In this document: positions 1-56,371 of the stretch, piece after piece
Layout: every line of letters begins with the position of its first letter
How positions within the stretch are numbered: the stretch's first letter is position 1
Assembly: GCF_001194135.2 (NCBI RefSeq)
Contig: NC_068998.1
Coordinates: 49,945,820-50,002,190, forward strand
Direction of reading: 5' to 3'
Length of the DNA: 56,371 nt
Source of the DNA: Octopus bimaculoides
Taxonomy: Eukaryota
Program-made: the position numbers and the translations under genes
Notes under the pieces: generated by a model
What the model saw: only the letters and a program-made list of their open reading frames with translations
What the model was told of the DNA's origin: nothing
Database searches by the model: none

Positions 1-52
<52 letters not shown>
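1..52 (+). repeat. (AG)n microsatellite, representative of dozens of (CA)n, (TA)n, (TAGA)n, (TC)n, (TTA)n and (GAA)n tracts across the window
   Basis: Direct inspection; most N gaps are flanked by such tracts. Confidence 0.95.
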
Positions 53-54
<2 letters not shown>

Positions 55-237
55 GTAACTCTCCAGCGCATAATCGGGACCTTGATATTCTAATTATGAA
101 AATCGGCCGGTTTTTCTAATTTTCAAATTATAACATTCATTGCGGGAATTGATGAACATTTTAATGTACTGTTGATTGTTTCATATCTCGTCATTGGTTT
201 AATAATATTTTACAACACAGTAATGGCCACCTTTTAG

Positions 238-1452
238 GTTCTTCGTCAGAATTCTGCCACTCGGGAAGCAAAAAAATCTGCCAGGGTGCTTATAAAGCAT
301 ACCCTGAAAAAAAATCAGAAACCATATTGTGCAAGTATGTATATTTATAGTTATGTACAATATTTTCTCGTATATTTGCATGGTAAAAGTATAGGCATTG
401 AAACGACAAATGTCGTCAATCATATGTTATTTCAATCTCAATAAGAATGTTTGCAGTCAGTTACTCTGATATGGTGGAGGCGCAATGGCCCAGTGGTTAG
501 GGCAGCGGACTCGCGGTCATAGGATCACGGTTTCGATTCCCAGACCGGGCGTTGTGAGTGTTTATTGAGCGAAAACACCTAAAGCTCCACGAGGCTCCCG
601 GCAGGGGATGGTGGCGAACCCTGCTGTACTCTTTCACCACAACTTTCTCTCACTCTTACTTCCTGTTTCTGTTGTGCCTGTGATTCAAAGGGGTCAGCCT
701 TGTCACACTCTGTGTCACGCTGAATATCCCCGAGAACTACGTTAAGAGTACACGTGTCTGTGGAGTGCTCAGCCACTTGCACGTTAATTTCACGAGCAGG
801 CTGTTCCGTTGATCGGATCAATTGGAACCCTCGTCGTCGTAAGCGACGGAGTGCCAACATAACATAACTCTGATATGACTTTTGAGCTTAATGTGGCAGT
901 TCCTAAACTGAAAAATACATGTTTAACTGGTTACAAAATATTTGTACTTATAGTTATACATACAAAATAATATATATACACAAAAGATGAGATAGAATAT
1001 AAAGAAAGAAGGATTTGTAAGAAATTGAAGAGCGGGTAGGATTCTCTTAAAGACGGAATAACCACTTCAGGGCATATTATTTATTATTATTATTATTGAA
1101 AGAAACAGTAGCGCGTCATTAAAAGTGACTGTGCGTTACAAATATACGGAGCTCAGTAAACCAATTGTGACAACAATTCTGATAAGGCTACACCAGGCAC
1201 ATGCATCACAACCATGTGTGCACGACATGGTGATCTTATATAAAGATAAAGAGAACCTGACCTAGGTGTGGCACAGGAGCGAATTAGTTAAATTCTAAAA
1301 AAAATTCCTCTTAACGCATGATTTTGATATCCGTCCACTACTCCTGCTCGTGAACACTACTGCATATATGGTCAGCCGCAAAATGTCATGCTCAACAGGT
1401 TAAGGTCAAACAACAGACAAGCAAATCTTAAAACAGACAAGAATCATTATCA

Positions 1453-1503
<51 letters not shown>

Positions 1504-1768
1504 GTAGTAGTAGTAGTGGTAGTGGTAGTAGTAGTTGTAGTAGTAGTAGTAGTAGTAGTAGTTTTTGTTGTTGTTGTAAGTGCTTTTTCTTGATTGACAC
1601 AACATATGAAATATTTTTATATAATCACTTTTTGTTTGATACACACACACACAAACACGTGCATACATGCATACATACACAGGCACACACAGATACACAC
1701 ACACATATAATCACACACACACACACACACACACATACACACACATACGCACACACACAGACAGACAG

Positions 1769-1802
<34 letters not shown>

Positions 1803-2877
1803 GGAACAATCAAGGTAGGAAATGCTAAAATAATTTTATAAAAACATTTTAGTACCGGTTTCGGTCAGTGAGACTTCTTCAACTGTAAGTATGGAAAACA
1901 ATTAAATTTTTGAAAAAAAGTAAATGAAAAGAATAGTTGAATACTATACTAATATACTTATGAAATACTTTTCATTTAATTCTTCCAATATTTAATTGTT
2001 TCCCATATTTACAATTGAAGAAGTTTCAATGACCAAAACCGGTACTGAAGTATTTTTTATGAAATTATTTTAGTATTTTCTACGTTGACTTTATTCCATA
2101 TATATATATATATATATATATATACGCATATACTACCAATATTTATTCACTGCTTAAAATTCAACCTACTTCCTTTCAAATTACTTCAAGCCAGTTTCAA
2201 ACTGACATATTAAACAAGTTACTTTTGATTTCCAGGCGTATGGAAATGCTGGAGCACTGTTTTCGCAAAATATCCACGAGGTGCAGCTCATACTATCATC
2301 AATTAATTGAGAAAATGTGCATTCGTAAGAAACTTTTAGTATATCATTTGAGTGGGTTGTAGCTTAGCAGTCTTGAATTGATTTGTCATTTTATTCTAAT
2401 ATGAATTTGAACATTTGTACACTTGCCAACTTCAAAGAATATTCTTTATGAAAGTCCACATTTAATACGTCGAGGTAACACCAAAATCCTGGTTATTTAA
2501 ACATGACATCTTATGGTCAATTTTATATTCAAGTGGATAATATTTGTGGGTTATTGAAATATCCATAAAATTTTAGCTTCCGTTGAAATTGATTTAACGG
2601 GGAAGGGGAATTTATTACGTTTAACATATAACTATTCGTAAATAGATAGAACAGAGATACGGTTTACAACATGCACATAAATAAAACTACCTGTACTATG
2701 TGATATTGCATTATTTAGTTTATCTGTTACCAAAATTATTAAATAACATGCCTTTTATTTATTCCAGATAAAAAATCAGCAGCAGAAAATTTGTTAGCAA
2801 AGTACATTACGATCCCAAGTTGCATGTGTCTGGTATTTTTAACCCCGCATGGTTTGATGGAATTAAGATTCATCTAA
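238..2877 (+). CDS. Locus L1: divergent member of the 6-Cys small-protein family, 5'-partial (signal exon not found; presumably upstream of the window). Exons 238-334, 2236-2324, 2768-2877
   Basis: Three AG/GT-bounded exons splice in frame (phase 1/2/1) to SSSEFCHSGSKKICQGAYKAYPEKKSETILC-K-RMEMLEHCFRKISTRCSSYYHQLIEKMCI-H-KKSAAENLLAKYITIPSCMCLVFLTPHGLMELRFI*. It shares C-x7-C, the CFR motif and KKS with the minus-strand paralogs. AATAAA follows at ~2899. Confidence 0.75.
475..862 (+). mobile_element. tRNA-derived SINE, near full length (cephalopod-type), in the L1 intron between exons 238-334 and 2236-2324
   Basis: A-box/B-box head GGCGCAATGGCCCAGTGGTTAGG...GGTTTCGATTCC, followed by a GC-richer body; the head recurs at 22075-22180. 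Confidence 0.8.
1110..1410. repeat. Interspersed repeat fragment (SINE/LINE 3'-end-like) flanked by (TTA)n/(TAG)n
   Basis: GC-richer island bounded by trinucleotide tails; family not identified. Confidence 0.35.
1799..2101. repeat. Foldback element with ~110-bp imperfect inverted arms
   Basis: 1799-1907 is the approximate reverse complement of 1993-2101 (e.g. AGTACCGGTTTCGGTCAGTGAGACTTCTTCAA vs TTGAAGAAGTTTCAATGACCAAAACCGGTACT). Confidence 0.8.
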
Positions 2878-3072
2878 TAACAATATTTAAAGACTAAAAA
2901 TAAAATAGATCATATTATTTGTGGTGTTTCACTTTGAAAATGCAGAATAACTAATTGATACTTGTAAAGTAAAAGTTACGGGAAACGGTCAACCTTCTAC
3001 TTATATAGTGACGAAAAGATAGTAACACTGAATCATTTATCAAATATCATTTAAATGCACACACACACACAC

Positions 3073-3116
<44 letters not shown>

Positions 3117-3364
3117 GAATCTATTTTACCAATTATGCAGTTTCTATCGATTGATAGACAAACCATTATTTTCAAAATTGTCATCTGTAGATGATCTTGA
3201 ATTAAAAAAATTAAAAATTTGAAAGAGACAAGGTAATAAGATTCAGGTGTTTAATCCCTCCCCACCTCCACTTCTTATCACACATTTCACATACATAAGT
3301 TGTGATGAATCAATAGAAATTAAAGAATAACGCAAACAAATTGTCATTGCATGATTTGTTTTTT

Positions 3365-3430
3365 TCAACTTTGCATTAAAAGCAAAAAAGTAACGACGAG
3401 TACTGGAAGCAATACTCTTTGAATATTCAT
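3365..3430 (-). CDS. L2 exon 5, copy A (hydrophobic tail MNIQRVLLPVLVVTFLLLMQS*)
   Basis: Pyrimidine-rich acceptor ttctcgtttcag, then 21 codons and TGA. Homologous to the terminal exons at 5864, 16232, 27513, 41109 and 51310. Confidence 0.65.
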   Translation of the reverse strand: MNIQRVLLPVLVVTFLLLMQS

Positions 3431-3512
3431 CTGAAACGAGAATAGAACACATTTTACATATATGTATTTTCAAAATAATTCGATATGAATTATAATAGTA
3501 TGTTGCTGTTCA

Positions 3513-4521
3513 CAGGAGGGCCGTCTGTAAAGTTCATTGACTAACTATTAAGGAGTAAAGCTAGAGTTGTGCATTCTTGCATTCATTGATTTGAATGTTA
3601 TTCATTAATTACTGCATCGCTTTTTTAAACCATAATTGACATCTAACTGTTCACAGGAACTTCGTAACGTAGCAAGTACACACATTCATGGATAGCAGAG
3701 AGGGGCGTCTATAAATCAAGTAGCCAATGATATTAGAATATCCCGTGAGAAATTCCTGAATATTCTCCTCGCGGAACATGTCATGAGAAAGATTTCTCAT
3801 CTGTGTATCTCCGCCTTCTGATACCTGACCAAAAGCACACCAGACAGATCATGTCACGGGAAAATCTGATACTGTTTAATGCAGGTCCATATGCATTCCT
3901 GGGACGTTGCCTAACACCTTATGTGCTTTGCCTTTATCACTTTAAACTATAGAAAATGACACAAAACTAGCAGTGGAAACAACCCTGCAATCCTACTCAG
4001 AAGAGAGCCAAGTTGTTTCATTTGCAGGGAATTTAACTGACGCAGACTATTGGGATGGAAAATAATTGTGCTCATTGAATACCTTCCAAGCGGTCATAAT
4101 ATCAATGGAAAATACTCTGCCGATTTTCTGAGGTATGTATCAATGGCTATCAACACAAAACACCTGTGAAAAAAATTAGGAAAATGATTTTCGTTTCATT
4201 TGGAAAATACAGCTAGCACAAATGTCATTTGTTGCGATGTCTGCTGAGAAATTGAACTGGTAGATTACTCGACCTATTCTCCTGATTGAGACCCATCTGA
4301 CTATCAATCGATTCCCCAACGTAACAAAAGCAATCTACTGGAATCTTGTATCACACTGATGGTGAAATGATATTCACTGTTTAACATTTTGTGCAACAGC
4401 ATTGAAGCTTTTCCATCCATGGAATGGAAGCATTAAACGCTGCTGGAAAATCAAGTGAACTGCAATGTTTCACAATCCATTAGAGAATTCAGTCTGAGCA
4501 AAGTTTCAGTCAATCCTCGTA
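3513..4521 (+). mobile_element. Degenerate mariner (DD34D) copy A, within intron 4 of the L2 3' module
   Basis: TIR-like ends (caggagggccgtctgtaaagttc / tttcagtcaatcctcgta). Decayed transposase motifs are recognisable (ANDIRISRE, SRENLILF, YWDGK, DYSTYSPD..PSDY) with many stops. Confidence 0.85.
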
Positions 4522-5040
4522 TTTTCATTTTCCTTAGCTAATGTTGTGATTTAGAAGCACATTTAGGAAAATAGTTCCTGATGATGTTGAATTTGAATCT
4601 ACATCATCAGTAGAAAGATTACAGGGATTCAAATGGAGATATCTCAGATCAGTCAGTTCAGTGTGGCGCAAGATGTCAAATACACAGTTTAATCTTACTG
4701 TAGGCGTTGACTAATTCACTTATTGCTATTTCAGTGAGACGTAGTCTACAAAATATGAACCAAAACTTTTGAGACCATAAATCATCTGGTGGAGATTATA
4801 GATGCGTTACTTATTTTATAAAAAAAATTTCTATCCTACAGTAATTCCTGAATTAGAAGAAATAAACTTAATTTTCTTTCCTTCAGGTGGTTAGCGTATC
4901 AGTACATGTAATACGTATCATTGCTTTCGTATTATCGTGATATCAGGACTTTTAAAGTGGTGAAATCTAGTGTTGTTATCTTAAATATTGCAGAACAATA
5001 AAGACAAAAATGAAGCAGTAGTTACAACGAAATGACGTAC

Positions 5041-5067
5041 CTCGTTACGCTTAGAAGTGCTTTTTTT
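5041..5067 (-). CDS. L2 micro-exon 4, copy A (KKSTSKRNE)
   Basis: 27 nt bounded by ttttcag and GAG|gtacgt; phase 0-0; same length as the copies at 7449, 8743, 20472 and 29098. Confidence 0.65.
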
Positions 5068-5522
5068 CTGAAAACAAAAAAATATATTTCTTGAAAGTAA
5101 ATCAAACAAATGACACGCTAACAGATGAATGTGCACAAAACCACACACACACACACGCACACACACATGCACAAGTACAAACACAAACACATACATGCAG
5201 ACACGCACACATGATGTTATACAGGAATTGACAAAAGCACTGTCATGCACACACGGACATCTATATAGATGGCTAGATTGAAGGATACATAAATAAATAG
5301 GCAGGTAGGCAATCAGACTGACAGACAGACAGATATATAGAATGGTAGATAGATAGATAGATAGATAGATAGATTGACAAACAGATAGATACATAGATCG
5401 GCAGATAAATAGATAGATAGATAGGCAGATTTATAGATAGATGGATGGATAGATAGATAGACAGACACACAGACAGACAGACACACAGACAGACAGACAG
5501 ACAGACAGACATACAGACAGAC

Positions 5523-5565
<43 letters not shown>

Positions 5566-5863
5566 TAGATAGATAGACAGAGAAAGAGAGAGAAAGATAT
5601 GATATTTCAATTGTTTGGAAAAGGTACCACCTATTAGGATCATCAACGATATTTTCAACATTTGCTGATTGATATTATTATCAAAAATATCAACTGTAGA
5701 TGTCCTTGAAGTTACAAATTTAAAAAACATATGAAAATGAGAAGGTAATAAGTCCCAGGTGTTTTATTCCTTCCCCACCTATCGCAGATTTCAAATTCAT
5801 AGGTTTTGATGAATAAAACGCAAACAAATCGTTATTGCATGATTCTTTTTATTTAACTTAGCA

Positions 5864-5920
5864 TTAGTAACATAAAAATGTAACGATTATTACAAAAAGC
5901 GATACTCTTTGAATGTTTAT
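5864..5920 (-). CDS. L2 exon 5, copy B (INIQRVSLFVIIVTFLCY*)
   Basis: Acceptor ttctctttccag, then 18 codons and TAA; paralog of 3365-3430. Confidence 0.6.
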   Translation of the reverse strand: MNIQRVSLFVIIVTFLCY

Positions 5921-6000
5921 CTGGAAAGAGAATTGCACACATTTTATATACGTATTTTCAAAATAATTCGATATGAATTACGCAAGCATATTGATGTTCC

Positions 6001-7009
6001 CAGGAGGGTCTTCTGAAAAGTTCATAGGCTGACTATTAAGGAGTAATGCTTGAGTTATCTTGCATGTATAATCTTGCATTCATTAATTTGAACGTCACTT
6101 ATTAAATACTTCATCGCTTTTTTCTGACTGTTCGCAGAAACCTCAAAATGTAGTAAGTACACATGTTCATGGATGACAGAGGGGTGACTATAAATCGAAC
6201 AGTCAATGATATTAGATTATCCCGTGAGAAATTTCCAAATGTTCTCCTCAAAGAACTTAGACTGACAAAGATTTCTTTTCGGTGTGTCTTCGTCTTCTGA
6301 CACCTCACCAAAAACACACCAGGCGGATCACGTCAAGGAAGAACCTCGTACTGTTTGAAGCAGGGCCCATGCATTCCCTGGAAGTTAACTAACATCGCAT
6401 GCGTTGTTGCTATTAATCTCTTCGAACTAGAGAGGAAGACACAATACATGCAGTGGAAAATCCCCAACAGACCTACTCATAAGAAGGCTAACTTGTTTCA
6501 TTTGCAGGGAAGGTGATTGATTTGCAGGGAAGGTGATTGATTTGCAGGTCTTTTGGGATGCAAAGTAATTGTGCTTATCGACTACCTTCAGAATCTCCAT
6601 AATATCAATGGAGAGTATGAGCCCAATTTGCTGAGATACGTACAAATAACTATCAATACAAAACCCCTAAAGCAATGAGGGAAATGTTCGTTGTTTCATT
6701 TGGAAAATGTTACCAGCACAAACGTCATTGATTTCAATCGCTGCTGTTCTTTGAACTGGTTGATTACTTCATCTATTCTCCCGATTTAGACCCATCTAAT
6801 TAATTCCGGTGCCCCAACGTGAAAAAACCATTTGCTGGGATACGGTATCGCACTGATGGCGAAATGATATCCACTGTTGATGAACATTTTGTGCAGCAGG
6901 ACTGAAGCTTTTCGATCCATGGAATCCAAGCACCAAAACGCTGCTGGAAAAATGAGTTTCACAATCCATTTCAGAATTCTTTCTGTGAACGTTTTAGTCA
7001 ATCTTCGTA
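6001..7009 (+). mobile_element. Degenerate mariner copy B
   Basis: Colinear with 3513-4521, including both flanks. Confidence 0.85.
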
Positions 7010-7448
7010 TTTTCGTTTTCCTTTGCTAATGTTGCGATTTACCAGCAGGATTAGTGAACCAGATTATGATGACGTTGAGTTCGAAATCAAAATACCAGTA
7101 GAAAGAGTATAGGATTTCAATGAATATATCTCAGATCAGTCAGTGTAGTGTGGCTCATAAAGACAAAGAGATACAGGATAATATCTGTGTGGGTGATGGC
7201 TAATTTATTGTTTGCAGTATCCGAAGGACGAAGCGTACAAGATATGAACCAAAACACTTGAGGCCATAATACAGGTGCTGAAGATTATAGAAGTATTTCA
7301 TATTTTATGAAAAGACTTTTCCTATCCAACAGTAATTCCTCGACATTTAGATTAATGGAATTTAGTGGTGTTATGTTAAATGTTGCAGAACAAAAGAAAT
7401 AAAAAGATAATAAAAACATGAAGAAGTAGTTACGATGAAATGACGTAC

Positions 7449-7475
7449 CTCCTTAGGCTTAGCTGGGGCAGTTTT
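7449..7475 (-). CDS. L2 micro-exon 4, copy B (KTAPAKPKE)
   Basis: 27 nt bounded by ttttcag and GAG|gtacgt. Confidence 0.6.
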
Positions 7476-7623
7476 CTGAAAATAGAATGTATATATTTCT
7501 TGAAAGTAAATGCAACAAATTACACGCAATGACACATACACACGCACACACAGAGACACACACGCAAAAAAGCGCGCGCGAAAACATGCGCACACACGAT
7601 AATCTATAGAGATCGTTACGTTG

Positions 7624-7667
<44 letters not shown>

Positions 7668-8187
7668 GTATATATATATGTATATATATATATATACATA
7701 CATATATATATATATGTAAATGTATACATATACATATATATANNNNNNNNNNNNNNNNNNNNNNNNNNNNNNNNNNNNNNNNNNNNNNNNNNNNNNNNNN
7801 NNNNNNNNNNNNNNNATATATATATATATATGTATAGAGAGAGAGAGAGTGAGAGATAGAGAGAGTGAGTGAGAGATAGAGAGAGAGAGTGAGAGATAGA
7901 GAGAGAGAGAGAGAAAGAGAGAGAGAGTGAGAGATAGAGAGAGGGAGAAATATGATATTTCAATTGTTATGAAAAGCTACCCCCACTTACTAATTTTCAT
8001 CTGATTACTTGTTCAAAAACTTTAACTTTATATATTTATAGTAATCATTAATGGAAAAAATCCATGCGAACACATTTATGTTCGTCTCTCTTTGTGCCGT
8101 GCCACCTATATTCTGCTCTGTGTCGCAAATAAAGAAAATTAGCTTTTTCTTATTCTCGCGACGTACGTCGTGTAAACACATTGATAA

Positions 8188-8232
8188 AATCCATTAGAGA
8201 ATTCAGCCTGAACGTTTCAGTCAATCCTCTTA
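8188..8232 (+). mobile_element. 3' TIR remnant of mariner copy C
   Basis: Only the terminal ~45 bp (aatccattagagaattcagc...tttcagtcaatcctctta) remains; the rest of the element and exon 5 are deleted. Confidence 0.6.
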
Positions 8233-8742
8233 TATTCATCTTCATCAACGAATGTTGCGATTTACCAGCGAGTTTAGTAAATTAGTTACTGATGACCTTG
8301 AATTTGAAACCAAAACATTAGTAGAAAGGTTACAGGAGTTCAAAAAAACATCGCAAACCAGTCAGTTCAGTGTTACGAAAGATGACAACGACATACAAGT
8401 TAATCTCTCTGTAAGCGATGACTAATTCACTTATTGCTGTTTTAGTAAGACGGAGTGTACAAGATATGAATCAAAACACTTGAGGCATAATATAATTTCG
8501 GGAAGCGTTGTATTCTGCCCCATGTGTTTCATATTTTATAACAAAGTTTCGTGTCCTACAGTAATTTCTGAATCAGAGCAAATGAACTGAATTATTTCTT
8601 TCAAGTAGATAACGTATCCATAAACGTAATAGAAAATCATTGTCTTTATATTATAGTGATATCAGGATTTTAAAGTAATGACATCTTGTGCTGTTAATTT
8701 AAACGTTGCAGAACAAGAAAACAATTTTAAATATATACGTAC

Positions 8743-9240
8743 CACTTTTCGAGGAGTAGTGGTTTGTCTCTGAAAAAACAGAAAGAAATGTAATTTTAGA
8801 ATAAACCCTACGGATTCATATGAATTGTATGTTCACACATGCAGGTTAAAGTTGTGTTTGTAGAAATTAGCATTTTTTTCTTATCAAAAGCCAGTTGCCT
8901 TTGAATATTATTTTGGCTCATGATCTTCGTAGATATTAAAATATTCCAATATCATCGATTAAAATTAAATTGTACAGGCACACCCATTGCAAGTAAAAAT
9001 GTTAGTTTTAAAAATGAGTTTTATTTACAAGCAGAATGAAAAAAACAACTTAATATAGTGATAAAAACTAACTTACGGTGCACATTTCATTCGTTACAAA
9101 CTCTGTACTACAATGAGGAGCGACGGAAGAACGAAAGCAGTTAGCAAACCTTTGGTACGTTCTGCAAATGAAATTTGAGATGGAAATTCCAGAGGTACAT
9201 ATATATATATATACATACGCATACAAACACACCCACCCAC

Positions 9241-9294
<54 letters not shown>

Positions 9295-10202
9295 TGTGGC
9301 GGGGGCTCTTCTCTTGCAAAATATGGCCACCTCTTGAAATTGCGCCTTAGATCTATAATGGTGCCTGATGTGGCCTTTTAAATAAATGTTTTGTCAAGAC
9401 ACACAAATAAATTGCATATCTGCTAGGGAACATCAAGGGCTGCAGTTCTAATATTCGTTGATCGGAAAATGTTTGAAAATTCCGTTAGATATCCTGGGAT
9501 TGTGGTATGAAAGGCATTATGAGGTACAGACAGATACAAAGGCAGAGTAGTTGGTGGTGGTTCATTTTCCATGGGTCTGCGAATGATATTTTGCCCATCA
9601 AAAGAAAGGCATGTTCTCTCACAAACTATTGAGACAAAAAGGTGGTTGGGATACATTTTCTCATTGATCGAAGCATTTATTTCTTTAAACTTATTTTGAG
9701 ATTCGCATGGGTCATTCTGGTTTCATCTAAACAATACTCTTCACTTCACACTTTTGATCCCCATTAGCTCGATCCGGAGCAATGGATTCTATAGCATTTG
9801 GATCATTTCCAAGTGACATCATTATAGTCCATATATATTCGAAGGGCTGGATCAGTGACAATAGGAAGCGATGCCACAACCACCATATTTGAAGAACATT
9901 GCCGCATTTGATAATCATTTATTCCTTATACGCAGTCTTCAAAATCATTTGGTCGGAAAAATATGAATTCTGTAGACGAGGTCAGAACTGTATTGGGGAA
10001 GTAATTTTCGTCAGCTTCAAGTGATTTTTGCAAGTGGGGCCTTGTAAGTCTACTTGATGGATGCCAGAACATTTTAGAAAATGAAGGAGAGTATACTTCA
10101 GTTTAAAAAATAACTTTATATTAAATCTAGAAAAATAATAGATGTATAAAAGAAACCGCTTTCATTATTACAGTAAACAATATATCTGTATATCTTTCTT
10201 TA

Positions 10203-10289
<87 letters not shown>

Positions 10290-11011
10290 NNNNNNNNNNN
10301 NNNNNNNNNNNNNNNNNNNNNNNNNNNNNNNNNNNNNNNNNNNNNNNNNNNNNNNNNNNNNNNNNNNNNNNNNNNNNNNNNNNNNNNNNNNNNNNNNNNN
10401 NNNNNNNNNNNNNNNNNNNNNNNNNNNNNNNNNNNNNNNNNNNNNNNNNNNNNNNNNNNNNNNNNNNNNNNNNNNNNNNNNNNNNNNNNNNNNNNNNNNN
10501 NNNNNNNNNNNNNNNNNNNNNNNNNNNNNNNNNNNNNNNNNNNNNNNNNNNNNNNNNNNNNNNNNNNNNNNNNNNNNNNNNNNNNNNNNNNNNNNNNNNN
10601 NNNNNNNNNNNNNNNNNNNNNNNNNNNNNNNNNNNNNNNNNNNNNNNNNNNNNNNNNNNNNNNNNNNNNNNNNNNNNNNNNNNNNNNNNNNNNNNNNNNN
10701 NNNNNNNNNNNNNNNNNNNNNNNNNNNNNNNNNNNNNNNNNNNNNNNNNNNNNNNNNNNNNNNNNNNNNNNNNNNNNNNNNNNNNNNNNNNNNNNNNNNN
10801 NNNNNNNNNNNNNNNNNNNNNNNNNNNNNNNNNNNNNNNNNNNNNNNNNNNNNNNNNNNNNNNNNNNNNNNNNNNNNNNNNNNNNNNNNNNNNNNNNNNN
10901 NNNNNNNNNNNNNNNNNNNNNNNNNNNNNNNNNNNNNNNNNNNNNNNNNNNNNNNNNNNNNNNNNNNNNNNNNNNNNNNNNNNNNNNNNNNNNNNNNNNN
11001 NNNNNNNNNNN

Positions 11012-11059
<48 letters not shown>

Positions 11060-11338
11060 ATATGAACCGAACGGCCACAATGCATAATAGAATATAAGAC
11101 ATTTCAACCTACATCGCTTAATGCCCAGTTCATCAATTGGGAACATGATTTAACGAGATGAAATTCTAATTTTTGTATGTCCTCGGTTTGTTGTCCGTTC
11201 TACTTTATGTCCGTTCACCAGTGTGTCCATTCGGTTTCTCGGCTCATGTTTCTTCACAAAAGTGCATTCGGCTTCCTGTCCGTGTAACTTATATATACAC
11301 ACACACACATACATACATACATACATACATACATACAT

Positions 11339-11377
<39 letters not shown>

Positions 11378-13752
11378 NNNNNNNNNNNNNNNNNNNNNNN
11401 NNNNNNNNNNNNNNNNNNNNNNNNNNNNNNNNNNNNNNNNNNNNNNNNNNNNNNNNNNNNNNNNNNNNNNNNNNNNNNNNNNNNNNNNNNNNNNNNNNNN
11501 NNNNNNNNNNNNNNNNNNNNNNNNNNNNNNNNNNNNNNNNNNNNNNNNNNNNNNNNNNNNNNNNNNNNNNNNNNNNNNNNNNNNNNNNNNNNNNNNNNNN
11601 NNNNNNNNNNNNNNNNNNNNNNNNNNNNNNNNNNNNNNNNNNNNNNNNNNNNNNNNNNNNNNNNNNNNNNNNNNNNNNNNNNNNNNNNNNNNNNNNNNNN
11701 NNNNNNNNNNNNNNNNNNNNNNNNNNNNNNNNNNNNNNNNNNNNNNNNNNNNNNNNNNNNNNNNNNNNNNNNNNNNNNNNNNNNNNNNNNNNNNNNNNNN
11801 NNNNNNNNNNNNNNNNNNNNNNNNNNNNNNNNNNNNNNNNNNNNNNNNNNNNNNNNNNNNNNATATATATATATATAATGGTGGTACGACGCATGTCGTA
11901 TCACCTGATCTTTGTTCCAAGAAATGTCTTCTGTTAGTGGAAAGAGTCTATACGCCCACACAGTTCACCATAGTTTGTATCAGTGTGGTCTTCATGGACA
12001 CATTCCTCGTAGAAAGCCTCTCCTGACTGAAAAGCATAAATCAAGTCGTCTTTCTTTTGCCGAAACCTATGTGCGTAAGGTGAAGGGGTTATGGAATAAT
12101 TTCAAAGCAGAAGAATGAATTTTTATCAGTTAAAATGGTAAAGATATTGCCTTGGCCTACCATGTTACCTGATGAGTTTTGAAAAGGAATGTTGAGGAGA
12201 AAAGCCCGTAATTTAACACAGATAAAAGACAACGTTCAGGATGAATAGAGGTTGATTTCATCGGTTGTAGGCGGAATATTAGTCGACTCGATGCCCTCTT
12301 CCTCCTTTTTCAAGTCTCAAATAAACGCTTTCCGAGAGTGGGAGGTAATGTGTAGTCGACCTCTCAAGATTTCAGTTTTAGGAATTAGAATGGGAAAGGT
12401 AAGGAAAGTGATGAAGAAAAAATAAAGATTATTGTTCCCTAACGGGGTACAGTTATAACTGTAAAGTTTGGACATAGCAAGTGATCAAATTCCTATGAAT
12501 TTGTACATACATTCACACCTGTAGAACCAAATCTTATATTCTGTCTAATTTCATGTTCTGGATAAACGAATATTAAATAATGGTACAACATTCATAAATT
12601 AGAAAATTGAAATTAAAATGTAAAAAATAATTTGGTTGCGGTACTGTTTATAATTTAATCTATTCTCTATATATATTTAAAGACACCACATGAATGACTT
12701 GCGTAATAGCATGACTATTGTATATATTTAACTGGAAATCACTTTGTATGATATAAATTATGTAATAATGCAGGATCTGCTTAAATATATTTTTGAGTAT
12801 CTTCCAGGATTTTGCAGATTTTTTTTCTTGATTCCTTCAATAAGATTATTCAAAAGTTTTATTTTTAGCGAATTACATTGCCGAGTGGCTACGTTAGATA
12901 TCCTTCCTAATCAGTGTTAAAATGGATGAAGTGTTTTTCCTGATATATGTAAGTATTATCGATTTTATAAGAGAAACAGCTTTTATAGATAATATATACA
13001 CGTATCTTACCATTTATTTTAGTTGGTATTAATAGAGATTATCATCATGCTATTAACATTAGAACAACATTCAGAAACACCAGTAACAGTGTAACATAAT
13101 TGTTTCCCTTCATCCATCATCATTAATTTGAATAAAAGACATAATGACCATAAAGAAGGTCTCTTGACAGACACCGTTAGATAGGTTTTATTATCGAGTC
13201 TTAGTGTTTTCTTCTAGCAGCAGTATCGTGGTCTTGGTAATGAAGTCGGTTTTAAAGCGTTCGTCTATCCGTCCATGTTTTTTTTACGCAGTGTTACAAA
13301 GTTTAAAAATTAGTAACGTCAAAGCTTGTAAATATAATAAATTCTGAGAAAGTGCGTGTAATGTGATTGAGGAAATCCATGCTGTCCCTTATACAGATGG
13401 GTCTTAATGAGCATACACTTTTGAGGGGTACACAGAAAAGATGCTTCACTTGTATTTTTGCGGCTAGAGTTCCAGCAACGGTCGGTCACAATTTGCAGTC
13501 AGTATCTTTGTGTATTTGTTCCTTATAACTTTCTCGTGTTATTCCATCTGCAAAATACCCTAAAAATCAACTCTTCTAAACAAATTAAAATCCAACTGAT
13601 TCCCAAGAAAGAACAAACTTTTTATTGTTATCATATTGTTTTGAAATTGTATCTTGAAAAGATCAGTGAAACGAAAGGAAACGCTAACAAGAGTTTATCC
13701 CAAATTCTGACTGCTACCCTTTTCTCAATACAGACACAAACACACTTATATT

Positions 13753-13815
<63 letters not shown>

Positions 13816-14106
13816 GGATATATATATGCATTTATACACTTATGTATATATTTATGTGTATTTGGAGAAAAAGGTGTGAGATGAATATATAGAATATTAA
13901 TGTATACATACCTTTATTGGTTTATAGCTTGACAATTATTTTATTTTACAAAGAAGAAATATTAATTGAAAGCACATAGCTAGATTAGTATTTAGACTGA
14001 TAGTACAGAGAACTATATAAAAACTATTGCTTTATTAATTAGTAAAGTAATAATTGTGATACATACCACATGCGAAAATGAAAATGAAGGTAAATATTTT
14101 CATCAT
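8743..14106 (-). CDS. Locus L2 5' part: exon 1 14106-14067 (MMKIFTFIFIFAC), exon 2 not located, exon 3 9161-9077 (TYQRFANCFRSSVAPHCSTEFVTNEMCT), micro-exon 4 copy C 8769-8743 (RQTTTPRKV)
   Basis: Exon 1 has ATG, a hydrophobic core and a G|gtatgt donor. Exon 3 is exactly 85 nt with a tttcatttgcag acceptor, gtaagt donor and C-x8-C-x9-C. Exon 2 was not found in the sequenced part; two N gaps lie in the interval. Could be a pseudogene. Confidence 0.6.
9440..10110 (+). mobile_element. Degenerate mariner transposase C-terminal half (different subfamily)
   Basis: Translates to QPPYLKNIAAFDNHLF..RSLQNHLVGK..DEVRTVL..ENEGEY, matching the mariner HPPYSPDLAPSDYHLF..GDY signature. Confidence 0.75.
11880..12110 (+). 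mobile_element. Tc1 transposase fragment (DNA-binding/linker region)
   Basis: CGLHGHIPRRKPLLTEKHKSSRLSFA..LWN matches the Tc1 GLxGRxPRRKPLL..RLxFA..W motif. Confidence 0.75.
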
Positions 14107-14959
14107 GGTTATATCTCTTAGCTACCGCGGTATCTTAACAAAAAGTGTCTTCTCGATTACTTATTTTGAATATGAAATACAATGTAACATATGTCGCTCA
14201 CCAGGATTGTAAACGTTTGCAACCGTAAAGATTAAGAAGCTGTGGTCGTTATAGAGTGACCTAACATTGACTAAATTATGGCTTTAACCAGCATGTTGTC
14301 CAATACTTCATATTGTTCACAAATACATGAAACAAGTTCTGTCTTTCTGAGACTATGTATCCACAAACATCTTGTGATTTAGCCCCACGGACACGTTATA
14401 TATTCGTATGCGAATGTATTTGTATGTGTGTGTTTGTGTGTGTGTCTGTGTACATATGTATACCTGTATATACATATATGTATATTTATATATGCATATA
14501 TAAATATATACATACAAATATATATATATATACATATACAAAATTTGTAATTTAATTAACTAGAATTACAATAGAGGGCGGACAATGGGTCTACTTATTG
14601 GAAAGCGAAACTAAGTCGTCACGTAAACCTCCGAAATACACTGAAATATACAACGGACCAACCTAAACCGGGTAAGTGATTAACGTTTCGTAATTTCGCT
14701 TTCTGGTTAATGCCTTAACTCTGCTCAGCAAGTATTATCATAAGACGAAAATGAACCGACCTCGTCAAAATCCGTGTTGCTCTGAACAATCGCATATGTT
14801 GATACATGATGAAGAGAGTACATACATGCGCTCAAATTTTAAGTTTAATGTGTTTAATGTTAAATGAAAACATAGTTTAATATTTGGACTGATTTGTACA
14901 CATAAATTTATAAGAGTTATTGCCTTATTACTTAGTAAAGGAATCATTGTGATACATAT

Positions 14960-14996
14960 CGCATGCGAGAAAGAAAATTAACGCAAAGATTTTCAT
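14960..14996 (-). pseudogene. Duplicated, inactivated exon 1 of L2 (MKIFALIFFLAC, donor GT>AT)
   Basis: Paralogous to 14067-14106 including upstream flank, but the donor reads G|atatgt. Confidence 0.7.
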
Positions 14997-16231
14997 CACA
15001 GATGTGTCTCTTAAGCACCGCGGTAGCTTGAGAAAATGAGTTTTCAGATGACTTATTTTTAGTATGAAATACAATGCAGCATATGTCACTCCCCAGGATT
15101 GTAAATGTCTGTAACCGTTATGATGAAGAAGCCGTGGTGGCTATCGATTCAGCTAACTTTATAGGTATAATCAGCATGTTGTCCAACACTGCGTATTGTT
15201 CATCAATACATCAGACAAATCCTGTGTTTCTGAAGCAATGTATCCACAAACACTATATGCACGCGTGTGGAGAGACCTGAGTATGTATGTATATATATAT
15301 ATATATATATAGATATATATATATATATGCATGTAAAATTAAATCAGTAGAGTAAATGATTGGATATTAATTAATATCAATTTAATACCAGGAAACAAGC
15401 ACATTGAAAGAATCAAAGAGATTCAGAAAAAATATCTGAGATCTCAAAGGGTTATCGTATATGTATATATAAAGGAGACTACTAGGTGGACTGTTAATGT
15501 GCTAGATCAAGATCACATATAATGCGTCTACTAAGACTGAATTGTTCTCAAAGAGAAGCAAAAATTATATAAATACATACAATGTTATCCGCTGACGGTT
15601 TCGAAATTAATATGTCCTTACTGAAAATATCTGTTTCCTATCAGTACGGACTGCCAAAGAAATATAATTCCCAGAATCGTATACTAATTTTTCCCCACAA
15701 ATGAAGAACGTGCATATGTTTCTGTTAAGTATATTTATGGTAAGATTCAAAAGTCATCGTTTCGGCGTGCTAAATCCGGAAATATCTCTGCAGAAAATGG
15801 TTTCCGCATCGAATATACTAATTTTGAGAACGTGATTATGGTTAATTAAATTAAAACAGTGGGGTAAAAAATTGGATATTACTTAATATCAATTATGAGG
15901 GAGAAAGATAGAAAGAAGGAGAGAGAGAGAGAGTTAGTGAAATATGACATAGTTACTAGAAAAGGTTTCACCTATTGTTACCATAAACTATATCTTGAAT
16001 ATTTTTCATTAATATTGAAACAATTATTTTGAAAAGTATCATGTGTTGGTGTCCTTGAATTTACAAATTCTAAGAGCGTATGAAATACTGAAAGTAACAA
16101 GTTTCAGGTATTTAATTCCTTCTCCACCTCTTATCCCAAACTTCAAATACATATCTTTTGTTAAACCAATAAAGATTACAGGTTAACGCAAACAAATCGT
16201 CATTGCATGTTTATTTTTATTTAAATTTACA

Positions 16232-19200
16232 TTAATAACATAACGAAGTAACGACAACTCCAAGAAGGAACATTCTTTGAATGGTCATCTGAAAAGAGAA
16301 TAGCACACATTTTATAGGCACATTTGATATTCACATATATAAAGCATTTTCTATTCAAATTAATTCGATATGAATTACACTAGTATATTGCTGTTTATAG
16401 CAGAGTAGACTGAACATTTATAGGTCGACTATTAAGGAGTAATGCTAGAGTTATGCATTCTTTTGACCCTTCTTTATTTATTACTGGACTCATTATATTT
16501 TTACTGAAATCTGACTGTTCACAGATACATGATAACGTAGCAAGTACACATGTTCGTGGATGACATGCGAGTAGCATTAAATCAAACCATTTCGATAGGT
16601 TTATATCTACAGAAATTTTAGCCAGCACTGACTTTTTTCTACATTGTTTCGTATTGCGACATCATTTGTAAATTAGGTCGAAGATAAAAGTTGGTGGGTT
16701 TTGCCGCTTCATCGGCACTCATCTAACTCACTCTCGTCTCCAAATACATTGCTTATATAGCTACCGCATACAGCGGTGTTACTTTATTCAATTTACCAAT
16801 TTACATATTAATCGAATTCATGGAGCTACTATGTAATTATTTATGGCTTGAGGGCATTTGGTATTTCGTTATGCAACTGTCATTTCCTATAAATTCTATA
16901 TTTTTTTTTTTATGAGACAATAACACATCCTACTGTGTTAGCAGTGCTCTTTTCATTGTTTTGATTGGGTTATTTCAACAGAAATTGTAGCCAGAAATGG
17001 TATTTGGTACAGGGCTTTCGTATCAAGACATCAGATGTAAATAAACAATTAGATTGAAGACGAAGATGGGTAATGAGTGCACATGCCATTTTCAGCGGTT
17101 TTCGCCCCTTCATCATCACGCATCGAATGCATAGGAAATATACGCGCGCACTCACGCATAAAAACTGTCCTTTACACGTATAGATTATGGTTTCATAGCG
17201 AATACTTCGCGCCAAGAAGTCATTAATATAAATCAAATAGTGGGTGGCATAGAATATCCCGAAAGAAATTTCCGAATATTCTCTTCAATGGATTGGCATT
17301 ACGAAGATTTCTTTTTGGTGCGTCTACGTCTTCCGACAACTGATCAAAAGCGAGCCAGGCAGATCACTTCACCGGAAAACCTGATATTGCTTGAAGCAGA
17401 TCCAGTTGCTTTCCGTGGACTTTAACTAACACAGCACACGTGTTGTCTTTATCACTTTGTAATTGAGAAAACGACATAATACATGCAGTGGAAACACCGA
17501 TACACACCTATACCCATGAAGGCCTAGGTTGTTTCATTTGCAGGTACATTGATAGACGAAGATTATTTGGATGCAATCTATTTGTGTCTATCGACTACAC
17601 TCAAAAAGGCTATACCATCAAAACATAGTGCTATGCCAAATTACTAACGTAGATCGAAATATCTATCAAGAGAAAACACTCATGGAGACTAAAGAAATGC
17701 ATTTTACTTCATAAGAAAATGCTCCCGCACAAACGTCACCGATTTCAATGGCTGCCCTGCTTTGAACTGGTTGAGTATCCAGCTTATTCATCTGATTTGG
17801 ACCCATTTGCCTAGCATTATTTCCCTCACGTGTAAAAAAAACAGTTTGCAAAGATCCTGAAATTATATCCACTCTTGATCGACTTCTTGCGCAACAGGAT
17901 TACAGCATTTTCATCCGCGGAATCCAAGCACTAAAACATCACGGCGGTATTCAGTGAATTGCGATGTTTCATAATCTATAAGAGAATTCGGTCTGTGAAG
18001 GTTTCAGTTAATCCTCCTAATATTCATCTTCATTAACTAATGTTGTGATTTACCATCAAGTGGACCAGTTCCTGACGACGTTTAATTTGAAACCAAAACA
18101 GCAGGAGAAGGATTATAAGAATTGAATGATGATATTGCAAACCAGTCAAGTGACGCAAGATGGTAAAGAGATACATGCTCAAACTTTCGGTATGCGATTA
18201 CTAATTCATGTCTCGCTATTTCAGTAAAACGAAGTGATCCAGATAAGAAGCAAAATCCTTGAGGCCACAACAGAACTGCTGGAGATTATACAAGTGTTCT
18301 ATATGTTACAATAACTTTACCCATCTTAATAAAATTCCTGAATTAGAGCAAATAAACGTCACTATATTTTTCAGCCTGGTAACGTCTTGGTAAACGTAAT
18401 ATTCAATTAGTTTATCCGAATTAACTTGATATCCGATTTCCTATAGTAATAGAATGTAGTATTGGTAATTTAATTATTTTAGAACAATGAAAAGCTTTGA
18501 AGTAGTTATGACGTACCTCGTTACGCTTTGAATTTGACCTGCTTTTTTTCTCCTAAAATCAAAAATAATGTATTTCTTGAAAGAAAATCCAACAAATTAG
18601 AATTTAATGTATGTTCACATACATTAATGCACGAATGAGTTTAATTACCAATTTCTTAAAAATAAGTTGTAGGAATAATAAAGACCATCATGTTTAGTTT
18701 TTTACGTCAGTTGTTCTTGACTACCATTATTATTCATGATCATTGTAAAAATTATGACAGAATGACGCAAGCAAACCGTTATTACATTAATCTCTTTATT
18801 TAACTTTATATTTATAATATAATCGAGTACCGACAAATTCATAAGTTGACTATTAAGTAGTAACACTAGAGCTATACATTCTTGCATGCATGGAGTTGAA
18901 CGCTACTTTTTAAATACTGCATTGCTTTTTTTGCAAATTAACTGACGTCTGACTATTCACAGAGACTGGAAAAGGTAACACGTACACATGTTCATAAATG
19001 ACAGACGAGCGACTATAAATCAGATTATTTTGTTAATTGTACTTCTACAGAAATCATGGCCGGCACTGATTCTTTGCTACGACGTTTCGTATCGAGACGT
19101 CTTATGTAAACAATGAGATCAAAGACAAAAGGTGTAATGAGTGTATAAGTCATATTTCGGAGGTTTTGTCCAATCGTCAGCACCCATCTAGCCCACACCT

Positions 19201-21643
19201 GCCTCCGAATATAAGGCTTATGTTACTACCGCATGCAACTGTATTAAATTATTGGATTTACTGATTTGCATATTAAACGCATTCCAGGAGCTGAGCAGTG
19301 ATAACGAAATGCAACGTGATTTTCATTTATACAAAACATGTAATATATTTTATAGTATATCATAGTTGCATAACAAAATACCACGTTTCTAAAGGTCATT
19401 ATAAATCAAATAGCCAATAATATTAGAATATACCGTGAGGAACTTCAGAATATTTTCCTCAAGGAACTTAGCATGACGTGGATTTATTCTTGGTGTGTCT
19501 ACGTCTTCTGACAACTGACCAAAAGCAAACTAGACCGATCAAGTCACCAGCAAATCTGATATTGCTTGAAGCAGATCTAGCTGCTTTCCGTGAACGTTAA
19601 CTAACACCGCGTGAATGCTGCCTTTATCACTTAGAACCCAAGATAATGGCACTATACACGCAGTAGAAACACATGTAGAGATTACTTTTAAGCTTGTCAA
19701 GCTTGTTTCATTTGCAGGTAAGTTGATAGACGAAGACTATTTGCATGCAACGTAATTGTGTTTAATGACTACCTTCAAAACGGCCATAATATTCACCAGT
19801 GATAGTGAAATGATATCCCCTGACGATGAAAATTTTTTGCAACAACACTATTGCATTGTTATCCATGGAATCCAAGCACTAAAACACTTCGGTGATAATC
19901 AGTGCACTGTAATGTTTCACAATCTATTAGCGATGTAAGACTTTGAACGTTTCAGTCAATCCTCGTATTTTAATTTTCATTATCTAATGTTGAGATTTAT
20001 CAGTAAATTTAGAGAAGAAATTCCTGATGACATTGAAACCAAACCAGCAAGTGAAATATTATAGGATTTCAATGCTGATATGTCAGAGCAGTCAGTTCCG
20101 TGAGGCGCAAGATGACAAAGAGTTACAGGTTCAAAATCCCTATAGGCGATGATTAATTCATTTCTTACTAACTCAGTAAGACGAAATACTGAAGATGTGA
20201 AGCAAAGAAAACTTGAGGCCACAATAGAACTACTGGAGATTATGCCAAAGTTCCAAATTTTACCACAACTTTTCCTATCATAAATTAATTCCTGAATAAC
20301 CTTAAATATGTATTTTCACCTTGGTAAAGTATTAGTAAAGGCAATATGAAATTAGTGTATTCGTATCAACGTGATATCAGATTTTCTTTAGCAATGGAAT
20401 GTAGTACTTGTAACTGATACGTTGCAGACGAAAAAAAGAATTGAAAGAATAATTGCAGGGAAATGACGTACCTTGTAAACCTTAGTAGCGCGTTCTGTCT
20501 GGAAACGAAAAGAAAATATATTTCTTCAAACAAAATGCAGCAGGTTAGCATTATCATTTATTGTATATTCACAAATACAGGGTGTCAACAAAGTCTGGGT
20601 TCATCGGGATTAACACATACTTTATGAAATTATTATTTCTTATATTTAATTGTTCATGTTATGATTTTATTTACTCCATCTACCCAGACCTTGTGGACAC
20701 CCTGTACATGGTAATGATATGCGCATGAATTCCATTATACAAGACTCAGTATAAATATTATCTAATGTAGATTATATGCCCATTGCGTATTACAGTAAAC
20801 TTATCGGCTGTATCAACCTATGTTAACGTAGCAATCACTCGGCGATATTTTTTGTGATAAAACGTAATGAAAACATCTCCTGGCACTTCTTTTGTTTACA
20901 AATTCATTAAAAATAGGTTGCAGGAAATGATAAAGGATTGTGTTTGTAGAAATGACCGTTTCTTTTCTTTTCTTTTTTTTTTTTTTTTCAGAAATCAGTT
21001 TTTCTTCAATTCCATATTTTTTTTTGTTTTCATTGCAGAAATAACTTTAATAGACCATATCAAAATATTTCAACCATGTTTGTTAAAATTATATTATACA
21101 AACACTGTCGTTGCGAACTAAAACCTTAGTTTAAAAAATTAGTTTTAAGAACATTCATAGACCAAGACAAAAAATTATAGTGATAACAAATAACTTACGA
21201 AACACTCGTGAGACTTTGAAAATATCGAATAACACTTAGGGTCGGTGGATTTACGAAAGCATTGAATAAAATCTTGGTACACCCTGCAAATGAAAGCTGA
21301 GAGGTTGAGAGTGAAATTCCAGGGTTTTTTTTTCTATTCTTTTACTTGTTTCAGTCATTTCACTACGGCCATGCCGGAGCACCACCTTTAGTCGAACAAA
21401 TCAAACCCCAGTACGTATTCTAAAGGTCTATATTTACGAACCGGTAAGTTACGCGGACGTAAACACACCGACATCGGTTGTCAATAGATGGTGGGGACAA
21501 ACAGAGACACACACACACATATATGACGTGCTTCTTTCAGTTTCCATCTACTAAATCCACTCACAAGAATTTGGTCGGCCACAGGCTATAATAGAACACA
21601 CACAGGTTCCACGCACTGGGACTGAACCAGAAACATATATATG

Positions 21644-21677
<34 letters not shown>

Positions 21678-22638
21678 TATATATATGTATATATACCCGC
21701 ATATAATTGCATGTTAATGTTCATTTTTTATCAAGTTCTAATAGAAAGTATTTGAGATAATTCTGATAGGTCAGTCTATGCGCCTGAAGAGTATAAAAAT
21801 AATTATTCTTAATCCAGGAAGAATATTATTGCCACAAACTTCGTGGTTTCATCCGGTTAAGCTAACGTCGGGAGATTTTAACGTAGCTGAGAATACAAAA
21901 GGCGATGATTAACTTCAATGCATGGCAGCCTAACTGCGGCTTGGTTCAGTGAAACATGAGAAATCTCTTGCACTACTGATATTTTATTATCCAATTCAAA
22001 AATTGTTTTGGAATATTCTTTCTGCGAGTTCTAAGATCCTTTCTCTATTGTTTGTTCTGTTTTACCTTCTCCATCAGAGGAAGCGCAATGGCACAGTGGT
22101 TAGGGCAGCGGATTCGTGGTCATAGGGTCGTTGTTTCGATTCCCAAACCGCGCGTTGTGAGTGTTTATTGAGCGAAAAGATTTATGCGTAATTAAGTTTC
22201 GTCTAAGCTTTTAATGAAGACATATATATATATATTTCGCCTGAATTTCTATCCGCTATTAAATTACGTTTGTATAATTTTGACCAGTTTCAAAATTCGA
22301 TGAAATATATTTTGCATGTATTTGATACTTACCAGCAGTTGTCGTGGTCGTTAACATAGTTTTTATACTCTTTCGCACACGTTTCTTGCGCCAAAACTAA
22401 ACAGTTTTTCTCTACCTCGGACTCTGATGAAACTATACATACGAAAAATCGTGTATTATTTATGTTAATATTTCGTGTTAACAGAAATTCCTAGCAGAAA
22501 AGCGAGCAACTGCATTTGGTAGAAATTTAATTCCAGTTTGTAAGATATATTTCTCTGGACATACAGATATTAACTTCTCCATCCTACTTACAGACACATA
22601 CACACAGTCAGATACAGAAAAACACATCTGTTTCTCCT

Positions 22639-22705
<67 letters not shown>

Positions 22706-23130
22706 ACAGGCAGTTCAAGTGGTGTACAGTTATTTTATATTCAGGAAAAGAAGGCAGTCAGAATTTTGGATAATCCTTTCGTTGCGCTTTCGTTCGTTTA
22801 ACCGAAATCTTCAAGACGAGAATAATACCAAACTGATAAAAGCACAACCTTTCATTGTTCTTTTATATGAATTGGATGTATGTTTCTTTTGTTTAGAAAA
22901 TGTTTATGTATGTTTCTTTTGTTTAGAAATTTCTTATATGCGTATCATTATCTGTTTATATTTAGACAATTATTTAATTATACAATGAATAAATGCAAAC
23001 TAAAACCACATCGCTAATATTGAGATTGTTTGTTATACTATATAAACATCATTGCCTTTTTTATTAGTATGGAAAAATTCAGATACTTACCACATACAAG
23101 AATTAAAAGGAACAGAAAGATCTTCAACAT
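16232..23130 (-). CDS. Locus L3, complete model: exons 23130-23091, 22432-22333, 21283-21199, micro-exon 20498-20472 and/or 18552-18517, terminal exon 16288-16232
   Basis: In-frame splice gives MLKIFLFLLILVC-V-SSESEVEKNCLVLAQETCAKEYKNYVNDHDNC-W-VYQDFIQCFRKSTDPKCYSIFSKSHECF-[TERATKVYK and/or EKKSRSNSKRNE]-MTIQRMFLLGVVVTSLCY*. All junctions are GT-AG, and exon sizes 40/100/85/27(36)/57 match the paralogs. Confidence 0.8.
16398..18019 (+). mobile_element. Degenerate mariner copy D with a nested insertion (~16590-17230)
   Basis: Colinear with copy A; includes RLPTTDQKRARQITSPENLILLEADPVAF; interrupted at the ATAAATCA site. Confidence 0.8.
18830..19967 (+). mobile_element. Degenerate mariner copy E (5' end and central part deleted; nested insertion ~19025-19400)
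   Basis: Colinear with copy D; internal deletion near 19795; 3' TIR tttcagtcaatcctcgta. Confidence 0.75.
20576..20706. mobile_element. 131-bp Tc1/mariner-type MITE
   Basis: TIRs TACAGGGTGTCAACAAAGTCTGGGT / ACCCAGACCTTGTGGACACCCTGTA with TA ends. Confidence 0.8.
21335..21635 (-). mobile_element. SINE of a second family; a related 3' half lies at ~39565-39750 on +
   Basis: Reverse-strand B-box-like end (GTTCAGTCCC) and the tail GACTGAAACAAGTAAAAGAA, shared with 39565-39750. Confidence 0.55.
22075..22180 (+). mobile_element. tRNA-derived SINE head (truncated)
   Basis: About 85% similar by eye to 475-575. Confidence 0.75.
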
Positions 23131-23190
23131 GGTTTTGTCTCTTAACCACCGTGGTGTCTTGATAAAGAACTCTTCTAAATTGCTTATTTT

Positions 23191-23210
23191 TAATATAATG
23201 TAACATATGT
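23191..23210 (-). promoter_or_regulatory. Conserved proximal upstream motif ACATATGTTACATTATAT, with AT-rich TATA-like continuation, ~60-85 bp 5' of the ATG
   Basis: Recurs upstream of every exon 1 copy (~14176, ~15066, 23191, ~32128, ~38011, ~48167, ~49600, ~56257). Function is inferred only. Confidence 0.45.
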
Positions 23211-23419
23211 CTCTCCCCAGGATTGTTAATATTTGCAATCGTAAAGAATAAGATGCCGTAGTTTTAATAGAGTCAGCTAACATCATCTAAATTATAGCTC
23301 TAATCAGCAAGCTGTTCAACGCTACATACTATTAAACAATATATCAAGCTAATTCTGAGTCTTACTGAAATAAATTATCTATAAACATATTAGCCCCAAA
23401 ACACGTTATATATTTATGA

Positions 23420-23459
<40 letters not shown>

Positions 23460-23807
23460 TTGTAAGCATACTGATATGTGTGTGTTGGTACATATATAAA
23501 TATATTTATATATAAGATGCGTTATATTTATGTAAGAGATATGTAGAGGTGCTGTTATGGTGAATAAGTTTGATGCGTATTTGATGTGTGTGCTCAAGGA
23601 GGTATGCGACTAAAGTTCAGGTTTGAGCTGGAGTTGAAGTTTGGGATTTGGGATTAACATATCCAAACGAGCCAGAAGTGTGTTGCTCTTATGTCAGTAG
23701 GTAAATGTGAAAGCTGAGAGAAGAGGCAAACACCACCTGCATTTCTTTCCCAATTTAACCGATGTATATACAAACAGAGAGACTCACTCTCACACACACG
23801 GGCGTGA

Positions 23808-23867
<60 letters not shown>

Positions 23868-24727
23868 NNNNNNNNNNNNNNNNNNNNNNNNNNNNNNNNN
23901 NNNNNNNNNNNNNNNNNNNNNNNNNNNNNNNNNNNNNNNNNNNNNNNNNNNNNNNNNNNNNNNNNNNNNNNNNNNNNNNNNNNNNNNNNNNNNNNNNNNN
24001 NNNNNNNNNNNNNNNNNNNNNNNNNNNNNNNNNNNNNNNNNNNNNNNNNNNNNNNNNNNNNNNNNNNNNNNNNNNNNNNNNNNNNNNNNNNNNNNNNNNN
24101 NNNNNNNNNNNNNNNNNNNNNNNNNNNNNNNNNNNNNNNNNNNNNNNNNNNNNNNNNNNNNNNNNNNNNNNNNNNNNNNNNNNNNNNNNNNNNNNNNNNN
24201 NNNNNNNNNNNNNNNNNNNNNNNNNNNNNNNNNNNNNNNNNNNNNNNNNNNNNNNNNNNNNNNNNNNNNNNNNNNNNNNNNNNNNNNNNNNNNNNNNNNN
24301 NNNNNNNNNNNNNNNNNNNNNNNNNNNNNNNNNNNNNNNNNNNNNNNNNNNNNNNNNNNNNNNNNNNNNNNNNNNNNNNNNNNNNNNNNNNNNNATATAG
24401 ATTCAAGGCTTGAATATGGTACTTATGCGAAGGCACACGAATATCACATCCCAAAAGGATGGGTGATTAAAATCAAACAATAAGCAACACGGATTTCAAA
24501 AGTGATTGCAGTACGCACGTTTCATGCTACTTCAATTTATTTAAGCAATGTGAGCATTACCTTAAATGCAATATGAAGAGCAATCTTCAGCTGCACGAAA
24601 AAATGCAGAAAAAAGACATATTACAAATGTGGCAACATATTAAGACTAAGTGGGAGAGAGCATACATAAAATCCAAATGTGAGGAAGAATATATAAGTCC
24701 ATCTTGACATAGCAGGGTCTATCAGGG

Positions 24728-24763
<36 letters not shown>

Positions 24764-24899
24764 CTTGTGCGCTTGTGTGAAAAGCGTGTGTATGTATGGC
24801 GGTCGTCCAAACCTCATGTAGAATCTGTCCGCGACTTGCAGTTACACGTTAGGAGGTATGATGCATCCTTTTAAGAATAGTTTGAAAAGCCACCCAAAT

Positions 24900-25400
24900 G
24901 CGTTGCATAACTGCTGTGGTCCACCAAGAGGAGCAGCTAAGTTCTCACATTCGTCGATCTAAAATGTAATTTGAAGGCTTCGTTAGATTTACTGATACTA
25001 TAGCGTATAATGCATTGACAAGTATGTACAGATACATAGAGAGAGTAGTTAGTGGAAGTTCGATTCGAATGTGGAAGTTCGATTATCTCATTGATTGTAG
25101 CATATTGCTTTAAAGTTATTTTGAGTTTCGCACAGGTTATCCTACTTCCTTCAATACCTTTCTCTCCACTCCACACTTTCAGAGGATACGCAGATTAGTT
25201 TCGGTTCACTTTAGGCCAGTATCATTAAACAATTGGGTATAAGACGCATTTGCCAAGTTAATGCCAGAAGTGATTTCAGTTGCACAAGTTCTCTTTCATT
25301 AGAGAATGATGAAAACTCTTTCAAAACTTTTCGTAGACCTCTAAACAGGTGTCGCCAAATTTTTCATAAAATGTGATGTAGATTCTCTACTCAACTTTCT
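24900..25400 (-). mobile_element. Highly decayed mariner-like transposase fragment
   Basis: Weak similarity to the HPxKxxLxVWW region; many stops. Confidence 0.35.
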
Positions 25401-25849
25401 CTGTCATGCTAAATGCTACACACGTCCCTTCGAAGCACCGCTGCATACAGCGGAAGTGAACCAAAATTTTAAAACATAGTGCCCATGGACAGCGTCAATC
25501 TCTCGCTTATAATCATGGAATATTACAGTATACGCCGGACGAGCGCCATGGTAGTAGTCTCGTGACTGAAACACACGCTGAGAATCGCATGTTAATGTTT
25601 GTATTCATGTTAATCTATAATTTATAATATCTATAATATAATCGATAATATTCATGTTAATCTATAATATATAAGACGGAAGATGTGTGTACGACCGTAT
25701 GTGACGGACCATTAGGTTTACTTCACGCTTTGGAGATGCGTCACTTAAGTTCCACAAATGGTTCAACGCTCTTCAGAGTTTTCACTTATGGCGTAATATG
25801 GAGTAATCGGCTTCTAGGTGAAAGGTAAGAAAAACCTTGTACGGAAACT

Positions 25850-26890
25850 GTTATGGACAAGGGACGTTACTCTTTGCGAAGTACCAGAGAGAAATTGATT
25901 GTCTCCCCTACACCGGAATATATGTGTCTGTATGTGTGTGTGTGTATGTGTGTGAACGTGTGTGTGAAATCCAAAGTAAATCTTTGCGAAGTAACGTTCA
26001 GAAATTGATTGCCTTCTTTACTACACTACAACCTCTTTCCCCGGCATTCGCACAGTGGACGGCCACTTATGCGTGCTCTGAAAGGGGACTTTTCGATACA
26101 CATGACCAATATGACAATGCTTTCGTAGAGGCCTTTCTGTGTCGTTCTCCGCATAATCTCTGACACCTTTTCTCAGTAATGCTGGTTTACTGCAACGTGA
26201 CAGACGCATATTTACTTTGGAATAAACAAAACCCTCAATGTACCATGATATTTTCCTTCAGACCCGCCAGACAAATCACATGTTCCGATGACTCTCCCAA
26301 TGCCCCTGCCATTTTTCACAGAATGTTTCTTCTCTTAGATGACAAGGTTATATCAATTGGAGGTCAACGATTGGACGCTTATTCTCTGAAAACTCCAGAC
26401 AGAAATGAAGACGCCTGTCCCAATCGACTCATTCTCAAAGAAACAGCCTACAACAATAACAGTCACAAACTCAAACAATACGTTGCTTAAAACGAGCCCC
26501 TCTGAATTACGCTCAGTTTCCTCCATTTCGTCCTCGGAGACATATACACACACACTGGCGGAATTACCTTCTTAGACGCACCGGTGGGACTAGAAAAAAA
26601 CATCCCCCCCCCCAGAATCTTCTCGTAAACTTGCGGCACAATGGTGACCTTGCTATAGCTGTAGCCTCGTGATAATTTCGTAGATAGTTCTTCATGGTTG
26701 TGCTTACCTGCATGTATTCTTTTCTGCGTGTATTCTGTATTCCTGTGATTTCTCTGTAGGATGCACCACATTTGCCAAATATGATCACATATACAACATA
26801 GGTCCTCTGACACATTTCAGGTTCATTGATGGGGCACTCATACATACACACATCTGCCAAATTCCTTAATTTCCTTAGGATGAGGTCATA
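25850..26890 (+). mobile_element. Helitron Rep/PIF1-helicase fragment, decayed
   Basis: TYACSERGLFD..EAFLCRSPHNL*HLFSVMLVYCNVTD..LW; DKVISIGGQRLDAYSLKTPDR..RLILKETAYN; GGITFLDAPVG (degenerate Walker A, FFLDAPGGTGKT); GDLAIAVAS. Confidence 0.85.
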
Positions 26891-27512
26891 ATTCCGAAAT
26901 ATTGAGTGCAAGGTAAATTTCCATTACTTATACTGTAGACTTTTTTCTTGTGTTTTACCTTGCATTTACTTCGCATTGTTCTGGCCATACCCACCATCTT
27001 TTGTAATATATACATACATATATATNNNNNNNNNNNNNNNNNNNNNNNNNNNNNNATATATATATATATATATATAGTATATCCATATACACATGCATAC
27101 ACATACACACATACTCCCATGCACATGCACACACATACACACAAGCACATGCACACACACACACGCACAAGCTGATACACACACATGCAAGGGCAGACAT
27201 ATGTAAAGATAGATAGATAGATATGATATGATAGTGTCAGTCATGATTGTTTATAAGTAAAAAATTGCACCTATTACCATTGACAATATCCTGAAACGTT
27301 TCTGATTGTTACTGAAAGCATTATATTTCTAGCTGTTTTTGAAGTTCCAAAGTTGTAGAACGTTTGAAACAAAGTAAGTAACAGGATTCAAGTGTTTACT
27401 TCCTTCCCCACTTCTTGTCACATACATTTCAAATACATAACATTTGTTGAACCAATAAGAATTACAGAATAATGAAAACAAATAGTTATTCCATGATAAC
27501 GTTTATTTAACT

Positions 27513-30288
27513 TTAGTTTAGATACATTACAAGATTAACGCCAAAAAGAGGAAGGGATACTCTTTGAATGGTCATCTGAAAAGAGAATAATGCAGTCACG
27601 TTCGAAGTAATTGGATATGAATAATACAAGAATGTTACTGTTTTAAGAATGGTAGTCTCAGAACTTCAAAGGCATTCTTGCATTAATTTAAACGTTCCTT
27701 ATTAATTACTGTATTGCTTCTTTCACAAGTTGACTGATATCTATTTACAGAAACAACAAAAATAACTGTTCACAGAAACGTCAAAGATAACAACTACACA
27801 TGTTCGTGTTTAGCAGACGATTAACTATAAATCAAAGCCTCAATGATATTAAAATATCCCGTGAGAAAATTAAAAGTATTCTCCTCGCGGAAATTGGCAT
27901 GACGAGGATGTCTCCGACATCTGACACCTGACAATAAATACATCAGGTGGATCACGTCAAAGGGAAAACCTGATATTGTTTGAAGACGGTCCAGCAGTTT
28001 TCCTTGGATGTTAACTAACACTGCATGAGTGCTGTCTTTATCACTTTGAACTAGAGAAAACGGCACAATCTATGGAATAGGAACATCCCGACAAACCTAC
28101 ACCTAAGAAGACCAAAGTTGTTTGATTTGCAGGGAGGTTGATTGATGCTGACTATTGGGATGCAAAGTAACTGTGCTTATTGACTGCCTTCAAAACAGTC
28201 ATAATATCAAAGGAGAGTAGATGCCAATTTGCTGTTTTCTGGTGAAAATGCCTATTAACACATACCTCCCAGGGAAAATGACGGAATGATTTATGTTTCA
28301 GGAGTAAAATGGTCCAGCACAAACATCATTGTTTTCTATGGCTGCTGCGCTTTGAACTCGTCAATTACTCCATTTATTGTTCTGATGTGTACCCATGTGA
28401 CTATCATTGATTCTCTTACGAGAAAGAAAATGTGCTGGGATCATTTATCACACTGTTAATGAAGTGTTATCCGCTGTTGATGGAAGCAACAGGATTACAA
28501 CTACTTCATCAATGGAATCCAGGTTGGAAAGTGAGTGGACTGCAATGTTTCACAATACATTATAGTATTCAGTCTGTAAGCGTTTCAATATATCCTCCTA
28601 TATTCATCTTCATTAACTACTGTTGAGATTTACCACCAAATTTAGTGAACTAGTTCCTGATGGCGTTGAATTTGAAACCGAAATAAAAAAAAAAGATACC
28701 AGCAATTCAACGATGATATCTCAGGCCTGTCAGCTCAGTGTGGCGCAATATGACAAAGAGATACAGGTTCAAACTCCCAGAAGGGTTTGACTAATTCACC
28801 CATTGCTCTTTCAGTAATACGAAGTGTACAAGATATGAAGCAAAGAACTGGAGATCATAGAAACGTTCCACATTTTGCAGCAATTTTCCCTATTCAAAAG
28901 TAATTCTTTAATTCGTGTAAATATCATTAAATATTTCTCTCAGTTCAATAATGTAATATTAAAGGTAATATGAAGTTAGTGTATTCCTATTAGCGAGATA
29001 TCAGATTTCCGACAGTAATGGTATCTAGCACTGGTAGCATAAATTTGGCAGGGCAATAAATATATTTTGAAGGAGTAGTTATAATGGAATGACGTACCTC
29101 CTTTCCATTAAAATGGCATGATTTCTGTAAACCAAATAAAATGTATTTCTTGAAAATATATCCAACAAATTAGTATTTTTTTATGTTGTCACATACATGA
29201 ATTCAAACATACAATGTTCATAATAAAGATGATTTAATATACTCTAAGTGAAATTATCAGCTGTATGAATCTATTTTAACGTAGTAATCACTCAGCGATC
29301 TGTGTTTCTGATAAAATATAACCTATTGCCACTTATTAGTTTGTTTACAAATGTTTTGAAGATAGGTTCCGAGGTATAATAAAGATTTGTGTTTGTCAAA
29401 AGAATTCAGTTCTCGTTATCAATGTAGAAATGCTTCTAATTCATACTTAAGTATTCCAATTTCGCTGGTCAGAATTAAAATTGAACAGACAGACTCGTTG
29501 CAAGCTAAAAGTACAGTTTAGAAAATGACTTTTAATTCTAAGGACCATCGGAACCAAACAGGTAATATAGTTATAACAACACACTTACTATACAAGAACT
29601 GTTCGATTCAAAAAGTTCATGACACACGGGATAGATAGAATGACGAAAGCACTCAAGGAACATATCAAACAACCTGCAAATGAAATGTGAGATGGGAATT
29701 CCGAAGGTACATCCATACATATATTCATATATATATATATATACATAAATATCTGTACAAAAATCCACACACACAAATACACACGCATATATATATATAT
29801 ATACGTGTGCTTGTTTGTGCGTGAGTGTGTGTGAGTGTGTTTGTGTCAATGATGGTTCTCTACTCTTTATGCAGAATGTGACGATCTCTTACACTTATAC
29901 CTAAGATCTATCATGGGGTCTAATGCGACCTTTTAAATCAATGTCTCACATAAATTACATTTCTGTTTGGCACGGTTAGATCTGTACTTAAGATCTGATT
30001 TTGTGTACCTAAAAATGAGTTACCGAGCCTCCGTTCAATTGGCAGACATTATGATGTAAAAGGCATTGAAAGGAAGGCTCAGATAAATAGTCGCATTATT
30101 TAGTAGAAGTTTGTTTGTCATTGGTCCGCAAATAAGATTCATGTTAATACTTATCCAGTCCTTACAGATCTTTTTAACTTTAACACTGATAACGTTGTAA
30201 TCCTATGGATAACTTCCTGTTGACCTACCAGACTCCTCTATGCAGTCTCTGGGCCATTATTATTTACGGTCGAAAGAAAACACACACA

Positions 30289-30320
<32 letters not shown>

Positions 30321-31711
30321 NNNNNNNNNNNNNNNNNNNNNNNNNNNNNNNNNNNNNNNNNNNNNNNNNNNNNNNNNNNNNNNNNNNNNNNNNNNNNNNN
30401 NNNNNNNNNNNNNNNNNNNNNNNNNNNNNNNNNNNNNNNNNNNNNNNNNNNNNNNNNNNNNNNNNNNNNNNNNNNNNNNNNNNNNNNNNNNNNNNNNNNN
30501 NNNNNNNNNNNNNNNNNNNNNNNNNNNNNNNNNNNNNNNNNNNNNNNNNNNNNNNNNNNNNNNNNNNNNNNNNNNNNNNNNNNNNNNNNNNNNNNNNNNN
30601 NNNNNNNNNNNNNNNNNNNNNNNNNNNNNNNNNNNNNNNNNNNNNNNNNNNNNNNNNNNNNNNNNNNNNNNNNNNNNNNNNNNNNNNNNNNNNNNNNNNN
30701 NNNNNNNNNNNNNNNNNNNNNNNNNNNNNNNNNNNNNNNNNNNNNNNNNNNNNNNNNNNNNNNNNNNNNNNNNNNNNNNNNNNNNNNNNNNNNNNNTATA
30801 TATATACATAAATATATATATATATACATATTAATATAATATATACAGAGAGAAATAGAGAGATGTATAAAAAGAAAGCAGAAATATCGACATACAAACA
30901 TCAAATTACTAAAACAATATCAATTCCTAACAATATCAAATGCATAGAAGCTAGAATTGTATGTGTGTGTACGTGTGTGTGTGTGTGTTTATGTGTGTGT
31001 TTATGTGTGTGTTTTTTTTCTTGTGTGTGTTTGTATTGCCTATAATTTCGTCTCCGTGAGATTACAATGTGCGTGATTAAAATTACATGTGCATTTTTAT
31101 GTAAATTTGTTAATTTCAAGTTTGCAGTAAATATATTAATTTGCAGATATTTGATACTCACCTGCATTCCTTTCTCCTGTGTCCATATTCTTCAAATTCC
31201 TTTGGACACTCCTCTTTCGCTACTTTTATGCATTCTTTCTCAATGGTGCTGGTCGATGAAACTATACATACAAAAATTTATTTACAATTCATAAAACCCC
31301 CTAAATACTTATTTTGGGGTTTAGAATTAACCGAATTTCCTAGCAGAAAAGAGAGCAAGTTCATTTCATAGATATTTTATTCCAGTTAAAATGAAATATT
31401 TATATGAAAACACTGATATTTAAATTCACTCTTCTATTTAGAGAAAGGCAGACACACATATAAACACATACATACACACAGACACATCAAACCCAAACAT
31501 ATATGTGTGTCTTTGCACGCGTGTGTGTGTATGTGTGTGTGTGTGTGTGTGTGTGTNNNNNNNNNNAAATAATATATATTTGAAGAAACACAACGAACAT
31601 TTATTAGGTTATAGCAGTACGTATTAATAATAATAAGAAGAAGACGAAGAAGAAGACGAAGAAGAAGACGAAGAAATCGAAGAAGAAGTAGAAGAAGAAG
31701 AAGAAGATCAT

Positions 31712-31742
<31 letters not shown>

Positions 31743-32063
31743 AGCAACAACAGAAACATCAATAATAACAACTGCAACAATAATACCAATAATAATAATA
31801 ATAGTAATAATAATTATAATAATAATTAATGCCATCATGCAGTACTAAGTAGCGGTTCTCATGGTTTCTCATCTTAACTGACTGAGAGTGTTATCATGTA
31901 CATTGTTTTGCCTTGGTATAAAAGACTGTTTACAGCAATTATTTTCATCTGAGTGGTACAGAGAAATATATTGAAACTTATTCATTTATTAATTAGTAAT
32001 GGAATAATCGTGATACTTACCACATGCAAAAACGGAAAAGAACACATACGTTTTCATCATCAT
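27513..32063 (-). CDS. Locus L4, complete 105-aa model: exons 32063-32021, 31261-31162, 29673-29589, 29124-29098, 27575-27513
   Basis: MMMKTYVFFSVFAC-V-SSTSTIEKECIKVAKEECPKEFEEYGHRRKEC-R-LFDMFLECFRHSIYPVCHELFESNSSCI-KSCHFNGKE-MTIQRVSLPLFGVNLVMYLN*. All GT-AG, phases 1/2/0/0, no stops. Confidence 0.82.
27630..28600 (+). mobile_element. Degenerate mariner copy F in intron 4 of L4
   Basis: Colinear with copies A/B, with the same flanks and no nested insertion. Confidence 0.8.
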
Positions 32064-32345
32064 TTCGTCTAGTAAACACCGCAGTAACTTAAAAAAGAAT
32101 TCTGTAGACGATTTATTTTTAATATGAAATATAATGTAACATATGTCTCTCCCCAAGATTGTAAGTATTTCCAATAGTAAAGATTATGAAGCAGTGGTTG
32201 TTGTAGAGTTAGCTAACAGTGTCTATATTATTGATTTAAGCAGCAAGCTATCCAACGCCACTTACGTTTCCCAATACACCAAGCTGTTTCGGTGTCTCTG
32301 AAAACTAGTGTGCACAAACATCTCCAGGTTTAGCCCAAGACGCGT

Positions 32346-32376
<31 letters not shown>

Positions 32377-32667
32377 TTATTTATTTATGTATATATATNN
32401 NNNNNNNNNNNNNNNNNNNNNNNNNNNNNNNNNNNNNNNNNNNNNNNNNNNNNNNNNNNNNNNNNNNNNNNNNNNNNNNNNNNNNNNNNNNNNNNNNNNN
32501 NNNNNNNNNNNNNNNNNNNNNNNNNNNNNNNNNNNNNNNNNNNNNNNNNNNNNNNNNNNNNNNNNNNNNNNNNNNNNNNNNNNNNNNNNNNNNNNNNNNN
32601 NNNNNNNNNNNNNNNNNNNNNNNNNNNNNNNNNNNNNNNNNNNNNNNNNNNNNNNNNNNNNNNNNNN

Positions 32668-32700
<33 letters not shown>

Positions 32701-33184
32701 CAAAATAAGCAAACAAGGATATACAAAGTTGATGCAGTACGATCGTTTCATGCAACGCAATTTATTTAAGCAATGTGAACATTACATTAAATGTAAAATG
32801 CAGAGCAATCCTTAGCTGCACAAAACATACAAATTTACTGAAATTTCATTTCAACAGAAGGACATATTGTTGTAATTACATTTAAACTTTCCAAATGGAA
32901 AGGAAGAATACAAGAAAACATTTCGACTTAGCCAAACCATACAGGCTAGCCTGTAATGGTCTGGCTAAGTCATTGCTCAAGTGCCGTCGGAGCTGTGCCA
33001 ATGTATGCAGCTCAGTCCCTGAAAGATTAGCAAAGTTCATTCAGCTCCACGGAGAGCATAAGAAGCTTTAATAAACATCACGTTTTATGTTGCAAGAAAC
33101 ATAAGTGTACCTTGTGTTACATTCTGTATTGTAGTAGCTTATTTCTTCTATGTTACATTTATAATTATTACATCTATCTATCTT

Positions 33185-33282
<98 letters not shown>

Positions 33283-33439
33283 TATTAATATAATATTAAT
33301 AAGTAAAAGGAATCATTATAATTATCATCATTGGTATACTACTACTAATAATAATAATCCCTTTAAATTTTTTGGACAGCACCAACAAAATTGGTCGGCC
33401 GCTTACATAGACCTCAGTGTTTTACTGGAACTTAATTTA

Positions 33440-33900
33440 TGCAGCCACTCTTCTAATTCACCATATATGTAAAGGTTTCACAACCTCTGACATATCATGC
33501 CGTGATCCACCTTATCAAAGGCCATTCCGATGTCAAGATGTATAACGCTGACATCTGATTGGTCAAACAGCTGCTTTAAAACCCAGTCTTAGCTCCACAA
33601 TATCTGTATGAGGTAGCTTCTTTCTGGTTGGGAGCCATGCTGTGTATCGTTCAACAATTTATTTTCTGATGATTCGCTTCATGACTTTGTTGATAACTGA
33701 AGTCGCCTTTGTGGATAGATCTTATAAAAACTCCTTTGTGTTTCATAGAAAGTTTAGCGGTGAGACCAAAACTCTGGAAATGTATCTGATGTGGTTTTAC
33801 TAAAGCATGCTTACATGATATGCGAAGGAGAACTAGGAAGCTATGAGGACAATTTTCTTAGCTTAAGCGCATTTCCATCGTGCCTACTTTGCATCTTCCC
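33440..33900 (-). mobile_element. Non-LTR retrotransposon reverse transcriptase fragment (CR1/L2-like)
   Basis: QHGSQPERSYLIQIL..DWVLKQL..VIHLDIGMAFDKVDHGMIC matches the RT QHGF..RS..YLDFxKAFDKVDH motif. Confidence 0.8.
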
Positions 33901-34142
33901 CCTTAATCAGATATAATCGACCGTTGCAAGTTTTGTCTGCAGAGCTAGAATGTAAAAGAATTCAGTCAGGTTTTTATTTGCTTCTTTCCGAGTGCAGAAT
34001 TGAATATACATAATAGTTTCCTGATTCCTAGAATTGCCCTTTTCTGGAGCTGCAGTTTGTGAGACTTATTTTCTATTGTACTGTGTATATATCCTTTGTA
34101 TTTTATTGTACTGTGTATATGTCCTTTCTCACTTTCTCTCTC

Positions 34143-34248
<106 letters not shown>

Positions 34249-34354
34249 ACTACTTTCTAATTCATGAAAAACTTTAATTTTGTTTTCTACCTCCGGAAAA
34301 TATGTAATTTATTGAAGTTCACACTTTGTATTTTTTGATATTATTATTACTATT

Positions 34355-34493
34355 AAGGTCACCGCCTGGAATAGAACACGGAATCTTAAGGTTAGTAGAC
34401 CGCGCTGTTAATCACTATGCCATATGCCCGTAGTGGTTAAGAGTGCGGGTTACTAACCGCAGGAGACCGAGTCCGATTCCAGACGGTGACCTT
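34355..34493. repeat. Head-to-head palindrome of two tRNA-like heads flanked by (TTA)n/(TAA)n
   Basis: The left arm reverse-complements to ATGGCATAGTGATTAACAGCGCGG..TTCTATTCCAGGCGGTGACCTT, matching the right arm ..GTAGTGGTTAAGAGTGCGGG..TCCGATTCCAGACGGTGACCTT. Confidence 0.8.
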
Positions 34494-35504
34494 AATAATA
34501 ATAATAATAATAACAACATAAGAAAATACCTTAGCACTGAGAACCCAGGTTCGAAATTTCCCCCAGACACCTGATGAAAGCTGGTGGGTATATAAGGCAA
34601 AACGTTGTGTTGACAACAAACAAGATGAGGACAAATATCCGTCAAATGTAAATAATGTAAATAATGTACATAATTCCTCATCACTTAAATATAGAACTGT
34701 ACTTTCTTCTTGCTCTGTAATTTTCCAGGCTTAAATGCTATTCTATATTTATCCACATTGAATACTTAAGACTATTATAGGATTCTGCTCCCGTTTAGTC
34801 AAGTCATTTTTATTCCATGTAAAACTACTAATATCATAATTAAATCTATTTATATTTATGATTGAAAAGATTCATATTATTGTATATGCTTTTTGAATTT
34901 TTTTTCAATCTTAGAAATTGTATCCATCTAAAAAATCATGGAGTATAAATAGCAGTATATATATACCATAAACATTTATCTTTTATATCATGTTTATACT
35001 AGAAAATGCTAATATCTAATTAAATAATTAATAATTAATTTTTTAATGAGTGCTCTTTTTATTAGTTTTATAGTTTTCATATGTACATATTTTGATAAGT
35101 AAAAAATAAAGAGAATAATAAGAATTAATAGGAATTTGCAAGAAAACCATATTTCTTTGTTTATTATTTTTAGACAGGATTCCCCAAGAATATTCGTCTC
35201 ATGCTGTTTCATTTGAGATCAAATAACATTATTTTTCTTTTTTCTAGTAAAATAATATTTCGCCTTCTTCAAAATATCACCTCTTTTTAATTCTTCAAGC
35301 CACAGAATGTTTTTATTGGCACGTTTTCATCATAATATTCTTCTCATATAGCACATTCTTCTAAACTAATTCGCGTCCGTAGAATAGCTGTTAATGTAGC
35401 GTACCCATACACCCTTAGAAAACAGGAAAATAATAAAGTTAAAAAGAAACGATATTTTATGGGGTCTGTATTTACTTCAGTCATTTGTGTATCTATGTAT
35501 ATAT

Positions 35505-36110
35505 ACAGGTTGCGGTGAATAAATTGTCGTCTAAATTACCCACAAATGGAATTAATTCTGATGTTTCATTTTAGGAGATATATTTACCGAAATTGCACAA
35601 AAATATCTGGAAAATCCAAAGGGTTTATTTCTTGAATATAATCGCCATTGGCGACCTCGGAATCACGTGCTGCAGTCTGGGGAGTTGCGTGACCTGATGT
35701 TGGGGGTGATGTCGGAGAAATTTTCTGACAGGGATGATTGTCTTCTCCGGCTTGTGTGGCATGGGGTGGAGTGCTGTTGCTAAACATACGGTCTTGTTTT
35801 CCCACTGTAGCACAGCCTCCTCCAGGCACTTGATACAGGCCTTCGTATTGAGTCTGAGGCCGAGTAGGAAATGCAATTATTAGGGATTTCTTCAAACACC
35901 ATGATGTTTCAATTTTTCACACTGGTTACATTCGCTGTTCTCAGATCCACATTCAAACACTCTGAATTGTTTGCATTGGAGCTTCCAGGGTCAAACAGTA
36001 CGACATACCGTTTCCCAATATCTGTCAGGGAGCATTACATCATGGTGCTGTTATACTCAAAGACGGAGGCCAGCTGATGCTACTAAGAGAGTTTCAAAAC
36101 CCTTACCTGT
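35505..36110 (-). mobile_element. DD37D (maT-like) transposon, decayed
   Basis: GLRLNTKACIKCLEEAVL; RPYV*QQHSTPCHTSRR..SENF..ITPN..NSPDC; VANGDYIQ. Confidence 0.8.
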
Positions 36111-36583
36111 TTAGAAATAACAGTCAAAACCGCTATAATTAAATCTATTTTTTCTCTCATTATTTTTCTTCACGATAGAAGCCGCCTGTGGGCAACATGA
36201 AAAATAGAATCCACAACTTAAAAATAACTGATTAATTTTAATGTTAGGAGACTAATAAGGGACCCTGACATTAACGTATGTTTATTACTTACAATAAATT
36301 TTGTAGGAACCGATTAATAACTATATAATTTATAAAAGGAAACATTTATTTAGAAAATACAACACGGTCCAAATATATAGTTAATATGATTGTTGGCTAT
36401 TTCAATATACGATTCATTCACATTTGTATGGACCCAGAATATATAAACTTATATTTTGTCGAATATGAAATTACAATAAAACACCATTTGAAGATAGACG
36501 GTGACACAGCATTAACAATGGTGGTAACTTTTCCAAATTTCATTTAGAATATTAATGCAAGTGGTTATTTTTTTAATACCTAC

Positions 36584-37163
36584 CGGTAGACAGGGCTTGC
36601 GCCTGATTTTAGTGTAGGTTTGTCGGGACAATTAAATGCTGAGAAACCTTCACACCAACCGAGAATGCTGCAAGTTGATACACCTACGATTTGAAAGAAA
36701 CATTTTAAATCATGTAATTACATTGATCTTTAAGTTAAACTGTCAGTCTATCTTAAATCGTTAGCAGAAAGAAGAACAGAAGTTCTTTTCTATTTACATT
36801 AGTATATATATTAGAGAGTAAAATAGTGGAATATTTCTATCTAAAAAATCATAATAAAGATAAGTATATAAAGTATAAAATATTAGCGATATTGTTTTTA
36901 TAAATAAATAAATAAAGTATAGCTATGATTATTAAAATGTTTTAAAACATTTAAAATTCCTTACGATGGTTTCGTGATATTATTTTTAGTAATATATAAC
37001 CATTCTCAGGAATCTCTAAATGTCTTTTAAAATTTTAGACACATTTCATACTAGACCACTTAATTGACATCCAGTACACTTTGTTTGGAAAGTGGATATT
37101 TAATTAGCTATATACACACAGACACACACACACAAACACACTCACACACACACACACACACGC

Positions 37164-37239
<76 letters not shown>

Positions 37240-37363
37240 GTGTGTGTGTGTGTGTGTGTGAGTGTGTTTGTGTGTGTGTATGTGTGTGTATATAGTTAAT
37301 TAAATATGCACTTTCCAAACAAGGTGTACTGGATGTCAATTATATATATATATATATATACAA

Positions 37364-37394
<31 letters not shown>

Positions 37395-37941
37395 TAAATA
37401 TACATAGATACACACACGCTCGTATATGTATATATATAAATTTATATATATATATAACTAATTTAGAGACAACCCACTACTCTACAACTCAGCCAACCAA
37501 GAACCCGTCCAATGCTGTGAAGCACATACCATGGTATAATGTGTCATATAAAACATATTTTACTCTTAGTGTTGTTGAGAAAAGTTTATATTTTTAAAGT
37601 TGTTTCGTGTTAAAATTGTCGTATTTCGGTAATTTCAACCAATCACTGACGTCTATTGAGGTGAAAACAATTACTGCTGTGGATTGTAAAAAACACGTTT
37701 TTACGGTGTAATGGGAACTTTTCCCTTGAATAAAATTAGTGCCGTTGTTTATCAACAACAACTATCGGCGGTACTGTTATTTATGACTTCGTTCGTGCGT
37801 TTGTAGTAGTTTTAGCTCTAAGGTTTTAGAGTTAGGGTTAGGGTTAGGGTTTTAGGGTTTGATATTATCATATCAATTAGGGAAATAGTAATAATGATAC
37901 TTACTAATTAAGAGAACAAAAATAAAAGCTGAAATTTTCAT
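36584..37941 (-). CDS. Locus L5, 5' half only: exon 1 37941-37905, exon 2 36683-36584; intact downstream exons not found (possible pseudogene)
   Basis: MKISAFIFVLLI-S-VSTCSILGWCEGFSAFNCPDKPTLKSGASPVY-R. Exon 2 is exactly 100 nt, phase 1-2, with C10/C18 kept and C32 replaced by Y (TAC). Confidence 0.6.
37061..37342. repeat. Near-perfect foldback with (CA)n-(TA)n-(TG)n core, in L5 intron 1
   Basis: TAATTGACATCCAGTACACTTTGTTTGGAAAGTG at the left end mirrors CACTTTCCAAACAAGGTGTACTGGATGTCAATTA at the right. Confidence 0.85.
37832..37857 (+). repeat. Short interstitial (TTAGGG)n
   Basis: Three tandem TTAGGG units plus one more. Confidence 0.6.
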
Positions 37942-39449
37942 TATAATTTTGCCTCTTTACCACCGGTTTGTTATGATAAAGCTTTCTTCAAGATGGCTTA
38001 TTTATATATAAATATAATGTAACATATGTTGCACTCCGTATATGTATTACTATGAACTCTTTAAATGTTTATTGTTCATGATAAAATATTGTGTTTGCAC
38101 GTCAACTATTTAGAATTTAGGAGTTTAAGAACAAAAGTTTTTATAGAGCTTCTCTGCTAATATATGTATGAGATTAAATAAAACGTTGTTGCCCATATGG
38201 CATTAACTTCATGATAAATCACTCCAGCACAAACACAGACAAGACCACATACTCATGACGTTTAAACTTACTTCCTTTCAAGAATTTACAAGTACTTATT
38301 TTAGGTTTGTGACAAATTATGCAATTGGTACCGTTTCTTCAGTACATTTAATGATTGAAGGACATTGATGTGCTGTCTTTGACACTGAATGTGACACGAT
38401 CAGACTCTTTCTTAGAATAATTTACTGTGAATTTCATGTTCGTCAAATCATATGAACTAGATTGTGTGGGTTATGTTTTTTTTTAACGCCCTGAAATATA
38501 CTCAATCGATATTTGAAAATATTTTTGATAAGAATCTGATAGATACGGTTAGATTGTGACAGCATGTTTACCTGACATTTGACTTAGACGATTTCGGAGG
38601 ACTGACGGGGAGATCATTTTCCGGTTTGCTACAAAACACACATCCTGAGCGTTTTGGGCAGATTATTCTTAGGATATGCATGTATATGCAACAGCATATT
38701 TTCCCAGTTTTCTTCACTTGCTTACAATTTTAATACTTTGATTCTTTAACTATCTAATTTGATGTATTGGAAATCGTGAAGATTCATGGGTCTCACTTGC
38801 TGTTAATTATATAAAGCTTGGCCACCATAGATGGTATTATTTCTCCAGAAAATTACAGGCTAATGTTGTACACTAAAGCACCATTGATACCTGATACCTT
38901 GTAACAAATAACTAATGAGATCAATGCATAACCATTCTTCTTCTTTTTATCAACTTGGTAATATGAAATAGGGAAAGATGCATTACTACACATATTTTAG
39001 CTCCACACCCCATACGATACTTGCGATAGTGAAAGGGCCATCAATTGGGGGTGGGAAACTTGGGTATTTGGATGTTCCCTGATTCTGCCTAGGTGACTAC
39101 TTATATGGCATTGAATCTCCAGTACGCATGTAGTTTGAATTTCTGTCTGGCGAAGTATTGCAGTAGCATCAGTTTTCAATGTTACTCGATACATTTTTGT
39201 ACTTTGAGTTGTAAGTTATTACAACTGAATGCTTCTACAACAGAGCTTCTCATGTTTAACTGAGACCGCAAGATAGTCCTCCGTGCAAGAAGATACTTCG
39301 CCTTATCTGAGAGGGCACAACGCCTGTATTAAAGCGCTACTAACAAGAGTTCAATCTGACCTTGTGCAAATGACAGCTAGGGCCCCTGGCTGACCAGTAA
39401 CTTGTGATGGGATTTGGCAGACGGAAACTGAAGGAAGTCCGTCGAACAT

Positions 39450-39480
<31 letters not shown>

Positions 39481-39527
39481 CAAGTATATGTATATGTATA
39501 TATGCATGTATATGTTTGTGTGTGTAC

Positions 39528-39559
<32 letters not shown>

Positions 39560-41108
39560 ATATGTATCCCTGTCTTTGTCATCCCACCATCGCTTGATAA
39601 CCGATTCTGATTTGTTTATGTCACAGAGAATAATTACTAGGTTTACAAAAATAAGCGCTGGGTCTGTTTCTACGATTTAAACGCTTTAAGACGGTGTTAC
39701 AGCATGGCTGCAGTCATATGATTGAAGCGAGTAAAAGAATGAAAGAATATATATATACAGATCCACAAGTGTGAATATACATAGATAGAAACGAGTTTCT
39801 ACACGCTCACACATTCACAGACACACTGACACACAATTACATATGGAACTTAAATGTTTTATATATATATATATATATAACAGTGTTCAATGTTTTTCCC
39901 AATTTCCAAATTTTTGTTGAGTCCAAGTTATTCTTCTTTTTGTACATAATTTTCTATTCTTTTTTGTGGTTCTTATTAATGCTTGATTTACCTTGTTCAA
40001 CATTTCGTCATACATTCTATGTAGTAAAGTATAATATGCATAATATCAGAAATATCTTGAGATTTATTTGGGGAATATGACGGATCAGTTTAAAATAGAA
40101 TTAACGTGTTTCTCTTATTTCGTATGTTTTATCAGTTTTATTATTATTTAGTTTTGCACAGTCTTATGACACATATATGATAGATTTAATCATACATCAT
40201 TGCTTAAGTGAACCGAATTATGCGTAGCGACAGTTGCCACTGGATTTAGGCTCTTGGTATTGATCACCTGTAACGATACACTTCATATTGTGGCAGCAGA
40301 TATATGATAATCTCACCGAACAGCAATTGAATATTTTCCTCTGTCTGAGAGAAGCTGGAAAGTGTTTCTATAAGCTACCAATAAAATCAATTATCTTAAT
40401 TCATAATGCTTAAATAGTGAAATTATTTTCATTCTTTTTCATGATCACATCTGTTCGTCTTTTATATACACAACAACATTTTGTAGCTAATAGTTTTTAA
40501 AGAAGTCTTTACCACAAGGTTTCTCCCATAGAACTCGTTCATTAGAATACAGATGTTCAATAGTCTTTCTATTTTTTAACTGTGATATTTTGATCCATAG
40601 TTAATTTTGGGTCCCACCTATTATTGTTCCGTCACTTGAAACCACACAAACATTTTGTAGCTAATGCGTCTTAACAAAGTTTTCACAGCAAGATTCTACG
40701 AAGAGAAACATATCCGTTTAAATCCAGATTAATTGATACTTTTCGCTTAAAACATCTGAGATTTCAATTCAAATTCCTCCTCTCTTTATTGAAGCCAGAC
40801 CAACAGTACTGCTTAAAGACATATTTACCAACGGACTGGGAGTGGATTATATGTTAATAATTGTAAGAAATTTTTTAAGCTGTTGTTACGACCAACAATA
40901 CATGAACATTCACGTATTGAAATTGAAACTATCATCCACAAAATTGTGATTCGATATAAAAAGCTTTAGAAAAATATGAAACAATAAAGAAATAGATTTT
41001 AGCGTTTACTTCCCAGTTATTCTTACAGAACCTCTCAAATACATAAATTGTAGAACCAATAAAATTACAAATAATGCAAGTAAATCGTTATTGCATCATT
41101 ATCTTCAT

Positions 41109-44100
41109 TTAGATTTGCATTAGTACATTAACGACAAGTACAGTAAGGAATAGTGTTTGCATGGGCCTCTGAAAAGAGAATAGTAAACATTATATCGATA
41201 ACAATCTGTATACATATATATGGAAAGTAATTGGATATGAAGTTAGTGTTTATTTCAAATCTAACGTGGGTTTTCTGAAAGAAATAACGATACTGCAATT
41301 TTAACCCTAGGAAGGAATAACAATTCTGCTGCCTTGACCCCAGACTAACCGCGATTGTAATATATATAGAAAATACAATGTCACACAATTACTGACTTTT
41401 CAGTTTCTCCGTTAGAAAACCTTTCTTCCTGAGAGAACCAGTATACGAAGAATAAAAGGTAACAATTATCACCACTTTAGATGCGAATGATACAAAACTT
41501 CACTGTTTAAACGACGGTGTGCTTAACTACGAAGAAGTAACGCGGGAACTTGAAATCTCGAATGCATTAATTACAACTCTATTTATCGATAACTATATTG
41601 ATTCTTTGCAGGTCAATTGACATCTGACTGTTAAACTAAAACTTCAAAAACTATCTAGGAGCAACCTCTCCTATTGAAAATTAAGAGAATTTGGCATTGT
41701 GATGTAATGAATTTGGTTCTCGGTGGCCAACGTATTAAAACTATGACGATGGAATCACTACTACTCTACTTTTAGTACAATGGGAGGTCGAAATATGCAG
41801 ATTTTATTAAACTTATTTTCAAAATATTTACAGGGTTTCCCGAATTCAAGGCAGCCGATAAATCGGGCTTTAATGATTACCAATAAATATGATAAGATAT
41901 GAAAACTATATATCATTGTAAAAGCTTCTTGTGTGTTCATTTTGTTTCATACTGCATATATACAGATTTACAAATTTGATAATTGCTAGAGATAAAAATA
42001 CAATTATAACCCTCCACAGATTAGGCGAATTTAATACAGAGATTGCAAATAGAAATTAAAATCAAACTAACAACACACCCCAAAATTGCCAAGGAATATC
42101 AAGAGGCTGGTTCCACCAGGGTTCAAACTGGACGTGGCCAAATAAGAATTGTGTGGACCTCTCAGATTATACTGCGAACTCCTAGGAATTCCTTCAAACA
42201 TTTGGCTGCCAAGTGAAATATAAGCAGAACATCAATATATCGGGTGCTGAGGAGCAGCTGAGGTCCCATCCCTACAAGATGATCCACCGTCATAGCATAT
42301 ACAGATTTATAAGGGTATATGGCAGCAATGAAACGGTCTTATCTTGCACGCTGCGTAACTTGATGTTCACTGATGCAAAGAAATATGATATCCAATAGAC
42401 AGTAAGGTACCAGAATGACTGACTTTAAGGATATCTCGCTCTGGCAAGACGAAATTCGTAAATGGCAGACAAACTACACTGCCAGTTATGGTTTTGGCGG
42501 CTGTGAGAACCAGTGGAATGTTGCCCCTCGTTTCTCTGCTGTCGGGTGTTCGAATTAATATCCAACGAGAGATTTCCGACATTCTGTAATATGAAACCTA
42601 TCAATGGCTGGATGAATACTTCTAATGCACACCTTCCAGCCTTCAACAAAACACGGCACCGTCACATATCTCCACACAGACACAACACTGGTTTCAGAAA
42701 AAAACATTCCATCGTTCCTTATCAAGGACGTATATCCATCATGATGATCCGAACTCATCCCGTTGGATTTTTCTGTTTGGTCCAATTCAGAGATGAGGCT
42801 CACGTGCAAACCACATGTTTTGCTCGACGCCTTGGAGGCCATACTGCACCAGACATTTTCTTCGTTTCCGTAACAGTAACTGCGTACCGCGGGTAAAGTA
42901 TTCGCACTTAGACTTAAACCCGTTATTCGAGACAGATGCGCTTATATCAACTAAATGTTGCTGTGTCATAATTGTTTTTCATTCACCACTGCATTACAAT
43001 GCAAGTAACGGAAATATAGCATTTTTCGCTAGGGCGTTCCGCCGAGGTCCTCTTTGCCGTTTCCTTTAGAGGGTCAATAAATTAAGTACCAGTTGCATAA
43101 TGTGGTCGACCTAATTAACTAGCCCATTCTCCCAAAATTGGAGCCTTGTGCCTAGAGTACAAAAGAATATTTCGCTTGGACAAAATAAAAAAAAAATGGA
43201 TGAATGAAATTTAGGGCACCCTGTTTTTATATTCTAGCTGGTAGCATAACTATTGTAGTAACATATATGTTCTCGAAGTATTAGCTACAATGAAATCACC
43301 TACCTCGGCATTGTTAGACTTGTTTTTTCTGAAAAATTCAAAAGTTTTCAAATGCTAAAATATATCAGGCAATTTCTGTGCACACATACGCAGTAATGAG
43401 GTATTAATTCTATCATACAAGGAATGTTATAAAATTTATGATTAATATACTTTTTAGTTAATTTATTATTCATTGAAAATTTTAGCTGTATGAACGTGTC
43501 TTATCATATAAATCTTGTTTCGGGTATCAGGTACAGAGTTAATGAAATATAGAGAACGTTCTGCCGTAACGTTTTGGTTGCATTTAAAATCAGATACATG
43601 CAACATCGAATTAGAAAGTAACTTACTTGACATTTCTTCATTTTTTTAAACAAATGTTGACAATCACGATGCATGTCTGGAAGATAACACTCGTCGAAAA
43701 CTTCGGCAGAACTGTAAATGGAAGTTAACGTGGAAATTATTCAGCGGCTATTGTAGTACATGTAATGTTGCTTATATATATATGTATATATATATATATN
43801 NNNNNNNNNNNNNNNNNNNNNNNNNNNNNNNNNNNNNNNNNNNNNNNNNNNNNNNNNNNNNNNNNNNNNNNNNNNNNNNNNNNNNNNNNNNNNNNNNNNN
43901 NNNNNNNNNNNNNNNNNNNNNNNNNNNNNNNNNNNNNNNNNNNNNNNNNNNNNNNNNNNNNNNNNNNNNNNNNNNNNNNNNNNNNNNNNNNNNNNNNNNN
44001 NNNNNNNNNNNNNNNNNNNNNNNNNNNNNNNNNNNNNNNNNNNNNNNNNNNNNNNNNNNNNNNNNNNNNNNNNNNNNNNNNNNNNNNNNNNNNNNNNNNN

Positions 44101-44324
44101 NNNNNNNNNNNNNNNNNNNNNNNNNNNNNNNNNNNNNNNNNNNNNNNNNNNNNNNNNNNNNNNNNNNNNNNNNNNNNNNNNNNNNNNNNNNNNNNNNNNN
44201 NNNNNNNNNNNNNNNNNNNNNNNNNNNNNNNNNNNNNNNNNNNNNNNNNNNNNNNNNNNNNNNNNNNNNNNNNNNNNNNNNNNNNNNNNNNNNNNNNNNT
44301 ATATATATATGGATAGATAGATAC

Positions 44325-44361
<37 letters not shown>

Positions 44362-44856
44362 CATACATATACACAAACGCACAAAATATGGGGGTTTAGT
44401 TCACCGGTGGACTGTGAACTTTATTTTCCTGTCTATATTCTTCTAGCTAATTTTACTCTTTGTCCTTCTATTTTATTTCTAATAAACTGTAAATGTCCCT
44501 GCCTAGAACTTTCGTGCATACTTTGTCTCTGATGACAGAAAACCCAGTGTGCGGACAATTTAGCCTATCATATGGGATATACCAGAAACAGCTGTAAAAT
44601 TTCAAATTCACCTTACCCTATTGGAATTATGGTAACCGGCGTCAGATACACGCCTAGCCTTTGTTTCTCTTATCCTTTATCCTCTATAGTAATGTATCCC
44701 TAATAATACGGAAGCTTAATACGGATCCCTATTTCCAGAATCAGCTGTGCACTTGGAACCTAGATGAGGACTAAATATAGCACGTAATTAGCGTAACTTT
44801 TCGTTTAGATGACCACTGACTAAATCCCTCGTATTCTTCTCTCTCTCTCTCTCTCA

Positions 44857-44897
<41 letters not shown>

Positions 44898-44901
44898 CCC
44901 C

Positions 44902-44948
<47 letters not shown>

Positions 44949-47515
44949 TTCCCGTAAAAATGTTTCTCGTAAAAAATGTAAGATATATATATATATCTTA
45001 AATTTTTTAGGGGAAACATTTTGAATATGCAAATAATTATACTATTCCATTACCCTTCTACAGTCTAATAATGCTTAACGGTGAACCAATCTTTTGGGGT
45101 TCCATCAAGCTGTATCGATAGAATAAAGGGTAGATGTAGTAATAATATCAAAATTCGGGATGGAACTTTTAGACATTTAAGGCATCATTATGCGTGTTTC
45201 CACAAAACACATGTGTCTTCAGATCACAAATTCCAGAAAGGTTTCTGAAATTTGGAAGAAAAATATATTTCAAAACTGAATAGCATCAACTCCCTTAGTA
45301 TACTCTAGATTCAAACACAAATAAATAAACCAACCAACCAATGTGTAGAATGCTCTAAACCACACCACTATACTGCAAGAAACATGTAAAAGGTCACTCT
45401 GAGAATGTGTCATTGTTCAATTGAGACACTAATCTCCACCAGTTGATCGATTTAGTGGCTGTACTAGATCACCAGTTTACTTCAGACTTCATTACAGATA
45501 GACATGACTTAAATAAGATTTGGACAAAGGAATGTAAACATACTTGATATCTGAACACTGAATAGTAATATAAGTGAAACGTCACATCACCCACCTCCAT
45601 CCCAAAGTAACTACCATACTTTGTTGTACAACCATCACGTCTCTCTCCTCTCAACAAAATACACACAGGAACACCCATGTAACTCACTCAAACATCGCGC
45701 TGGACAAAAAGCGTTGAAATATTTCTGTGTGTAAACAATCCACCGGTTCTTCATTTTGATGGAAAGCTTAATGTTGGTGGAAAAGGCTTGAACTCCGACT
45801 TTCGTCAAACGATGAAACACAGTCTTTCGAGACACTTTCATTCCATAATGACTGAAACAATCTATTAATGACAGCCTTAGGATCACACGGTTTTACCAAA
45901 CACCTGTTTTTCCGTGGTTTTCCCAGTTTTTCTAATGACACAAACGACCTTGTTTCATCACTGCGGTATATATGCACATACATTCTGATTCCATGATGAA
46001 TTTCAAATTACAAGATACAATTTTAAGAGAAGCGGTGGCACAGCAGTAACATCGCTGGTAACTATCGTACATTTTCAAAAATTGATCTAGTATATTATTT
46101 CAACCATTTATTTATTTCATACCTACTGGCAGACCGGGTCTGAATTTGTATGAATTCGATAAGTCTCGGGACAACCAATTTTCGCTAACTTATCACAATT
46201 TTGTTTCAAGTCGAAAGTTGATACAGCTAGGATGAGAAAAAATACGTTTTTCAATCATGCAGTTACGTAGATCTTTATTGTAAATTAGCGATTTAAATAG
46301 AATCGGTTTCAGACATTCTCTTCAATTTACATTCATATACATATGTGCGTTTGTTTGTGTGTGTGTATATGTGTGTGTGTTTGTGTGTGTGCGTGTATAT
46401 ATATNNNNNNNNNNNNNNNNNNNNNNNNNNNNNNNNNNNNNNNNNNNNNNNNNNNNNNNNNNNNNNNNNNNNNNNNNNNNNNNNNNNNNNNNNNNNNNNN
46501 NNNNNNNNNNNNNNNNNNNNNNTATATATATATATATATGTAACAGGATATCATGTAGTAAGGCAGTACGACCGTTTCAAGCAGCTCCGTGAATTGAACA
46601 ATGCAATCATTACGTAACTTTAAATACAATTCTATCTTGAGCTGCACAAAATGTAGAACTTTTTAACAAGCAGAACACATTAAATGGAGCCGCTTGAAAC
46701 AGTCGTGCTCCATTACTACTTGATATCCTGTTGCTTAATTTGATTTTATTCACCTTCATTGGAGCTGTGTGGATAATACCGGACTGGCTTGGTGCTTCAA
46801 CTACACGTGTGCTTCTGAAAACCTCATATATTAATTAACCTGCTCAGCGTATCGAGAACACTATATTGGTCAAACTGAAAACATTTTACGACCGCGTAAG
46901 ACGGCACATAGATCCCAAATTAAAATACGAGAATACAGTAAATAGGGTTAAGCAAGCACATCAATATTTGCTCCATTAACAAGCCAACAGTAGCCTGTAT
47001 AAATTCAGGGACAAATCAACCTGTAATCAGCACATTAGTAAAGAAGCATATCTATAAGCGATCCCGCTATTCGGTAAATATGTATTCACTAGCAACCGCG
47101 GCTCTTCTTACAGCTGAATCCTTTTAACAAATTTCATCCATGCAATAACACATGCCTTCAGTTGACGCCCTTCGATTGAACCAAATATAGTTTGCCGTAA
47201 ACAGGTATGGTGACATTTTCACCATTCTTCTTCCAAATGACGGTATCTTTTAGAGGGGACACTGATTTTATGTAGCTAGTAGCTATTGTTCTTCTCCAAT
47301 ACTTCCATTGTATGTAATATCCAATTTCCAAAGCAAAGTTTCTAGAGGCGCAGGAAGATATTATTTTTATCTTGTGGAGAAAGATGTCGAAATGACATTG
47401 TGCGGTGAGTGCAGGTTGTGGTTCTAATTGAAGTCGCGAATCATACATGCATACATACACTCATATATTTGCATGCATCTATATATATACATACATACAC
47501 ACACACACACACACG

Positions 47516-47546
<31 letters not shown>

Positions 47547-47855
47547 NNNNNNNNNNGGTGAGTGCAGGTTGTGGTTCTAATTGAAGTCGCGAATCATACA
47601 TGCATACATACACTCATATATTTGCATGCATCTATATATATACATACATATGCCCAGACGAGGCTGGCCAATTTGGAGTATTAACGAGTATAACCAGCCG
47701 AAATTGCAAAGATAATTTGGATCTCGACTGATGAAATAACACAAATCCGAATGGCCTGTCCTGGTTTTCTTTGTATCGTCTGTCTGGATGGTTTATTGAC
47801 AATTTTTTGTACCATCTAACTGTCTGGATGTTTTGCGTTCTTGTCCCATTTTTTT

Positions 47856-47927
<72 letters not shown>

Positions 47928-48096
47928 TGAATTATTGGTTAATTGATAAGAAGATAATATATATGTCTCTAGATTTGTATTTTGGGTGAGTGGAACACAG
48001 AGGTATATACTAGTTGATATTGTTATATCAACTAGTAAGCGAATAACTCTGATTCTTACCGTTTAAGAGAACAAATATAAACGCAGAAATTTTCAT
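41109..48096 (-). CDS. Locus L6: exons 48096-48060, 46226-46127, 43711-43627, micro-exon 43328-43304 (25 nt, frameshifted), terminal exon 41168-41109
   Basis: MKISAFIFVLLN-A-VSTFDLKQNCDKLAKIGCPETYRIHTNSDPVC-H-SAEVFDECYLPDMHRDCQHLFKKMKKCQ, then KKQV* as assembled, or KNKSNNAE-RPMQTLFLTVLVVNVLMQI* if one A is removed. Exon sizes 37/100/85. Confidence 0.8.
41831..43223 (+). mobile_element. DD37D-like transposon, decayed, in intron 4 of L6
   Basis: CAGGGT..ACCCTG ends; N-terminal RYQEAGST..NISRTSIYRVL; MVLAAV; DTAPSHIST.TQHWF; C-terminal remnants. Confidence 0.7.
46541..46733. mobile_element. MITE with ~45-bp imperfect TIRs; related half-copies at ~24480-24600 and ~32705-32830
   Basis: AACAGGATATCATGTAGTAAGGCAGTACGACCGTTTCAAGCAGCTCC ... 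GGAGCCGCTTGAAACAGTCGTGCTCCATTACTACTTGATATCCTGTT. Confidence 0.7.
46800..47060 (+). mobile_element. Penelope-like element GIY-YIG endonuclease fragment
   Basis: ENLIY*LTCSAYREHYIGQTENILRPRKTAHRSQI matches the PLE NLIYxIxCxxCxExYIGQT...R..H motif. Confidence 0.7.
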
Positions 48097-49239
48097 TGTT
48101 ATTTTGTCTCTTCACCACCGGTTATTTTTGATAACGCAGTCTTCAGGTCGGTTTATTTTATAAGAAAATATAATGTAACATCTGTTGCGCTCCGGATATG
48201 CATGGCAATGTGTATTCCTCAAGCTGAAATATTATTTCTGCACGTCAGCTGTTTAGAATGTATAAGGATAAAAAGAATCGCCTTTATTGAGTTTCTTTTC
48301 TAAAATAGGTGATATTAAATAGAATGTTAATGCTTGGCTTGCATTAATTTCGTAATAAATCACCTCCAGTGCAAACTCAGACACGGAGACATACACACAA
48401 CAGATATTCTTTCTCCATTTCATTTCTCCACAATTTCTCTCTCTATGTTTGTGATTTTGCACCAATTATGCAATTTGTACTGTTTCTTGAGTATATTTAA
48501 TGCCTAATCGAGATTGAATCCGCTATCGTCGCAACTGAATGCGGCACGATCAGAACATCTATTGTCATCTTCGCTTTTGTTCAATGTCTAATTTATTGCT
48601 TTCTATTTTCACAAACATATGACAGTAGTGTATGGCGTTTTATTATCTGTAATGTTTGTCCTATGTGTACCGCTATTAGTCCTTTTGATTTTGTACGGTT
48701 CCTCCAACATACTCACTCGCAATGATATTGCTAGGTGGGTTGGTTTAAATCTCGACTGCCTACATATCATTAAAATATGTTTACATATGATTTTCTTTTT
48801 ATTTTGCATATAAACATGTATTAGAAATCATTAGCAAGGAAAACAAATTCTCCTCAAAGAGGTGTTGTGAACACAACAATTGTTCTTTATATAAATATAT
48901 TAATATTATCTTGGTTGAAAAAACTTCGATAATGTAAATATGTTAATAGTTACCAGGGTAGCAAAAATCACACAAAAACTGAGATATCATTCCCGGCTAA
49001 TGGGTAGAAATTCCATGTTAAAATGATGTATCTTGAGTAGATATGAAGACTAATAATAAATGAGGCAAAACGCGTATACTCAATAAGTTCCTTTAATCCC
49101 TACATATGTTTCAAAATTTATGTCCACTCTACTCCAAAGAAGTGAGAGGTGCTGGAATATGCACATAAATTTATCGTCAAGGAACCATCTTACAAAAGCA
49201 AGACATGCGCTAAATGCTAAGGTTGCGTACGAGTAATAA

Positions 49240-49307
49240 CACTATCTACACACATGCACTATCTACACACATGCACTATCTACACACATGCACTATCTAC
49301 ACACATG
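49240..49307 (+). repeat. 17-bp minisatellite x4 (CACTATCTACACACATG)
   Basis: Four exact tandem units. Confidence 0.9.
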
Positions 49308-49495
49308 CGCGCACACAAACACACACACATATATATTGAATTATTGGTTAATCGATAGACAAATATATAGATTTACGCAGATGAATTTTGATAAATAGAG
49401 ATTTATATAAGCTTTCATTTTCGCTGAGTGGAAAACAGAAATATATTGAACGCTTTTGACATATAAAGCAGTAAGACAGAAATTGTGATCTTTAC

Positions 49496-49532
49496 TAATT
49501 AAGAGAACAAAAATAAACGCAGAAATCTTTTT
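49496..49532 (-). pseudogene. Duplicated, inactivated exon 1 upstream of L6 (start codon position reads AAA)
   Basis: KISAFIFVLLI|gtaaag is homologous to 48060-48096 and 37905-37941, but ATG is replaced by AAA. The nearest upstream ATG is out of frame. Confidence 0.65.
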
Positions 49533-50214
49533 TTGTGATTTTGTCTCTTCATCACCGGTGTATTTTGATGCATAAATCCCAAGATGGTTTATTTTTATAT
49601 GAAATAAAATTCACCATCTGTTGCACCCCTTATATTCATTGACATTCATTACTATGAACGCTCTAAATGTGTGTTTAAATGTTAGAATATTGTTTTGGCA
49701 CGTCAATTATTTGGAATTTATAAGTATTAGGAGAAACGTTTATTTTCCTTTTATAGGGCTTTACTGCTAAAATATTTATGAGATTAAATAAAATGATGTT
49801 GCCCAGATGGTATTAACTTCATAATAAAACAAGCCCCATGCAAAAAGGGACACGATGACTTTCGCACAATATATATTCTTTCTTCATTTTATTCTTCTAC
49901 AATTTCTTATTTTAGGTTTGTGAGCTTACGCCAATTATGCAATTAGTAACGTTACTTGAGTACTTGTAATGCTTAAAGGAAATCGATGACGTGATCAGAC
50001 TTTTTTATACAATACTTTACAGAGAAATTAATGTGTTGGATCGCATAATCTAGACTTTGTGGGTTATTTATTTTTTCATGCACTTACATCTATTCCATAT
50101 ATATTTCACCAAACCTCCATAGGAATCTGAAAATCTGGTTAGTTTGTTGCAGTATATTTAAATATGCACATATTAAAGACAATGATCTTTTCTACAATAG
50201 AATGAAATTTAGTT

Positions 50215-50560
50215 GTGTAGATTGACCCCATGGTCTCACTGGTACTTAATTCATCATTTCCGAAAAGATGAAAGGTAAAGTTGACTTCGGTGGATTCTGA
50301 ACACAGAACGTAGTGACAGGCAAACTAATCCTAAGCATTTCGTCCACCGAGCTAACGATGCTCACCGTTTTAGATTAACTCTAGACACAAGGTCCGAAAC
50401 GTTTGGAGAGGTGGCCAGTCGATTAGATCGACCCTTGTACGCAATTGCTACTTAATTTATCGATTCTGAAAGGGGGAAAGGCAAAGGCAACCTTGGCGGA
50501 ATTTGAACTGAGGACGTAGAAAGATAGTCAAAATACCGCTAAACATTTCATCTAATGTAA
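50215..50560. repeat. Two tandem units of a SINE-like interspersed repeat
   Basis: GGTACTTAATT..GAAAGG..AAAG..GAC.TCGG.GGA.TTGAAC occurs twice ~210 bp apart. Confidence 0.5.
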
Positions 50561-51309
50561 ATCGTGAACATTTGTGAATGTAGTTTCGCTACATATCCAT
50601 TCGAAACAGAACAAGTATGACATGCAATCAAGTACCAAGTACCAGACCTAGTACCTCTCACACTCCGTTTAGGTGCTCTGTACTTTTATGTTAAGCCGCC
50701 AATAAAATTGAGTATGTTCATATACAATGCGAAATATTTTTAAATGACAAAATAATTTTTCATTTATTAAAATGGTCGCTTCTTTTACTCAATTAAGGCC
50801 ACGCAAACTTTTCATAGCTAATACGTTCACAACATTATTCGTCGTAAGAAGCACATTGGTTTCAATCCAATTTAATCTAATGTTTTACTTTTCTCGTAAA
50901 ACATCTGAGATATCTTATTCAAATTCAGTTTCTCCTCTAATTCCTGATATTTATCTCACCTACGTTTCTTTATATTGAATACAAGCTCAGAGTACAGACA
51001 AAAGGATATACGTCCGACAGGTAGAGTACGGATTATGTGTTAATATTTGTGAGAAAATATCTAAGCTATTATTACCTCAAACATTATGCAAACATTCTCC
51101 TATTGAATTTGAAACCATTATTTCCAAAATTGTTATCTGCTGATATAGTTAGAATTATAATTTTTCAGAAAGTATAAAACAGAATAGCATTAGATTTCAG
51201 CGTTTAATTCCCCATCATTTTTACACCGCATCTCAAATACATATTAATGTAGAACCAATACAAATTACAGAATAACGGAGGTAAATCGGTATTACATCAT
51301 TATCTTCCT

Positions 51310-51465
51310 TTAGATTTGCATTAGTATATTAAAGGAAATTACAGTAAGGAATAGTGTTTCCACGGATCTCTGAAAAGAAAATAATAACAATTACATCAAT
51401 AAGACTCTATATACACACACACACAAACACACACACATACACACACACACACACANNNNNNNNNN

Positions 51466-51508
<43 letters not shown>

Positions 51509-54500
51509 ACAGGATTTGAAGGTAGTGTTTATCGCAACTGTAATGAGGGTTTTCCAAAGAAATAACGATTCTGCGGTTTTAACCCAAAGAGGGAAAAATT
51601 ATATTGCTATTTTAATTCATAGTTTAAGTCCTATTGCAATATACAGAATATACTGGATTATGCTGTTACTGACTATTTTTACTAGCAAACTACTCCTTTA
51701 GAAAAACTCTGTTCGAGATAGAATCAGTACATGTCGAAGGAGATGACCCTTTATCATAGCCTATGCAGTTTAAAGCCACTAAAATGCTGAGAAGCGGTTA
51801 AAATGCAGAGAAGCCTATTAAACTGAATATGAATGTCATTTGTGGTTTGGTCTACTCTAAGAAACACTGGAAGTTCTTCTCTCGTTTCTTTGCTCTCAGG
51901 TGTTAGAGTTAATATGCGTTGAGACATTTGGGAGATACTAGAAACTGTACTGCTCCCATGCGTGGATGCACACGTTCAAGGTGCAAGTTGGTGCCTCGAA
52001 CAGGACTGGACTTGTCACTATCATACAACTGCAGACACAAAACTGGATTCAGAAACAAAAAACTTTCCATCGTTCATGGTCAAGAATGTACGGCTCTTTG
52101 AATTTTTATATTTGGTCTATTTTAGAGAGGATGGTGACGAGCACTTTTCACGCTTCACCCGACGTTCTGAAGGCACGAGTGCACAAGAAATTTTCTTCGA
52201 CTTCGCAACAACAATTGCGTACCGCAATTGAAGCCTTCACGCTTAGAATTAAGGCTGTAATTCGAAACAGATGTGGTCATATTTCATAAATGTGTTCGTG
52301 TCATGACTATTTTGATTGACCGTTTCATTTCAATGCAAGATTCACCAAATATAACAATATTTCACTAGGGCACAATGCAAAAATTCAATTGACGGAATTT
52401 TAGGAAACTTAAGTATATATTCTGTGTGACAATTGTGGAGGGTCATCTTAGCTATTGCAGTTATATATATTCGTGAAACACCTACCTCGTCATTGTTAGA
52501 AGTGTTTTTCTGAAAAATTAAACATTGTCATATGTGAATACGAGACGTGTATAAGCGTTGTATGTGCAAGCATACACAGTAATGAGTAATGAGTAATTAC
52601 TTCAATTACACGAGGCTTATTATAAAAATATAATTAATATACATTTAATCAATTAATTATTAAAGTGAATGTTTTAGCTGTATAAACAAATCTTATCGTA
52701 GGAATCTTATTTCAGATATCGATGAAAAGATTTGATGTAATATAAAGAAAACATTCTGCTCTAAAGTTTTAAATACAGTTGTTCAAAAGTCAAATACATG
52801 CAACATAGAAATACAAAGTAACTTACAAAACATTTCCTGACTCCTATAAAGTAATTTCGACATTCGCGATACCTGTCTGGGTGAAAACAATCGTCGAAAA
52901 CTTTGTGAGCACTGCAAATGGAAGTTAATGTGGAAATTTAGAAAATAAATCATCGGCTATTGAAGTACGTGTGCGTTTGTTTGTGTGCTGAATTTTTACT
53001 CCATTTCTTGAACAGCTATTTAATCGTTACCTATGGAGTTATTTAACATAGACGCTTCTTTGAAGGATATACCTGTTCCACCTAATAACGTATATATTAA
53101 AGAACTTATCGGGAAGACACATTCATGTATTAACAGGATTCGTTGGAAGGCGTTTTTAATTTTTTTCGCCATGAACGGTTTGTGTTTTTAAACGGAGTGT
53201 ATTTTTTCTGATGTTATATCTGTTCCTGAATGATGTGTAAAGAAACCTTGATTTAAGCATCTTAATGAATTCTTTATACTGAAAAATATATATTGAAGAC
53301 GGTAAATATGTTCTTTTGAATTTATACGTTTTTGCGTCGTAACTCCTTTATTATTATTAATATTACCAAAAGGATCGATTCTTGAAGAGTCTGCATATCT
53401 TCACTGTCGTTTTTTTCTGCTATTTTGGTGATGATTTTTTAAGTTAGCTTACCACTTATTTTTGTTGGTAGTTAATTTATATATNNNNNNNNNNNNNNNN
53501 NNNNNNNNNNNNNNNNNNNNNNNNNNNNNNNNNNNNNNNNNNNNNNNNNNNNNNNNNNNNNNNNNNNNNNNNNNNNNNNNNNNNNNNNNNNNNNNNNNNN
53601 NNNNNNNNNNNNNNNNNNNNNNNNNNNNNNNNNNNNNNNNNNNNNNNNNNNNNNNNNNNNNNNNNNNNNNNNNNNNNNNNNNNNNNNNNNNNNNNNNNNN
53701 NNNNNNNNNNNNNNNNNNNNNNNNNNNNNNNNNNNNNNNNNNNNNNNNNNNNNNNNNNNNNNNNNNNNNNNNNNNNNNNNNNNNNNNNNNNNNNNNNNNN
53801 NNNNNNNNNNNNNNNNNNNNNNNNNNNNNNNNNNNNNNNNNNNNNNNNNNNNNNNNNNNNNNNNNNNNNNNNNNNNNNNNNNNNNNNNNNNNNNNNNNNN
53901 NNNNNNNNNNNNNNNNNNNNNNNNNNNNNNNNNNNNNNNNNNNNNNNNNNNNNNNNNNNNNNNNNNNNNNNNNNNNNNNNNNNNNNNNNNNNNNNNNNNT
54001 TCACAAAAAAAAGAACAGACGAAGACAGGTGGTGAAGAAAACAATAGATGTATTAGTATAACGCTCGGGAATTGAAAAAGTCTTTAACATTTCGAGCCTA
54101 CGCTCTTTAACAGAAAAGAAAACAGAAAGAAACAAGGAGAGAGAACAATGTGTGTAGTAATCAGCTATAAATTCTGCTCTAAAGATTTAGATATGTCAGG
54201 GTCCTGTACTGGCCAACGCTTTACGGGATTATTATCAGCTTCAAACATTCCCATTGCTAATTTAACACTGTGACATGGTTCATTATTCAGCATAAATATT
54301 GGCCGATGAGTTCGTTATGATATCACAACAGTAACAACATTCTTCACAATTATGTTTTTCTATATGACCGAATTCACATTACCATGGATCTCAATGAAAG
54401 CCCCAGAACCTACTGCAGAATCCCTTCTCCATATCATTAAACCCCAACTCTTACCGTTATTGATTTCTTCACACATTTAGGGAGCAATGTTTCCATTTTC

Positions 54501-56186
54501 AGACGTCTCACGTATTGTCTATTACTGGAGCCAACCAAATTGAACATATATCCGTCACTGAAGAACACAAACCACCAGTTGTCGTCCGTCCAAAGTATTC
54601 GCTCATTGGCAAGAATTTCCTACAACAATCCTGAATCGATCGTTAAGCGAAAGCCTCTGAATTACACGGTCTCACCACGCGCTCGTTTTCTGTGGTGTCC
54701 CCCTACATATTCCTCATAACACAAACAAGCTTGTTTCTTCATAATGCTTGAGAGTTCTTGAAACAAAACTATGTGATCAGTTAATGTCTCTAATGAAATC
54801 AGAAAGTGCTATCCAGTTTTTCTTCAGTGTGACTTCTCGGATCCTGAGACTTTCAGCAACTTTACGTGGCTTTCTATTATTGTCAGTTCACAACTGTACC
54901 CTATTAATCTTTGCACAGATCAGGCAACTAAGTATACAAAGTTCAGAGTGTTGTCAGTTACTTTATTTTGAAATCCGCATCATACGTTCTCTAATTTTCT
55001 ACATCTTGTTATAATTTATATTTTTTCAAATAAACAGTTTCTCTATTATAAATTATTTAGTTATTAATCACTTCGTAAAAAAGATTATTGTAAATAATGA
55101 AACTAATTTAAGGTATTTACAGTAAAAATTACATTCGGAAAAACAGAAGTAGAAATCGAAATAACTTTAAACTTTATTTTCGTTCTCTAATTTGGCCAAC
55201 TACAGTATATATATACACGTACATTTTGATTCCATTTCGAANNNNNNNNNNNNNNNNNNNNNNNNNNNNNNNNNNNNNNNNNNNNNNNNNNNNNNNNNNN
55301 NNNNNNNNNNNNNNNNNNNNNNNNNNNNNNNNNNNNNNNNNNNNNNNNNNNNNNNNNNNNNNNNNNNNNNNNNNNNNNNNNNNNNNNNNNNNNNNNNNNN
55401 NNNNNNNNNNNNNNNNNNNNNNNNNNNNNNNNNNNNNNNNNNNNNNNNNNNNNNNNNNNNNNNNNNNNNNNNNNNNNNNNNNNNNNNNNNNNNNNNNNNN
55501 NNNNNNNNNNNNNNNCGGACAACTAATTCTCGCTATTACTTCACATTCTGATTTTATATCTGACGCTGATGCACCTGGGTTTTGAAAAGCCCGTTTATAA
55601 ATCAAAGCATTGAGATAGATATTTCATTTTATTTGATCTGTTTAAATTGAATCAATAGCGGAAAGGACAGCAGATGCCGTCTTACTTTACATATATATGT
55701 GTATGTGTGTATACATATATATACAAACAGTGTACTTTAGTAAATTGTTTCACTTTACTTCGCTCTACATAAATACTGAAAAACAGAAATACTTGACGAA
55801 GTATATACCAGCTCTCTATATTCGAAGTCCAAATCTCACGTGCCTGGAGAAAGCAGCGTGATACCACTCCAGTATTCATCCGAAGACTAGCCAATGTCGC
55901 CGAAATTACAGTAAGCAACTTGACGGAGTTGAGGAAAACTAAAAGACTTCTAATCTCGCAATGGGTACTTGTGTGTGTGTACTTTTTTGTTGAAATATTT
56001 GTTAATCGATACACAAAGAAATGGGTTTACAAACAAGAATAATGATAACTGGATACCTTGTTAAATTTGGACTTTCACTGTGTGGAGCACATAATCATAT
56101 TTGAAGTTATTGTCATATCAATTAGCAAGAGCATAATTGAGACACTTACCAATTAAGAGAAGCAGAATAAACGCAGTAATTTTCAT
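51310..56186 (-). CDS. Locus L7: exons 56186-56150, exon 2 55574-55516 (remainder in N gap), 52911-52827, micro-exon 52509-52486, terminal exon 51369-51310
   Basis: MKITAFILLLLI-G-ASASDIKSECEVIARISCP-[gap]-AHKVFDDCFHPDRYRECRNYFIGVRKCF-KNTSNNDE-RSVETLFLTVISFNILMQI*. All visible junctions are GT-AG. Confidence 0.78.
51880..52400 (+). mobile_element. DD37D-like fragment in intron 4 of L7, orthologous to 41831-43223
   Basis: Colinear with 42480-43070 and shares its flanks. Confidence 0.65.
54170..55205 (-). mobile_element. Tc1 (DD34E) transposon, decayed, in L7 intron 2
   Basis: ANERILWTDDNWWFVFFSDGYMFNLVGS..RQYVRR..LPKCVKKS; HGNVNSVI; IFMLNNEPCHS; WPVQDPD. TIR-like CTGTAGTTGGCCAAA at 55191-55205. 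Confidence 0.8.
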
Positions 56187-56371
56187 ATTGATTTTTCCTT
56201 TTTACAGCCGATTCGCTTTGGTAAATCAGTCTTAAATGTGTCATACTTTGTTTTGAAATATAACGCAACAGATGTTGCATCTTGGACGTTTATTTATTAT
56301 GAACTCTTTAAATATTTATTCTACACGATGAAATATCGTGTTTGCACGTCAGCTATTTAGAATTCATATGT

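What the first reader, a model, noticed from the sequence alone, without database searches (positions are those of the whole stretch)
3365..9161. L2 has three tandem micro-exon 4 copies and two exon 5 copies behind one exon 3: candidate combinatorial C-termini
Downstream of the single exon 3 (9161-9077) lie micro-exons C (RQTTTPRKV), B (KTAPAKPKE) and A (KKSTSKRNE), all 27 nt and phase 0-0 with intact splice sites. Two intact tails follow (5920-5864 and 3430-3365). No exon 1-3 copies were found between them, so the ~2.4-kb duplicated unit is a 3' module rather than a whole gene. Any combination keeps frame. Inference: alternative or mutually exclusive splicing could vary the stalk and anchor signal; alternatively these are inert duplication leftovers.
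Basis: partly seen in the sequence, partly recalled or inferred. Interest (0 to 1): 0.72.

Follow-up and report, generated by a model that had tools for sequence, protein, structure and literature searches.

The report
Duplicated 3' exon modules, octopus gene
An unannotated copy of an octopus-only gene for a small cysteine-rich, membrane-anchored protein has its last two exons (a 27-base micro-exon and the anchor exon) tandemly duplicated; the duplications are old and real, this kind of event is well known, and it is unproven whether this copy is expressed at all.

Summary
The window is Octopus bimaculoides chromosome CM046618.1.

"L2" is the last of three similar paralogues of an Octopus-only orphan family. 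Family proteins have a signal peptide, a 6-Cys helical domain, a disordered stalk and a hydrophobic C-tail. The ancestral gene has 5 exons.

In L2 the 3' module (27-nt micro-exon, ~1.5-kb intron, tail exon, 3' spacer) is present three times, at 22-31% divergence. Copy C lost 1.33 kb, including its tail.

The N gap at 7743-7815 lies in an intronic (TA)n microsatellite. Homology is collinear on both sides with matching spacing, so the gap hides nothing relevant.

Serial inclusion with alternative last exons is the best-supported reading:
- The neighbouring paralogue carries two tandem micro-exons in series in both RefSeq isoforms.
- Two other paralogues have RefSeq isoforms that switch or skip the tail exon.
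- Nothing that could enforce mutually exclusive choice was found.

L2 itself has no RefSeq protein model. Its exon 2 is missing from the assembled sequence (two gaps lie in that interval), and without it the frame breaks. This is an ordinary tandem exon duplication of modest interest.

The parts
14067..14106 (-). L2 exon 1. Encodes the signal peptide MMKIFTFIFIFAC, phase 1, donor GTG|GTATGT. It is intact.
   Evidence: The promoter, exon 1 and the start of intron 1 (14451-13890) are 72-75% identical to paralogues N and T.
9390..13890 (-). Interval where L2 exon 2 should lie (100 nt in N and T). No homologue is present in the assembled bases. The interval contains N gaps at 10290-11011 and 11378-11862.
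9077..9161 (-). L2 exon 3, 85 nt. Keeps the three family cysteines with spacing C-x8-C-x10-C and ends in phase 0.
8743..8769 (-). Micro-exon C (RQTTTPRKV), 27 nt, phase 0-0, tttctgttttttCAG|..|GTACGT.
8188..8742 (-). The retained proximal part of unit C's intron. It is homologous to all five other units, and the homology ends exactly at 8188.
7985..8187 (-). 203-nt filler at the deletion junction of unit C. It stands in place of 1331 nt (the equivalent of 6962-5632 in unit B), which include the distal intron, the tail exon and the start of the 3' flank.
   Evidence: It has no convincing homology to any tail region.
7476..7984 (-). Microsatellite spacer and acceptor region before micro-exon B. 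It holds the N gap 7743-7815 inside (TA)n and is collinear with the B-to-A spacer on both sides of the gap.
7449..7475 (-). Micro-exon B (KTAPAKPKE), 27 nt, phase 0-0.
5921..7448 (-). Intron between micro-exon B and tail B, 1528 nt. It is 77.5% identical to the corresponding intron of unit A.
5864..5920 (-). Tail B (INIQRVSLFVIIVTFLCY*), a complete internal terminal exon with acceptor ctctttcCAG.
5848..5853 (-). AATAAA 11 nt after the tail B stop codon. A second AATAAA lies at 5768-5763.
5041..5067 (-). Micro-exon A (KKSTSKRNE), 27 nt. It is the closest match to the last micro-exon of N (EKKSRSNSKRNE).
3431..5040 (-). Intron between micro-exon A and tail A, 1610 nt.
3365..3430 (-). Tail A (MNIQRVLLPVLVVTFLLLMQS*). 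A 2-nt indel near its 3' end shifts the frame, replacing ..LCY* with ..LLLMQS*.
3250..3255 (-). ATTAAA 110 nt after the tail A stop codon. The proximal AATAAA that the other tails keep is lost here.
16232..23130 (-). Comparator paralogue N, which is RefSeq LOC128249925. Exon 1 is 23130-23091, exon 2 is 22432-22333 and exon 3 is 21283-21199. The micro-exons are 20498-20472 and 18552-18517, and the tail is 16288-16232. A disabled internal tail remnant lies at 18836-18794.
27513..32063 (-). Comparator paralogue T, which is RefSeq LOC128249868 (105 aa). It has the single-module ancestral layout: exon 1 at 32063-32021, exon 2 at 31261-31162, exon 3 at 29673-29589, the micro-exon at 29124-29098 and the tail at 27575-27513.

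Best explanation
**What it is.** L2 is the most downstream of the three closely similar family paralogues in this window (T, N, L2). The cluster itself is larger, with further family exons upstream in the window and more genes beyond it. The family is Octopus-restricted and has no known domain. Its proteins have a signal peptide, a roughly 60-residue 6-Cys helical domain, a disordered Lys/Ser/Thr/Pro stalk and a hydrophobic C-terminus laid out like a GPI-attachment signal or tail anchor.

**Ancestral structure.** The ancestral gene has five exons. Exon 4 is a 27-nt phase 0-0 micro-exon that encodes the stalk. Exon 5 encodes the hydrophobic tail and is followed by a poly(A) signal.

**What happened in L2.** The whole 3' module (micro-exon, ~1.5-kb intron, tail exon, microsatellite spacer; about 2.49 kb) was tandemly duplicated twice, long ago. 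A 1.33-kb deletion then removed the tail of the first copy, C.

**How it most likely works (inferred, not shown).**
- If L2 is transcribed, the micro-exons are spliced in series. Each duplication then lengthens the stalk by 9 residues, as in paralogue N.
- The two surviving tails act as alternative last exons.
- The default product ends at the proximal tail B: exon 3-C-B-tail B, using AATAAA at +11.
- A minor product skips tail B and runs exon 3-C-B-A-tail A.
- Only the A form keeps the family's conserved S-x-S-K-R-N-E / M-x-I-Q-R junction, which looks like a GPI omega region.

**Caveat.** Whether L2 is a working gene depends on an exon 2 that is either hidden in an assembly gap or lost.
For: **Shown**
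- Coordinates, frames and splice sites are as stated.
- The module repeats with a ~2.49-kb period.
- Jukes-Cantor distances are A-B 0.30, A-C 0.33 and B-C 0.40, against 0.38-0.43 between genes. The L2 copies therefore group together and are old.
- Unit C's deletion junction lies in contiguous sequence.
- T has one module and N has two. In N a ~190-nt deletion removed the acceptor and 5' half of the internal tail.
- RefSeq LOC128249925 X1 and X2 both read ...HECF-TERATKVYK-EKKSRSNSKRNE-MTIQR..., so the tandem micro-exons are used in series.
- LOC128249942 has two 30-nt micro-exons in series.
- LOC128249941 X1/X2 use a proximal or a distal tail exon. LOC128249931 X2 skips the tail exon.
- AG and GTACGT are kept in all six micro-exon copies, and GTACGTCATTTC is 11-12/12 identical in five of them. 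The exon bodies are only 44-67% identical, against about 70% mean pairwise identity across the aligned micro-exon and proximal intron.
- Both L2 tails are strongly hydrophobic, with Kyte-Doolittle 11-residue maxima of about 3.0 and 2-5 residues after the hydrophobic window.
- In the AlphaFold model the Cys domain is helical (pLDDT 80-92), the stalk scores below 50, and the tail is helical.

**Inferred**
- At about 0.15 substitutions per site per lineage, keeping all ~25 essential splice and start bases of the seven L2 exons by chance has a probability of order 1%. This points to past selection for splicing competence.
Against: - There is no transcript evidence for L2 of any kind.
- No RefSeq protein is called across window 16231-6232, and no database protein matches L2's exons.
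- Exon 2 is not in the assembled sequence. Splicing exon 1 directly to exon 3 gives a stop inside exon 3.
- A versus B coding sequence shows no purifying selection:
  - the micro-exons are 18/27 identical;
  - the tails are 35/45 identical, the same as the intron;
  - five nonsynonymous codon differences stand against two synonymous;
  - there is one frameshifting indel at the end of tail A.
- Unit C has lost the TTTCAAGAAATAT upstream motif and the extended donor context.
- A dead exon-1 copy lies just upstream, so the locus is rearrangement-prone.
- The RefSeq isoforms used as precedent are computed models. Their read support could not be checked here.
Confidence: 0.55

Rival explanations
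1. Inert leftovers. L2 is a decaying, non-coding paralogue that has lost exon 2. Its duplicated 3' modules are never translated, and the intact frames and splice sites are survivors from an earlier functional period.
For: - There is no RefSeq protein model over window 16231-6232 and no matching protein anywhere.
- Exon 2 homology is absent from 13890-9390. A piece of N's intron 1 appears inverted at 13574-13730.
- Exon 1 spliced to exon 3 is out of frame. The upstream-ATG frame used by N isoform X2 is also closed in L2.
- A-B coding divergence equals or exceeds intron divergence, and tail A carries a terminal frameshift.
- Unit C is truncated.
- A dead exon-1 copy (donor GT changed to AT) lies next door.
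Against: - All seven L2 exons keep their start codon, splice dinucleotides and open frames, at 0.27-0.40 substitutions per site from their duplicates.
- The three cysteines of exon 3 are conserved.
- 1207 unread bases lie exactly where exon 2 would be.
- Stalks and anchors also evolve fast in the annotated paralogues. N versus T micro-exons are 13/27 identical. Weak coding conservation is therefore not diagnostic.
Confidence: 0.3
2. Regulated cassette choice. Exon 3 (or C) is joined to one of several micro-exons or modules, in a mutually exclusive or combinatorial way. This would resemble the tandemly duplicated 3' variable regions of Drosophila PGRP-LC and pip.
For: - The exons are all 27 nt and phase 0-0, so any combination stays in frame.
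- Modules B and A each carry their own terminal exon and poly(A) signal.
- Splice signals are conserved while the exon bodies diverge.
- Tandemly duplicated terminal regions with mutually exclusive use are described in PMC9013439.
- The family has RefSeq isoforms with alternative tails.
Against: - No enforcing mechanism was found. The introns are long, all sites are GT-AG, and a frameshift penalty is impossible.
- No docking/selector complementarity exists apart from (TA)n.
- The conserved upstream motif is also present before both micro-exons of N, which are included together.
- No RefSeq isoform retrieved for the five other annotated O. bimaculoides genes skips a micro-exon.
Confidence: 0.12
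3. Assembly artefact. The repeated modules are collapsed or duplicated haplotypes, or a mis-join across the N gap.
For: The assembly is a draft with 14 gaps in this window, one of them inside the finding.
Against: - The copies differ by 22-31% and by 20 indels per 1.5 kb. That is far beyond allelic divergence.
- Homology to the B-to-A spacer is collinear with matching spacing across the gap.
- The same kind of module duplication is seen independently in N.
Confidence: 0.03

Closest known systems
Tandem exon duplication giving alternative last exons or 3' variable regions (reviewed in PMC9013439; Drosophila PGRP-LC, pip, CG42235)
   Same: A block holding an internal exon, its intron and a terminal exon with its own stop codon and poly(A) signal is repeated in tandem behind a shared upstream donor. 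The copies have the same length and phase. Paralogues in the same cluster have annotated isoforms that use a proximal or a distal tail exon.
   Different: There is no transcript evidence for L2. No competing RNA structures were found. In the best-documented paralogue the duplicated internal exons are used together, in series, after the internal terminal exon was deleted. There the outcome is stalk lengthening, not substitution.
Schistosome micro-exon genes (MEGs; PMC10526429)
   Same: Both are lineage-restricted genes for small secreted or surface proteins. Both have a conventional first exon for the signal peptide and symmetric micro-exons (multiples of 3) separated by long introns. In both, the micro-exon bodies evolve fast and the protein segments they encode are disordered.
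   Different: L2 has only 1-3 micro-exons, encoding about 10-25% of the protein, whereas in MEGs micro-exons encode most of it. The core here is a structured 6-Cys domain on ordinary exons. There is no sequence relationship (no Pfam hit). Exon skipping, the hallmark of MEG variation, is not seen in the family's RefSeq isoforms.
GPI-anchored small cysteine-rich surface proteins such as Ly6/uPAR (resemblance in layout only)
   Same: The order of parts is the same: signal peptide, small disulfide-rich domain, short polar stalk, then a C-terminal hydrophobic segment with almost nothing after it.
   Different: This family has 6 cysteines rather than 8-10. It is predicted all-helical rather than a three-finger beta fold. 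It lacks the CCxxxxCN motif and has no Pfam UPAR_LY6 hit. GPI attachment is untested.

Membership tests
Mutually exclusive exons derived from tandem exon duplication | Adjacent homologous exons of the same length and phase | tested here: met
   C, B and A are each 27 nt and phase 0-0. Homology is proven through the flanking introns (E = 1e-105 to 0). The exon bodies are 44-67% identical.
Mutually exclusive exons derived from tandem exon duplication | A mechanism that enforces one-of-N inclusion: a short intron (steric block), incompatible splice-site types, a frameshift on double inclusion, or docking/selector RNA pairing | tested here: not met
   The introns are 1267 and 2381 nt, all sites are GT-AG and exon lengths are multiples of 3. 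No complement of the conserved upstream motif lies in intron 3, and the only inverted repeats are (TA)n.
Mutually exclusive exons derived from tandem exon duplication | Transcripts carry exactly one exon of the array | not testable with these tools
   No L2 transcript or protein is in any searchable collection. Paralogue N includes both of its tandem micro-exons in both RefSeq isoforms, which argues against exclusivity.
Alternative last exons from duplicated 3' modules | Two or more terminal exons, each with its own 3' splice site, stop codon and poly(A) signal, behind a common donor | tested here: met
   Tail B has CAG, TAA, and AATAAA at +11 and +96. Tail A has CAG, TGA, and ATTAAA at +110.
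Alternative last exons from duplicated 3' modules | Both ends are used in transcripts | not testable with these tools
   This is untested for L2. The only precedent is in paralogues: LOC128249941 X1/X2 and LOC128249931 X1/X2.
Schistosome-type micro-exon genes | Most of the coding sequence is built from many symmetric micro-exons | tested here: not met
   There are one to three micro-exons of 27-36 nt in a coding sequence of about 105-130 codons. The domain lies on exons of 100 and 85 nt.
Schistosome-type micro-exon genes | Sequence membership in a MEG family | tested here: not met
   No Pfam family is hit. HMMER over 1.84 billion representative proteins finds only Octopus proteins.
GPI-anchored proteins | N-terminal signal peptide plus a C-terminal hydrophobic stretch with no cytoplasmic tail | tested here: met
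   Exon 1 encodes MMKIFTFIFIFAC. The tails have Kyte-Doolittle 11-residue maxima of 2.95-3.03, with 2-5 residues after the window.
GPI-anchored proteins | An omega site of small residues about 9-11 residues before the hydrophobic stretch, and experimental GPI attachment | tested here: inconclusive
   By eye, A-tail A (S-T-S KRNEMNIQR) and N (S-N-S KRNEMTIQR) fit. B-tail B (A-K-P KEINIQR) fits poorly. No GPI predictor or assay was available.
Ly6/uPAR three-finger domain | 8-10 cysteines in a beta-rich three-finger fold with a C-terminal CCxxxxCN motif | tested here: not met
   The family has 6 cysteines, an all-helical model and no Pfam hit.

The most novel reading that the evidence does not exclude
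This octopus-only family could use a duplicating 3' cassette (stalk micro-exon plus anchor exon) as a regulated switch. One gene would then make surface proteins with different stalk lengths and different membrane attachment: GPI-like, other hydrophobic anchors, or soluble. L2 (three stalk exons and two anchors) would be the richest case and would be expressed from an exon 2 hidden in the assembly gap.
Probability: 0.15. Interest if true: 0.5.

Novelty: new member of a known kind. Interest (0 to 1): 0.3.

Why it matters
If L2 is expressed, the T-N-L2 series shows three stages of one process within 30 kb:
- T has one module.
- N has two modules, with the internal terminal exon disabled by a 190-nt deletion.
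- L2 has three modules. One internal tail was removed by a 1.3-kb deletion and one is still intact.

This is a clean natural example of how tandem duplication of a 3' module first creates alternative last exons and then, after loss of the internal terminator, lengthens a protein linker.

It also flags two practical points:
- The family is a lineage-restricted octopus gene family of unknown function. In the protein collections searched it is represented by six RefSeq genes in O. bimaculoides and one apparently fused model in O. vulgaris.
- The L2 locus is probably incompletely assembled or annotated.

None of this changes current understanding of splicing or exon duplication.

Tried and rejected
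- **Protein search with concatenated L2 exons** over 5.8 billion sequences found nothing.
- **Family profile search** found only the known O. bimaculoides paralogues. No orthologue of L2 and no transcript-derived protein turned up.
- **O. vulgaris comparison.**
  - The 109-kb locus (L002) contains the LOC128249931 orthologue and other family exons, but no detectable L2, N or T orthologue and no collinear DNA.
  - The single 92% match (window 479-788) is a tRNA-derived SINE, not synteny.
- **Fold identification.** Foldseek against the PDB gave no hit better than E = 1.6. Pfam gave nothing above threshold.
- **Transposon relic in intron 4.** I suspected a decayed transposase on the plus strand. 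Pfam on the three plus-strand frames of T's intron found nothing. The segment is not repeated elsewhere in the window or in three other loci. I treat it as ancestral intron.
- **Shared tail deletion in unit C and N's first unit.** I suspected one shared event, which would make the two-module state ancestral. Only a 26-nt AT-rich match supports it. The deletions differ in extent (1.33 kb versus about 190 nt), and distances group C with A and B. I rejected it as unsupported.
- **Docking/selector RNA structures.** None were found.
- **Rfam.** There are no matches in the window.
- **Extra modules downstream of tail A** (window 1-3150). None were found.

Full report
**Source of the window**

The neighbouring gene's protein is RefSeq LOC128249925 of Octopus bimaculoides. 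The locus fetched for it (GCA_001194135.2, chromosome CM046618.1, 49,952,051-49,979,105, reversed) is base-for-base the reverse complement of window 6232-33286. Window position 1 is therefore CM046618.1:49,945,820. The window is AT-rich, full of microsatellites and has 14 N gaps.

**Observation**

| Element | Coordinates | Size | Encodes |
|---|---|---|---|
| Exon 3 | 9161-9077 | 85 nt | one open frame, ends in phase 0 |
| Micro-exon C | 8769-8743 | 27 nt | RQTTTPRKV |
| Micro-exon B | 7475-7449 | 27 nt | KTAPAKPKE |
| Micro-exon A | 5067-5041 | 27 nt | KKSTSKRNE |
| Tail B | 5920-5864 | 57 nt | INIQRVSLFVIIVTFLCY* |
| Tail A | 3430-3365 | 66 nt | MNIQRVLLPVLVVTFLLLMQS* |

- Each micro-exon has a pyrimidine-rich CAG acceptor and a GTACGT donor.
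- The repeats are real homologues. Units A and B align over about 1.7 kb (E = 0) with a period of about 2.49 kb, and C aligns to A over 547 nt (E = 1e-105).
- No exon 1, 2 or 3 copy lies among them.
- At 22-31% divergence the copies cannot be haplotype or assembly duplicates.

**The gap at 7743-7815**

- It lies in the intron between C and B, inside a (TA)n run, and no reading frame crosses it.
- On both sides the sequence is collinear with the paralogous B-to-A spacer: 7984-7838 matches 5631-5487, 7642-7590 matches 5299-5247, and 7566-7414 matches 5159-5006.
- The anchors flanking the gap are 196 nt apart, against 188 nt in the paralogous spacer.
- The gap therefore hides no exon or module.
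- The junction that explains the missing third tail (homology stops at 8188 and resumes at 7984) is in read sequence upstream of the gap.

**The gene and its family**

Two complete paralogues upstream give the gene model.

- T (32063-27513) is RefSeq LOC128249868, 105 aa. It has five exons: signal peptide (43 nt), 100 nt, 85 nt, one 27-nt micro-exon (KSCHFNGKE) and a tail (MTIQRVSLPLFGVNLVMYLN*).
- N (23130-16232) is LOC128249925. It has the same first three exons, then two micro-exons (TERATKVYK, 27 nt, and EKKSRSNSKRNE, 36 nt) and one tail.

Family features:

- Members share six cysteines (C-x7-C-x13-C-x8-C-x8-C-x9/10-C), a stalk of variable length and a conserved start of the tail.
- An AlphaFold model of N has a helical Cys domain (pLDDT 80-92), a stalk below 50 and a helical tail.
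- Foldseek finds no PDB match and Pfam finds nothing.
- HMMER over 1.84 billion representative proteins finds only six O. bimaculoides proteins and one O. vulgaris protein. The O. bimaculoides genes are all on this chromosome.
- This is an Octopus-restricted orphan family, arranged as a tandem cluster that continues beyond the window.

**Anatomy of L2**

- Exon 1 (14106-14067, MMKIFTFIFIFAC, GT donor) and its promoter region are intact and homologous to N and T.
- Exon 3 keeps the three cysteines of that exon.
- Exon 2 has no homologue in the assembled bases.
  - Homology to N and T stops at 13890 and resumes at 9389.
  - The interval holds two gaps of 722 and 485 N.
  - Without exon 2 the frame breaks: exon 1 spliced to exon 3 stops inside exon 3. 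The upstream-ATG frame that N isoform X2 uses is also closed in L2.
- The annotation calls no protein gene across window 16231-6232, and no protein in 5.8 billion matches L2's exons.

**History of the modules**

- Over the 500-640 nt shared by all six units (micro-exon plus proximal intron), Jukes-Cantor distances are A-B 0.30, A-C 0.33 and B-C 0.40.
- Distances between genes are 0.38-0.43, and N1-N2 is 0.38.
- The L2 copies therefore group together. The duplications are old and probably arose within L2, or were homogenised there, independently of N's duplication.
- Unit C lacks the 1331 nt that correspond to 6962-5632 of unit B: the distal intron, the tail and the start of the 3' flank. A 203-nt filler takes their place.
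- In N, the internal tail was disabled differently. A deletion of about 190 nt removed its acceptor and 5' half and left the 3' half and AATAAA at 18836-18794.
- T, N and L2 thus show one module, two modules with a dead internal terminator, and three modules with one terminator removed and one intact.

**Selection**

- AG and GTACGT are kept in all six micro-exon copies, and GTACGTCATTTC is 11-12/12 identical in five of them.
- The 27-nt exon bodies are only 44-67% identical, at or below the roughly 70% mean pairwise identity of the aligned region.
- Between A and B:
  - the micro-exons are 18/27 identical;
  - the first 45 nt of the tails are 35/45 identical, the same as the intron (77.5%);
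  - five codon differences are nonsynonymous and two are synonymous;
  - a 2-nt indel changes the end of tail A from ..LCY* to ..LLLMQS* and removes the proximal AATAAA.
- Splice signals therefore look maintained while the peptide sequence is free to vary. That is expected of a disordered linker, but it also fits recent loss of function.
- My rough estimate that all ~25 essential bases of the seven L2 exons would survive neutrally with about 1% probability is an inference, not a test.
- Some intron blocks are as conserved as the donor site, so splice-site conservation alone is not strong evidence.

**How it probably works**

No mechanism for mutually exclusive choice is present:

- The introns are 1.27 and 2.38 kb, all sites are GT-AG and exon lengths are multiples of 3.
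- No docking/selector complementarity exists, only (TA)n.
- The conserved TTTCAAGAAATAT motif upstream of B and A also precedes both of N's micro-exons, which RefSeq joins in series in both isoforms.
- LOC128249942 likewise has two 30-nt micro-exons in series.

Alternative tails do have precedent in the family:

- LOC128249941 X1 and X2 join one 27-nt micro-exon to a proximal or a distal tail exon.
- LOC128249931 X2 skips the tail exon for a short downstream exon (PFA*), giving a form without an anchor.

The most likely behaviour of an expressed L2 is therefore serial inclusion of C and B, ending mostly at the proximal tail B. Tail B has a strong acceptor and AATAAA at +11. A minority of transcripts would skip tail B and continue through A to tail A (ATTAAA at +110).

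Only the A-tail A end keeps the S-x-S-KRNE/M-x-IQR junction shared with N, which by eye fits a GPI omega region. The B-tail B junction (A-K-P-KE/INIQR) fits poorly. This last point rests on general knowledge of GPI signals and is untested.

**Comparison with known systems**

- This is a case of tandem exon duplication extended to a terminal module, the class reviewed in PMC9013439. That review also describes mutually exclusive 3' variable regions in Drosophila PGRP-LC and pip.
- It resembles schistosome micro-exon genes (PMC10526429) only in having symmetric micro-exons in a lineage-restricted secreted protein. It fails their defining feature, a coding sequence built mostly of micro-exons.
- It is not Ly6/uPAR.

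**Verdict**

Alternative C-termini are plausible, while mutually exclusive or free combinatorial use is not supported.
- L2's own status as a gene is unresolved, because exon 2 is unassembled or lost.
- This is a new member of a known kind of event and of modest interest.

Noticed in passing
window 14949-15250 (minus strand): There is a second copy of the family's promoter and exon 1, between N's tail and L2's exon 1. The ATG is kept, but the donor GT has become AT (GCATGCG|ATATGT against GCATGTG|GTATGT). It looks like a dead 5' module, so L2 has partial duplications at both ends.
   Followed up: partly
window 13574-13730 versus 22898-22738: A 160-nt piece of N's intron 1 appears in L2 in inverted orientation, just where homology that should lead to exon 2 is lost. 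This could be an inversion breakpoint or an independently inserted small repeat. It was not resolved.
   Followed up: no
window 18794-18836 (minus strand): This is a remnant of an internal tail exon in paralogue N. A deletion of about 190 nt removed the acceptor and the 5' half of the exon, while the 3' half and AATAAA remain. It explains why N uses its two micro-exons in series.
   Followed up: yes
window ~48090, ~37950, 46126-46245, ~41115-41170, ~51316-51370 (minus strand): More members of the same family lie upstream in the window. There are exon-1-like sequences (MKISAFIFVLL...), an exon-2-like sequence (CDKLAKIGCPETY...) and tail exons (RPMQTLFLTVLVVNVLMQI*, RSVETLFLTVISFNILMQI*). Their gene models were not built.
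   Followed up: partly
L004 13970-15529; L003 12760-14440: RefSeq isoforms of two other paralogues change the C-terminus. LOC128249941 X1/X2 use two different hydrophobic tail exons (14352-14468 or 15443-15529) after one 27-nt micro-exon. LOC128249931 X2 skips the tail exon (13814-13873) for a 'PFA*' exon at 14429-14440, giving a form without an anchor.
   Followed up: yes
RefSeq LOC128249925 isoform X2 (window 23206-21199): N's isoform X2 skips exon 2. It reads from an upstream ATG through exon 1 in another frame into exon 3, and so lacks the signal peptide and half the Cys domain. It is probably a non-productive transcript model. The same frame is closed in L2.
   Followed up: partly
window 479-788; 21332-21524; 22100-22170: These are copies of a tRNA-derived SINE (..GGGAATCGAAAC..CTAACCACTG..). 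The copy at 479-788 is 92% identical to one in O. vulgaris (L002 75868-76177). That match could be mistaken for synteny.
   Followed up: yes
20-35 nt upstream of the micro-exons at 5067, 7475, 18552, 20498 and 29124: The motif TTTCAAGAAATAT (0-1 mismatch) is conserved before five of the six micro-exons and is absent before micro-exon C. It might be a branch-point region or a splicing enhancer.
   Followed up: partly
window 27026-27055: T's 3' spacer has an N gap in the homologous (TA)n microsatellite, like the gap at 7743-7815. These spacers are a recurrent assembly-breaking repeat.
   Followed up: no
O. vulgaris L002 10001-99175 (protein CAI9735849.1): The only O. vulgaris protein of the family is a 302-aa model spanning 89 kb. 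It strings together three family domains, so it appears to be a fused gene model across a tandem cluster.
   Followed up: partly

Follow-up and report, generated by a model that had tools for sequence, protein, structure and literature searches.

Ly6/uPAR proteins are small GPI-anchored, Cys-rich three-finger proteins, which are encoded in tandem clusters and act in recognition, sperm–egg binding included. For the conotoxin superfamilies of cone snails the described gene structure was used as reference (PMC3862624). The genes L6 and L7 compared here are neighbours in a tandem array that comprises no fewer than 14 small genes and lies on one chromosome of Octopus bimaculoides. The window, i.e. 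the whole stretch of 56,371 nt that was analysed, corresponds to about 49.946–50.002 Mb of CM046618.1 and is 100% identical to GCA_001194135.2; the array extends to about 50.148 Mb. Each array gene lies on the minus strand and has 5–6 exons, and the transcripts are spliced and expressed according to RNA joints and read depth in run X13, the one expressing run that provides the expression evidence. The family is limited to Octopus: an HMMER search of 1.84 billion representative proteins gave just 7 matches, all from Octopus and all annotated as ‘uncharacterized’. Non-scaffold residues of the encoded proteins change about as fast as non-coding DNA, and faster in the youngest copies.

L7 starts with a 37-nt exon (56150–56186) carrying the ATG, encoding the signal-peptide n/h-region (MKITAFILLLLI) and ending in phase 1, supported by an RNA joint 55572/4 > 56148/50 (X13) and a GT donor. 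The first 59 of the 100 nt of exon 2 (55516–55574) encode the end of the signal peptide, Cys1 and Cys2, while the final 41 nt are deleted by an assembly gap (55242–55515) that lies outside the compared range. RNA loose ends (AAGAGTTATGAGGATCGTAAATACATGGAC and CCCGACTGCAG) fill the missing part in frame and, ending in Cys3, complete the 100-nt exon (X13 contig depth about 19,000–23,000). Exon 3 (85 nt, 52827–52911, AHKVFDDCFHPDRYRECRNYFIGVRKCF) encodes Cys4–6, is bordered by AG/GT sites and is joined to the linker exon in a spliced X13 contig with a depth of 8,000–35,000. The 24-nt linker mini-exon (52486–52509, KNTSNNDE) is defined by the joint 52509 > 52827 and a loose end. The coding part of the putative tail exon (51310–51369; 60 nt, RSVETLFLTVISFNILMQI plus stop) was assigned on the basis of its homologue in L6, the joint of which is seen in RNA; its peptide is hydrophobic and resembles a GPI signal, and the 3′ UTR runs on to about 50900.

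For L6, exon 1 (37 nt, 48060–48096, MKISAFIFVLLN) was placed by sequence, and exon 2 (100 nt, 46127–46226, VSTFDLKQNCDKLAKIGCPETYRIHTNSDPVC) is the sole candidate fitting AG/GT sites, phase, length and Cys pattern; its length equals that of exon 2 in L3 and L4. Exon 3 (85 nt, 43627–43711, SAEVFDECYLPDMHRDCQHLFKKMKKCQ) is identical to an X13 contig, with an RNA depth of 470–900 vs. 12 in the intron. The linker mini-exon (43304–43328), bounded by the RNA joints 43328 > 43627 and 41168 > 43304, measures 25 instead of 24 nt, and the sixth A is seen in the mRNA (25-nt loose end). This 1-nt frameshift leads to a stop after KKQV, so that the hydrophobic tail is untranslated. The tail exon (41109–41168, RPMQTLFLTVLVVNVLMQI plus stop) has an intact ORF in the L7 frame alone. 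An RNA joint shows that it forms part of the L6 mRNA, but it is out of frame there. Expression of L6 is 20–40 times below that of L7, and no L6 counterpart at ≥80% identity was found in two sister species. On account of frameshift, low expression and lack of a sister-species counterpart, part of the L6 divergence may be decay.

Two further minus-strand genes of the window agree with RefSeq proteins. L4 (LOC128249868, 27513–32063; exon 2 31162–31261, exon 3 29589–29673, tail exon start 27575) gave a model identical to XP_052830372.1 (105 aa), and L3 (LOC128249925, 16232–23130 with approximate outer limits; exon 2 22333–22432, exon 3 21199–21283, tail exon start 16288), which has an extra linker exon at about 18517–18552, agrees with XP_052830509.1. 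Additional family copies are present at the loci L002–L004. Between L6 and L7, a signal exon without ATG (49490–49532, minus strand), with promoter homology over 49336–49725, is the relic of a dead paralog. Besides this relic and the L6 frameshift, decay is visible in L5, which lacks the third Cys, and in L2, in which the donor GT is changed to AT.

The genes encode a signal peptide, a 61-aa domain with six Cys, a short linker that is rich in Ser and Asn and encoded on a mini-exon, and a hydrophobic C-terminus of 13–18 residues. The Cys domain (C-x7-C-x13-C-x8-C-x8-C-x9-C) is divided between exons 2 and 3. Across 8 proteins the six Cys, one Tyr and two Phe are invariant. Under neutral evolution to 26% divergence, six Cys together with an open frame would hardly have been retained (P about 0.002); thus the scaffold is selected, with about 80% of codons at omega ~1–1.5. 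AlphaFold2 modelling with the 8-sequence alignment yielded an all-helical Cys domain (pLDDT 78–86; linker and tail <50), which is predicted to fold into a small disulfide-held bundle of short helices. All members have a Ser/Asn-rich stretch 8–12 residues ahead of the hydrophobic end, and this signal, judged as GPI-like by eye, suggests that the product may be GPI-anchored. Foldseek found no PDB relative, and neither toxin families (by sequence or Pfam) nor Pfam UPAR_LY6 gave a match; the top sequence matches (CHCH, CX9C, TRIAP1; E=0.1–0.6) fell short of every threshold.

A preliminary description had claimed that the mature-domain exon of this family evolves almost only at nonsynonymous sites, as in conotoxins. 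Its counts were all exactly reproduced: 25 of 85 nt differ between exon 3 of L6 and L7, 17 of 28 codons are replaced, 10 are identical and one differs synonymously (CGT/CGC), while all 3 Cys and the AG/GT splice sites are kept in both. Likewise, the signal exons differ at 7/37 nt and the tail exons at 9/60 nt, and L3 and L4 have 13/32 residues of exon 2 and 9/28 of exon 3 in common. For L6–L7 the pattern itself does not exceed chance; the codon table predicts it. Exon 3 contains 14.2 synonymous and 69.8 nonsynonymous sites (Nei–Gojobori); with 17% of sites synonymous, 4.2 of the 25 changes are expected to be synonymous, vs. 3.0 counted after multi-hit codons were resolved (binomial p=0.37). 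Over all 61 mature codons, 11.5 were counted vs. 11.6 expected. The proposed dN/dS above 1 was significant neither for exon 3 (1.6–1.9; 1.64 by Nei–Gojobori) nor for exon 2 (about 0.74–0.75, Nei–Gojobori) nor for all 61 codons (1.02 by Nei–Gojobori; 1.10 by maximum likelihood, p=0.82 vs. 1), and overall omega is ~1. Exon 3 is diverged essentially at the level of intron 3 (29% vs. 77/296 or 26%, p=0.58), and a second old pair located in another part of the array, LOC128249941 and its neighbour, shows 22% in exons and 25% in introns. L6–L7 exon 2 differs at 39% vs. 26% in intron 3 (p=0.016). The L6–L7 comparison does not demonstrate positive selection.

In the youngest pair the mature exons do outpace the introns: an excess of exon over intron divergence holds for L7 and L8, the next paralog just past the window end, but not for L6–L7 exon 3 or the second old pair. 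The L7–L8 comparison, which is the better test, was made on real DNA. Divergence of the mature exons amounts to 21/138 nt (15.2%; exon 3 11/85, recovered part of exon 2 10/53), 2.4 times the value of non-coding DNA (65/1040, 6.25%; p=0.0007), while signal, linker and tail exons together differ at 2/121 (1.7%; exon 1 0/37, linker 1/24, tail 1/60; mature vs. other coding p=1e-4). Non-coding divergence is uneven (2–11% by segment) and the Fisher p-values are therefore optimistic. Nonsynonymous sites alone exceed non-coding DNA 2.5 times (p=0.0013). All 21 exon differences fall in codons with a changed amino acid, and the 32 codons with conserved amino acid show no purely synonymous change, third positions included. 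The Nei–Gojobori dN/dS of 0.98 arises because multi-hit codons add ‘synonymous’ steps; the rate of such steps (15.8%) is raised as much as the nonsynonymous one. In a sister species, two versions of exon 3 are 21/85 (25%) apart, with at most 2/71 differences in the flanks (p=7e-5); both were reconstructed from contig variant tables, an approach that gave L8 exon 3 exactly. The changes cluster, with as many as 3 in a single codon and 4 within 8 nt.

Site models, computed with our own code, gave a divided result. For 8 exon 3 sequences M2a was preferred over M1a (likelihood-ratio statistic 12.9, p=0.0016, omega2=4.2), and the statistic reached at most 3.6 in 20 null simulations; M8a vs. M8 on 5 close sequences gave p=0.024. 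The four complete paralogs of the window were not significant with M1a vs. M2a (statistic 2.06, p=0.36). M1a placed 19–28% of codons at omega about 0.03–0.06. Multinucleotide mutation or micro-conversion could yield clustered changes, and both are known inflators of such tests.

It is very improbable that the paralogs or their differences stem from mis-assembly near gaps or that the ‘exons’ are not genes; this reading was tested and is not supported. The window does hold 14 assembly gaps, one of which cuts L7 exon 2, and another, of 10 N in L6 intron 1 (47547–47556), stands beside 94 nt (47404–47497) repeated exactly at 47557–47650, apparently an assembly overlap left unmerged. The 4 gaps in the compared range are all intronic, lie within microsatellites and touch none of the compared exons; besides the 10-N gap these are 43800–44299 in L6 intron 2 (flanks (TA)n and (GATA)n), 46405–46522 in L6 intron 1 (flanks (TG)n and (TA)n), and 10 N that interrupt a (CA)n tract of L7 intron 4 (51456–51465). 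Against an artefact, the exon 3 pair, the L6 frameshift and the joints recur in independent RNA and DNA runs from other individuals, exon 3 of L7 and of L8 is fixed in contigs of 4/4 O. bimaculoides DNA runs and of the untyped run X4, and L3 and L4 equal RefSeq models. RNA contigs match exon 3 exactly for L6 and with 1 mismatch in 90 nt for L7, and reproduce the joint of exon 3 to the linker exon in both genes and, for L6, that of the linker exon to the tail exon.

Relaxed constraint, by which everything in the mature domain except the six Cys and some core residues drifts neutrally without positive selection while the array turns over through birth and death, is favoured by the L6–L7 omega of 1.0–1.1, a synonymous count at neutral expectation, equal divergence of exon 3 and intron 3, exons no more diverged than introns around LOC128249941, the null four-paralog M2a, and the decaying copies. 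However, an exon under neutrality cannot out-diverge its own introns, and the L7–L8 acceleration at mature exons and at nonsynonymous sites, L6–L7 exon 2, the sister-species exon 3 versions with their nearly identical flanks, and the 8-sequence M2a all argue against drift only, which we consider unlikely. Paralog gene conversion or multinucleotide mutations could instead have produced the excess without stepwise selected substitutions, conversion possibly by homogenising introns and flanks and leaving exons out. The sister-species pair, a graph bubble between identical flanks, fits point substitution alone poorly; one X13 contig is L8-like at 52347–52635 and L7-like at 52678–52850, B11 and L6 have AAA AAA (KK) in common where L7 has ATA GGA, and strong clustering as well as the raised synonymous steps of L7–L8 point the same way. 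Yet the chimeric X13 contig may stem from an artefact of the assembly graph, the clusters (<10 nt) are below the usual conversion tract length, and a donor tract diverged by 25–30% would bring silent differences, whereas the mature exons of L7 and L8 differ only in amino-acid-changed codons. Exchange or clustered mutation as the source of the excess is quite doubtful, and homogenised introns with escaping exons would themselves imply selection for exon diversity.

Diversification is a plausible reading with partial support, from the L7–L8 acceleration, the two sister-species exon 3 versions and the 8-sequence M2a; the L6–L7 omega of ~1 and the equality of exon 3 and intron 3 speak against it. 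The best explanation as a whole, which we hold to be somewhat probable, combines the array, a disulfide-stapled surface or released product, and partner-driven change after duplication. Birth-and-death turnover of the array would provide the copies. The product would be a helical protein that is stapled by disulfides and presented at the cell surface, and the L6 form, having lost the tail, might be released. Purifying selection would keep the signal peptide, the tail, the six Cys and the core residues Ala14, Tyr22, Phe38 and Phe54, while exposed residues would be free to vary and, soon after duplication, may be pushed by a co-evolving partner.

The conotoxin analogy holds for the evolutionary pattern only. 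As in conotoxins, small secreted Cys-rich products are encoded by a multigene family with conserved signal exon, hypervariable mature exon and retained Cys framework, and in close copies introns are better conserved than the mature exon, with many changes per codon. Unlike conotoxin genes, the octopus genes lack a pro-peptide, divide the mature domain between two exons, and carry additional linker exon(s) as well as a tail exon for a hydrophobic, GPI-signal-like end; the domain has 61 aa and a predicted helical fold vs. a knot of 10–35 aa, and long-term omega is ~1, not well above 1. What speaks against a toxin of that kind is how the genes are built, their hydrophobic tail and the absence of any homology. 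Ly6/uPAR genes also have a signal peptide on exon 1, a Cys domain divided over the following exons, and a C-terminal GPI signal with soluble besides anchored members (both putative in the octopus family), and form fast-evolving tandem clusters, but they have 8–10 Cys instead of six, a CCxxxxCN motif and a beta three-finger fold, whereas the octopus family lacks this motif and a Pfam UPAR_LY6 match and its AlphaFold2 model is all-alpha. Mammalian beta-defensins and other taxon-restricted Cys-rich families resemble it in tandem birth-and-death arrays, conserved signal exon, six-Cys scaffold, and a burst of replacements in the mature exon after duplication that slows later; they differ in fold and Cys spacing, have two-exon genes without hydrophobic tail, and show no homology. 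Aplysia attractin, Euplotes pheromones and twin-Cx9C (CHCH) proteins differ in Cys spacing, and CHCH proteins lack a signal peptide, but they share a size of ~40–60 aa, six Cys, helices with Cys pairs 8–10 residues apart, and a fixed scaffold with rapidly diverging surroundings.

The genes described below are all encoded on the minus strand and make up a tandem array, which reaches to ~50.148 Mb and, according to the fetched loci, comprises 14 or more members. The window, a stretch of AT-rich animal DNA interrupted by 14 assembly gaps, is 100% identical, gaps included, to the Octopus bimaculoides assembly GCA_001194135.2 (chromosome CM046618.1, ~49,945,820-50,002,190). Splice joints with GT..AG ends were obtained from RNA contigs of the public run X13; they connect exon 1 to exon 2 and exon 3 to the linker exon in the paralog L7, and exon 3, linker exon and tail exon in the paralog L6. 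The five-exon model consists of a signal exon of 37-43 nt in phase 1, exon 2 of 100 nt, exon 3 of 85 nt, a linker mini-exon of 24-27 nt (exon 4) and a tail exon with a coding part of 60 nt including the stop (exon 5). Family genes have 5-6 exons, the mature domain is divided between exons 2 and 3, and a pro-region is absent. RefSeq proteins support this model independently: the L4 model is identical to XP_052830372.1 (LOC128249868), and the L3 model equals XP_052830509.1 (LOC128249925) apart from a second linker exon of 36 nt, which is absent from the de novo model. XP_052830509.1 begins at an upstream ATG (L3 5′ end, window ~23130-23290), and since 52 residues thus precede the signal peptide, the annotated start is probably wrong. 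A word-indexed search of ~15 billion proteins gave no counterpart of L6 or L7, which are therefore unannotated.

Two pairs of segments were considered as exons and rejected. The conserved block at 45852-45960 and 54631-54741 (69% identity) lies inside intron 2 of L6 and L7 and is non-coding in the frame of the gene; at least one copy has stops in the frame required for an exon 2, and L7 exon 2 is placed at 55574 by RNA joints. As a tail exon, 52310-52371 / 42976-43035 was discarded on account of an immediate stop, low RNA depth and the lack of a joint, the real tail exon being at 51369 / 41168. A motif, ACCG(C/G)GGTG.T.AAGAGAC, is found 10-30 nt upstream of the ATG in L1-L6 (e.g. window 48105-48125 and 23140-23160); it is common to most paralogs and degraded in L7. 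Downstream of an exon 3 at 9077-9161, a ~2.49-kb tandem duplication (window 3430-8550) contains duplicated linker exons (5041-5067, 7449-7475) and duplicated tail exons (starting at 3430 and 5920).

The precursors of ~100 aa are composed of a signal peptide, a 61-residue six-Cys domain, a Ser/Asn-rich linker and a hydrophobic end of 13-18 residues, as in L7: MKITAFILLLLIG-ASA/SDIKSECEVIARISCPKSYEDRKYMDPDCSAHKVFDDCFHPDRYRECRNYFIGVRKCF-KNTSNNDE-RSVETLFLTVISFNILMQI. The six Cys residues are invariant in all copies and a CC pair is absent. GPI-anchored proteins carry an N-terminal signal peptide and, at the C-terminus, small omega-site residues, a polar spacer and a hydrophobic end of 10-20 residues. 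By inspection, the C-terminal layout of all members appears to be that of a GPI-attachment signal; the pattern was recognised by eye in L3, L4, L7, L8 and four more members (e.g. ...NTSNNDE-RSVE-TLFLTVISFNILMQI and ...HSS-VVLSALAVTLLILNKVQV). An AlphaFold2 model built on an alignment of eight family sequences predicts an all-helical Cys domain with moderate confidence (pLDDT 78-86) and a linker and tail of low confidence; the model of XP_052830509.1 from its single sequence was of unusable quality (pLDDT 51). A hydrophobic periodicity close to 100 degrees is weakly consistent with helices. Family sequences gave no Pfam match at curated thresholds and no PDB relative by sequence, profile or fold (Foldseek). 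Searched exhaustively with HMMER, a set of 1.84 billion representative proteins yielded seven relatives, all 'uncharacterized' and from O. bimaculoides (same chromosome) or O. vulgaris; in this collection the family is restricted to Octopus. In the literature no relevant description of an octopus family of such kind was found.

Among the listed RNA runs of O. bimaculoides, X13 is the only one that contains the exons. Word depth in X13 was 8,000-35,000 for the L7 exons and similar for L8 exon 3; L6 reached 470-900 vs ~12-50 in its introns, and no L6 expression was seen in the raw reads of three other RNA runs.

The preliminary description had likened exon 3 of L6 and L7 to a conotoxin exon, changing almost only at nonsynonymous sites. 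Its hand count was exact (25 of 85 nt different; 17 of 28 codons replaced, 10 identical, one synonymous), and the counts for the signal exon (7/37) and tail exon (9/60), as well as the residues in common between L3 and L4 (13/32 and 9/28), were reproduced. For the L6-L7 pair the pattern does not exceed chance. After resolving multi-hit codons, 3.0 of the 25 changes are synonymous vs 4.2 expected from 14.2 synonymous vs 69.8 nonsynonymous sites, a deficit no greater than chance (p=0.37), and over the 61-codon mature domain 11.5 synonymous changes were found vs 11.6 expected. Few synonymous changes by hand count in a 28-codon exon thus do not alone indicate selection.

Positive selection had been made dependent on dN/dS above 1 in exons 2 and 3 and on introns diverging less than the exons. 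For L6-L7, dN/dS was 1.64 (exon 3), 0.74 (exon 2) and 1.02 (both) by the Nei-Gojobori method and 1.89, 0.76 and 1.10 by maximum likelihood; none of the latter differs from 1 (p=0.43, 0.63 and 0.82). Intron 3, aligned end to end, differs at 77/296 positions (26%) vs 29% in exon 3 (p=0.58). Exon 2, at 39%, exceeds this intron (p=0.016), and the signal exon (7/37) compares with 64/185 in the mature exons at p=0.08. On both measures positive selection is therefore not shown by the L6-L7 pair. For a further, independent old pair from another part of the cluster, LOC128249941 and its neighbour, divergence is 22% in exons and 25% in introns. For the four complete window paralogs the codon site model M0 gave an omega (dN/dS) of 0.84, and the comparison of M1a with M2a was not significant (likelihood-ratio statistic 2.06, p=0.36), with ~20% of codons at omega ~0.03-0.06 and ~80% at 1-1.5. 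The chance that six Cys and an open frame survive at the L6-L7 divergence is ~0.002; the scaffold is thus clearly non-neutral.

The linker exon of L6 (window 43304-43328) has 25 nt vs 24 (A6 for A5), as confirmed in mRNA. Its frame consequently ends at KKQV*, and the hydrophobic tail exon is intact and spliced in, its reading frame remaining untranslated. No counterpart of L6 with at least 80% identity was found in two sister species. L6 is a soluble variant, or else its decay has begun; in both cases L6-L7 is weakened as a test of selection. Decayed copies also occur in the array. Between L6 and L7, the relic of a signal exon that lacks an ATG lies at 49490-49532; with its promoter-like region, which is homologous to those of L5, L6 and L7 (homology 49336-49725), it marks a dead paralog. 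L5 (36584-36683, 37905-37941) has an exon 2 that lacks the third Cys and ends in Tyr, and its exon 3 was not found; in L2 (~14960-15000) the signal exon donor is AT, not GT. L5 and L2 are probable pseudogenes.

A second exon 3 resembling that of L7 was found in publicly available runs of both DNA and RNA. An allele was considered and rejected, since its differences recur unchanged in the contigs of each of the four O. bimaculoides DNA runs on the region; the exon belongs to the next paralog of the array, L8, 3.3 kb past the end of the window. Rebuilt from variant tables, its sequence proved identical to the assembled one, and L7 exon 3 did not vary among these four runs.

L7 and L8 are the youngest pair. 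In assembled DNA they differ at 4/185 positions of the 5′ flank, 0/37 of exon 1, 15/180 of intron 1, 8/73 of intron 2, 11/85 of exon 3, 15/317 of intron 3, 1/24 of the linker exon, 23/285 of intron 4, 1/60 of the tail coding part and 23/408 of the 3′ UTR; for exon 2 the first 53 nt of L8, recovered from contigs (the remainder is in a gap), show 10/53 differences. When grouped, the mature-domain exons differ at 15.2% (21/138) vs 6.25% for non-coding DNA (p=0.0007), the latter being uneven with 2% to 11% by segment, and vs 1.7% for the other coding exons (p=1e-4). Nonsynonymous sites alone (17/110) exceed non-coding DNA (p=0.0013), a result to be read together with a Nei-Gojobori dN/dS of 0.98. 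All 21 exon differences fall within 13 amino-acid-changed codons, and there are no silent changes in the 32 conserved codons.

Two further X13 findings concern this pair. Thirteen differences in one contig were considered as polymorphism and rejected, 12 of the 13 being L8 states. This contig (window 52347-52850) carries 12 L8-specific bases at 52393-52635 and L7 bases from 52678 on; either recombination or conversion between L7 and L8 has produced this haplotype, or the contig is a chimera of the assembly graph. The other, at window 56055-56150, is a second joint to L7 exon 2; its donor, at 56057, is displaced 93 nt downstream from the usual one. Its contig depth is similar to that of the normal joint (3442 vs 3812), and the retained 93 nt hold an in-frame TGA; it may represent a non-productive isoform or be derived from L8.

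Two exon 3 versions of a sister species differ at 21/85 positions, with at most 2/71 in the flanks (p=7e-5). Site tests were run with a purpose-written codon-model program. For eight exon 3 sequences, M0 omega was 1.14 and M2a fitted better than M1a (statistic 12.9, p=0.0016; omega2=4.2 on 68% of sites), with deep branches saturated and model assumptions violated by clustered multi-nucleotide changes and possible paralog exchange. In 20 data sets simulated under M1a for this set the statistic did not exceed 3.6. Five close sequences gave an omega of 1.93 (vs 1: p=0.19), with p=0.14 for M2a and p=0.024 for M8a vs M8.

We consider it somewhat probable that the locus is a birth-and-death array with a scaffold under purifying selection and exposed residues changing at or above the neutral rate. 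The products would be surface-displayed or secreted, disulfide-stapled helical proteins; purifying selection would hold the signal peptide, the tail, the Cys and a few core residues, and the replacement of exposed residues would be most conspicuous shortly after duplication. Constraint on the scaffold only, with neutral drift elsewhere, is a doubtful alternative: it agrees with the dN/dS near 1 of L6-L7, and omega is not significantly above 1 in the window-only data; it is significantly so in the eight-sequence exon 3 set and for L7-L8 nonsynonymous sites vs introns. Exon-limited conversion or multinucleotide mutation, which we hold to be unlikely, fits the clustered changes and the sharply bounded divergence in the sister species; on the other side stands the absence of silent changes from the conserved L7-L8 codons.

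An artefact is highly improbable. The finding's range contains four gaps, one in L6 intron 2, two in L6 intron 1 and one in L7 intron 4, each within a microsatellite, and they leave the compared exons untouched. RNA and DNA contigs from other individuals reproduced L6 exon 3 without difference and L7 exon 3 with at most one mismatch (RNA contig). Outside this range, the gap 55242-55515 removes 41 nt from the 3′ end of L7 exon 2; these are supplied by loose RNA contig ends, yielding a 100-nt exon in frame with the third Cys at its end as in every paralog. L8 exon 2 also falls in a gap (1528 N, 17581-19108 of the fetched locus L003, past the window end), so that the same exon is missing from the reference in the two youngest copies. 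L6, L7 and L8, the three most expressed or youngest copies examined, are missing from the current annotation, and two of them have lost exon 2 to gaps; the reference genome thus shows a highly expressed gene family only in part.

Several repeats accompany these genes. An exact 94-nt duplication (47404-47497 / 47557-47650) on either side of a 10-N gap (47547-47556) in L6 intron 1 is probably an unmerged scaffold overlap. A mariner/Tc1-like transposase C-terminus remnant lies in intron 4 of both L7 (52050-52300) and L6 (42700-42990) and is therefore older than their duplication; ~560 nt of L7 intron 4 (51688-52251) are unmatched in L8 (L003 alignment). A high-copy repeat at 43000-43175, with an inverted copy at 50378-50501, is transcribed in every RNA run examined, with a depth in the thousands in X13. 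Further high-copy repeats (53022-53605, 53898-54189, 55650-55795) reach a contig depth of ~1e5 in sister-species DNA.

As a more far-reaching and rather unlikely proposal, the family might form a recognition system on the cell surface that is specific to Octopus. Its 14 or more tandem genes would encode an undescribed six-Cys helical fold on a GPI anchor, with an exposed face diversified by selection after each duplication, possibly with exon-limited exchange between neighbours; soluble decoys such as L6 would arise by tail loss, and the system would serve gamete, self/non-self or chemotactile recognition in a single very-high-expressing tissue. If the selection signal holds, the array is a cephalopod case of conserved signal and cysteines with a hypervariable surface, a combination that marks molecules at co-evolving interfaces in venom, immunity and fertilisation.

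Conotoxins, beta-defensins and Ly6/uPAR proteins share a similar evolutionary pattern with the octopus family, which belongs to none of them; it differs from them in gene structure, in the number and spacing of its Cys, in predicted fold and in homology. The Ly6/uPAR LU domain has 8-10 Cys including a C-terminal CCxxxxCN, matches Pfam PF00021/PF00087 and adopts a beta-strand three-finger fold, whereas the octopus proteins have six Cys, no CC pair, no Pfam match and an all-helical AlphaFold2 model. CHCH/twin Cx9C proteins have two Cx9C motifs in a helix-turn-helix, lack a signal peptide and are imported into the intermembrane space of mitochondria; the octopus domain is spaced Cx8C/Cx9C behind a cleavable signal peptide, and scores against CHCH/CX9C models stayed at 10-13 bits vs cut-offs of 26-27 (E=0.12-0.64; TRIAP1 E=0.3). 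The conotoxin-like pattern of the preliminary description stands for the conserved signal exon, the hypervariable mature exon and the kept Cys (L7-L8: 0/37 vs 21/138), not for gene structure or homology. Conotoxin precursors consist of signal, pro-region and mature toxin, typically encoded by one exon each (PMC3862624), whereas the octopus genes depart from this three-exon layout with linker and hydrophobic tail exons and show no Pfam or PDB match to a known toxin superfamily. Introns diverging less than the mature exon, a conotoxin trait, are seen in L7-L8 (6.25% vs 15.2%), but not in L6-L7 exon 3 (26% vs 29%) or the LOC128249941 pair (25% vs 22%). With its restriction to Octopus, tandem array and conserved scaffold the family resembles lineage-restricted secreted Cys-rich families under diversifying selection, and it is a new, Octopus-restricted case of the fast-evolving tandem families of this known kind.
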